Origin: Trichosphaerium sp. ATCC 40318
Lineage: Eukaryota; Protista; Tubulinea
DNA: 40,614 nucleotides
Assembly: GCA_038496445.1 (NCBI GenBank)
Contig: JALMLS010000522.1
Coordinates: 1 to 40,614, forward strand
Direction of reading: 5' to 3'
The notes under the pieces are model-generated. The model did no database searches, had not been told where the DNA came from, and saw only the letters and a program-made list of their open reading frames with translations. The position numbers and the translations under genes are program-made. Of the stretch, positions 1 through 40,614 are shown piece by piece. The number at the start of each line of letters is the position of its first letter. Within the stretch, counting starts at the first letter, position 1.

Positions 1-632
1 TATATTTTAAAAGCCCTTATACCGTCTTTTGTGATATTAGAACTTCTTGAAAGACCAAGAGATTCTACACTTGCAAGAGACTTATATCCTTCATCAGTAA
101 TCAAACCACATCCATGTACATCAACTCTTAACAACCAAGAAGAAACTGCCTTTATGCCAACATCAGAGACTGCTGTATACCTGACACTAAGCACTCTTAC
201 ACCTGCTAAAGGAATTATACCTTTATCAGTAACTTGAGTATCGTTCAGCCTTATACTAAAAACACCAGCAAGAGCTTGAATGCCCTCATCTGTAATCAAT
301 TGACAACTATCAAGACTTATTGTATGTACACCTGATAGTGCCTTTAGACCCGTGTCTGTAACATCAGTACGATCAAGACAAATAGCATGAACACCAGCGA
401 GTGCTGTGATATCATCATTTGCAGTTTGCATCGTTATCTTTGTGTTTTTCAAAATAGCCTTGTATTTTTTTACAGTATTGACATCAGAAGGCTTAATTGT
501 AGCTTTATCATAACCCACAACGTTATGTATTGTGTCAGCGAGAAGCTTACACACTTGTGAAGCAATATATCGTTCTGTACCTATAAACAGTAGTATATGC
601 GCCAATATCTCAGGTGGTAGGCTTAGCATCAT
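1..632 (-). CDS. F-box + cysteine-containing LRR protein, 3' end beyond window (absent from ORF track)
   Basis: Minus-strand translation from ATG 632: MMLSLPPEILAHILLFIGTERYIASQVCKLL (F-box), then repeats such as VTDTGLKALSGVHTISLDSCQLITDEGIQALAGV. Frame is open to the window edge. Paralog of 8237-9250. Confidence 0.85.
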   Translation of the reverse strand, partial: MMLSLPPEILAHILLFIGTERYIASQVCKLLADTIHNVVGYDKATIKPSDVNTVKKYKAILKNTKITMQTANDDITALAGVHAICLDRTDVTDTGLKALSGVHTISLDSCQLITDEGIQALAGVFSIRLNDTQVTDKGIIPLAGVRVLSVRYTAVSDVGIKAVSSWLLRVDVHGCGLITDEGYKSLASVESLGLSRSSNITKDGIRAFKI

Positions 633-869
633 TCGATAGTCAAAAAGTAATAAGTAAGATCTCCTTAGAAGTCAACAGACTTCTGGGCTTGAGACGGTCG
701 ATGGCGAGGCAGAAATTCGAGTTGAGTGTGAGATTTTCGGGTGGTTACTATTACAATCGGAGTATCACCTGCTTTGATTTTTCCCAAAGCGCGTTTGGTT
801 CGACACAACTGTTTTCAACAAAAGTCTTTTTATCCTTTTTTGTGAGCACTCTAACCCGATTTACCCACT

Positions 870-2492
870 ATGGCAGCAAGAGTAAACAAGCAAATATTAC
901 TCACATCGTACGCAGAGCGCGAACCAAAAGCAACAAACTTCAAATATGTTGAAGTGGTAAGAAAGCGTATCAACTAGCGATTTAACGGTGTTTTTAGCCT
1001 GTAGAGGAGGTTGCAGATGGCAAGGTGCTTGTCAAGGTCTTGTATCTTTCATTAGACCCTTATATGCGTATTAAAATGATAGATTTCGGCGGTAAACGCG
1101 ACGGCTACTTCTAGTACGCGTTTTAAACACTTTTCATCTTTTCTTTAATTTCTCCGTTGATCCTAAAAGTTCTTCCTTAGCTCTCATCCTTTGAATACAC
1201 CTATGCTTGGCCAGGGTATAGGACAAGTTATAGAGTCGAAAAATGAAGCCTTTCCTAAAGGAACACTTGTTGTAGGCAGTTTTGGGTACACAATTCATTT
1301 TTTTTGTTCAAAAAGTGACCTCTGTAACACGTGCTAGATGGCAAATGTACGCTATTTCAGATGGATCAGTTTTACGCTGTAGATGACTCCAAAGTACCGC
1401 GTCAGCGTTCATTGGAGTGCTTGTGTATTTCTGGGTTTTTCAAGTTTTTTGGGTCTTTTTTGTTCTGACTTAACGTGTTAGGTCTTACTGGGTTTTCTGC
1501 ATGGGTAGGTATGAAGTTTATTGGCGAGCCAAAAGAGGGCGAGACGTTAGTTGTTTCTGGCGGCGCTGGAGCTGTAGGAAGCGTTGTAGGTCAGCTCGGA
1601 AAAATTAAAGGTAACGATCTTTGTTTCTTTTTTTTGGATTGTGTTACTTCTAAGCACGTGATTTGATAGGATGTCGTGTTATTGGTATTGCTGGAAGCGA
1701 TGAAAAGGTTAAATGGATGAAAGAAGTAGCTGGTTTCGATGAAGGCATGTTATTTAAAGGTTTTTTTATTTTTTTTTATTTAACGTTGGATTTCCCACGT
1801 GATACTTTGTCGGCAAAGACCTGTGTGGGTTTATTTTATATTTCCTTAATCTGACAACGACTCTTATCAAACGAGGAACACCTTAAAAAAAAAGGGCTTG
1901 ATAGCTATCATTGAAGGCTTTTTTTACATTCGAAATACGCTAACAAGCTCAAAAGGTATCAACTACAAGACCACTAAAAACTTAGCTGCAGCTATTAAAG
2001 AGCATGCACCAAAGGGAGTAGATATTTACTTTGATAACGTTGGAGGTATGTCGATCCTATAAAGGAAACAACGACCAGAAACTAATCGTTCACAAGGTGA
2101 AACTCTTGAGATAATGTTAGATCAAATGAACATGCTTGGTAGGATAGTTGCATGTGGTCAAATATCCCAGTACAACAAACCTCGTACTGAGAGTTATGGC
2201 GTCAAGAATACAATGAATATTGTTACCAAGGAACTGACATTCAAAGGTTTCTTGGCAGGTAGATACTACAAAGATCACCTTGGAAGTTTCATAAAGGTAA
2301 GTTAATCTTTGAAAACTGTTTTTTTGACATTGTTGGTTTCTTTAGCAAGCGTCTATGTGGATGGCAGAAGGAAAGCTTACGCATAAGGAAACTGTTGTAG
2401 ATGGTATAGAGAATGCACCAGAAGCTTTTCAAAGATTATTTGAAGGAAACAAGTTCGGTAAACTTGTAATTAACATTTCTCAGAAAGAATAA
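870..2492 (+). CDS. NADP-dependent oxidoreductase, MDR superfamily (PTGR1/CurA-like), multi-exon; one exon carries apparent lesions
   Basis: Spliced translation: MAARVNKQILL...VLVKVLYLSLDPYMR...GLTGFSAWVG...[34 protein letters not shown]...GVDIYFDNVGG...GRIVACGQISQYN...ENAPEAFQRLFEGNKFGKLVINISQKE*. In-frame TGA at 1384-1386 (see findings). Confidence 0.9.
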
Positions 2493-2706
2493 AAATGCAC
2501 ATTTCCGTTTTTCGTTTGTCTTGCTTACATTGCCGAAAAGATTCAGTATTAACTGCAACTATACTAGTTCACTCCTCCAACAGTTATTAAGTGGCAAAGG
2601 AGTCAAGAGAGGAATCACAAGGTAGTAGTTATCAACATTGCTTACACTCGAAACAATAAGGATAGGAGTTTGGGGTGCAATTGCACAGATTTATTCATAG
2701 ATAATT

Positions 2707-3481
2707 CTAAGGGCACGTGACTGAAGCGCATTGCATTCGCCATATTCTGTCTCCCAAAGGTCCAGGCATACTAGATGAAAATATCAGCTTAATCAAACGA
2801 GCTTCCTTCTGTGTAACGTACCCCCAGACTGTTTGAAATCCAGTAACAAACGGTGTAGCTGCAGGACATACGACGTCGCCTGTACCATAGAATCCTGGAG
2901 TTATGTCAAACATTGCTAGAGTAAAGTTAGATAGGTGTGTTCTAAAACTAGATAACATACAGATCCATGTTCTTCCAGTTGTACTGCATGCAGCTGTTGC
3001 ACGCCTCCTGAAGGTTAAACATGAGAATCTCAGTATTGGAAGTAACTATTTAAGGTACCTGCATCTTAGTGTGAAGGTTCTGTCATTACCTACCCACGTC
3101 CCACCAATTATATCTAGTGTTATTGGTTAACCTAAAATACAACAAACCTTCTAGTACCATCAATGGCATGACCGTCAGGGCAAGTGAAGAGAAAGTTATT
3201 GGTTAAAACAGAGGTAAAAGACAATGAAGGTCCTGAAAACACAACTCCATTTTCAAAGCATCTCCAAGCGAAGCGCCTTGGTTGCCCAAGAGTATATGTC
3301 CTAGCGCCAGCCATAGCACCAATGGGACACGTGCGCTGCCAAGCATTAAGCGGTGGCGTTGTTAGACCTGGTGCGAAGTAAACTATAGCGTAACTGGTCC
3401 TTTGAGAACAGTTATAGGGCGAAATCAACTTTGGACTTACGAAACGCAAACAAGAAGAGAAAGTACGTTAATGAGGTGCAT
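2707..3481 (-). CDS. Small secreted Cys-repeat protein, dermatopontin/amebocyte-aggregation-factor-like, multi-exon
   Basis: Spliced model begins with signal peptide MHLINVLSLLVCVSTSYA. Three repeats follow, each with CP near the start and (D/R)R-x-(W/F)-x-x-x-C at the end: TCPIG...RRFAWRC, FTCPDGH...DRTFTLRC, VCPAA...DRIWRMQC. Family call is by motif resemblance. Confidence 0.6.
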
Positions 3482-4288
3482 TTCTCGCAATAAATTGTCG
3501 TTATTGTTTTAAAACCACGTGATGTTCACGTGAATTCGCTAACCGTTTGTTAACCTGCTAACAAACTGTTTAATCAGTGTTTGGTATGCCACAGCTATTT
3601 CAACCGTTTGTGGCTTTTCATTGAAGTGGCATAATATAAAGACATCAACTTGCTTCTTGGCTAAAAACTTAAGTTCAAGACGTTACAGTACTAAGGTACA
3701 AATAGATGTGGTTTTGAATTCGTGCGATGTAAAGAAGAAAAATTCATGCGGCTTTGGATTCGGTATGAAAGGAAGTGCCAAAAGGTTAGGCCCAAAAGTT
3801 GGCGGAGACGTCAAGGTCCATCATACCAACCTGACAACTTGAAAATAAATAGTGCAGATTGTTTTCACAACAACAAGAAACTATGACTGGCATCGCCATG
3901 ATCAACTATAGTAAACGTTGATAGATAAGATATAGGTGGGGTTCATACCGGCGCTACAACGTCATTGTACTTGGACATATAAAAAGTCCACAAGCAATTT
4001 GGCTTTTAGTTTGTTTCTCTTCCAAAAACATAAGCTTGGTTATGCATAAAATTAGAGTTTTCTTAGTGACGATTTGGTCGGCAACGTCCTGTAAAACCGC
4101 CAATTACGTACCATTTCTTAGTACAACAAAAGAGTGTAAGTGATTGTATGCTTAGAAAACTCAAAATTTTATACCTGTCAAAAAATGTCCGTTTTAAATG
4201 AAACCCGACATGTACTAGTGTTGTCACTCTTAGTGTATCTGTTTACTGTGCTTGACTTTGTGGTTTGACTGGTTTGTTTTGTACATAC

Positions 4289-6266
4289 ATGCGCGAAATC
4301 ATAAGTATTCAGGTTGGTAAATGTGGAAATCACATCGGACAGAAATTTTGGGAGAATGTAAACGAAGAACACGGAATTAGCGTAAACGGCCATTGTACAG
4401 GTTCAGACGTACAAAAATCCAACTTAGAGGTGTATTATAACAATAACAACGCAAATCGATACGTTCCAAGAGCAATTCTCGTAGATTTTGGTTAGCAGCT
4501 TCAAAAGTAGCCCTATAGTTATCTCATACGCTCGTTAGGACCTAGCGCGTTAGATGAGGTCCGATCGAGTGCGATAGGACGTTGCTTCAATCCACAGAAT
4601 TTTATACATAGCGCACAGACCAGAACAGGTACAAACACACTTTTTAAGACTTGTTTTGCTTTTTCTTCATAAAGCACGTGATAAGTTTTTTCGTTGTACC
4701 ATTAACCTAAGCTTTCTAGGTGGTGTATGGGCTTCAGGATATTATGTACGTTGTAGTTGTAGGAATACAATTTATAGTTGCCTTGTACAAGTTTCAGACA
4801 TCGGTGACAATTGTAGCTGCACTTCCATGACTACAATGAACTTATACGTTGTAACATTGAAATAGAATGATGGAGGAGAGCTGGTTGATGATGTTATTGA
4901 GGCAGTAAGACGAGAAGCAGAAGCTTGTGAGAGCCTTGAAGGATTTCAATTTTGTCACTCTACCTGTGGTGGTACAGGATCAGGTATGATGATACATAAA
5001 ACAACAAAGCCATACTTTACGTGTACAATTAACTTGACAAAGGGATTGGAACTCTGATTATGAGTAAACTGAAGGAAGAATATTGTGATAAGATGGTTGT
5101 TTCCTTCTCCTCGATGATAGCGCCTGACATGCATGCATCACAAGTTACTGAGGCATATAATGTGTATGCTTGTTAGGGTGTATAACTTGATTTAACATTA
5201 TTTGCCTTAGTGTTCTTTCAATACAGCAACTTGCAGAAAACGCTGATTTAGTTGTTTGTTTTGACAATGATGCTTTATTTAAAGTTTGCTCTAGACACAT
5301 TAACCCAAAAGATATTAACTTTAAGGATATGAATCACGTCGCAGCTTCTTTAATGAGCAATATCACATGTAGCTTAAGGTTTCCAGGTACACCACATAGT
5401 GTAATTATTAATTTTGTAAATGTGCTTTTGTAGGTTCAATGAAAACTGGGTTAAGAAGGATTGCAACAAACTTGACACCCTTCCGAAAGCTTCAATTTTG
5501 TATAGCGAATCATGTATCATTTCCACTATCAAAAATAGGTTCTTTAAAAGTAAATGCTCTACCTCAATTAGTACACGAAGCCTTCCAGGCACGTCAAAAC
5601 ATCATGACATTTTGAGTTGAAATGCTAACACCTGTTAGCCACAAAACTCTACAACTTGTTGTGACCCTATACAGGGGAAGTACTTGGCAGCTTATGCTAT
5701 TTTCAGAGGGTATGGTTGCTATTTTAATGTCACTATTTAAGATGTTGTGTAGGAAGACAATAAGTGTTTGTGAAGCAGAAAATCATATTTCAAACTTTCA
5801 TAAAAAGAATAGTAAGACGTTTGTTGAATGGATTCCAGACAACATTACAACATCTCACTGTAATATAACTAGCCCTGGTATGCTTCTATTTGTTTATTTA
5901 TTCCTATCTCACCTTCATAAACAAATAGGTGACGCTATGAGCTGTACTTTATTCGGAAACTCAACAGCTATACAAACACTCTTCAAAAAAACAACCAAAC
6001 ACTTTGATGCTCTTTATAGAAGAAACGCTTTTATACATTGGTACGAAGGTACGTGTTTAACACTTTTCTCTCAACTAAATACCTTGTTTTACTTTGCAAT
6101 AGATTTTGGTATACAAAAAGAAGAATTCAACGAAGCACGAGCAACCTTAAACGACTTAATAAATTACTACCAAATGTATCAAGAAGTAAAGTCACATACC
6201 TCACAGGATATAGAAGATGAAGCGCATGAATATGATCAAGTTTGTAATACCAAAGAATCACAATAA
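4289..6266 (+). CDS. TUBB: Highly divergent beta-tubulin, intron-rich
   Basis: MREI start, [99 protein letters not shown]...[10 protein letters not shown]. Exons join in frame. Confidence 0.9.
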
Positions 6267-6585
6267 ACTCATGCTATTGTACAGCCAAGGCGATTTCATC
6301 AATAGTCACACCAATTTCGTGGAGTTTTGACTTCACGGTGTTTGAGTTCAAAGCTAAATGGTTTGAAGTCAACTTACGTCGATTCATTAACAGTACATGC
6401 ACGTGCTACAACTATATAGACTTTTATGGCTTTTGTGATTAATATAGCTGTCTTGAAAGTGTAGCTGGAAACAACTACAAAATACAAACTCTTTCGAAAT
6501 AGACATTTGACTATTTGTCCATTTATTTAACAGCATCAAAACGTTATCATGTATATTGTTTACATGGCGTTTAATGTACAAAGAA

Positions 6586-7893
6586 TTAATTACATTGAGC
6601 ACCCAATGCAACAACAGCAGCTTTTGTACACTTTGTACCAACAATAAAAACTCTAAAAGCTCCTTCAAGAGCTGATATCCCTTTGTCTGTCACAAGAGAG
6701 CACCCCATTAATCTTATTGTATGAACACCCGCAAGAGCCCTTATTCCTCTATCTGTTATCTTGGTACACTTAACTAAGGATATCTCATGTACACCAGCAA
6801 GATGAATAACACCTTCATCTGTGATTTCGCTACAATCATTCAAGTAAATAGTATGCACTCCTGCAAGTGATTTCAATCCGTTATCAGTTACACCTTTACA
6901 CCAACTCAAATCTATTTTGTGTACCCCTGATAAACATCCAAGCCATGAGTCTTGTATGGTTAAACGCTTCAAAGAGATGGTGTGAATACCAGCAGAAAAG
7001 GCTGATATTGAAGCAAGAGTTATTTCTTGACACCCACTCAAGTCGAGTACACTTGCACCAACAAGAGGTGTGATATCTTCATCTTTTACAGTCAAATCGG
7101 TTAAGATGATAGTATTTACACCTGATAGTTGTTTTAAATGTTCAACAGACACAAAGTCGCATTCAGAAATGTCAATTGTGTGAAGACACATTTCACCTGT
7201 TCTATTTTTAGGTGTAGTCAAGTATTCAAAACAAGAACCATCAATGCCGAAACAACTAGACATAAGTATTGTGTGAGCTCCAGCAAGTACTTTTACACCA
7301 TTGTCAGTAAAGTTGCAAGAGCTGATATTTATAGTATGGACACCAGCAAGACATTTTAATCCTTCATCTGTGCAACGATAACAACCCGAAATATTTACCT
7401 TGTAAGCACCTGAAATAGCATCCAATGAATCATCTGTCAAATTACCTATACAGCCTATATCTATGGTATGTACACCTGACAAGAATTGTATACCTTTATC
7501 TGTAATACGCTTACATATGTATATATCTATTTCAGCAACACCAGCGAGTGCCCGAAGGCACTTATCAGTCACTGCCAAGCACCTTATTGATAATTTTTTA
7601 ACACCCGCCAATGAACTTATTTCCTCGTCTGACGCCTTATATTTCGTTACTGACACAAGAGTATTGTCCAACAGCGATTTTTTCTTGATTAAACGCTTTA
7701 AGGACTCCGATGACCTTATATCTATTAAACCGTAACCAACGTGTCTGTGGATAATGTCATAGAACAGCCAACAAGTCTGAGCGACTGGATAGCGTGTTTT
7801 ATTCGGAGTGTACTCAAAAATGCTAACAATGAGCTCTGTTGCTATTGTTTCAAGGAAGCAAGGATTTGTGCCATTATAGTGTACACTAGCCAT
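6586..7893 (-). CDS. F-box + LRR protein, intronless
   Basis: First ATG (MASVHY) at 7893. F-box-like FLETIATELIVSIFEY...VAQTCWLF, then many ~24-25 aa repeats (ITDxGxxxLAGVHTIxLxxC). Confidence 0.88.
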   Translation of the reverse strand: MASVHYNGTNPCFLETIATELIVSIFEYTPNKTRYPVAQTCWLFYDIIHRHVGYGLIDIRSSESLKRLIKKKSLLDNTLVSVTKYKASDEEISSLAGVKKLSIRCLAVTDKCLRALAGVAEIDIYICKRITDKGIQFLSGVHTIDIGCIGNLTDDSLDAISGAYKVNISGCYRCTDEGLKCLAGVHTINISSCNFTDNGVKVLAGAHTILMSSCFGIDGSCFEYLTTPKNRTGEMCLHTIDISECDFVSVEHLKQLSGVNTIILTDLTVKDEDITPLVGASVLDLSGCQEITLASISAFSAGIHTISLKRLTIQDSWLGCLSGVHKIDLSWCKGVTDNGLKSLAGVHTIYLNDCSEITDEGVIHLAGVHEISLVKCTKITDRGIRALAGVHTIRLMGCSLVTDKGISALEGAFRVFIVGTKCTKAAVVALGAQCN

Positions 7894-8236
7894 TACCGCA
7901 GAGTAATAATCGGAATAGTGATTTGTAGGTTGCCTTAATGAACTAGTTAAGGACAGGAAACAAGTGCATTTAAACCTAGAGTGGGCGCTCAACTGCAATC
8001 TGCTGTCTCATTCAAATACAATTGGCTACACCCGCGAATCAGATGCCAAAAACTACAATACTGTACAAATGTTACCAATCATTGTACTATGTGCTTAATC
8101 AACAAGTTCACGTGAGTTTTCAAAAATTTGAAAAAAAATACCAAACAGTTTGTTGTTGTTGGTAATTTATTATTTGACTCTAACTAACTACTCCTGGTTT
8201 ACTATTTTGTTTACAAAAAAAATACTGTACGACTTT

Positions 8237-9250
8237 TCAGAACACATAGCAAGTACTTCTCAATGAGTTCACACATTGGACTGTAACAGCAGTATCATCA
8301 AGTGATATTACTGCAACACCTATGAGTGATTTGACACCTTCATCCGTTATGCCTTTACAGCTGGTAAGAAGAATGGTATGAACACCAGAAAGAGCTTTGA
8401 GACCTTCATCTGTAACTGACGTTCCAGAAAGACCAATAGTGTGAACGCCAGCAAGTGCTTTGACACCTTCATCTGTTATTGAAGTATAATGGAGGTAAAT
8501 AGTATGAACTCCAGCAAGTGCTTTAACCCCTTCATCTGTAACAGGAGTTCCAATGAGGATAATATCATAAACGCCTTTTAGTGCTACAATACTTTCATGT
8601 GTTACTTTAGTGTATCTGAGGTTTATAGAGTGAACACCAGCAAGTGTGGATACGTCAGTTACTTGAGTATCAGCGAGGTTTATGCTATAAACTCCAGTAA
8701 GATATTTGACACATTCATTTGTTACTGATGTGCCAGAAAGATCAATGGTATGAACACCAGATAGAGCTTTGACACCTTCATCTGTTATTAAAGTGCCACA
8801 AAGACTGATTGTATGAACACCACAGAGAGCTTGTATACCTTCGTCAGTTATGTTCATGCACTTTTCAAGTCTAATCTTTTGAACTCCAGCAAGAGATTTA
8901 ATACATTCATCTGTTACGGGAGTGTCAATAAGATCAATGGCATGAACACCAGAAAACTGTTTGACAACAGCATCATAATCTTCAAAAGCTGTAAGTTTGA
9001 CTATGGTATGTCGTAGAGTGGCCCGATGTTTTAATAGTGCAGTTGCTTGTTCAGTATTCTTAATGGTAACTCTTTCATATCCAACAACGTCATGAATGAT
9101 AGAAGCAAGAAGAAAGCACGTTTGTGCAGCTGCGAACCGTGCTTTTGTGACGTTTCGTAAAATATGCGCTAAAATCTCGACAGGAAGGTCTAAAAGGCTC
9201 GTTGGTGCGGCGGGATGTATTGGAGCTAATTCTACAATTTCTTTTGACAT
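8237..9250 (-). CDS. F-box + LRR protein, intronless
   Basis: LLDLPVEILAHILRNV...AAQTCFLL F-box; regular 24-aa repeats VTDEGVKALAGVHTIxLxxT. Confidence 0.92.
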   Translation of the reverse strand: MSKEIVELAPIHPAAPTSLLDLPVEILAHILRNVTKARFAAAQTCFLLASIIHDVVGYERVTIKNTEQATALLKHRATLRHTIVKLTAFEDYDAVVKQFSGVHAIDLIDTPVTDECIKSLAGVQKIRLEKCMNITDEGIQALCGVHTISLCGTLITDEGVKALSGVHTIDLSGTSVTNECVKYLTGVYSINLADTQVTDVSTLAGVHSINLRYTKVTHESIVALKGVYDIILIGTPVTDEGVKALAGVHTIYLHYTSITDEGVKALAGVHTIGLSGTSVTDEGLKALSGVHTILLTSCKGITDEGVKSLIGVAVISLDDTAVTVQCVNSLRSTCYVF

Positions 9251-9628
9251 TGCGTTGTATGAGCGCCACGAGATGCTATTAAGGTAGAAGCGTTAAGGAG
9301 GTATGATGTTTTGATAATGCAGCCTGTACTTAACGTATTGAAATATCCAGACAATGTCGTATGTTGCAGCGCTAAGACTTCTTGTTAAAAGGCCACTCCG
9401 ATTTGTAGCACGTGACTTGGTCAAATCCGTAGAAATATTCTGTTATTAGTAAGCACATTTATAATATAAATCAACCTAAGGTACAAGGATATCACATACT
9501 CCATGGCATACACAATGAAAAAATGGATTTATGTTACTACACTATCATGTCTTTGAGTGAATAAAGAATTTGACCTTGATGAAAAGATTTAATGGACAAA
9601 ATAATAAAGCTAGCTACAAACGGATTGT

Positions 9629-10972
9629 TTAAAACAATCTTGGCCAAAAGTCTATGCAAGTCTTACTAGTTTTGCATCCTAGGTGTTTAACCATTCTTTG
9701 TGTTATTTGTGTACCAGGACAGTAAATATAAGTAAGGCATGTTAAATTAATGACACCGTTATCTGTGATTTGGTTGCAGTCTTTTAGATCAATTTTTCTA
9801 ACACCAATAAGACTGTTAACTCCTTTGTCAGATATCAATTTACAACCACAAAGGCTTATGCATTTAACACCAACCAAGTATTGTAAACCTTTATCTGTCA
9901 CAAGTGTATCATCAAGAAATATTGTATGCACCCCAGCAAGTGCTTTTAAAGTACTATCGTCAACACAATCTATATCTGAAATATCAATTACTTTTACTCC
10001 TGCCAATTGTTTTATCACATCATTTATAACTGACTTACAACCAGCAAAGTCAATATGCTGTACACCTGCAAAACATGACAGAGTATCACTTTGTAGTTGT
10101 ATACAATTGTAAAGCTCTATCCAAGGTATACCAGCCAAAAGGTTAAACGTGTTGTTTGATATTTGAGTGCAGTGGCTGAGACTAATTTTTTTGATGTTCT
10201 TTGTGATTTGATTTTGTGTTAACAAATACTTTACTCCTTCATCAGTAATGCCTGTACAGCTATCAAATGATATTTCACATGCTGTTGTTGTTAGCGCTTT
10301 TATACTATCATCTGTAATATCACATCCACCAACATGAATCTTGTAAACGCCATCTGAAATGGCAATAACACCTTTGTCTCTTATATTGTTACAGCAATGT
10401 AAATTAATAGAGTGTACTCCAGAGAGTGCTGCAAGTCCACTGTCCGTTATACCAGTCCCTGAAAGGTTGATTGTATGAATACCAGCTAGTTGTTGAAGCC
10501 ACTCATCAGAACAATATGCCCATGATAAGTCTAGTGTGTGAATGCCATGAAGTGATTTAATTCCCAAACTTGTCACCTTTCTACTATATTCCAGTATAGA
10601 TAGTTTCAAATGATGTACACCTGAAATATGGCCTAACATAACATCTGTTACTGGAATCTGAGAACCTATTTCAAGGTGATAGACACCAGAGATACTTTTA
10701 AAGTCATCAGCAATTGTATTAATACCATCTATAACTATTTTTGTATTTTTTAAAAGAGGGCTTTTGTTCAGTTTGAGCAGATCCTCTCTTGACTTCACGT
10801 TCACCGTGAAAAACCCTAAATGTTCCAAAATGATTGTAGAAAACAGTTTACATACAAATGTCGCAGATATACGGCATTTCTTGCCCAATAGCACCAAAAT
10901 ACAAAATATAAGTTCTGTAGGCAGCCAAAGCAATTCAAATGGCCTATGAATGTGTTTTAGACGATATTTCAT
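9629..10972 (-). CDS. F-box + LRR protein, intronless
   Basis: First ATG (MKYRLK) at 10972. LLWLPTELIFCILVLL...VCKLF F-box followed by LRR repeats of the same family. Confidence 0.88.
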   Translation of the reverse strand: MKYRLKHIHRPFELLWLPTELIFCILVLLGKKCRISATFVCKLFSTIILEHLGFFTVNVKSREDLLKLNKSPLLKNTKIVIDGINTIADDFKSISGVYHLEIGSQIPVTDVMLGHISGVHHLKLSILEYSRKVTSLGIKSLHGIHTLDLSWAYCSDEWLQQLAGIHTINLSGTGITDSGLAALSGVHSINLHCCNNIRDKGVIAISDGVYKIHVGGCDITDDSIKALTTTACEISFDSCTGITDEGVKYLLTQNQITKNIKKISLSHCTQISNNTFNLLAGIPWIELYNCIQLQSDTLSCFAGVQHIDFAGCKSVINDVIKQLAGVKVIDISDIDCVDDSTLKALAGVHTIFLDDTLVTDKGLQYLVGVKCISLCGCKLISDKGVNSLIGVRKIDLKDCNQITDNGVINLTCLTYIYCPGTQITQRMVKHLGCKTSKTCIDFWPRLF

Positions 10973-11206
10973 TTTTAGGTATAAGCGAGATTCTGTCCTA
11001 TTATTGTTCAAAAACGTACGTAGCAAGATCTGCAGAAGTACGAAGCATGTTCACTACGGGTTGAGTTCGTATTTTTTGTCAATAAAAAGTAGACTTATTC
11101 CAAAAAATTATCACGTGGGTACCTCTGATTGCGCTAAGCCAGTATACAAAATTATGAACTCAATTTCCACGTGACTAACGATTGCGTCAAACTACTGTTG
11201 GTTGTT

Positions 11207-11953
11207 ATGTCTGAAGTGGACGTATTCGGTTATGTACCGCCAGAGATACTCCAAGAAATATTAAAAGAAGTGGCTTTAACAAGCTTGGAAACCCTTAGCG
11301 ATTGTTTGGTTGTATCTCATGCTTTTCGGTCTATAATTCTCTCAAAACGCATTATAGTACAAGCACTAACGCATTACATACAGTTATGGGAAATTGAGGA
11401 GGAACCAGATATTACAAATCGTTATGGACAACTCGAAGACAACTTTCAACATAATTTGATACGTACATCATCTCAAAAGCATAAGAAGTTCACAGTTTTG
11501 ATGCCCACTGAAACATGGCTTCTTCTAGACCCCAAAACATGCTCTAATGACGTTAATGATTGCCAACAGAGGCTTTTCACATTGTTGTCGTTGAAGGAGT
11601 ACTTGTTATTTGAACATACAATACATTTTAATGGATTCTTTGAAGTTACTGGCTTTTTACATACCCACAACCATAAAAAAGTAGGAAAAAACAAAGATGT
11701 CTGTCCTCCATCCGGAGAGGACTTTCTGAAGCTTATTGGTATGAAAGAAGTAGAAAAACATTCAACACCACCAATCGCAGATGTAAAGAACTTAGATTCA
11801 TTTGGATTCGGATGTAACTTTAATGATATCAGTATAAAGGATACTCACTACGTTGCTACTGTTATTAACTATAATACTATTATCTTGGTTTTTGTTGGTT
11901 ATAACAGGTTTGGTTATTTAGCAGGTGCTTCAGTCTTCAGATATGATCTTTAA
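11207..11953 (+). CDS. F-box protein with unknown C-terminal domain, intronless
   Basis: MSEVDVFGYVPPEILQEILKEV...LSDCLVVSHAFRSII is F-box-like. Divergently oriented from 9629-10972. Confidence 0.75.
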   Translation: MSEVDVFGYVPPEILQEILKEVALTSLETLSDCLVVSHAFRSIILSKRIIVQALTHYIQLWEIEEEPDITNRYGQLEDNFQHNLIRTSSQKHKKFTVLMPTETWLLLDPKTCSNDVNDCQQRLFTLLSLKEYLLFEHTIHFNGFFEVTGFLHTHNHKKVGKNKDVCPPSGEDFLKLIGMKEVEKHSTPPIADVKNLDSFGFGCNFNDISIKDTHYVATVINYNTIILVFVGYNRFGYLAGASVFRYDL

Positions 11954-12480
11954 GCGATCAACTCCGAAAATAAAACGTTTACATTTTGGAGCTCACCAAA
12001 AAATACATTAGCATAATCACTATCCTTGTTGGCGATAACATTCAGGATACAACAATCTACAGCAAGCAGGTATTTTTGCAAAACGTGATAATAAAACTGC
12101 TTTATTGAGAATGAACTACAATAGGCCCCAGATAAGTTCCAATTGACCGCTTGTGCTTTTGTCTTTTTTGCATCTTGCAATATCTTCTGTATAATAAAGT
12201 GATATAATGCGGTTAATACGTTGAGCTATGATTTTAGCTTTGGGTCTAATAACCTTGAAAGTACTAGTTATCTTCTCTCTTGTTTCCTCCACGACCCATT
12301 CCTATACCTCGCAGAATGACTTTGTATGTTACTCCCGACCATACTCATTAATACATTTTTATATAACTTCTCCCAATAACTCTCTCTACGTATGTGTTTA
12401 ACCATTCCTCATCTTTCATTAGCGAATCTATATTTCACCTGCTTGGAGTTTACAGTACATGGCTTGTGTGCCGAAAAGCG
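11950..12480 (-). CDS. Possible small intron-containing hypothetical gene; structure unresolved
   Basis: Open 3' segment (KILQDAKKTKAQAVNW...SELIA*) preceded by coding-looking stretches and GT..AG-bounded AT-rich segments. No clean full model could be built. Confidence 0.25.
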
Positions 12481-12632
12481 TTCTAAAAATAAACAAAGTA
12501 ATTATTTTTTAACTTTTTTTCTGAAATCAGATTAATGGGTAAAAAATAATCTTACGCATTTCCCTTCAATATTCTGGGTCTTACAAACTTATGCAAAACT
12601 GTGTGTACTTAACATCAATGACTAAGTTGACT

Positions 12633-13016
12633 AGGCTGTAGTACTGTACTCTTTTTAGGCTGTAGTACTGTACTCTTTTTAGGCTGTAGTACTGTACTCT
12701 TTTTAGGCTGTAGTACTGTACTCTTTTTAGGCTGTAGTACTGTACTCTTTTTAGGCTGTAGTACTGTACTCTTTTTAGGCTGTAGTACTGTACTCTTTTT
12801 AGGCTGTAGTACTGTACTCTTTTTAGGCTGTAGTACTGTACTCTTTTTAGGCTGTAGTACTGTACTCTTTTTAGGCTGTAGTACTGTACTCTTTTTAGGC
12901 TGTAGTACTGTACTCTTTTTAGGTTGTAGTACTGTACACTTTTTAGACTACGGTACTGTACAGTTTTTAGGGTGTGGTACTGTACACTTTTTAGACTGTA
13001 GTACCATACACTTTTT
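12633..13016. repeat. 24-bp tandem minisatellite (AGGCTGTAGTACTGTACTCTTTTT), 12 perfect + 4 degenerate copies
   Basis: Directly visible. Perfect units 12633-12920, degenerate units 12921-13016, no spacers. Confidence 0.97.
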
Positions 13017-14504
13017 TACCAGTTATAACGTGCTTGACCATTACTTTACAAGCGGCCACTTGAATCTAGAGCGTAGGAATAATTTTCAGGTATGACGTTT
13101 AGTTAGATAGGGGTAAGTATAGGACAATTTATTGTAATTAGGGTTTTATTGCGAATATCATACTTATATAGTATAGGGTGAGTACAGAATCAAAAAGAAG
13201 GCGATATTAAATGAAGAAACACCAACACGTGGAAAAGAAGAATAGAAGGCGTCAGAGGGGGTGTATGCGTATCAAAATTGGCATTCAACATACTTTAATT
13301 CTAGAGATGTGTTATCGCGTGATAGCGTACCAGAGCGCTTTTTAAAGTCTAGCGAAGCGCAAGCGAGCCAGTTTCCGTGATTTTTTATTTGTAGTTACCA
13401 ATCTACGCGAAGCCCATGCGAGCGCAGTGCCCTTGAGTTGTCTAGGTAAACCTTGAGCGGGTCTCAAGGTTTGCCGAAAGTAGACTACACAACAGCACAA
13501 TCCACGTGATTTAACACAGTACCTCTTGAATAGTCTTTTTGTTTTGTATTTGAAGATTTAGGTTTAGATAGGAGGTGGTACAGGATCATTTTTATACAGG
13601 TTCCGGAATATGGTCAAAGTCCTTCAAGTATTGCACGTTTTACTAATTTCAACCTCCACAGATGCGGCCAATAACTCGGTAAATAGGGCGCAATCCACAT
13701 AAGATTTTTTTGGTGGCGTTAAACCTCAATTTGGTACGGCGACTCCGTAAATTTTGAAGATCATTCTTGCGCCCTAGGTTATGGCGTCGACACTGCCACA
13801 GCGGACACCACATGCCATATAAACGCCGCTCGGTCATTTTCATGTGTATAGGATAGTTTCAGAGGCGAGAACGAGATTTTATTTCCACGTGTGTACGTCC
13901 AACTCAATTTTAAACTCAGTTTTACGCAATCGCAGAACAAAATAAGGCTAGTACATTACGCGTCAAGTGTCAACCAAACTTTGTATCTGTAAAAAAGGAA
14001 AACATGTTCTCAAACACAATAAAAACACTGTATCTATCGTTCCCGAGCAGTCTCAAAGGCCGTAGTTGAGTTTTTTTTTGGGAACAAACCCCTAAACCCT
14101 AGCGACTTACTAAAAAAGGCAGGTTTTGGCCGTCAAGGATTTGGGGGTTTTTCCTAGGCCTAATAAGTTGACCTATAATTAGCACTAATAAAAACACAAA
14201 TCCAGCACCATTACAAGGTACACATAATATGAAGATTTGTTTAATCCTTAACGTGTGTTTAGATTCTAGCACTGTCAAATGAGTTCAAAACCAATTACCG
14301 GCTACCTCAAAAGCAATAAAGAGAGCACCAATGAGTACGTTAACCTCGTTAGTGTGATCTAAACGTTAAATACGCTGAGATTACCAAATTTACAGCAAAA
14401 TGAGTGAATCAAGTTTATTTCGGTTTTTGAGCACGTGTAAAACCGCAAACACGTTTTTTTTCTGAAAATAAAAATTACGGAGTTGACCAGTAGAGTGATA
14501 AAAA

Positions 14505-15555
14505 ATGTCACACTACAATCGCAGTGTTGAGCTCTTTTTGTTCATCACTGTGAGCATGTAGCTCCTTTTAATAAGTAAAATATGGATTCAAATTCTCACC
14601 ACTTTATTTAAGTCGTTCAGAGACAGAAAAAGTCATAGCTTCTGGTTCAAACCAAGAGTGTTGCGATGAGCAAACCAGCACGCCAACAGAGAGCACAAAA
14701 TCCAGTCCTGATAAAAATCAAGTGTCCAAAACCTGCAACGTTCCCAGCAGAATCACAATTTTATCGAGTGAAGATTGTGTGAATTATTCAGGAAGTCCTC
14801 TTCTTCGCCAGTCAGAAATATCATTGGAGGAATTTCCAGATGCTACAGATGAAGATCTCGCTCTTCTCTCTGGTGTTAAACACTTGACACTGTGCAACAA
14901 TAACAAAATAACGAGCACAGGACTCAGCTCAGTGTGTGGAGTAGAAATTCTTAATTTGTGGTATTGTCCGGAAGTTACTGATTCAGGCATATTCGCAATA
15001 GTAAAGCACCTCAAATTAATTAGCATGGTGGGTACAAGCGTTACAGACAAGGGCGTGAAAGCGTTTAAGGGAATACCAACAGTTAGTCTACAACACTCCA
15101 AGTTAAGCGGAGATACTTTCTCAGCCTTGTCTGGTGTTTCTTATCTTGATCTATACTCTGCTCACCTCAATAACAATGGCGGAATCTCAGCACTGACTGG
15201 AATACATACCGTTGATTTAACCAGAGCAACATTTACAGATGAATGTGTCGCAGCGCTAGCTGGAGTACATACCATTAACTTACAAGATACGCTGGTTACA
15301 GACAAAGGTGTAGCGGCTTTAAAGGGCGTACACACTATCAGTCTCAAATTTTGTAAACGTATCAATGGATCTTGTATGAAAAGTCTTGCGAATGCTCACA
15401 CTATTAACATTTCACGAACAAATGCAAGAGATGATTGGATCCTTCCACTTACCGGTGTACACTTGTTAATAATGAACTATTGTCTAGACGTGTCTTTTGA
15501 AGCTATGCAAACAGTTAGAAACTATGGAGGAGAAATAGAATGCTGCTATGGATAG
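14505..15555 (+). CDS. LRR protein of the same family; 5' end uncertain (spliced short first exon or disrupted)
   Basis: Open frame from about 14575 to 15555 with repeats VTDKGVAALKGVHTISLKFC but no early in-frame ATG. Nearest plausible start ATG 14505 (MSHYNRSVELFLFIT) is followed by a possible GTGAGC donor at 14550. Confidence 0.7.
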
Positions 15556-15703
15556 GCTGAGTTGTAACATCTCCACTTTTAGAAAAAAATTTGCAGAAAG
15601 TAATTACAGTCCAAGTCTAACCTACCAACTATTTCGACAAGAAACTAATAAACAATCACTTTCAAATAGTAACCTTTAGTAAACGAAAGGACTCTTTTTT
15701 TTG

Positions 15704-16078
15704 TTAAAGGTGTATTGTACAAGTGAATACATACCCATTTATTTCATGTGGGCGAGATAAACAAGTGAACACGTGTTTGGCCTTAATCGGTACAAACCAA
15801 AGAAACCAATCCAGACGTGCTAACCCCCTTTGTAAGAAAGATGATGGGTAATAGGTTGTCATCCCATCCTTGCTTTTTAGGCCTAGCTTGCTGCAATAGC
15901 TTTGTTGAGCCTTTACTCCACTTTTTTTGTGAATTTTAGTGCAAATCCAATGTTTTTGTTTATTGTCTAGACTTACGTTAGTTGCTGCACGTGTTGAAGT
16001 TGCGTTCTTCCGCTTTCGCAATTTTTCTTTTGTTTTTGCCAAGATGCTCTCGTAGGAGGCCTCTAATGTGAGATTCAT
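15704..16078 (-). CDS. Hypothetical small protein, probably spliced
   Basis: ATG 16078, MNLTLEASYESILAKTKEKLRKRKNATSTRAATN followed by a GTAAGT donor. Head-to-head (78-bp gap) with the F-box gene at 16157. No recognisable domain. Confidence 0.35.
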   Translation of the reverse strand: MNLTLEASYESILAKTKEKLRKRKNATSTRAATNVSLDNKQKHWICTKIHKKSGVKAQQSYCSKLGLKSKDGMTTYYPSSFLQRGLARLDWFLWFVPIKAKHVFTCLSRPHEINGYVFTCTIHL

Positions 16079-16156
16079 TTTCGATAGTTTTTGAGTCGTT
16101 TTGATGAAGTTTTACTAGCCTAAACGAACTTAAACAAGTAAGCCCAACAAAGCAAA

Positions 16157-17038
16157 ATGTCAGTCAAACGTCCAACCTCAGGCGTAGCTATTTCATCACA
16201 ATCCTTGTTGTCAATACCTGTTGAGGTTCTTTTGATTATTATCGTGAGAAATGGCATTTCATGGCAAGATTTGGCTTCGCTACAACAATCAAACCATTTT
16301 CTGGACGATATGATACGAAACAACTCAGATTATATTTATCGAGGCTTGTACCATCGGAAATGGGGTAAGGGCGCTGAAGAAATAGAGTCTGCTATCCACG
16401 TGATTATTCAGAAAAATTTAATGAAGTATAAACCCATAGCACCACCTACTGCATACAAATTAGAACCAATCACGTGGAAAGAAAAGTACAAAAACAAACT
16501 TGTTCCAAACATCATTGCTGAGTTGACTTGTGATAAAACACGTGTACATAACGGTGATACTATATTATTTACACTCAAACTAGAAAATGTTGGTAACAAA
16601 TCAGAGACCATACAATCCAGAGGTATTGAAGGAGGTTATGGTTTATATGTATGGAATCCTAGAGTATCAGTTTCTTTTTCACATTTAGGAAATTATAGAA
16701 CCATTAACTTTAGTGTTTCAAGCCTACATTACTTAGATATTATACTCAATCCAGGAGATGTACAAACATACACAGAACCTTTTCGTTTTGGTATATCACA
16801 TCCATGCACAAACATTTTCTTCTCTAAGTCACAAGATGATAAACCTTCGGAAATGTTATCTCTTCATAGTAAAAGCTTAGAAGTACGTGTTGCTGATTCT
16901 TCAACACCACATGTATTTCAGCTTCAAGCGTTTTTTCAACTAAACATTTTAAAGAAAAAACGTGAGGAGATGTCAGGCCATTGTTCTTATCTTATTAGTA
17001 GTATTGTAAATCTTACCATGTACAAGCAAAAACAATAA
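16157..17038 (+). CDS. F-box protein with beta-rich (Ig-like) C-terminal domain, intronless
   Basis: LLSIPVEVLLIIIVRNGISWQDLASLQQSNHFLDDMI F-box, WKEKYK, then AELTCDK..VHNGDTILFTLKLENVG...ILNPGDVQTY, a beta-sandwich-like pattern. Confidence 0.8.
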   Translation: MSVKRPTSGVAISSQSLLSIPVEVLLIIIVRNGISWQDLASLQQSNHFLDDMIRNNSDYIYRGLYHRKWGKGAEEIESAIHVIIQKNLMKYKPIAPPTAYKLEPITWKEKYKNKLVPNIIAELTCDKTRVHNGDTILFTLKLENVGNKSETIQSRGIEGGYGLYVWNPRVSVSFSHLGNYRTINFSVSSLHYLDIILNPGDVQTYTEPFRFGISHPCTNIFFSKSQDDKPSEMLSLHSKSLEVRVADSSTPHVFQLQAFFQLNILKKKREEMSGHCSYLISSIVNLTMYKQKQ

Positions 17039-17565
17039 ACTATTAGATTTTCTCTTCATTATTTCCAAATGTAGGACAATTTGTGAATGAAGATGTAACA
17101 TTTCGTGGTTTTGGTTGGCAACAAACCATAGATAATCGCAAGTAGCAATCAAAACCATGGATTTGGAGGGGATTGACTCATTAGCTGTCAACTCATACTA
17201 CGCTAATGTATCATAGTATAAAAGCAAAATACGATTCGGGAAAAGTATCCAAAACAAGCCCTGTAATTGTTTACATTTGTTCAAAAATTATGGGACAACG
17301 AATGCAAGCAAGTACAGGGCTCAATTAGCTTTCGGTCAGGCTTGTAGCTTGGAACAAGAACCCAACCTTCACTCACAACTTGTCAGCCATTGGTGGCGTG
17401 AACATTGGCAAAAAAATGCAAAATGCAAACTGAAAATGTGAACAATCACAGTTTACCTAAAACAGATGCTTTTTTCTCCACATCAACCTTGGATTTTTAA
17501 AAATTCCTGAAATAATCCGTCTTTGCCTGCCCAACCACCTTAAAAACGTTTTTTGATCAACTGAT

Positions 17566-18806
17566 TTATTTGTTTAACTTGCCATAGCTATAATAGCAAC
17601 GTTTTTCATACTTTCCATTCTCTTGCCACTCTTTGTACTCACCATGCAAAGCACCTTCAATATAAAAACAATGTATCTTAACTTGACCATGCCAATACCA
17701 TTCCTTATACTCCTTATTCAGCTTACCATTTACATAGAAACAACGTAGACGTAATCTACCTGTTTTTTTCCATTCTTTGTACTTTCCATTTAAGCGTCCA
17801 TTTACATAAGAGCACTGTACTAGTAAGACACCGTTGTCATACCACTCTTTGTATTTTCCGTTCAACTCACCTTTGACATAAAAGCATTGCTTGTATACGC
17901 TATCACCATTTTCATAGAACTCCTTGTATTGTCCATCAAGTTCACCGCAATCATAAGAGCAATGTACCTTCAATTTACCAACCCAATGCCATTCCTTGTA
18001 CTCTTTATCCAACAGGCCATCAGAAATAAATGCATGTTTGCGTATTTGTCCATCACACGCCCACTCCCTGTACCATCCGTCCAAAGTGCCATTTTTAGAA
18101 TAAAAGCAATGTTTGTGTAGCACGTTATTATAGTGCCACTCCCTGTACTCATCTCTCAAGCAACCTTTGTTATAAAAGCAGTGAAGTACTAAATCACTGT
18201 CACGCCACTTTTTGTATTCTCCGTTTAATTCACCTTGTGAATAAAAGCAACGTTGGAGCAATGTATCTGTACCGCCCATCCACTTCTTATACTCACCATC
18301 TTTTTTGCCATTTGAGTATATGCATTGTTCAAGTGGTAAACCAGATTCATGCCATTTGTTGTACTCTCAAACCAATCGTCCTTTAACATAAAAACAAATC
18401 AAAAACAGTTTGCCATTGTCGTGCCATTCTTTGTACTCTTTGCTTAACTTGTCTCTGACATACGAGCAATGTACTTTCAATTGTCCGTTGCTAAACCAGT
18501 GCTTGCTCTCGCCATGACGTTTGCCATGTTTCCAAGAACATCTACGGAGAAGCTTCCACATGTTGTTTTGACAATGAAGTTGTTTCATCCACACACCATG
18601 CTTTCTGAGCTTAGAATCAAACCTTGTCGTCATCGCCATGTGTTTTGATAACAATGGCCATTTATAAAAAATGTCAGCGGCTAAATCAGTAATACAAAGG
18701 TGTAGCTCCACTGGGAGGTTGTGCAGGTGACTAAAATCAATGCTGTCCTTATGTATCTACTATCACGTTATAAAAATAAAAGATACACGTGTACTACCTT
18801 TTTCAT
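17566..18806 (-). pseudogene. F-box + MORN-variant repeat gene with an internal in-frame TGA
   Basis: Exon 1 ATG-AAA-AAG (18806-18798), GT-AG intron 18797-18757, then LHNLPVELHLCI (F-box-like) and ~24-aa repeats (GxLxGEYKEWxxNGxLxxxCxYxx). ORFs 18367-18711 and 17566-18279 share a frame, separated by one TGA (18369-18367) at a consensus Gly. Confidence 0.75.
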
Positions 18807-19140
18807 AGTTGCGAAAGTAGTATAGTTTAATGATTTTATTCGTTCTCGTTTCAATGATTTGTAACGCGCAATAAGCTTGGCTAAGGTTGTCGTCACTAAC
18901 CAAAGGAGTATCTATTTATGATACTTTCCGTTAAAACATACGCCTGAAAGGTTGTTCACAAATATCGCTCTAAAACTCAGGCGCTTTTACAGTTCATTGA
19001 GACTAAATTTACCGCAACTTTATTCACTTATTCAATGCGTTAATTTTACATACTCTGAGCCGGTAAACTTATTGCAAAAAGGAATAAAAAATCGTTTCGC
19101 TGCATTTGTAGGCTATCACAAAAATAAGCAAAAGGATATT

Positions 19141-19212
19141 AGGCTCCACCCGGAGTCGAACCGGGGTCACATGTACCAAAAACACGTATGATAACCGTTA
19201 CACCATGGAGCC
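19141..19212 (-). tRNA. trnQ: tRNA-Gln(TTG)
   Basis: Reverse complement folds as a cloverleaf: GGCTCCA/TGGAGCC acceptor stem, CGTGT-TT-TTG-GT-ACATG anticodon arm, CCCGG-TTCGACT-CCGGG T arm, discriminator T, TTTT terminator 7 nt downstream. Confidence 0.93.
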
Positions 19213-20021
19213 ATTTGTTGATAATAAAGTGCAGAGACGCAATACCGATCGAAAAAATATGCCTTGCAGAACTACCCAAACCAACGAAATAGTGTAGCCT
19301 TACATATTTTCGCAGTATAACTCCATACTAGTACGTACGAGGGAAAACCAATCACGAGAGTGCTGCAGTTGAACCAAAACAAATAACGCGGTAATTTGTA
19401 AATATTAGTAGCGGTAAGACCGTGATAAGCCATCTGCAAGGAGAATAGGCAAATAACCATCAAATACTACTAAAAACGCTTTGTCGCATTTAGTTCATTC
19501 TAGGCTTACCAGCTGTAAACACGTTTTAGCTTCCTGCTGAGTTTAAGGTGTTTGGCGCGGTGCGTCGGTTTTGTTAAACTACACCCAGTGGTGTCGATAC
19601 GCTCAGAAGTGGATATGTATTCACTAATACCATGAACAATCTATCGTTTAACGGAAACGAGTTTTGGTGGCAAAATCTTTCAACACTGTAGGACATGGCG
19701 CCAGCTGATAACGTGTGTTAGTGCTGGCAGTGTTAGTTTTCCATTGGTACACTGTAAACGAACAAAAATCAAACAATACAAATGGTTTTGGCATCGAAAA
19801 TCTGATTGAATTCAAGCAACTAAAGAAGAGTTAGCAATCTCCCAATACACGCAAGACGTTCTTTGTGATCTCCTTTTATTATCCATGATTGAAAGATATC
19901 AATCAGATGGCCTGGTATCGGACTTTGGTTGAAAAGCGAAAACGACGAAATTACAGTATTTATTTCATTATTTACAAACACAACAAAGTGAACAACAACA
20001 GCGAAAACAACTTCTCTAACA

Positions 20022-20511
20022 ATGAATCAAGCACACCAACGTATCGATAATGCTATAGTAGACTTGTTCGAGAATTTCTCTTCCGAAGCCTATGATAGAT
20101 TGGGCAACGAACTAGAAGCCGAATACGACGTCAATATACCTGCCACAGCTGGAAGGAGTCGCCCTGCTAATCATTCGGCTGAAGCAATACAAGTCATGGA
20201 AGAATATCCTTACAACTCTTTATTTGGAAAAATCAATCATTTGTAATTTTTTGTTTTTTCTTTCTTCTGTTTTAATCTTTATACATCGTTCTCCTTAACT
20301 CTTACTCACTTGGTATACACCTAACATACCTGAGCCATACCCTAAGTATCATGAGAAGCTCGTACTCGCAAGAGACTCTGGTCTAACTGTAGCACAAGTT
20401 AGTACTTGGTTTGCTAACATGCGCGCACGCCGTGGGCACACTAGAACTAAAAAATGCACCGAGGATTCAATAGCAGCCACTCAAACCGAAAGATTAGTCG
20501 ATACTGAATAA
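20022..20511 (+). CDS. TALE homeodomain protein HB1 (B-type); exons 20022-20203 and 20310-20511
   Basis: After removing the AT-AC intron: RPANHSAEAIQVMEDWYTPNIPEPYPKYHEKLVLARDSGLTVAQVSTWFANMRARRGH. PYP loop; collinear with paralogs at 34728-38111. Confidence 0.9.
20204..20309 (+). other. U12-type (minor spliceosome) AT-AC intron, 106 nt
   Basis: 5' site ATATCCTT, branch site TCCTTAAC at 20292-20299, terminal AC at 20308-20309. Removal restores GA|T = Asp and the MEDWYTP motif of the paralogs. Confidence 0.93.
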
Positions 20512-20983
20512 AAACAGTAGCATTGACGTAATTCAATTGTGAGATAGTATTATGTAATGCAAATAAACTGACAGCTTGATATTCGCAACTTGTAGTAATT
20601 TTATTCTTTTTTTGGACTTTTTTTGTACCACTTTTTAAACTATCGCGTTCGGGTTTTAAACAACAGTTTGCCTTAGAATATTATCTAAAGCGTGCCTTCG
20701 TAACCACTAGAAAGCGTAATCTGCTACGTTGATAGAATTCTAATTGATTAGTTCGTAATCAATCTATTGCTCTCAATGGCTCTTATATTCGCCGCTATCA
20801 ATCACCTCACGCTGTACCAACACTCTCAAACTACCACCAGATGATTTCTAAACACGGCCAAAAGCAACTGTAGCTTTGGGAAAATACAACGCCGATAATC
20901 TTTCAGATTCTAATTTTATTCTTGACATACTATAATACATTTTCCAACATTACCAAAAATGGAACGCAGGAAGAAGTCTTAAA

Positions 20984-22646
20984 CTACAACAATGCTAAAT
21001 GAAGCTGTAGGGATACTTCTTTGTTCTTTAACGAGGTAGCTTTACCCAAAGCATCTCGTCCAACAGTTAAAATTTGCTCCCAATCATTAACAACAGCAGA
21101 AGCATGCGTTAAAGTATCGCCTAATGCTTTAGAATCGGTTATAAGCTTCTGTTGATCATCTATTATCCTTGTAGACTTTTGAAGTAGAACACTCGCTTCT
21201 TCTAGCTTTGTTCTAACTTGTGGTTGATCTAGCTTAACATTATCACGAACTCTCATCATTTGAGCGACTTGGTTCACTTTCACGCTCATTTTTTTGTATT
21301 TTTCGAGACAAGCCGTTAATTCCTTTTCAAACGAAAACAAGTTCGTGGCTTGCACAGAAACAATAGAATCACCAAAAGCCTAAACGGAAACTCAGAGCGA
21401 ACAAAAAAAGACAAAAGAGGATAAAAGAAGTGATTGATTTTACAGATCTGTAAATTCCTGCGGTTGTTGGTACGGAAAACTCACCTTTTGTTTGCTGTTT
21501 TCCAGTTCAGCAGATTGTTTTTTGAGCTGTGTACGAAGTTGTGAAACATTCTTTGATACAGCATAAATTTCACCCTAGGAAATCGTGTCAGCGTGCACAT
21601 TAGTTCGTAAGAGTCGTACGAGGGTATTTGCTGTATTCGCTTTTTTGGCGAGTGCCGCATTTTTGTTCATGAGTTGCCATTGAAGGAGCTGGGTTTGTAG
21701 AAGCTCTATACGCTTCATTTTGGTATCCTTAGACTTTTCCATTCCCATTCGGACTCGCTATAAAAAAATTAAACAAACATTTTAAAAACAAGTTGTTCCG
21801 GGCTTCTACACGAACAGAAAAAATTGAAAAAAATGCCACGCTATGCACATAATACTAATGTACTCATAGAAAACTTTTGAGCTTCAAACGATTTGATACA
21901 AACGCGCGAAAAATCGGTAAATAAAAATAGCATTTTAAATCCGAACGTACTGTCGTTAACTTTGAACGTTGCGGTTTGTTTTGTGCTGGTTTGGTAGTAG
22001 TATTGACTCTACGCTTTCTTACAACAGGAGTTTTTGTAAGAAAAGCTCTGGCCTGATTTCTTGCATTTTCACTTGCAAACGCGCTATTTCGTACTGGTTT
22101 GCGCTTCTTCATCGAAGAACGAAGCGTACCAGCTACTACCGGCTTTGGCTTTCGTTTGTGGGCCCAGTCACCTGTATGGTGGCCGTGAGTCGTCGTTCAA
22201 AGCTTTGATTTTAACGTACGTGTTATCATCGTTGCGCGTCTTCCGTTTGGTGCTGGTTGGCGTTTTTGCAGAGCGGCAGGAAGCATTGTAGCTCTTCGTG
22301 TTTGTAGTGGCGGAAGTTGAGTAAGCGGCTTCCTGGTTTTCTTTGTGGTTGATGACGGTTGCATGTAACGTGAAGCAACATGTTTAACTACAATTCAGTG
22401 TGAGCAATTTTACCGTTATTCTTTCTTTACCTCTTCTACGCTTTGCGGTAGATGGCGCTGCAGTGCGTTTTGGTACAGTTTTTCGGTTATACGGCGTTTC
22501 AAGCAGAATATCATCAGTGGGTAGCCGGCGTTGCTTTTTTGCTAACAAATATAAGGTTTAAAGACATAGTTTGTTAGCGATTTACTTGTAGAGCTAAATA
22601 ATCGCTTTTGAACAGATCCAAATGGCGTTTGCGACGACATAGACAT
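20984..22646 (-). CDS. HAUS8: Augmin subunit 8 / QWRF-family microtubule-binding protein, multi-exon
   Basis: Basic low-complexity N-terminus with VASRYMQ (22379-22359, cf. the V/I-x-SRY-L/M motif), KRIELLQTQLLQWQLMN (cf. QWRF-family LLxxxLLQWxxxN), coiled-coil C-terminus. Exon boundaries only partly traced. Confidence 0.7.
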
Positions 22647-23227
22647 GATACGATCAACGCGGGAAACAGCGAGTGGTGTTTTCAAACTAAGTCTGAAATG
22701 TGGTTGGTTCTTCCCTGACGCTAGGTTTTAGTAGCCGATAATACTTTACTGACTCGCTAGTATTGATAGGAAGTATGTAGGGCTAGAACGATTACTAAAA
22801 CAATTTTGCAGAAAAACGTTGTTCCGTTGATGGAATAGTGATTGATAACATTAAATCGCTCTGACCATTAATACACTTTTGTGCTGAACTATTATACGTG
22901 GTGTTTTAGACGCTCCAAATGTAGTGTTGTCCGATTTCACATCTTTCCTCTTTTGGAGTTTGAACAAGCGGAAACAGTTTTTGCTGTACCCCACGAGCAT
23001 CTTGACGCGTGGGTCAATCGTTTGAGAAGTTAGATTGTGCAAAAATCAGTTTTCATCTTGATTGAAAGTTTGTAATTTTGTCTTCGTCTCATTCGAGTCT
23101 ACACACCACAAAACGCCGTCCTAGGAGAAGTTGGGTTTTGCCTAATAAGTACCATTTTCACCCAAATTCGCTTCAAATCATTCATTATATCCAAACAACT
23201 CAACAACAACACCTCCTCTTCAATAAC

Positions 23228-24695
23228 ATGGCCGAACAAAAGAATAGCAGCTCTTCCGTCGATAAACAAGTCATCAATCTTGCAACTGGCGTTCGTGATG
23301 CTCTTATCATCACTCCAAAACGAGAAGTTCCAGCTATTGTACCCCAACTGACGAGAGATGAAGTAACGAACAGATTAAAAGGCCAAATACCAAGCGAAAA
23401 AATGCAACAAAAAGTCTATTGGCTTTTCTCACAGTACGTTTCAGCTCTCACCAGACTCGAAGAAATCGTAGAAGAGAAAGTAGCAGAGACCAAAGCAGTA
23501 CTAGAAGAACCTGAATTGGCTCAACTATTTCCAGAAGCTCTGAAAAAGTTGAAGCTACACCTCGTATCTGCAAAGTTCAATGTTGTTCGCCTTCAGTATC
23601 AAGAACGACTTCGCATAGCCATTAACACCGAAATCAAACGTCAAAGTGTGCTTCCTATTCACGTCAGAAGAATTCCTCTTCGTGCTACTCGTATTCTAAC
23701 TAACTGGCTATTCGTACATGCAGCAGTAAGTTACTATTTTTATTTTTACATTTCTCAATCAATCATGATTTTTCGTCAAACGATATGAACGAACTCTTTT
23801 TTCTGATTTTTCTAACGTTTTACCCTAGAACCCTTACCCAACTGAAGCAGAGAGACAAAAGCTTGGGTTCGTATGTGATTTGACTTGGCAAAGAGTAAAG
23901 ACGTGGTTCAACAACAACAGAAATCGTCGCCGTGCTGACTTACAAGCATGGCTTGTTGCTCGCGGTGTCGTTCCTACTCCAATCGCCCAAAGACGTCACC
24001 GGCCAAGCACACCAGTTCGCGTAGCTAATCCTCCACGTCCAGCTCGTCCTGCACGTATTCGTCCTGTTCCAACTGTAACAGCACCTGTACCATCGGCTGC
24101 TACTGCTATTTCTCCTTCTGCTTCTCTCGATGTTCCTCGCACCAAACCTGCCAGACCTAAGCGTACACCTAAACAAAAGAAAACCAAGAAAGTGAAGAAA
24201 CTGGTTGAAATTAAGAAAGAGAAAAAGTATGTCATTGAAGAAAAGCCTCTAGCGCAAATCAACAAACCTCCTGAACCGCAAGCTTTTTCGGGATTACATC
24301 TCCCAGCGATTAACAACACCATCAATATCGTATATCCAATGACAAGTACGTTTTTCGCTTCAGAGTCTTTAGATAAAGAACTAACATCTACTTTTTTAGC
24401 TACTCTTCCACCGGACACCCTCACGGCACCAGTGCTCGAGTTCCATGATGCTTACATTAAAGAAGAAACTAACATTCTCACCGACGGAATGCCACCAAGT
24501 GATGTAGATGAAGAAATGGTCACGTTCCAAGAACCGCAGGAAATGTTGATGGAGCCTTTCGGATTGTTTTCCATCTCGAGAGGAACCAACATCGATACAG
24601 ATGGTATCAACGAAGCTAATGCAGAGGAGCGTGTGGACAGTTTTGTGAATGGCATGGTAGACAACTTTGTATTTCGTCCAAGTGACCGCAATTAA
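23228..24695 (+). CDS. TALE homeodomain protein HB2 (A-type, PBC-like N-terminal domain); introns 23726-23828 and probably 24346-24399
   Basis: RRIPLRATRILTNWLFVHAA|NPYPTEAERQKLGFVCDLTWQRVKTWFNNNRNRRR, then a basic Pro-rich linker and acidic C-terminus. Confidence 0.92.
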
Positions 24696-25275
24696 TCGAA
24701 AGTTGACGTCCTTCTGATGACGTAGTTTACCTTATGTAACTTCAATACAATAAATCTTATTCTTAAACGTTGTTGTTTGTACCTAACCATCTTATGCGCT
24801 ATAAAACTTTTTATTGGTATCACACATAATTAAAGCGCAATTGTGTATGTTAATCAAGGGAGCCAAGATACTCTATGAGAAGTTTGAGGTAAATGTAATT
24901 TCAAATACTCGCTAGAAAAAAAAACACGATGGTGGTTTTGCATCTTTATAGGAAGTACGGAAATAGCTGTCGTTATAAACAGTATATATATATATCGTCA
25001 CACCAGTTTTATCTTACAGAAGCTTAGATTGAAACAATCAGGAGAGCGAGAGGTTCTAATCTATCACAAAACAGTTGTGAAAAAAAGCATGTGATTGATT
25101 TTTTTTTGTATTTTGCTAGAAGTACTCCAAAAACGTTTAGCGTGTAGAGTACCAACTCTTGGAGTTAACTGAATTAGGAAGAATTTGAGTGGTATATTTT
25201 TACTAGTCAAATTCTATTTATTACAACTCGTCCATCATCAACAACTCAGCAACCAATCAACAACGAACAAAAGAT

Positions 25276-28200
25276 ATGGCTGAAAACAAGATTAATAAGC
25301 AAGTATTCGATCTCTCAAAGCAGTTTTGTAAAGCTGTAACTATCACCCCTCAACGACCAATTCCAGCGCTAATTCCGCAACTATCCAAACAAGAAGTATT
25401 CGCAACGTTTGCTGAGCAACTAACCAGTACAATCCTCGTTCAAAAAGCGACTTGGCTTTTCAATCAGTACCTCAACGCTCTTACAAAACTCGAAGTTATT
25501 GTACAGGATAAGGTTGCAGACGTATCATATGAGCTAGCGAAGCCAGTGATAGCAGATTTGATCCCAGTTGAATTGAAAAAAATGAAACTCCACATTGTTT
25601 CAATCAAGTTTAACTGTGTTCGTCTCTCATACCAAGAAAGACTCTTGGCGGCTATTACAACCGCGATTGAACACCAACGTGGGTTACCTACTGGAGTTAG
25701 GAGAATCCCAGCGAACGCTCATAGAATTCTTACGAATTGGCTCTTTGTACATGCTGCAGTACGTATTTTGTACAATAAACCTACCTGTACTGACTTTTCT
25801 CATAGAATCCTTACCCAACCGAAGCAGAAAGACAAAAACTCGCATTTGTATGTGACTTGACATGGGCGAAAGTAAAAACGTGGTTCAACAACAACAGGAA
25901 TCGCCGTCGTGAGGACCTTCAAGCATGGCTTATTGCTCGTGGTGTTACTGCTCCAATCGCTCAAAGACGTCGCGGGCCAAACCCACCAGTTCGCGCAGCT
26001 AATCCACCACGTCCAGTTCGTGCGCCAAGTGCTAGCAACCGCAGAAGAAGAAATCCTGCCACCAATCGTGTTTGTGCTCCTGAACCTGTACCTGTTCGTA
26101 CAACTGCTCAAACCGTAATTCCGTCCATTACTGTTCCCGCACGCACCAAACCTGTGACCGCGAAGCGAACACCTAAACAACGGAAGATAAAAAAGGAGAA
26201 AAAAGTGCAAATGATCAAAAAAGAAAAAAAGACGCTTCATAGAACTAGAAGACGTACTCCACCTGCTAGAACTAGAGGCAATCCACCGAGTGTTACAAAC
26301 AATACCAAGCATAAGGTCATAGAGTCTCCTGTTCCAGTTATCAGTAACGCTGTCAACGCCTTCCCTTTGACAAGTACGTCTGTTTCTAAAGATATTTTGT
26401 CTAATTTATTTTGTAGCTTCCTTTCCTGATATTCTCATGGCACCAGTACTCCCGTTCGATGATTCATTCACCTATGAAGGAACCAATGTACTTACCACTG
26501 GAATGATTCAAACTGACATGGATGAACACATGGGTTACACGACTTCAACTATGTTCCAAAGTCCTCCAGCAGCGATGTTTAAACCTATCGGAGAATTGTC
26601 TGTACCAAGAAACGGTACACATAAGGCCCTTAGCACTGGCTGTGATGAACCTAAGGTTGAAAAGCGTATAGAAACCGGAGAGACAGAAAAATCCCCGGAA
26701 AATAGCGAAAATTCCCAAGGTCGGGATTTTTCGTTGTTTGAGTATTGGTTCTCCCCTAGTTTCAATGCAGTTGGTTATACCAGTAGCCAAGTTGCCAGCG
26801 CTAGTACATGAGTTCAGCAGTGAGCACACAGCGTTCAATGGTCTCTGGTTGTGCAAAAAAAAAGGTAAAAAAGTGCAGGGATTACGATGTGGCGGAGGCA
26901 TCAAAAAATGCAAAGGAGTGCTAGGAGGAAGCAAGTTTTCAAATCCACGGTTTGCCGGTTTAGATGCAATACAGCATTTTAAAATACCTGCCGATAGAAA
27001 TGGTTCACGAGGTAAACTCTGTTCAGAAGTTTTAGAGTGCAAAAGCTGTGATAATTGTACTTGCGAACTAACTTGGGTGATTTACCTCACGGATTTAACT
27101 ACAGCGCACGTCACCTTGAATGGGAATCACAATACTTCCTTTAAAGCCAAACAAAATATATCAAAAGAATATTACGTATACTTAGTGCGCACTCTCGAAA
27201 GTATACTCTCACTAAATAAACGCTAGGTACGTAAACAATTTAATTTAGAGGATGAATTTGGAACAACGAGGAGATATGGACGTGCATCACCAGGGCAGTT
27301 TTTAAACAACACTAGAGTACAAATCATACGGCAACTACAACAAAACAAATTAATTCAAAACCCAACCCTTAAACAGTGGATCCTACCAACACGTCAAGTT
27401 AGTGATTGGCAGCGAGAGAATCGTGCAATAAAACCGTAAGTATCTTTATTGTTTTATTAACATTTACCCTTTAACTAGGACAACAAGCATTATCGATGAA
27501 ATACGAACTACTCTAAATGACCCAACTATCAAACCATACATTTTGTATCCAAGAATTGCAGCGCACATGCCAACCAATGAAAAAAGCAACTTTGTAGCAG
27601 TGTTCACCACTCCAAAATCATTGAAGCTTTTACAACAACATGGCAGTGACATCATTGGACTTGATAGCGTGTATAAATTTAACGCTTATTCATTTCCTAT
27701 CTGGGGAATCGTATGTGAAGAGCCAAAAACCAAGCGAGGTTTACTTTGTGCATTGGCTATTGCATCAAGCAGCAAAGCTGAAAACATAGAGTGCTTTTTA
27801 TCAGCAATAAAAGCAAAATTGAACAGTACGTAAATAAAGGAACTTTATTGCTAACACGTTCATTGTTATAGCTAAAAATCGCGTTTGGAACCCGTACGTT
27901 ATGATTGACAAAGATAATGCAGAACAAGCAGCCCTTGTTAGTGTCGGGTTACGTTATTTGTTATGTACCTTTCATTATCGCCGCACAATAGGCCAATATG
28001 TGCGAACTACGTTCAAAAGCGACTCTGACTCAAAACTATAGTGCGTGTACCTTTCTATGTACTCCAATAACACTGGTGTAGTCAAGAAATAACAGACCAG
28101 CTCCGTCTACTTGAGCGTGCTAGATCAGACGAAAACTTGACCACGCTTGAACAAAGTTTTAAAGAATGGTGCAAAGCAAGGACAACTGTTTGGAAAGAAA

Positions 28201-30715
28201 AGAAAGATGTAATTTCAGGTACCAAAGGGAAAAAAGAAACTTTAGAACCAGCGAATGAATTATACTTGTATTTCAAGCGAAATTGGTACGATTGCTCGTT
28301 TTCACAACACAACTGACTTTTTAGGTTTTCAGAGAGATGGCGAAGCGCTTGGACAGATTTTGGGCGCCCTAATCGCAAAGGACTGTATAACACTAACAAC
28401 AAGGTTGAAACACAGTGGAAACAAATAATGACAGTTTATGGTGCGTACCTCTTGATTTTTTCTCTCTTTTCGCTGATTTGTTTGAGGTTTTAAACAACAC
28501 CGCTATACCATTGCCCGTTGTATGAAAGTGTTCCCAGCCATTTTAGATAACCATTGGGAAACCTACAATGAAATACAGTTAACAGGTGGCTCGCACATTA
28601 AAAAAACAAAAGCAAAGTATACCGACGAGAAAAGATATTCAAACGCTCAAGAGCTTGCAGCAAATGTACGCCGTTTTAATTCTAAAAGATGCAAAACTTA
28701 TTTTTTTTGTAGGGTCATGTAGTAGCTATTGATTTGTCAGATCACGCACACAGGGTATATGACTGTCTATCACAAGCCACACCAAATAAATGGTACTCGA
28801 TTGAAGTACCAGATGGCATCTGTAACTGTCCTTACTACCAAAGCTATGGTACAGAGTGTAAACACATTATCGCTGTTCAGCTATTTGAGGAAAACTTTAC
28901 AGCTGAAACAATCTTGGAAGAGAATGAACTCTACAACTTAACCAGTAAGCAAAGCTTTTTTGTAATGCTCCTAACTATTGTTACAGACAACATACCTGGT
29001 ATACCTGAGCTTGATAAAGCAACAGCTAGAAGCAATGACGCTGAGAAACGTAAACGAGGTAAAGGTAACAGAAGAGGTAAAAAAGGTAAAGGTCAAACTT
29101 TTGAACCAAACGCACCTCCATTGCCGTCATGCCATGCTGCTCCATCACTGCACACAAATCAATCTCTGCTACCGTCTCCTTCACTCTCACCACCTTCATC
29201 GCCTCTCTCCTCCATGAAATCTGCATCAAACTCTCCTCTGCTATTTACATTTTCTCCAGTGGTTCGGTCGGATACATTACCTCCATCATCTCCTGTTTCA
29301 TTTCCTTCAAGTGCTGCTTCATCACCAATGGCATCACTTACATTACAACCAGCATCTCCCATGGCATTGTCAGCAAGCGCAGCCTCCTCACCACCATTAT
29401 CTCCAATGTCTTTATCATTTCTTTCTAACGATTTTCAACCAATTGAAGGTTTACCAAGTCCAACTCAAACGTTTGCACTTTCTCCAACTCCTAATGTAGT
29501 GGTGCCTAGTGTTCTGCCACCTGCAGTGCTACCTTGTGACTTACCAACTGTTTCAGCTTTTCGCGTAACTTGGCAAGGTTAGTACTTTTTTTTGATTTAA
29601 CAATTTGTTTTTGTTTTACTTACCTGTATTAGAACATGGCTTTCAACGTTCTGAAACTGAATTATACAAAGCCATAGCCAACGGTGATGTCAAACCAACA
29701 CGAACCCGTAAACTTACACGCAAAGCGCAAATGTATTTCAAACAATAAAATGAAATAATTTGTTTTTTTGTCTCAAACAAACTTGACGTGCCAAACATGT
29801 AACAGCATACCATACAATTTAAGTTGGGGGTATCAACAGTAAAAGTGTTACACATGCAATCATGTTTAAACACGGAAAAAGGACCAAACAAAAAAAGGTA
29901 GTTTTTGTGTTAGTGTCAAGTCTTAAATCTAGGAGAGTACAATACACTAAAAATGCGTGCTAATAAGCGGAACTTTGTATTTCAAGAAAAGCGATTTTTG
30001 TGCCAACCCCAAATTCTTAAACAACTGCCAAAGCTCTCGGTATGTAATGTAAATATGAATTGCGTACTCTTTCCTGTTTGGTAAGAGGCACAGTGCCGCA
30101 CCTGTCAAAAAAAAAAATTGGGAAAACAGCAAAAAGGCGGGGAAACAAAGAAGGTCTAGAACATGTTCTTAACATATTTTAGGCCAAGCAAAGACCAAGC
30201 GACAAAACCAAACAAAAAAAAATTTGGAAAAACCAGTTTTTTTTTAAAACTATGGTCAGAGGCGTTTTCTACGCACAGAGATAGCGTAGGCATTTAAAAA
30301 AAAAAAAATTGAGTTTGAAAAATATGACAAATTGTCATTTTTAGCTTGCCTCTTTTTTAACAACATAATTTGTGATATTCCCAATATTCCCCTTTGATGC
30401 TCGTAATTTACATAAAAACGTGTACGTTACTCGTTAAACAAAATTACGGCCAACTACCATTGGGAGTTAAATGTACGCTACCGTTAATAACTATATATTA
30501 CAGCAGCGCTTGATAATACGCTCAAAACAATGGAATAATAGCGCATTTCAGACTTGCGTGGACTAATTACAGTACAGTTAACTGCCGACAAAACTACAAG
30601 CAATTAACGAAAAATCCCAGGGTGTGGATTTTTCGTTATTTTCCAGGGATTTTTCTGTCCCTCCATAGAAACCTGTGTGAAAGACGTTGTTGATCTGTTC
30701 GTGTTCCGTACCTGA
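25276..30715 (+). CDS. TALE homeodomain protein HB3 (A-type); last exon interrupted by a MULE. Exons 25276-25758, 25806-26373, 26417-26676, orphan tail 30674-30715
   Basis: ILTNWLFVHAA|NPYPTEAERQKLAFVCDLTWAKVKTWFNNNRNRRR. Excising the element gives EKRIETCVKDVVDLFVFRT*, matching HB2's EERVDSFVNGMVDNFVFRP. With the insertion present the frame ends at 26811. Confidence 0.9.
26677..30664 (+). mobile_element. Mutator/MULE DNA transposon, 3988 bp
   Basis: Imperfect 59-bp TIRs (26677-26735 and 30606-30664; 49/59 identical by hand count), perfect 9-bp TSD ATAGAAACC (26668-26676 and 30665-30673), internal transposase. Confidence 0.96.
26765..29748 (+). CDS. MULE transposase with SWIM zinc finger, about 9 introns
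   Basis: DDE triad contexts IIGLDSVYKFN, VMIDKD and NTNNKVE; Mutator CxxH motif LCTFH; SWIM CNCPYYQSYGTECKHIIAV; N-terminal Cys/His cluster; Ser/Pro-rich tail. Exons join in frame. Confidence 0.9.
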
Positions 30716-31328
30716 AGTTAACGAGCGAACTCACCTCTATCTCTGTAACTGATAAATAAAATAGCAGAAAGCTGTTCAACAAGTTGGTTTCTGTTGTACA
30801 TCGCTAGAGTCTTATCAACGCCAAAATGGCTAGCTTATAGAGTAAGCCTACATTAATTCATGGTTCTTATTTATTCCTTCTACAAAAGCACCCGGTATGC
30901 ACTCTTAGCGCATAGATATACGTTTTTTACTTTTTCTAACGAAGCTCGGAACTTCTCCATAATGGGAGAGCTTTTCAGCTTGTTGAGCATACCTTACGCA
31001 TAAGTAGAGCTAAGAATCAGTGCAAATCTCCTTTAAAGCCTGTTTTAAGTGTTTTCAAACCTTTCCGTTTTTGGAGAATACTTCAGCTTTAAACTGGATT
31101 ATAAAACGTAGCGAGAAGAACGGCAATGATAGAACAGATCAAGTATTAAAAAAACAAAAACAGAATCGAGGTAAACAACTATGCGCAGAATCAATACGAT
31201 CTAGTACTACAACAGCATTGCAAGCGAATGATGTATTTTGTACGCATGTGTTCCTAATTTGGTCTGTTTTTAAGTTATAAAACAGAATTGCGCCAACAAC
31301 TAAACAACAACACCTCCTCTTCAATAAT

Positions 31329-32373
31329 ATGGCCGAACAAAAGGATAACAGCTCTTCCGTCGATAAACAAGTCATCAATCTTGCAAAAGGCGTTCGTGAT
31401 GCTCTTGTTATCACTCAAAAACGCGATGCTCCAGCTATTGTACCTCAGCTTAACAAGGATGACTTTATGTTATCACTTTCTAATCAACTAAAGAGCGAAA
31501 TACTAGTAGAAAAAGTAACTTGGCTTTTCTCACAGTACGTTTCAGCTCTCGCCAAACTCGAAGCAATCGTAGAAGAGAAACTTGAAGAGACCAAAGCAGT
31601 TCTGGAAGAACCTGAATTAGCTCAACTATTTCCACAAAGTTTGAAACTTCTAAAGTTAAACCTCGTATCTGCAAAGTTCAATGTTGTTCGCATTCAGTAT
31701 CAAGAACGACTTCTCGCAGCAGCTACCAAAGTAATTAAACGTCAACAAAATCTTCCTATTGATAACAGTAGAAAGCTTCCGAAGCGTGCTATTCGTATTC
31801 TAACAAACTGGCTATTCGTACACGCAGCAGTAAGTGGAGGTTTTTTATTAATTTATTAGTCATTTTTTTAACATTTTGCAGAATCCTTACCCAACCGAAG
31901 CAGAGAGACAAAAACTCGCATTTGTATGTGACTTGACATGGGGTAAAGTATTAAGGTGGTTCAACAACAACAGGAATCGTCGTCGTGCTGACTTACAAGC
32001 ATGGCTTGAAGCTCGTAAACAAGAAGAGTCTTCTACTGATATTGAACCGAAACCTACGGATGATCCTATGGAGACTGAAGCCATTCCTGCAATAGTACAG
32101 AAAGAGGTAGTACAAGCGATTGTTAAAGGAGAACATCTTCATGCTATCGTTAAAGAAGAAGCCCTTCATGCCATCGTTAAAGAAGAATACGATATAAACG
32201 ATATGTTTCCAGAACTAGATATGTACTATGATCCTTTCGGACAGGTTACAATGTCAAATGATTCTAACATTAATACTGATGGCATAAACCAAACGAACGC
32301 TGTAGAACGCATTGACGATTTCATGGACAAAATAACATACGCATTTGTCTTAGAAAACAGTAAATTCGAATAG
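31329..32373 (+). CDS. TALE homeodomain protein HB4 (A-type); intron 31830-31881
   Basis: RKLPKRAIRILTNWLFVHAA|NPYPTEAERQKLAFVCDLTWGKVLRWFNNNRNRRR. N-terminus nearly identical to HB2; shorter acidic tail. Confidence 0.92.
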
Positions 32374-32967
32374 ATTTGTCAGTACAATAAAAAAAAATTC
32401 AATCACTAGTTTTTTATTTAGTTTACGCGAGAATTAAACCATTACGCGCAGTAATAGCGTAGTAGCTCTTTTTTATCAAAATATAAATTGTAGTTTAAAC
32501 GGCAAATTTGAAAAACAATTCAGGCTTTCTGTGCACTCCGTGAGATAGCAGGCTTTGCTGATAGTCTCACTCACAACAGCAACCAAGCGTACAATGCAAC
32601 ATTTTGGTAGTCTTGACAAACTGAGCGCTAGGTTGAATTGAAAAGCGAAGAATTGTTGTATTAGAACATCATCAGCGCGTTTGTATTAAGTAATGATTGA
32701 TACCATTTGAACGAGTGGAAGAAAACAAGCTTGTCTGGAATATAACTTTTCTGAACTTCCTCGTTTTGGAAAAGATACACAAAGTATGAAAATAGACAAC
32801 TCGCTGTATAAGGTTAAGGTGCTAAAAACAATAGCAAACAATAGATTAGTCCCGTTGAACTCAAATAGATTTTCTTTAGTTCTTGCGTAGGTCCTAATTT
32901 GGGTGATTAAGTTTCAAATTTATCTTGTTTTTAACAGAATTTCCACTCGCTATCAAGATTGAATACT

Positions 32968-34387
32968 ATGTCTTCAGTTGATCAAGAAGTAATCAATCTT
33001 GCTCACCAAACTCGTAATGCACTTGTTATTACTAAAAAACGCGATGTTCCATCGATTGTACCAAGGCTAACAAGAAATGAAGTCATGGATAAACTGGAAG
33101 GTCAACTAACGAGTGAACTACTTGTAGAGAAAGTCTCTTGGCTTTACGCTCAATATATTTCAGCACTAAAAAAGCTTGAAGTAATTGTTGCAAACAAAGT
33201 TAAAGAGACAAAAGACGTACTAGAAGAACCTGAAATGGCTAATTTGTTCCCCGAAGAACTAAAAGACCTTAAATTACACCTTATATCTGTAAAGTTTAAC
33301 GTTGTTCGCGATAATTACCAGGAACGGCTTCGCAACGCCATTACCAGGGAATTAAAACGCCAAAGCGAGGTTCCTGAGGCAACAAAAAGAATTCCAAAGC
33401 GTGCAACACGCATACTTACAAACTGGCTCTTCAAAAACGCGGCAGTACGTTTTAATACCTTATCGTAGACTAACGTCAAATAGAATCCTTACCCAACTGA
33501 AGCGGATATACATAAACTTGGATTTGTATGTGACATGACATGGGCCAAAATTAAGACATGGTTCAACAACAACCGTAATCGCCGCCGTGGAGACTTACAA
33601 AAATGGCTTGTCGATCGTGGTATTATTCCTACTCCTAAAACATCAAAAGCTCGTCGCAAAAAGAACCTTTCCGGTATCCCAGCTGGTAGTGCGAAGCCTC
33701 TGAGAGCTAAACGTAGACCTAAATTAAAAGCCAAGAAAGTGCAAAAAAAGCCAGTAGAAAAGGAAGTTGTTGTTGTTGAACAACCGCCTCCTCAGTTCTT
33801 TCCTGCCACTCAACCATCTCCTGAACCTCAACCTATTCCTATCGATCTCACCAACGAACTTTCTCAACCTCAGGCCGTTCCTATGGATGTAACCAACGAA
33901 CAATCTCAAACTATATTATTCCCTGTCGTACAAAGCCAACCTCCTCAACCTCAATTTACTCCAGCAAATGAAGATCAATTTGATATCCTTTCAATTCCAC
34001 CTTTACCAATGCTCGTGGATGATATTCATCTTGACGGTGCATTGCCAAGTACGTTTTTACGCTTACAAACGGAATGATCTTGTTCTGATAGTTTTTTTAG
34101 CTTCTTATTTTGAAGATACGTTACCACTGCCACTGTTCGGTGTTGACGATATACACAAAAACGAACCTGACTTCTTCAACAACGAGATGTCCGGTTTTGA
34201 TATGGATGAAGACATGGGATACAGTAACATGCCTACTGCATTCCAAGATTCGCCAGACATGATGTTCAATGCTATGGGAGAATTAACTTTACCAAACTTG
34301 TACACTGATGATTTCAACAATAGCCGTATCCCTGAAAAAACAGCAGATCCTTTCTTCTATCATACCATGGATGCTGAATATATTTAG
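32968..34387 (+). CDS. TALE homeodomain protein HB5 (A-type); introns 33445-33483 and 34049-34100
   Basis: KRIPKRATRILTNWLFKNAA|NPYPTEADIHKLGFVCDMTWAKIKTWFNNNRNRRR; P/Q-rich and acidic C-terminus. Confidence 0.92.
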
Positions 34388-34727
34388 TCGTATTAATGTC
34401 CACAACCTATGTAGCTTTCGAATAAACTATAAATATATATTTCATTGAGTTTCTCTTTTTGTATGGTTCACTTTATGTACAAATAAGAATGTTAAACACA
34501 ATCTTCGCAGCGTTACACATATTTTCTTTGCGCTTCGGTAATTTAAAAGATGTGCTTTACGTGTTATAGAATACCATATGGTTGACAACTTTTTCTTTTT
34601 CCTCATGCCAAAAAAAGATTGCGAAAAGAAAACAAGGTGGTTTATTATGAAGTACAAGGCTAAGATTACAATTGAATATCTTTTGTTTAGCTCTAGACAG
34701 TAATTTGCGATTGCTACCAAATTGGTT

Positions 34728-35261
34728 CTATTTCTCGGTCTTCACACGTTTGAGCGCTCTTTTGTTTCTTTCGGCTTCCATACGGCGTTTATTGTCCTTC
34801 TTGGTATGTCCACGGCGACGACGGGTATTTGTGAACCACACCTTAACTTGAGCAACGCGCAGACCAGCTATTTCAGCGATTTCAATACATTGACCATGAT
34901 TTGGATATGGTAGTGGAATGTGAGGAGTGTACCAATCTTCCATGACTTGAATGGCTCTTGAAACATGGTTTGCTGGACGATTGTGACCATTCGTGTGTGG
35001 AATGGCAGTGTTGTATGTGTTTTCGTAGTGAGTGAGCATTGCATTAATATTGTTGAGGAGACCTTGCTGTTGATCTCTTGCTATCTCTTGCAACAGGTTG
35101 CTAACAATGTTGTCACGTTTTTCAACAATGCTAAGGCACATTTTTGTGAATTTTTCAACGATAGCTGAATCGACGTGTGAGATATCAGGAGCGAATCCAA
35201 TTACTTTATCGCCGTTGATCTCTACTAGCTTCTTGTATGCTTCAAATGCCATGTTGTTCAT
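34728..35261 (-). CDS. TALE homeodomain protein HB6 (B-type), intronless
   Basis: RPANHVSRAIQVMEDWYTPHIPLPYPNHGQCIEIAEIAGLRVAQVKVWFTNTRRRRGH. Confidence 0.93.
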   Translation of the reverse strand: MNNMAFEAYKKLVEINGDKVIGFAPDISHVDSAIVEKFTKMCLSIVEKRDNIVSNLLQEIARDQQQGLLNNINAMLTHYENTYNTAIPHTNGHNRPANHVSRAIQVMEDWYTPHIPLPYPNHGQCIEIAEIAGLRVAQVKVWFTNTRRRRGHTKKDNKRRMEAERNKRALKRVKTEK

Positions 35262-35419
35262 GTTGATGATGAGGTGTTGTTGTACTATTGCGATAATAAT
35301 GATTGTTTGAGTGTAAAATTTTAGACAACCAAATTCTAATTCACTGTTGATTGGTTTGCTTCTATTTTTACTTATTTTCCATAAAAAGCGCTAAATATAT
35401 AATCAATCTAAACGTTTGT

Positions 35420-35690
35420 ACCTTTTGTTGGAATAGCATCTTTGCGTGTTTTCGTATTAAGTGATCATTACATTGATATGGTTGAGAGGTCCTTGCTCTT
35501 GGTCTGTTGTTATTTCTTCCAAAAGGTTGCCAACAATCTCGTCACGTTTTTCAACAAAGTTGAGACACATGCTATTGAACTCGTCAACAATAGCTGGATT
35601 GAGGTGCGAAACATCAGGAGAATTTCCAATTACTTTGTCACTGTTGATTTCTAGAACCTTCTTATACGCTTCGAATGCCTTCGTGATGAG
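35420..35690 (-). pseudogene. HB7: truncated B-type copy, N-terminal domain only, no homeodomain
   Basis: KAFEAYKKVLEINSDKVIGNSPDVSHLNPAIVDEF...LNHINVMIT*YENT aligns with the HB6/HB8 N-termini. No ATG at the homologous start, premature TAA at 35459-35457, homology ends shortly after. Confidence 0.8.
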
Positions 35691-36063
35691 TTGGAAATTT
35701 GAGCGCCAAATATTTTTTTTACTACCAAATTCAGTAACCAATAAAGAAAGCCATAGATTCGTTGCCAAAAACCAAACATTGGAGAAAAGAAAGATACATA
35801 GCTAAATCAGCTATACCGCAATGATTCTCCGTTACAGTAGTTGATTGTTTCAGCTGGTATCGTTATGTACAATTAAATGGAATTTATGCTGGGTACAAGG
35901 AAGGGACTTTCTCAACGGAAATGGTCTTGTGGCTATTGATATTTATAGTCGTTCTGGACTTACTCATCAACGTATACAAAAAAAAAGAGGGACTCAGGGT
36001 ATTGACAACTAAGGATCGTAGTTTATTGTTATTAATTTAACTCTATAGAAAAGTACATCGGTT

Positions 36064-36597
36064 CTATTGTTCAGTTTTTACACGCTTCGCTTTGCTTTCT
36101 TCTTTTATTGAAGCCAATTTGCGTTTGTTTTCCTTGTGGGTATGTCCACGGCGACGGCGGGCGTTGATAAACCACACTCTGACTTGAGTAACACGTAGTC
36201 CAGCTTGCCTAGCGATTTGAATGTACTGATGATGATCTGGATATGGCTGTGGAATGCGAGGAGTGTACCAATCTTCCATGACTTGAATAGCATCTGCTGA
36301 ATGATTCGCTGGACGATTGTGACCATTTGTGTCAGGTATTGCAACATTGTAGGTGGTTTCGTAGTGGTGAATCATCCCTTGAAGGTCCTTGAGAGGTGAC
36401 TGTTCTTGATCGGTTGTTATCTCTTGCAAAAGGTTGGCAACAATCTTGTCACGTTTTTCAACAAAGTTGAGACATATTTTAGTGAACTCTTCAACGAGAG
36501 CTGAAGCGACGTGTGAGATATCAGGAGCGAATCCAATTACTTTATCGCCGTTGATTTCTACTATCTTCTTGTATGCTTCAAATGCCATGTTGTTCAT
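36064..36597 (-). CDS. TALE homeodomain protein HB8 (B-type), intronless
   Basis: Start MNNMAF by homology with HB6; IQVMEDWYTPRIPQPYPDHHQYIQIARQAGLRVTQVRVWFINARRRRGH. Confidence 0.93.
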   Translation of the reverse strand: MNNMAFEAYKKIVEINGDKVIGFAPDISHVASALVEEFTKICLNFVEKRDKIVANLLQEITTDQEQSPLKDLQGMIHHYETTYNVAIPDTNGHNRPANHSADAIQVMEDWYTPRIPQPYPDHHQYIQIARQAGLRVTQVRVWFINARRRRGHTHKENKRKLASIKEESKAKRVKTEQ

Positions 36598-37571
36598 GTT
36601 GATGATGAGGTGTTGTTGTTGTACTATTGCGATAAAAATGATCGTTTGAGTGTAAAATTTTAGACAACCAAATTCTAATTCAGTGTTGATTGGTTTGCTT
36701 CTATTTTTATATATTTTCCTTTCAATTTGATGGACGAATACTATCAATCTATACACATGATTGATACACTTGTTTGGATCAACAGAGGTGAGAGGTTCGA
36801 AAAAATCAATCATCACTGAACAAAAACAAGCTTCTTTCTTGAGCAGAAACTGAGCTTTCTAGCGTTTACTACCAAGTACTACGTTGATTGTGTTCTTGGT
36901 TTCGTAGTTTAAAGTTTAGCCTAACTCTAACAAATGTTCATTCTAGACAATAACAACATTGTGGCATAGTTCGTAACGCTCAGAAAGTTCACATAGGAAC
37001 TCTATCAATCTGAATAAAACAAAATCTCAAACCAATCACCGCTGATCGAAAACAGCTTTCACTCACAAACTGGAAAACGGAATAATATCAATCTATCGTC
37101 GACCTGATAAGCAGCAATTTTTTGTTTACAGAAACATGCAAAGCGACTGGTACAAAAGAGTCGTAGGTCGAAAAACCGCGTCGGGGGAACAAAATGACTT
37201 CATTTTACACAAAGATAACCTCTTTTAGTCGAAAACAACAAAAAACAGCTTTAGGAGCTCGGTTTACAGTATTGACGGGAAATATGTAACAACAGAACAG
37301 TTTGTAAGGTAATGAGAGCAATCTTGCGTTCTTGCAATTCCAAAACGAGCATGTTTTGAATTTCGGCGTTTTACATCCTTACCCGACCTGGGAAGGATAT
37401 CTACAAGCTACCAGAGGTAGCCGAGAATACATACCGTACATTAAACACTCTCTAATGTACCGAAAAGAGAAATAAAAAAAGAACTCGAGAAAATACAAAT
37501 TAGGCGATTTTTAGTTACAAAATATTCGTTTTTATTAATTTAACAAGGGTTGTAATAGATAAAAGAATACA

Positions 37572-38111
37572 TTATTCGTCTGTATCATTCTTTGCTCGTT
37601 TTGCATTTCTTTTTGCTTTTTCAGCTTCCATTTTACGTTTGAGGTCCTTCCTTGTATGTCCACGGCGACTGCGTGTGTTAGAGAACCATACTCTTACTTG
37701 AGGAATAGATAGCTGCGCATTTTCAGCGATTTCGACTATTTGGTGGCGATCTGGATAAGGTAGTGGAAGATGTAGGGTGTACCAAGATTCCATTACTTGA
37801 ATTGAGGCACGCGAATGAGCCGCTGGGCGAACGTTACCTTTTTCGACAGGTATAGCTGGGTTATAAGTGTTTTCATACTGGCGGAGCATCCCGTTAATGT
37901 CGTTTAGCGGTGATTGTTCTTGGTCTCTTGCTATTTCTTCCAGAAGGTTGGCAACACTTTGTTCACGTTTTTCTACCAAGTCGAGGCAGGAGAAAACGTA
38001 TTTCTCAATGGTGGCTGGGTCAATGTGTGATATATCAGGTGCATCACCAATTACTTTATCACCGTTGATTTCTACTAGTTGCTTGTATGCTTCGAATGCC
38101 GTGGTGTCCAT
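37572..38111 (-). CDS. TALE homeodomain protein HB9 (B-type), intronless
   Basis: Start MDTTAF by homology; IQVMESWYTLHLPLPYPDRHQIVEIAENAQLSIPQVRVWFSNTRSRRGH. Confidence 0.93.
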   Translation of the reverse strand: MDTTAFEAYKQLVEINGDKVIGDAPDISHIDPATIEKYVFSCLDLVEKREQSVANLLEEIARDQEQSPLNDINGMLRQYENTYNPAIPVEKGNVRPAAHSRASIQVMESWYTLHLPLPYPDRHQIVEIAENAQLSIPQVRVWFSNTRSRRGHTRKDLKRKMEAEKAKRNAKRAKNDTDE

Positions 38112-39110
38112 GTTGATGAGGTGTGGTTGTAGTGTGATTGAAATTATATTGATATTTTTTGAGTGTAAAAAGTTGAGGTGGCCAAATTCTCGTTCACTGT
38201 TGATTGGTTCTGATAGATTTTTCGCCAATCGAGTGACACTATTATGAGCATACACTGTAAACAACGAAATAGCATTGCGGCTGTACAGGTATAGCCAGTT
38301 TAATCTCAAACTGGAACAGCTTTCGGACAAATATTAAATTCACAAAACTAACAATGAGCTAACAGCGTGCAAACATACGCTCATGTAGTTTTTAGAAAAC
38401 ATCGAGAGCGATTTATGAGATATCAATCAAACTCAATCAGCACTGAATTTGTTCCTTCTAATCGCTCACTTCGTCGTATCAATCTACGAGTTCACATTTT
38501 GAATATACTTTTAAAAAAAGCGCTATCTTTTTTAAAACCAATCTATAGTACAAAATACGCGTTGGTGGATAATATACGAACGTTCTACAGTATATATAAG
38601 CACATTGAATTCGTTGCAAAAAAAAAATACAACCCACGCAGTAATGTTTATGTCTGGGTCCTGTACTAGCAAGCTACGAATATTTTCGTTCGTGGGAACC
38701 TTTTTGGGAGTTGTTTCCACGCCAATTCCAAAACTAGCAAGTTCCGATTTCTGCATTTTACGTCCTTTCCGTACGTGAACAGAATTTAACAACAAAGCTA
38801 CCGTTCGATAAACAGGTTTCCGGCGCAAAATGCATCATACGGAATTTTTTTATTTTAAAACATCGATACAGACACAGTTTACTGTCGAGGTGTACTTCTA
38901 GTAGCATACAAAGCATTAATAAGAGTAAACTGTTAGATGGTTACAATTGCAGAGGCGTTAAATAAAACTAAAACAAAATCGCTAAACGAGTGCATCTACG
39001 CCTAGGGATACCATAACACAAAACAAAACAAGTATTATAAATCAATTATTTAATTGTCATTACATTTTTTTTGTACAATACCGCTGGCGATGCGCCATAG
39101 GCACAAGAGC

Positions 39111-39632
39111 TTACTTCTTCTCTTGTTTGGTTTTTTGACGCTTGGCAGCTTCTTTCGCTGCTTCTTCCTCGCGTTTACGCTTAGCTCTTGCTTCCTTGAT
39201 ACGAGTACGCCTGTTCTGAAACCACAAGCTTACTTGCCCTTCCTTTAAACCGCACTCAATAGCGATAATCTTCTTTTCTTGAGCTGTAATATAAGTTTTC
39301 TTGTTGTACCATTCCATTAGATAGTCAACAGTATCTTGTGGATGATTTCTTGGACGTCTTCTGCGAGGTGGAGGAGGTAGGTTTTCACCAGTTGCCTCAT
39401 TGTCGAATTGCTCATACAACACGTCGTCTTGGCCGAGTCCAAGGTTGGCTATCATACTTTTGATCATGTGTTCTGATTCGGCATCGATGGCAGATTGTTC
39501 GTGGATAGATAGTGCGCAAACTTGTTGCACTTCAAGGCTGTTAATGTCACCCAAGGATTCTGCGTCAAATTCAACGGTTTCGGATGTATTCATTGTAACC
39601 ATTTTCTCTATCATTGTAGCTGTTGTTGTCAT
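39111..39632 (-). CDS. Non-TALE (60-aa, Q50) homeodomain protein HB10, intronless
   Basis: RRRPRNHPQDTVDYLMEWYNKKTYITAQEKKIIAIECGLKEGQVSLWFQNRRTR; no three-residue loop extension. Start taken at MTTTAT; an upstream in-frame ATG exists at 39722. Confidence 0.9.
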   Translation of the reverse strand: MTTTATMIEKMVTMNTSETVEFDAESLGDINSLEVQQVCALSIHEQSAIDAESEHMIKSMIANLGLGQDDVLYEQFDNEATGENLPPPPRRRRPRNHPQDTVDYLMEWYNKKTYITAQEKKIIAIECGLKEGQVSLWFQNRRTRIKEARAKRKREEEAAKEAAKRQKTKQEKK

Positions 39633-40232
39633 TTTGTTGAGAGTTGTTGTTTCGACTGTTTGAGTTGTGAATAATGAATTCTTCGAGCAGAAATTTGGCA
39701 AAAATTGGCGTAGGTTCTTCATGTAATGTACTAGAATTTACTATCAATCATACCCTTTTATAGCCTAAATCAATGAAAAATAGGGCATGTGAATAGGAGG
39801 AAAGTGTGTATCCTTTCGGAACGTGGAAGGTAAAAACCAATATTTGAATTTTCCTTGATAGAAAAGTATATCACTCAGAAAGTTGGCCGCTCCACATCAA
39901 CCCAAAATAACTCTATACGATAATATTAACGTGTTTACAGGCATTCAGTAAGTGTGACCACGCTCAATAAACGTAGAAGACAGCAAAACCACAAGAATTG
40001 ACAAATAAATTCTGGGAGATATCAAAACGGCTGAGCTTTGTAAACACGCCGACCTTAAAGAACTACGCACATACACATTTTACACCATTGTTTGAGGCGG
40101 TTTAAAATAAAACCAAATAAACTCAATTTCGCAAAACAAAGCTTGCATTGTACACAATACATAAAATGAGTGTCAAGAAAATGGTTTTTATTAAACTTAC
40201 ACTTTTCCAAATATAGCAAGATTAGAACACTA

Positions 40233-40614
40233 TCAAGTTATCAATCTGTATTCTCTCGTTAATCTAACACATCTAAACCTAACGTAAAAATCATCTTTTG
40301 GTACTTTTCGGAACTTGCAGTGGAAGTACTCCACTTTTGGAACAATGTTTTGTACAGCTGTTCAAAAGCGTCAATTACTTCTTATTGGTTGTTTTAGCGT
40401 TTAGTACGTTGTTTTTCATCTTTTGCTTGTTTTTGTATGCGCCGTTTACGCCTTGCCTTACGGTTGTTAAACCAAGCATTAACCTGCTTGAAGGTAGTCC
40501 TGGTTGCTTCAGCAAGCTGCATCTTTTCTGATTTATTCGGCATTGGATGAGGCAAATGAGCTGTAAACCAATCTTCTAGCACTTTGGTAACTTCAGGAGG
40601 AAACGCACTACCTC
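40233..40614 (-). CDS. Divergent TALE homeodomain protein HB11, 5' end beyond window
   Basis: GSAFPPEVTKVLEDWFTAHLPHPMPNKSEKMQLAEATRTTFKQVNAWFNNRKARR. Ends at 40394 if unspliced, or at 40233 if a GTACTA..AACAG intron is removed. Confidence 0.85.

Follow-up and report, generated by a model that had tools for sequence, protein, structure and literature searches.

A dense cluster of TALE homeobox genes with PBX-type promoter sites in the amoeba Trichosphaerium

The amoeba Trichosphaerium sp. ATCC 40318 carries ten homeodomain genes and one gene fragment within positions 20022-40614 of a 40,614-nucleotide stretch of contig JALMLS010000522.1, which is referred to here as the window. The reading that we favor, and regard as reasonably probable, is that of a cluster of functional transcription-factor genes of the homeobox type that is specific to its lineage, arose by old tandem duplications and represents a self-wired TALE expansion. 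Amoebozoa carry 13-25 homeobox genes, with PBC and MEIS as single genes, and no report of clustered amoebozoan homeobox genes was found in the literature. Apart from animals and fungal mating loci, ten homeobox genes in 20 kb are therefore an unusual density. In Acanthamoeba, the 25 homeobox genes include one PBC and one MEIS gene, and lineage-specific expansions occur in Amoebozoa (PMC4053784, PMC4901127). Here, nine of the genes are of the TALE type, eight of them from two families without detectable relatives, and their promoters are crowded with a PBX-type site. This opens the question of whether the ancestral TALE dyad has expanded into a network that regulates itself, in an organism that is unicellular and multinucleate and passes through a complex life cycle; for answering it, the cluster provides candidates both for the proteins and for the DNA site.

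Contents of the cluster and structure of its genes

A first-pass annotation had described ten homeodomain genes plus one fragment in this region, and the description stood up to a six-frame motif scan and to Pfam, as did the order and orientation of the genes (Table 1). All ten homeodomains exceed the curated Pfam cut-off for Homeobox_KN and/or Homeodomain, with Homeobox_KN above its cut-off in all nine TALE genes. The density of ten homeodomains per 20.6 kb is far beyond chance. TALE homeodomains are marked by an insertion of three residues, usually ending in PYP, between helices 1 and 2. Counting residues back from W48, the homeodomain has 63 residues, including this insertion, in A1-A4, B0-B3 and C1, and is without the insertion in N1; the proposed count of nine TALE genes and one non-TALE gene is thus confirmed. 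The recognition-helix residues W48, F49, N51 and R53 are all kept in nine of the ten homeodomains, the exception being C1, with K53. Homeodomain identity is 52-85% within the A and B families against 18-38% between them, so the proposed A/B typing holds as well. The closest solved homeodomains to N1 are engrailed and DUX4, and this gene has an alternative upstream ATG at 39722. C1 is cut short by the window's right edge.

Table 1. Features of the homeobox cluster, in window coordinates
Feature	Position	Strand	Description	Basis
GATTGAT sites	19898-40246		23 copies, consensus WGATTGATW (PBX/PBC-type site)	motif count
B0	20022-20511	+	short B-type TALE gene, 127 aa	Pfam Homeobox_KN E 5.9e-12; tblastn to B1-B3
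A1	23228-24695	+	A-type TALE gene, 454 aa, two exons	Pfam, spliced frame
A2	25276-26811	+	A-type TALE gene, three exons	Pfam, splice sites
Transposon	26677-30664		Mutator-like DNA transposon, ~4.0 kb	inverted repeat and target-site duplication
A3	31329-32373	+	A-type TALE gene, 330 aa, two exons	Pfam, spliced frame
A4	32968-34387	+	A-type TALE gene, 442 aa, three exons	Pfam, splice sites
B1	34728-35261	-	intronless B-type TALE gene, 177 aa	Pfam
55-nt element	35315-35369	-	upstream element of B genes	repeat families D7, D8
Pseudogene	35445-35684	-	B-type fragment, N-terminal domain alone	similarity to B1-B3
B2	36064-36597	-	intronless B-type TALE gene, 177 aa	Pfam
B3	37572-38111	-	intronless B-type TALE gene, 179 aa	Pfam
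N1	39111-39632	-	typical non-TALE 60-residue homeodomain gene, WFQNRR (Q50)	Pfam Homeodomain E 1.4e-11
C1	40397-40614	-	third kind of TALE homeodomain, PMP replacing PYP	Pfam

The spliced frames are open, and the introns are of the GT-AG or AT-AC kind. In B0, exon 1 (20022-20203) and exon 2 (20310-20508, followed by the stop) are separated by an intron at 20204-20309, the removal of which restores the frame VMED/WYTP. The hallmarks of U12-type introns are the 5' splice site ATATCCTT and the branch site TCCTTAAC near the 3' end. The B0 intron is predicted to be a U12-type AT-AC intron, given that it contains both, the branch site lying 10 nt before the terminal AC. A1 has a GT-AG intron at 23726-23828, which separates WLFVHAA from NPYP. 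The remaining introns lie at 25759-25805 and 26374-26416 in A2, at 31830-31881 in A3, and at 33445-33483 and 34049-34100 in A4. A suspected frameshift in A2 was rejected, as 26374-26416 is a second GT-AG intron, common to A4.

The A and B genes are old tandem duplicates under purifying selection. Among the four A genes, dS is 0.4-1.8 and dN/dS 0.17-0.53; among the four B genes, dS is 0.6-1.3 and dN/dS 0.2-0.3. The purifying selection seen at this divergence argues that the genes of both families are functional.

The A and B families and their relatives

The A-type proteins combine a helical N-terminal domain and an N50 TALE homeodomain with a basic linker and an acidic tail. Their recognition helix reads WFNNNR, with asparagine at residue 50, unlike the glycine of PBC (WFGNKR). 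The A N-terminal domain may be a very diverged version of PBC-B, a domain known to mediate the dimerisation of TALE proteins. In a search of 1.84 billion representatives, an A N-terminal profile that contained homeodomain helix 1 gave one borderline match, a PBC-plus-TALE protein (E 3.2e-4). With the homeodomain removed, hhalign against 16 PBC proteins aligned 77 columns (E 6.6e-4, probability 27%), in register, immediately upstream of the homeodomain and with the C-terminal half of PBC-B. Column shuffling, repeated 300 times, never attained this score, but the reversed query scored 26.5 against 28.8 for the real one, and the similarity is weak because this control nearly equals it. The AlphaFold2 model of the A N-terminus (pLDDT 69) has two long helices; a fold search with it returned generic helical matches only (TM <=0.44), and the atlas feature search returned no match.

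The B proteins, of only 127-179 residues, have a private N-terminal domain followed by a homeodomain that is closest to MEIS, although among solved homeodomains MEIS1/2 lead PBX by only 2-3 bits. The B2 recognition helix is of the MEIS/KNOX type, WFINARRR, while residue 50 is T in B1, I in B2, S in B3 and A in B0. The AlphaFold2 model of B1 is of low confidence (pLDDT 60), and an atlas feature search with B1 yielded generic TALE clusters only. No relatives were found with B1 alone or with the B alignment, nor with the A or B alignment in metagenomes. Outside the homeodomain, and apart from the one borderline A match, both families are without relatives in ~15 billion public proteins. An exact look-up of eight open reading frames of the window in the protein collection found none of them (0/8); the absence of matches is therefore uninformative on expression.

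The animal PBC (PBX/Extradenticle) and MEIS/PREP proteins, and the PBC and MEIS proteins of Acanthamoeba, share the three-residue TALE insertion with the cluster proteins (PMC4053784, PMC4901127, PMC6219170). The weak, in-register alignment of the A helical domain may be a further likeness to PBC, and the B homeodomain and the B2 helix are possible likenesses to MEIS. However, there is no PBC-A in the cluster proteins, and the Pfam models for PBC, KNOX (KNOX1 and KNOX2) and MEIS (Meis_PKNOX_N) have no match on the A or B N-terminal domains at E up to 10. Instead of being G or I throughout, position 50 is occupied by N in the A type and varies between T, I, S and A in the B type, and each family has four copies in one cluster rather than a single gene.

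Other lineage-specific homeobox expansions include the Wariai-like genes of Acanthamoeba, the spiralian TALE genes and the mammalian Rhox/Obox tandem clusters, all of which resemble the present cluster as recent-to-old duplication inside one lineage. The cluster differs from them in its two families without detectable relatives elsewhere and in its dense PBX-type sites. The KNOX/BEL expansion of Caulerpa, also a multinucleate single cell, is likewise a homeobox duplication within one lineage, but its genes lie at distant loci (PMC6476727), as opposed to ten genes in 20 kb here.

PBX-type sites and the proposed regulation

The enrichment of GATTGAT sites in the cluster is a new observation. The cluster half of the window holds 23 copies against 3.1 expected, whereas the other 19.8 kb on the left hold none against 2.8 expected. 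In an unbiased 8-mer count of the cluster, each of the three most frequent words includes GATTGAT. The site is the core of TGATTGAT, which, together with ATCAATCA, is the classical PBX site. Non-coding cluster DNA contains 19 of the 23 copies, mostly 110-490 bp 5' of the start codons of B0, A1, A2, A4, B1, B2, B3 and N1, with five sites before B2 and two before B3; A3 has no site upstream. Neither the MEIS site TGACAG nor the composite PBX-MEIS and PBX-HOX sites are enriched in the cluster. The B genes share an additional 55-nt upstream element, with further copies at 36654-36708 (98%) and 38168-38222 (75%), which lies 54-111 nt 5' of the ATGs and is more strongly conserved than the coding sequence.

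The crowding of GATTGAT upstream of start codons points to auto- or cross-regulation. The enrichment could also serve an unrelated factor. We propose that the cluster's own homeoproteins would bind the WGATTGATW sites in its promoters, and that the genes would in this way control one another as well as themselves. The proteins may bind as homodimers of A or as heterodimers of A and B, by analogy with the PBX-MEIS and KNOX-BELL pairs. The outcome would be a feedback circuit that fixes the cell state or the life-cycle stage in a polymorphic, multinucleate amoeba.

Alternative readings and the transposon in A2

In HD1/HD2 mating-type loci, a TALE and a typical homeobox gene form a divergent pair, the genes are multiallelic with hypervariable N-terminal specificity domains, and heterodimerisation occurs between non-self partners. 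The basidiomycete examples (Coprinopsis A, Ustilago b) resemble the cluster in combining several linked homeobox paralogues that belong to both the TALE and the typical class. If the cluster were such a mating-type or self-recognition locus, active heterodimers would form between the A protein of one haplotype and the B protein of another, the paralogues would represent multiple specificities, and polymorphism would be maintained. The tight linkage of two TALE families with a typical homeobox gene, the possible PBC-B-like domain in A and the faster change of the A N-terminus relative to its homeodomain (dN/dS 0.70 vs 0.21 in the pair A1-A3) agree with this, as does the complex, possibly sexual life cycle of Trichosphaerium (PMC10521059). 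We nevertheless judge it quite improbable, as the same-strand tandem layout and the conserved B N-termini weaken it. There is no head-to-head gene pair within the window; the A genes share one strand, while B1-B3, N1 and C1 share the other, so that N1, the one typical homeodomain gene, has the same orientation as its neighbors B3 and C1. The paralogues are 50-85% identical, hence moderately conserved and not hypervariable, the B N-termini are conserved to the same degree as the B homeodomain, and a MEINOX/KNOX domain is undetectable in B. A haploid-to-diploid (gamont/schizont) switch similar to KNOX/BELL, GSM1/GSP1 or ORO/SAM would dispense with the mating-type role, with A and B present in different gametes or stages and active only as a heterodimer after fusion. 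The PBC-like and MEIS-like character of the two families speaks for it, and TALE dyads are ancestral to eukaryotes, with both PBC and MEIS genes in Amoebozoa (PMC6219170, PMC4901127). We consider this switch unlikely, in that a binary switch does not require four-by-four paralogy, Pfam finds no MEINOX domain in B, and the known switch genes are, to our knowledge, single-copy and unlinked. Just as doubtful is a reading in which several polymorphic homeobox arrays, this one among them, make up a combinatorial A-B (PBC-like/MEIS-like) partner code that specifies mating type or the gamont-schizont switch and acts on its own promoters by way of PBX-type sites. If true, Amoebozoa would have, apart from the Dictyostelium mat system, a first homeodomain locus of the TALE-dyad kind for mating or for the life cycle.

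Another possibility is an array in decay, or a selfish one, made of duplicated homeobox copies that are for the most part non-functional and have spread through unequal crossing-over or transposons. The B-type pseudogene would be expected on this account; it belongs to repeat family D1 (78% identical to B1), matches residues 3-82 of B1-B3 at 60-67% identity, contains an in-frame stop, and has neither an ATG nor a homeodomain. The transposon within the A2 3' end and the missing homologues in public proteins point the same way. Decay is very improbable nonetheless, given that nine frames are open and complete and their splice sites correct, that dN/dS stays well below 1 at saturating dS, and that the recognition-helix residues are retained in all homeodomains but that of C1. 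The transposon damage to the A2 3' end also speaks against the preferred reading.

Mutator-like elements (MULEs) are recognized by long terminal inverted repeats, a 9-bp target-site duplication and a MULE transposase domain. The element in A2 has the former two: its terminal inverted repeats, at 26677-26740 and 30601-30664, are 64 nt long and 81% complementary, and the 9-bp duplication ATAGAAACC was read directly on both flanks (26668-26676 and 30665-30673). Among the open reading frames scanned, Pfam turned up a SWIM zinc finger alone, exactly at its cut-off, in the one at 28734-29582. Rfam gave a tRNA as its sole match. The 3' end of A2 now runs into the transposon, which severs the last codons of the gene, and the original last ~14 codons resume after 30673.

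Inventory and layout of the homeobox cluster

The ten-gene homeobox cluster is a real and notable observation. A six-frame scan of the whole window for the recognition-helix motif finds 10 homeodomains, all at 20.3-40.6 kb, the left half being free of them, and all ten exceed the curated Pfam cut-offs for Homeobox_KN and/or Homeodomain, which bears out the gene count of the first-pass annotation, made from DNA alone. The three-residue TALE insertion, counted back from W48, is present in 9/10, and N1, proposed earlier as a non-TALE member of the minus-strand run, indeed carries WFQNRR in a homeodomain of the typical 60 residues. The order and strands also stand as first described, with B0 and A1-A4 on the plus strand and, converging on them, B1, a fragment, B2, B3, N1 and C1, which extends beyond the window edge. 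The fragment, likewise anticipated, was recovered as a B-type copy by tblastn of all pieces against the window. Homeodomain identity is 52-85% inside one family and only 18-38% across families. Between B0 and A1 the minus strand has two ORFs, 123 and 82 aa long, one coiled-coil-like and one basic, that lack a family match and may represent an unrelated gene within the cluster.

Coordinates of the cluster genes and of other features of the window
Feature	Position	Strand	Description
Tubulin-like exons	5622-6266		divergent
Leucine-rich-repeat genes	6586-15555		at least four
MORN-variant ORFs	17566-18711	-	two, adjoining
tRNA-Gln (UUG)	19141-19212	-	adjoins cluster on left
B0	20022-20511	+	B-type TALE gene
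B0 intron	20204-20309	+	106 nt
ORFs, 123 and 82 aa	20984-22112	-	between B0 and A1
A1	23228-24695	+	A-type TALE gene
A2	25276-26811	+	A-type TALE gene
A2 second intron	26374-26416	+	GT-AG
Mutator-like transposon	26677-30664		4.0 kb; 64-nt inverted ends, 9-bp duplication ATAGAAACC, SWIM-finger ORF
Transposon plus duplication	26668-30673
A3	31329-32373	+	A-type TALE gene
A4	32968-34387	+	A-type TALE gene
A4 second intron	34049-34100	+	GT-AG
B1	34728-35261	-	B-type TALE gene
B1 upstream region	35252-35380
B-type fragment	35445-35684	-	N-terminal domain only, without ATG, in-frame stop
B2	36064-36597	-	B-type TALE gene
B2 upstream region	36591-36719
B3	37572-38111	-	B-type TALE gene
B3 upstream counterpart	38168-38222
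N1	39111-39632	-	typical (non-TALE) Q50 homeobox gene
C1	40397-40614	-	further TALE gene

Every spliced frame is open. Each A gene is interrupted within the TALE insertion, at the junction of WLFVHAA and NPYP, by a shared phase-0 GT-AG intron of 39-103 nt. A second short intron is common to A2 and A4, whereas A1 is continuous coding there, a case of tandem paralogues gaining or losing an intron; an apparent frameshift in A2 was rejected, being this same intron. B1-B3 are intronless. B0, a shorter gene of 127 aa, has its homeodomain interrupted at codon 18 by an intron that is missing from B1-B3 and bears textbook U12-type AT-AC signals: it starts with ATATCCTT, and TCCTTAAC lies 10 nt ahead of its terminal AC. 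The Mutator-like transposon interrupts A2 within its final codons, replacing the C-terminal motif of the gene; the original C-terminus, similar to those of A1 and A3, resumes in frame directly past the element. The GC content of the window (36-42%) and its short introns fit the Trichosphaerium draft genome (37.7% GC, mean intron 75 bp), and homeobox genes go unmentioned in that genome paper (PMC10521059).

Family affinities of the homeodomain proteins

The A proteins have no match to the Pfam PBC model. A profile of their N-terminal exon, which included homeodomain helix 1, gave a single match (E 3.2e-4) in an exhaustive search of 1.84 billion representatives, to a protein in which a Pfam PBC domain (E 2.4e-22) precedes a TALE homeodomain. 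Since that profile took in helix 1, the comparison was rerun without the homeodomain, and hhalign aligned 77 columns with 16 PBC-TALE proteins (E 6.6e-4, probability 27%), stopping a few residues ahead of the homeodomain on both sides and placing KFNVVR..YQERL of A opposite KFDYVR..LRQNV of PBC. The score of 28.8 compares with a null of 13.1 +/- 2.8, and 0/300 column shuffles scored as high; the reversed query, however, reached 26.5, so amphipathic-helix periodicity may account for much of the signal. On these sequence comparisons, A may be a PBC-like family that has diverged very far.

For B, the Pfam KNOX and MEIS models have no match on the N-termini, and neither B1 alone nor the B alignment found a match in a word-indexed protein collection. 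Among solved structures, MEIS1/2 come closest to the homeodomains of B and C1, with PBX narrowly behind, and engrailed and DUX4 come closest to that of N1; B2 carries the MEIS/KNOX helix WFINARRR. We would read B as a small and private family of TALE proteins whose homeodomain is MEIS-like. Neither A nor B can be assigned to the animal classes on these features. Feature and fold searches of the A and B proteins were uninformative, exact look-up of eight window ORFs placed none of them in public collections, and metagenome scans returned no relatives of the A and B alignments.

TALE dyads are considered to date back to the ancestor of eukaryotes (PMC6219170). Acanthamoeba possesses 25 homeobox genes, including one PBC, one MEIS and a Wariai-like expansion, and Dictyostelium possesses 13 (PMC4053784, PMC4901127). 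Caulerpa, a multinucleate single cell like the presumed host, has expanded KNOX and BEL genes, but at distant loci (PMC6476727). No amoebozoan homeobox cluster was described in the literature covered, which was limited in extent.

Maintenance, shared upstream sites and reading of the locus

The best-supported reading is a lineage-specific, selectively maintained TALE homeobox cluster that is probably self-wiring. B pairs show dS of 0.6-1.3 and dN/dS of 0.2-0.3, with similar values in the N-terminal domain and the homeodomain, and A pairs show dS of 0.4-1.8 and dN/dS of 0.17-0.53. By these substitution estimates, the A and B copies are old duplicates under selective maintenance, and a pile of dead copies was thus rejected. 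The A N-terminal domain evolves faster than the homeodomain (dN 0.21-0.45 vs 0.12-0.20), and in the youngest A pair, A1-A3, dN/dS is 0.70 against 0.21. This faster N-terminus is the sole feature that would suit a specificity domain in the mating-type or partner-code locus proposed in the first-pass annotation. The B N-termini are conserved rather than diversified, and the layout differs from basidiomycete HD loci because the cluster has no divergent TALE/typical pair. We consider such a locus unlikely.

The self-wiring part of the preferred reading concerns the upstream DNA. The window has 12 copies of the sequence TGATTGAT, where 2.06 would be expected, all of them at 19898-39750, and 0/100 shuffles reach 12. 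The 7-mer core GATTGAT (WGATTGATW, PBX-type) has 23 copies in the whole window against 6.1 expected, spanning 19898-40246; all 23 fall in the cluster half, where 3.1 are expected, against 0 (2.8 expected) in the left 19.8 kb. When 8-mers are counted without bias, the top three non-trivial ones in the cluster half each include this core and are absent from the left half. The flanks vary from copy to copy, which indicates independent sites and no repeated element. Non-coding cluster DNA contains 19 copies, most of which precede a start codon by 110-490 bp, at B0, A1, A2, A4, B1, B2 (five), B3 (two) and N1; A3 has no upstream copy. TGATTGAT/ATCAATCA is the classical PBX site. TGACAG, the MEIS site, shows no enrichment. 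In the simplest reading, the TALE proteins of the cluster would auto- and cross-regulate it through these PBX-type sites. A 55-nt element upstream of B1 also lies upstream of B2 at 98% identity, exceeding the coding identity of the two genes (75-82%), within regions 90% identical over 129 nt, and B3 has a counterpart. This points to constraint on a promoter or leader or, alternatively, to local gene conversion.

Other features occupy the left half. The tRNA gene is the sole Rfam/ARAGORN match in the window. The leucine-rich-repeat proteins have GVHTI-type repeats and probable N-terminal F-boxes, the first MORN-variant ORF matches Pfam MORN_2 (E 2.3e-9), and the tubulin-like exons, with short introns between them, match Pfam Tubulin_C (E 5.3e-9).

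Follow-up and report, generated by a model that had tools for sequence, protein, structure and literature searches.

Canonical U12-type AT-AC introns, such as those of human, Arabidopsis, Acanthamoeba, Protostelium and Physarum, have an RTATCCTT donor and AT-AC termini, carry the branch-point sequence TCCTTAAC near the 3' end, lack a pyrimidine tract and are precisely removed; the intron described here shares all of these features. A few AT-AC introns are U2-type, and the donor of these differs. The U12 expansion in Physarum polycephalum is seen as a recent gain, possibly via a transposon, for which inverted termini and a target duplication have been proposed. Outside Physarum, gain or loss of minor introns is to our knowledge considered very rare. 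In Amoebozoa more than 20,000 minor introns were counted in Physarum polycephalum, 265 in Protostelium, 90 in Pelomyxa and a few in Acanthamoeba, and most minor introns are found in ancient genes (PMC10639083). The published U12 consensus comprises the donor [G/A]TATCCTT and the branch site TTCCTT[G/A]AC (10.1101/2020.10.12.336362). Moreover, a U12 AT-AC intron interrupting the coding sequence of a transcription factor of the homeodomain type has been described for Drosophila prospero, where it lies at the homeodomain and contains nested U2 sites, forming a twintron (PMC3564746). In the literature searched we found no report linking Trichosphaerium with U12. For other Amoebozoa minor splicing is well documented, and the present intron adds one more case.

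The window analyzed here comprises 40,614 nucleotides of the marine amoeba Trichosphaerium sp. ATCC 40318 (contig JALMLS010000522.1) and has a GC content of about 38%; for the draft genome a GC content of 37.69% and a mean intron length of 75 nt were reported (PMC10521059). On the plus strand at 20204-20309 we identified a phase 2 intron of 106 nt, which is, with very little doubt, a genuine U12-type AT-AC intron splitting an Asp codon of a small expressed TALE homeobox gene. This assignment is based on sequence reading, transcript contigs, paralogues and shuffled sequences. The intron starts with AT (20204-20205) as part of the 5' splice site ATATCCTT (20204-20211), which follows the U12 consensus RTATCCTT, and it ends with the terminal AC at 20308-20309. 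The branch-point sequence TCCTTAAC (20292-20299) lies within TTCTCCTTAAC and is similar to TTCCTTRAC; from its end to the last intron base 20309 there are only 10 nt (tcttactcac). Due to this short gap there is no space for a polypyrimidine tract downstream of the branch site, and reading of the sequence revealed none. Donor and branch site, both also assessed by motif counts, agree with the published consensus (10.1101/2020.10.12.336362). The initial annotation had already placed donor, branch site and terminal AC at these positions, and our reading of 19600-21200 returned the same coordinates throughout.

Joining 20203 to 20310 reunites the split codon GA/T (Asp) and gives MEDWYTP. The exact restoration of this motif, as first claimed, was reproduced by translation, in which exon 1 ends ...IQVME and is followed by GA/T and WYTP. 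Retention of the intron leads to an open reading frame of 74 amino acids with a stop codon at 20244-20246, and thus the homeodomain-less peptide of this length ending at 20246 was also correctly predicted. Sequence reading revealed no AG dinucleotide anywhere in 20204-20309. Alternative GT-AG models were considered and rejected, as the nearest GT...AG pair removes WYTPNIPE and wrecks the homeodomain, and the intron itself lacks an AG.

Removal of the intron was observed in two transcript-like contigs, X1 and X2, which derive from two small public runs of one sample and one study from 2023 and were compared with positions 19300-23300 of the window. X1 has a length of 1060 nt and is about 98% identical to the window, with 255 letters on the shorter side of the 20203/20310 joint, while X2 has 237 nt, is 100% identical and has 84 letters on the shorter side. 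Each contig joins 20203 directly to 20310 and skips 106 letters with the ends AT..AC, without any positional ambiguity (both = 0). The junction proposed by the initial annotation is therefore present in contigs of two runs from one sample, which provides direct transcript-level support for splicing of a classic AT-AC minor intron in this amoeba. Judged from the about 2% of positions at which it differs from the window, X1 is another allele or copy. This difference, together with a library type that is not on record for the runs, would be in line with a joint that reflects DNA, namely a copy without the intron, or a retrocopy, located at another genomic site or in a different strain. However, X2 shows no difference from the window on either side of the joint, and X1 additionally skips 78 letters with the ends GT..AG at 19331-19408 (plus strand), a U2-type intron (GTACGT...TAG) in the 5' leader. 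Moreover, contigs from a DNA library would be expected across the adjacent 2.7 kb (20640-23300), but neither run covers this region. Because X1 lacks this second intron and the adjacent region is uncovered, the contigs are probably RNA-derived. The runs, being small and from 2023, also agree with the single-cell transcriptomes of Trichosphaerium released in that year (PMC10521059). An RNA origin, although deduced here and not stated in the run record, fits these observations, which are hard to explain as DNA; we therefore regard a DNA copy as a very improbable source of the joint and splicing as its cause.

In the coding sequence three differences between X1 and the window were listed (20436, 20442 and 20448). 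All of them are synonymous third-position changes, which fits a gene under purifying selection. The 5' leader showed more differences and an indel. Besides, at 19436-19566 and 19613-19750 two stretches of X1 (49 and 69 letters) did not match the window.

The U11/U12 and U4atac/U6atac snRNPs would recognize the donor and branch site, as in every intron that carries these signals. U11 and U6atac are expected to pair with the donor ATATCCTT and U12 with the branch site TCCTTAAC, and the branch point would be the second A of TTAAC, located about 11-12 nt upstream of the 3' splice site. It is reasonable to assume from these signals that the organism has a minor spliceosome. We found no minor snRNA gene in the window, where the only Rfam match was one tRNA (tRNA-Gln according to ARAGORN). 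This absence from the window, as well as the established existence of U2-type AT-AC introns, could speak for a removal by the major (U2-type) spliceosome. Nevertheless, we consider this highly unlikely, since the donor and a branch site 10 nt from the 3' end correspond to the U12 and not to the U2 consensus and a pyrimidine tract is absent after the branch site. In addition, local U2 introns start with GTACGT and end with AG, as found at 19331-19408 in a transcript and at 25760-25805 from the reading frame only. For annotation, U12-type splicing means that gene finders restricted to GT-AG would probably break or miss this gene, and that annotation of the TALE cluster should allow AT-AC introns.

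We also investigated how often such signals are expected by chance. The donor consensus RTATCCTT was found 11 times on both strands of the window compared to 2.09 expected occurrences, and none of 100 shuffles reached this number, while TCCTTAAC occurred four times compared to 1.34 expected. A strict signature was defined as ATATCCTT, followed by TCCTTAAC within 500 nt and by AC 6-13 nt further on, and its frequency was compared with 300 dinucleotide-preserving shuffles of the window. Two strict signatures were observed, at 20204 (plus strand) and 9492 (minus strand), whereas the shuffle mean was 0.0067 and only 2 of the 300 shuffles held even one. Most of the other RTATCCTT sites in the window had no convincing branch site or frame, leaving 9492 on the minus strand and perhaps 84 and 33983 on the plus strand as candidates. 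Since a branch site or frame was not recognizable at most sites, U12 introns explain the RTATCCTT excess only partly.

The site at 9492 belongs to another candidate U12 intron of the AT-AC type, 209 nt in length (9284-9492, minus strand; ATGGAGTATGTG/ATATCCTT...CCTCCTTAAC...AC). It is followed in phase 0 by 348 open codons leading into an F-box/LRR gene (ORF 8237-9250), and it would be either a 5'-UTR intron or preceded by a first exon of four codons. At the window edge, 84-146 (plus strand) is a possible AT-AC intron of 63 nt, and 33983-34049 (plus strand) is a possible AT-AG intron of 67 nt. Both have a ATATCCTT donor and a weaker branch site, and the frame permits both; the latter would fall in an A-type homeobox gene, within its C-terminal tail, which shows little conservation.

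The host gene encodes a product of 127 codons on the plus strand (20022-20203 and 20310-20511). Exon 1 starts with the ATG at 20022, comprises 60 codons and two bases of the Asp codon, and covers the N-terminal arm and the first half of homeodomain helix 1, ending ...AEAIQVME + GA. Its tail ...SRPANHSAEAIQVME agrees with ...NRPANHSADAIQVME of the paralogues. Exon 2 consists of the last Asp base and 66 codons and encodes the remainder of the TALE homeodomain followed by a short tail, as determined by translation and Pfam. The frame from 20311 reads WYTPNIPEPYPKYHEK..., corresponding to WYTPNIPEPYP..., up to the TAA at 20509-20511. Exon 2 alone matched PF05920 (Homeobox_KN) over positions 1-40 of 40 with 45.9 bits at a cutoff of 24 (E 5e-12). 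It contains the three-residue TALE extension with PYP (WYTPNIPEPYP), resulting in 31 residues from W to WF compared to 28 in the typical homeodomain of 39111-39722, as well as the WFxNxR motif of helix 3 (WFANMRARR). Counting back from PYP in the usual TALE numbering (PBX, MEIS) places the W at residue 19 and the split Asp at residue 18. Accordingly numbered, the intron lies at about homeodomain residue 18, within helix 1. Both the Homeobox_KN match on exon 2 and the paralogue alignment bear out the earlier assignment to helix 1 of a TALE homeodomain.

About 45 N-terminal residues of the paralogues are absent from the product. An upstream coding exon for these residues was sought and rejected, as tblastn found nothing upstream of 20037 and an in-frame TGA is located at 19989-19991. 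Therefore, the gene is simply shorter than its paralogues. In X1 the 5' leader at 19751-20021, which includes this TGA, is contiguous with exon 1 (piece 19751-20203). The leader is long and contains several introns, and in this contig it reaches beyond 19300. The 3' UTR (20512-20565) extends to the end of the contig (piece 20310-20565), and an AATAAA motif is found at 20562-20567.

The host gene is a member of a tandem homeobox cluster, whose other homeoboxes in the window were located by phmmer with exon 2 over all six-frame pieces. The closest paralogues are found on the minus strand at 36858-36067, 35390-34731 and 38333-37575, together with 40612-40397, which is cut by the window end. In all four paralogues the homeodomain is encoded in one unbroken frame and the intron is absent. 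The copies at 36858-36067 and 35390-34731 read ...NRPANH..AIQVMED/WYTP.IP.PYP..., and the copy at 38333-37575 reads ...IQVMES/WYTL..., likewise unbroken. At the DNA level the first two copies show ...caagtcatggaagat/TGGTAC (...catggaagat/TGGTAC), whereas the host gene has ...caagtcatggaaga, the 106 nt and TTGGTAT.... Moreover, blastn homology to 36339-36272 ends exactly at 20203, and the predicted junction 20203/20310 restores the sequence of the paralogue family to the residue. Since the paralogues run through the site unbroken, the 106 nt are an exact insertion relative to them.

The cluster showed further peculiarities. Among the TALE genes a gene with a typical 60-residue non-TALE homeodomain was found at 39111-39722 (minus strand; PF00046, 4-56 of 57, E 1.3e-11), and a TALE gene adjoining a non-TALE gene recalls HD1/HD2-type pairs. 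An A-type homeobox on the plus strand has an apparent U2-type GT-AG intron at 25760-25805 (gtacgt...catag) just before NPYP, as deduced from the reading frame only. If this intron is real, the A-type and B-type classes do not share intron positions, because the position in the homeodomain differs. In the B-type paralogues the specificity-determining homeodomain position 50 differs in each of the four genes compared (20022-20511, 36067-36858, 34731-35390 and 37575-38333), which read WFA-N, WFI-N, WFT-N and WFS-N. This variation suggests a diversified DNA-binding specificity.

Compared with canonical U12 introns, the intron at 20204-20309 is short, and its gene family is lineage-specific and looks young. 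Among the local paralogues only the 20022-20511 gene has it, and this paralogue-specific presence is the only point of wider interest, as the intron itself is otherwise fairly ordinary. With only one paralogue having the intron, either one gain in this lineage or at least two losses have to be assumed. In the exon 2 region the three complete intronless paralogues share 31-36 of 52 residues with each other and 22-26 of 52 with the 20022-20511 gene, whereas the trio and the 20022-20511 gene have just 14-19 of 52 residues in common with the cut 40612 copy. These pairwise identities suggest that the 20022-20511 gene is sister to the trio, with the 40612 copy outside. A maximum-likelihood tree of exon 2 only (52 columns) did not separate the group internally.

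A recent creation of the intron in this paralogue is a tentative reading, and we consider it possible but rather less probable than its opposite. It would mean that, in addition to Physarum, another amoebozoan lineage has gained a U12-type intron de novo, here with fully classic signals, and the five-fold RTATCCTT excess would then reflect continuing creation of minor introns. Similarities to Physarum polycephalum are the amoebozoan host and the local enrichment of U12-like donors (11 compared to 2.1 expected), and the paralogue-specific presence would fit a gain. In contrast to Physarum, the intron keeps the classic strict motifs, i.e. the TCCTT donor and a full branch site, instead of the transformed Physarum motifs, and it has neither inverted-repeat termini nor a TA duplication. 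An origin from a transposon or introner was rejected, as no terminal inverted repeats, no target duplication and no second copy in the window were found. The RNA fold of the intron was not significant (z = 0.21). If a recent gain is true, the de novo origin of a U12-type intron could be dated at this locus. With more copies or strains, gain versus loss of minor introns could be examined on a small scale in this family.

The initial annotation had further proposed that minor splicing could gate this factor. According to this reading, the homeodomain protein would be held back by minor splicing that is slow or restricted to certain stages, and transcripts retaining the intron would yield the 74-amino-acid product or be degraded by nonsense-mediated decay. 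The stop codon at 20244-20246 could point in this direction, as could the long 5' leader with several introns, a hint of post-transcriptional control, and slow U12 splicing has been reported in animals (PMC4066798). However, a premature stop upon retention is true of nearly every intron, and the four closest paralogues do without the intron. The retained form was not seen in the contigs, which were both spliced and as such cannot show rates or retention. In the Physarum study, minor introns of this U12-rich amoebozoan were described as efficiently spliced (10.1101/2020.10.12.336362). Taken together, the proposed gate found no supporting evidence here, and we regard it as unlikely.

A U12/U2 twintron was likewise not found, since 20204-20309 contains no AG and only one joint was seen in the contigs. 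The homeodomain of prospero belongs to a different class (homeo-prospero), and the position of its intron differs from that of 20204-20309. As the intron has no AG, no prospero-like alternative product is expected but only removal or retention.

Around the host gene some further features were observed. X1 extends at least 130 nt further to the left than 19300, and a tRNA-Gln(TTG) gene was predicted by ARAGORN at 19141-19212 (minus strand), at a distance of about 800 nt upstream of where homeobox translation starts, so that the long leader may pass antisense over or near it. An upstream open reading frame at 19908-20050 (plus strand), out of frame with the homeobox gene, opens with an ATG (MAWYRTL...) and spans the main start codon at 20022. 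It might reduce the translation of the homeobox protein. A HMMER search against 1.84 billion representative proteins revealed no close relative and no self hit; since the intronless paralogues were absent as well, the missing self hit carries no information on annotation. The best matches were multi-homeodomain proteins with 35-49% identity. These best-matching proteins (P0001, P0002, P0009 and P0025) have an unusual architecture of 3-10 tandem TALE homeodomains.

Follow-up and report, generated by a model that had tools for sequence, protein, structure and literature searches.

Four tandem TALE homeobox genes of Trichosphaerium encode a diverged PBC-B-like block ahead of the homeodomain

Introduction

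To which kind of homeodomain protein do four tandem TALE homeobox genes of an amoeba belong, and what might the helical segment ahead of their homeodomains do? We analyzed a 40,614-nucleotide contig of Trichosphaerium sp. ATCC 40318 (JALMLS010000522.1; hereafter the window), in which these four "A-type" genes (A1-A4) lie near several shorter "B-type" TALE genes. Pairs of TALE homeodomain proteins (MEIS/PBC, KNOX/BELL, GSM1/GSP1) have been proposed to be an ancestral eukaryotic sensor of gamete fusion. For Amoebozoa, the literature we searched holds only canonical single-copy PBC and MEIS genes and the unclassifiable Mat proteins of Dictyostelium.

A first-pass annotation read the A-type genes as PBX/Extradenticle-like paralogs carrying a PBC-B-like domain. 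Our data retain part of that reading, a remote homology to PBC-B, but not membership in the canonical PBX/Extradenticle class. We think it likely that the A-type genes are old tandem duplicates under purifying selection, and that they encode TALE factors with a strongly diverged PBC-B homolog of ~80 residues before the homeodomain.

Results

Four A-type genes in tandem

The A-type genes are four paralogs arranged in tandem on the forward strand at 23228-34387. Their open reading frames, splice sites and mutual similarity (exon 1 proteins are 55-72% identical to that of A1, with 59 invariant columns) confirm the number proposed in the first-pass annotation. Each encodes a helical N-terminus of ~135 aa, then a TALE homeodomain that is split in all four genes by a short intron (GTAAGT/GTACGT...TAG, 39-103 nt) between "...NWLF(V/K)(H/N)AA" and "NPYPTEA...". 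We ran all searches and models on A-type proteins exon by exon, and the second exons of all four genes passed Pfam Homeobox_KN.

In A1, exon 1 (23228..23725) is an open reading frame that encodes the helical domain and homeodomain helix 1 and ends at a GTAAGT splice donor; the PBC-B-like block, which hhalign places at residues 55-134, occupies about nt 23390-23629. Exon 2 (23829..24695, after the acceptor TAG at 23828) encodes the rest of the homeodomain (NPYP...WFNNNRNRRR; Homeobox_KN, 31.7 bits), followed by a tail rich in Pro and Lys that has an acidic motif at its C-terminus. A2 is the most diverged paralog, with exon 1 at 25276..25758 (block at about nt 25435-25662) and exon 2 from 25806 to about 26373 (35.3 bits); a putative second intron of 43 nt (26374-26416), placed only from a frame-keeping GTACGT...TAG, would lead to an exon 3 ending at 26811. 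A3 comprises exon 1 at 31329..31829 (block at about nt 31491-31733) and exon 2 at 31882..32373, which encodes the C-terminal part of the homeodomain (30.4 bits) and a short acidic tail. In A4, called HB5 in the first-pass annotation, exon 1 spans 32968..33444, with a 71-aa block at residues 55-125 (nt 33130-33342), and exon 2 runs from 33484 to about 34048 (25.5 bits). A putative second intron, with donor GTACGT at 34049 and acceptor at 34091 or 34100, would give an exon 3 ending at 34387.

The pre-homeodomain block aligns with PBC-B

We searched 1,835,955,588 proteins with a profile built from the four A-type first exons, and obtained one match at E<=0.001 (protein P0001; E 3.3e-4, 36.8 bits, profile positions 54-161 to residues 195-304). 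The E-value of this lone database-wide match is modest, and the linker and homeodomain helix 1 contribute part of the score. P0001 is a PBC and TALE protein (Pfam PBC, 80 bits, E 2.4e-22, match at 91-277) of an amoebozoan PBC family whose members include Planoprotostelium, Acanthamoeba and Balamuthia. Without homeodomain residues, the A-type profile matched P0001 at 21.5-22.5 bits over 78 ungapped residues. With homeodomains removed from both sides, hhalign gave 88% probability (P 2.9e-6, score 41.5), and a second such run gave 85.5% (E 5.7e-6, 80 ungapped columns, 29% identity). The alignment spans residues 193-272 of P0001, in the C-terminal portion of the Pfam PBC match, and ends ~10-15 residues before the homeodomain.

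In the reciprocal direction, an HMM built from PBC sequences only detected A1 (25-27 bits), A3 (23-25 bits) and A4 (25-27 bits) in a single register; A2 scored 12-14 bits in that same register, and the B-type and other homeobox proteins of the window scored <=3 bits. HMMER and hhalign recover the ungapped register that the first-pass annotation had proposed. Using PBC sequences retrieved in this analysis instead of the human PBX string of that annotation, we counted, over the 71 ungapped residues of A4, 20 identities to a PBC protein of Amoebozoa (z 6.9; none of 5000 shuffles reached the score) and 11 to one of a nematode (z 4.0; 1 of 5000 shuffles). Across the PBC-B block, A1-A4 are 15-28% identical to PBC proteins. 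In a set of 53 PBC proteins, 30 columns of PBC-B reach 80% conservation or more, and at 13 of these the same residue is found in at least three of the four A-type proteins; the invariant loop Arg of PBC-B is not retained. These data give statistical support for the A-type block as a remote homolog of PBC-B that is collinear with it and lies directly ahead of the TALE homeodomain, as in PBX.

The Pfam PBC model (gathering score 25 bits) gave no match at E<=10 in any of the four A-type first-exon proteins, and matched all 36 amoebozoan and nematode PBC domains used as a control. A profile search of the PDB with the A-type N-terminal domain found no relative (best E 0.18).

Helices are predicted at residues 57-92 and 103-138 of A1 and at 184-236 and 241-286 of P0001, with the second helix starting at the aligned position in both. 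The block is predicted to fold as a two-helix hairpin in A-type and canonical amoebozoan PBC proteins alike. An AlphaFold2 model of A1 exon 1 from a four-sequence alignment had a pLDDT of 61, and a fold search with it matched only generic helical bacterial proteins; a protein-atlas feature search returned only unnamed phage-like helical clusters, with recognition below the reliable level.

These fold and feature searches, and the missing Pfam match, are what would be expected if any amphipathic helical or coiled-coil segment could produce the likeness, and if the A-type N-terminus were a lineage-specific sequence unrelated to PBC. The reversed A-type profile also still scores 26.5 in hhalign. 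The real score of 41.5, however, lies above this reversed control and above all 300 shuffles, both of columns (12.8 ± 2.5, maximum 23.1) and of 10-column blocks (17.7 ± 3.5, maximum 27.1). Moreover, only one of the 1.84 billion proteins matched significantly, a PBC protein, and it did so collinearly. The B-type N-termini, which are helical too, show no likeness to PBC or to the A-type domain (<=3 bits on the same PBC model; 1.2% probability). We consider a generic helix improbable as the source of the likeness: with hhalign at 85-88% and shuffled and reversed controls far lower, the block does not behave as the generic coiled coil that the first-pass annotation named as the outcome against its reading.

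The A-type proteins are not canonical PBC proteins

Several homeodomain features link A-type and PBC proteins. The NPYP motif and the helix-2 Cys (FVCD), both pointed out in the first-pass annotation, occur in all four proteins; the ATxIL motif named with them is found in two, the others having AHRIL and AIRIL. The three-residue loop extension is present, with the ILxxWLFxxAA-NPYP spacing of the PBC proteins compared, and the C-terminal half of the homeodomain matches PBX1/Exd best among PDB TALE entries (25-26 bits, vs 22 for PKNOX1 and 18 for MEIS). The recognition helix differs: A-type proteins read (T/R)WFNNNRNRRR, with Asn50 and Asn54, whereas class-typical PBC proteins read NWFGNKRIR(Y/F)K with Gly50, and W332, F333, G334, N335 and K336 are invariant across 53 PBC proteins.

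The N-terminal half of the PBC domain, PBC-A, was not detected in A-type proteins: residues 1-58 compared with PBC-A of 78 PBC proteins gave a probability of 0.2%, and all A-type/PBC alignments begin around A-type residues 42-55. In animal PBC proteins, PBC-A is the part that binds MEIS (PMC3957477). The pairing with MEINOX partners implied in the first-pass annotation runs, in animals, through this half, which the A-type proteins lack.

The A-type proteins might yet be canonical PBX/Extradenticle orthologs of the amoeba, working with MEIS partners in the animal manner, as they share with PBC proteins the PBC-B homology, a TALE homeodomain, the NPYP motif and the Cys of helix 2. Canonical amoebozoan PBC proteins are nevertheless well conserved, with 41-52% mutual identity and every one of the 36 domains tested passing Pfam PBC; the A-type proteins fail that model, lack PBC-A and Gly50, and are far less similar to PBC proteins in the PBC-B block. 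We give orthology of this kind hardly any credence, and the assignment to the PBX/Extradenticle class as first stated does not hold.

The A-type genes are most likely descendants of the amoebozoan PBC lineage that were duplicated, lost PBC-A and diverged rapidly. Intron positions give no support for this descent. The A-type homeobox intron is phase 0 and lies immediately 5' of NPYP; that of the Planoprotostelium PBC gene is phase 0 and three codons upstream, that of the Acanthamoeba gene is phase 1 and inside a Leu codon two residues upstream, so the positions are near but not identical, and the Balamuthia PBC gene and P0001 have no introns. Public protein sets hold no close relatives of the A-type proteins, and the homeodomain part of A1 found no match in a word-index protein search.

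B-type neighbours and PBX-type sites

Downstream of A4, three short, intact B-type TALE genes lie on the reverse strand at 34728-35261 (Homeobox_KN, 38 bits), about 36064-36600 and about 37572-38111, and the same interval (34728..38111) holds a truncated copy on that strand at 35457-35768. A B-like TALE gene with an intron at about 20204-20309 is found upstream of A1 on the forward strand (20022..20470). The B-type neighbours gave no match to the MEIS/KNOX Pfam domain at E<=10, and the complete B1 protein found no match in a word-index protein search. We consider the B-type proteins candidate partners of the A-type proteins.

Twelve exact TGATTGAT sites lie between 19898 and 39750, most of them 20-400 bp upstream of homeobox gene starts and two within homeobox introns. 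The number expected was 2.06 ± 1.46; no site falls in nt 1-19800, and all 12 are in the homeobox half of the window (19801-40614). Site selections have recovered this octamer as the tandem core of PBX1, whose self-association is mediated by PBC-B (PMC6426973). Because the base-contacting residues 47, 50 and 54 of A-type proteins differ from those of PBX, binding of A-type proteins to TGATTGAT is only putative.

A possible self-wired TALE switch

Together, these features suggest a model in which the PBC-B-like block would serve as a protein-protein association module that joins two homeodomains, either of two A-type proteins or of an A-type and a short B-type TALE protein. The tandem TGAT-TGAT sites, dense in the promoters of this very cluster, could be the targets of such pairs, and the outcome would be a self-wired switch that may govern a life-cycle or mating transition.

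A more specific proposal is that the PBC-B-like domain is the self/non-self surface of a multiallelic mating-type locus, at which an A-type protein pairs only with the B-type protein of another haplotype and thereby triggers diploid development. The presence of two homeobox classes in one dense cluster fits this proposal, several lineages use TALE pairs to control the haploid-diploid switch (PMC6219170, PMC8476127), and the youngest A-type pair, A1/A3, has the highest dN/dS, 0.72. At the same time, dN/dS among A-type genes (0.17-0.72 where dS is unsaturated) is below 1 throughout, in line with purifying selection, and divergent gene pairs are absent, with the four A genes in one orientation and the three B genes in the opposite one. 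Our literature search found no homeobox mating-type locus in Physarum or other myxomycetes. We rate such allelic recognition as rather unlikely. We are similarly doubtful that the cluster is a zygote-development or mating-type switch in which A- and B-type proteins pair through the PBC-B-like hairpin, possibly only across haplotypes, and bind TGATTGAT in their own promoters.

Discussion

The A-type proteins are a diverged and expanded form of a known kind of protein, not a new kind, and the homology itself is an incremental finding because PBC-like domains outside animals have already been published (PMC6219170). This also bears on the non-animal PBC expansion proposed in the first-pass annotation: a four-fold PBC-B-like set is indeed present, but the class is not new, given canonical amoebozoan PBC genes and the PBC-B-like proteins described in 2018 (PMC6219170). 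What the cluster adds is a PBC-B-only, rapidly evolving, four-fold expanded PBC offshoot beside a second expanded TALE class, amid PBX-type sites. Through the A-type set, a gene cluster with a candidate role in the life cycle is connected to a pairing system of ancient origin, and the cluster is experimentally tractable for asking whether PBC-B alone is a dimerization module and whether a TALE dyad governs the life cycle of an amoeba.

The best matches to the A-type domain are canonical amoebozoan PBC proteins, namely the P0001 family with Planoprotostelium "Pre-B-cell leukemia transcription factor 1", the Acanthamoeba castellanii homeobox protein and a Balamuthia PBX-like protein. A-type proteins share with them a PBC-B block, predicted to be two-helix in both, directly before the TALE homeodomain, with 13 of 30 conserved PBC-B positions kept. 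Unlike the A-type, the canonical proteins have PBC-A, score 80+ bits with Pfam PBC and carry WFGNKRIR (Gly50), and their genes lack the tandem expansion. Animal PBX/Extradenticle (Pfam PF03792) is likened to the A-type by the ungapped PBC-B register, the best PDB TALE homeodomain match and the enrichment of TGATTGAT in the cluster, and is set apart by its Pfam PBC match, its PBC-A and Gly50 in place of Asn50; its biology as a Hox cofactor is not expected in an amoeba.

The closest concept is that of the PBL (PBC-B-like) TALE proteins of algae and protists, PBX-Red, PBX-Glauco and GLX/GSP1 (Joo et al, 2018; PMC6219170), a likeness drawn from the published description. Their PBL region, which precedes the homeodomain, is similar to the second half of PBC-B only and serves heterodimerization with KNOX/MEIS-type partners (PMC6219170). 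Unlike in PBL systems, the candidate B-type partners have no detectable MEINOX domain and the A-type genes form a multi-copy cluster. Basidiomycete HD1/HD2 loci likewise hold several copies of two homeobox classes at one locus, and pairing of their products is attributed to helical domains at the N-terminus; in Trichosphaerium both classes are TALE, and the divergent-pair orientation is missing. If the cluster does act as a switch, it would be an amoebozoan counterpart of green-algal GSP1/GSM1 and mushroom HD1/HD2, and the ancestral TALE dyad for the haploid-diploid transition would reach Amoebozoa with recognizable homology, unlike the enigmatic Mat proteins of Dictyostelium.

The A-type genes lie in a dense homeobox cluster

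The four A-type TALE homeobox genes (A1-A4) lie in tandem on the + strand at 23.2-34.4 kb, with first exons at 23228-23725, 25276-25758, 31329-31829 and 32968-33444 and second exons starting at 23829, 25806, 31882 and 33484. The homeobox is interrupted within the TALE loop by an intron of 39-103 nt ('...NWLF..AA' / 'NPYPTEA...'), and the second exons pass the Pfam Homeobox_KN profile. Aligned to A1, the first-exon proteins show 55-72% identity, with 59 columns invariant. A third exon is probable in A2 and A4 after a 43-52 nt GTACGT...TAG intron, judging from the reading frame only. Gene structure, alignment and Homeobox_KN thus agree with the first-pass annotation, which had described four paralogs with a TALE homeobox; the helical block it quoted is in A4. 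Pairs with unsaturated synonymous sites gave dN/dS values of 0.17-0.72, and A2 is saturated at synonymous sites against the other A-type genes, so these are old duplicates maintained by selection.

The surrounding sequence is AT-rich eukaryotic DNA (~38% GC) with short GTAAGT/GTACGT...TAG introns, and homeobox genes are densely clustered from 20 kb up to the end of the window. Upstream of A1 is a B-like TALE gene (~20.0-20.5 kb, + strand). Downstream, at 34.7-38.1 kb on the - strand, are the short B-type TALE genes, three of them intact and one a truncated copy (35457-35768, - strand), probably a pseudogene remnant, that encodes only the N-terminal domain and reaches a stop ahead of the homeodomain. 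A typical 60-residue, non-TALE homeobox gene (39111-39722, - strand) and an additional TALE homeobox that is incomplete at the window end (40394-40582, - strand) follow, so the cluster contains at least three homeobox types. Between A2 and A3 are transposase-like ORFs with a SWIM zinc finger (27543-29582), of the Mutator type and followed by a Ser/Pro-rich tail. Outside the cluster we noted an array of F-box plus leucine-rich-repeat genes (6586-15555, repeat unit 'GVHTI'), a MORN-repeat gene (17566-18279) and a tubulin C-terminal fragment (5622-6266).

The A-type N-terminal block resembles PBC-B

The annotation had also proposed that the A-type helical block resembles PBC-B, the second half of the PBC domain of PBX/Extradenticle proteins. 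The Pfam PBC profile matched none of the four paralogs at E<=10, and a word-index protein search found no relatives; because both were negative, we built a profile from the four first exons and searched 1.84 billion representative proteins with HMMER. A single protein, P0001, was recovered at E<=0.001 (E 3.3e-4, 36.8 bits); the match spans profile positions 54-161 and P0001 residues 195-304. This hit is a genuine PBC protein (Pfam PBC at residues 91-277, 80 bits, E 2.4e-22, then a TALE homeodomain) from an organism more AT-rich than the window (31% GC), and its relatives comprise an amoebozoan PBC family, including annotated Planoprotostelium, Acanthamoeba and Balamuthia proteins, as well as nematode PBX proteins.

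Since the linker and homeodomain helix 1 supply part of the 36.8-bit score, we excluded the homeodomain on both the A-type and PBC sides for control comparisons. The homeodomain-free A-type profile still matched P0001 at 21.5-22.5 bits over 78 ungapped residues, and profile-profile comparison with the PBC domains of 78 proteins gave a probability of 88% (P 2.9e-6, score 41.5). Column shuffles scored 12.8 +/- 2.5 (n = 200, maximum 23.1), shuffles of 10-column blocks, which preserve local helical periodicity, 17.7 +/- 3.5 (n = 100, maximum 27.1), and the reversed A-type alignment 26.5. Applied to separately built homeodomain-free alignments, hhalign gave 85.5% (E 5.7e-6, 80 ungapped columns, 29% identity). 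Reciprocally, an HMM of PBC domains only gave 24-27 bits for A1, A3 and A4 and 12-14 bits for A2, with all four in a single register on the PBC-B half; the B-type helical N-termini, the typical homeobox protein and the B-like gene upstream of A1 stayed at <=3 bits. A generic coiled coil is made very unlikely by these low B-type scores together with the profile-profile score above the nulls.

In 53 PBC proteins, 30 PBC-B columns reach 80% conservation or more, and 13 of these have the same residue in three or more A-type proteins, including (in P0001 numbering) Tyr at 208, Lys-Phe at 254-255 and Ala-Ile at 269-270; loop Arg237, invariant in PBC proteins, is not retained. In a fixed ungapped register, A4 is identical to P0001 at 20/71 positions (z 6.9) and to a nematode PBC protein at 11/71 (z 4.0). 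The homeodomain-free matches, nulls and reciprocal HMM bear out the proposed likeness, and we conclude that the A-type block is, as judged by sequence comparison, a remote PBC-B homolog.

A profile search of the PDB found the domain in no solved structure. From a shallow alignment, the AlphaFold2 prediction for the A-type has low confidence (pLDDT 61) and two long helices (57-92 and 103-138); a fold search with this model returned only generic helical proteins. Modeled with 53 sequences, the PBC-B of canonical P0001 is confidently predicted as a pair of long helices (184-236 and 241-286). The second-helix start coincides at alignment offset 138 (A1 103 = P0001 241), and the predicted layout is weakly consistent with PBC-B homology.

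Tandem PBX core sites are concentrated near the homeobox genes

The window holds 12 copies of the octamer TGATTGAT, a tandem PBX core site, against 2.06 +/- 1.46 expected; 12/12 lie in the homeobox half, between 19898 and 39750, and none within the initial 19.8 kb. The first half also lacks the 7-mers TGATTGA and GATTGAT, which have 22-23 copies in the second. Most of the octamers precede a homeobox gene start by 20-400 bp, two are within introns that split the homeobox (in the 20-kb gene and in A1), and the next base is usually A or T. In animals PBC-A binds MEIS (PMC3957477), and PBX1 self-associates through PBC-B, especially its second helix, which stabilizes binding to tandem TGATTGAT cores (PMC6426973); in algae, proteins pair with KNOX partners through their PBC-B-like domains (PMC6219170). 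Our best reading is that the A-type PBC-B-like hairpin would serve as an association module for bringing homeodomains together in A-A or A-B pairs, and that the paired homeodomains may act on tandem TGATTGAT sites, yielding a self-regulating switch. At residues 47, 50 and 54 the A-type proteins depart from PBX, so they are only candidate binders of TGATTGAT.

Comparison with known PBC proteins

The annotation's PBX/Extradenticle-like class stands for PBC-B homology and fails for PBC-A, the class-typical recognition helix and the Pfam PBC match. PBC-A was not detected in the first ~55 A-type residues (probability 0.2% against the PBC-A region), and the recognition helix reads WFNNNRNRR where 53 PBC proteins all have W-F-G-N-K. 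Planoprotostelium and Acanthamoeba PBC genes have TALE-loop introns near the A-type positions, yet distinct from them. Canonical PBX orthology is disfavored by these differences. In the PDB, the best TALE match of the A-type C-terminal homeodomain half is PBX1/Exd (25-26 bits; PKNOX1 22, MEIS 18), although non-TALE DUX4 outscores it. On sequence grounds, the A-type genes appear to be a diverged PBC-B-only offshoot.

In Planoprotostelium fungivorum (MDYQ01000275.1, 3001-6527), the annotated canonical PBC gene model has an N-terminal Med10 domain and is possibly a fused model. Its tail-to-tail neighbor, a short gene call of 102 aa, matches the homeodomain weakly, a hint that linkage of a PBC gene to another homeobox gene may extend to a further amoebozoan. 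Three amoebozoan PBC domains in an alignment of 36 proteins have weak Meis_PKNOX_N matches (best E 3.7e-4). A common origin of PBC-A and MEIS-A is a published idea, and these matches fit it.

Our literature search found neither such a cluster nor a homeobox mating-type locus described for myxomycete-like amoebae. Canonical PBC genes, as the P0001 relatives show, are widespread in Amoebozoa, and PBC as well as PBC-B-like domains from organisms other than animals are already published, an Acanthamoeba PBC protein among them (PMC6219170). What is new is a subfamily with PBC-B alone, lacking close relatives among 1.84 billion proteins, its four-fold tandem expansion, and its setting in a two-class TALE cluster.
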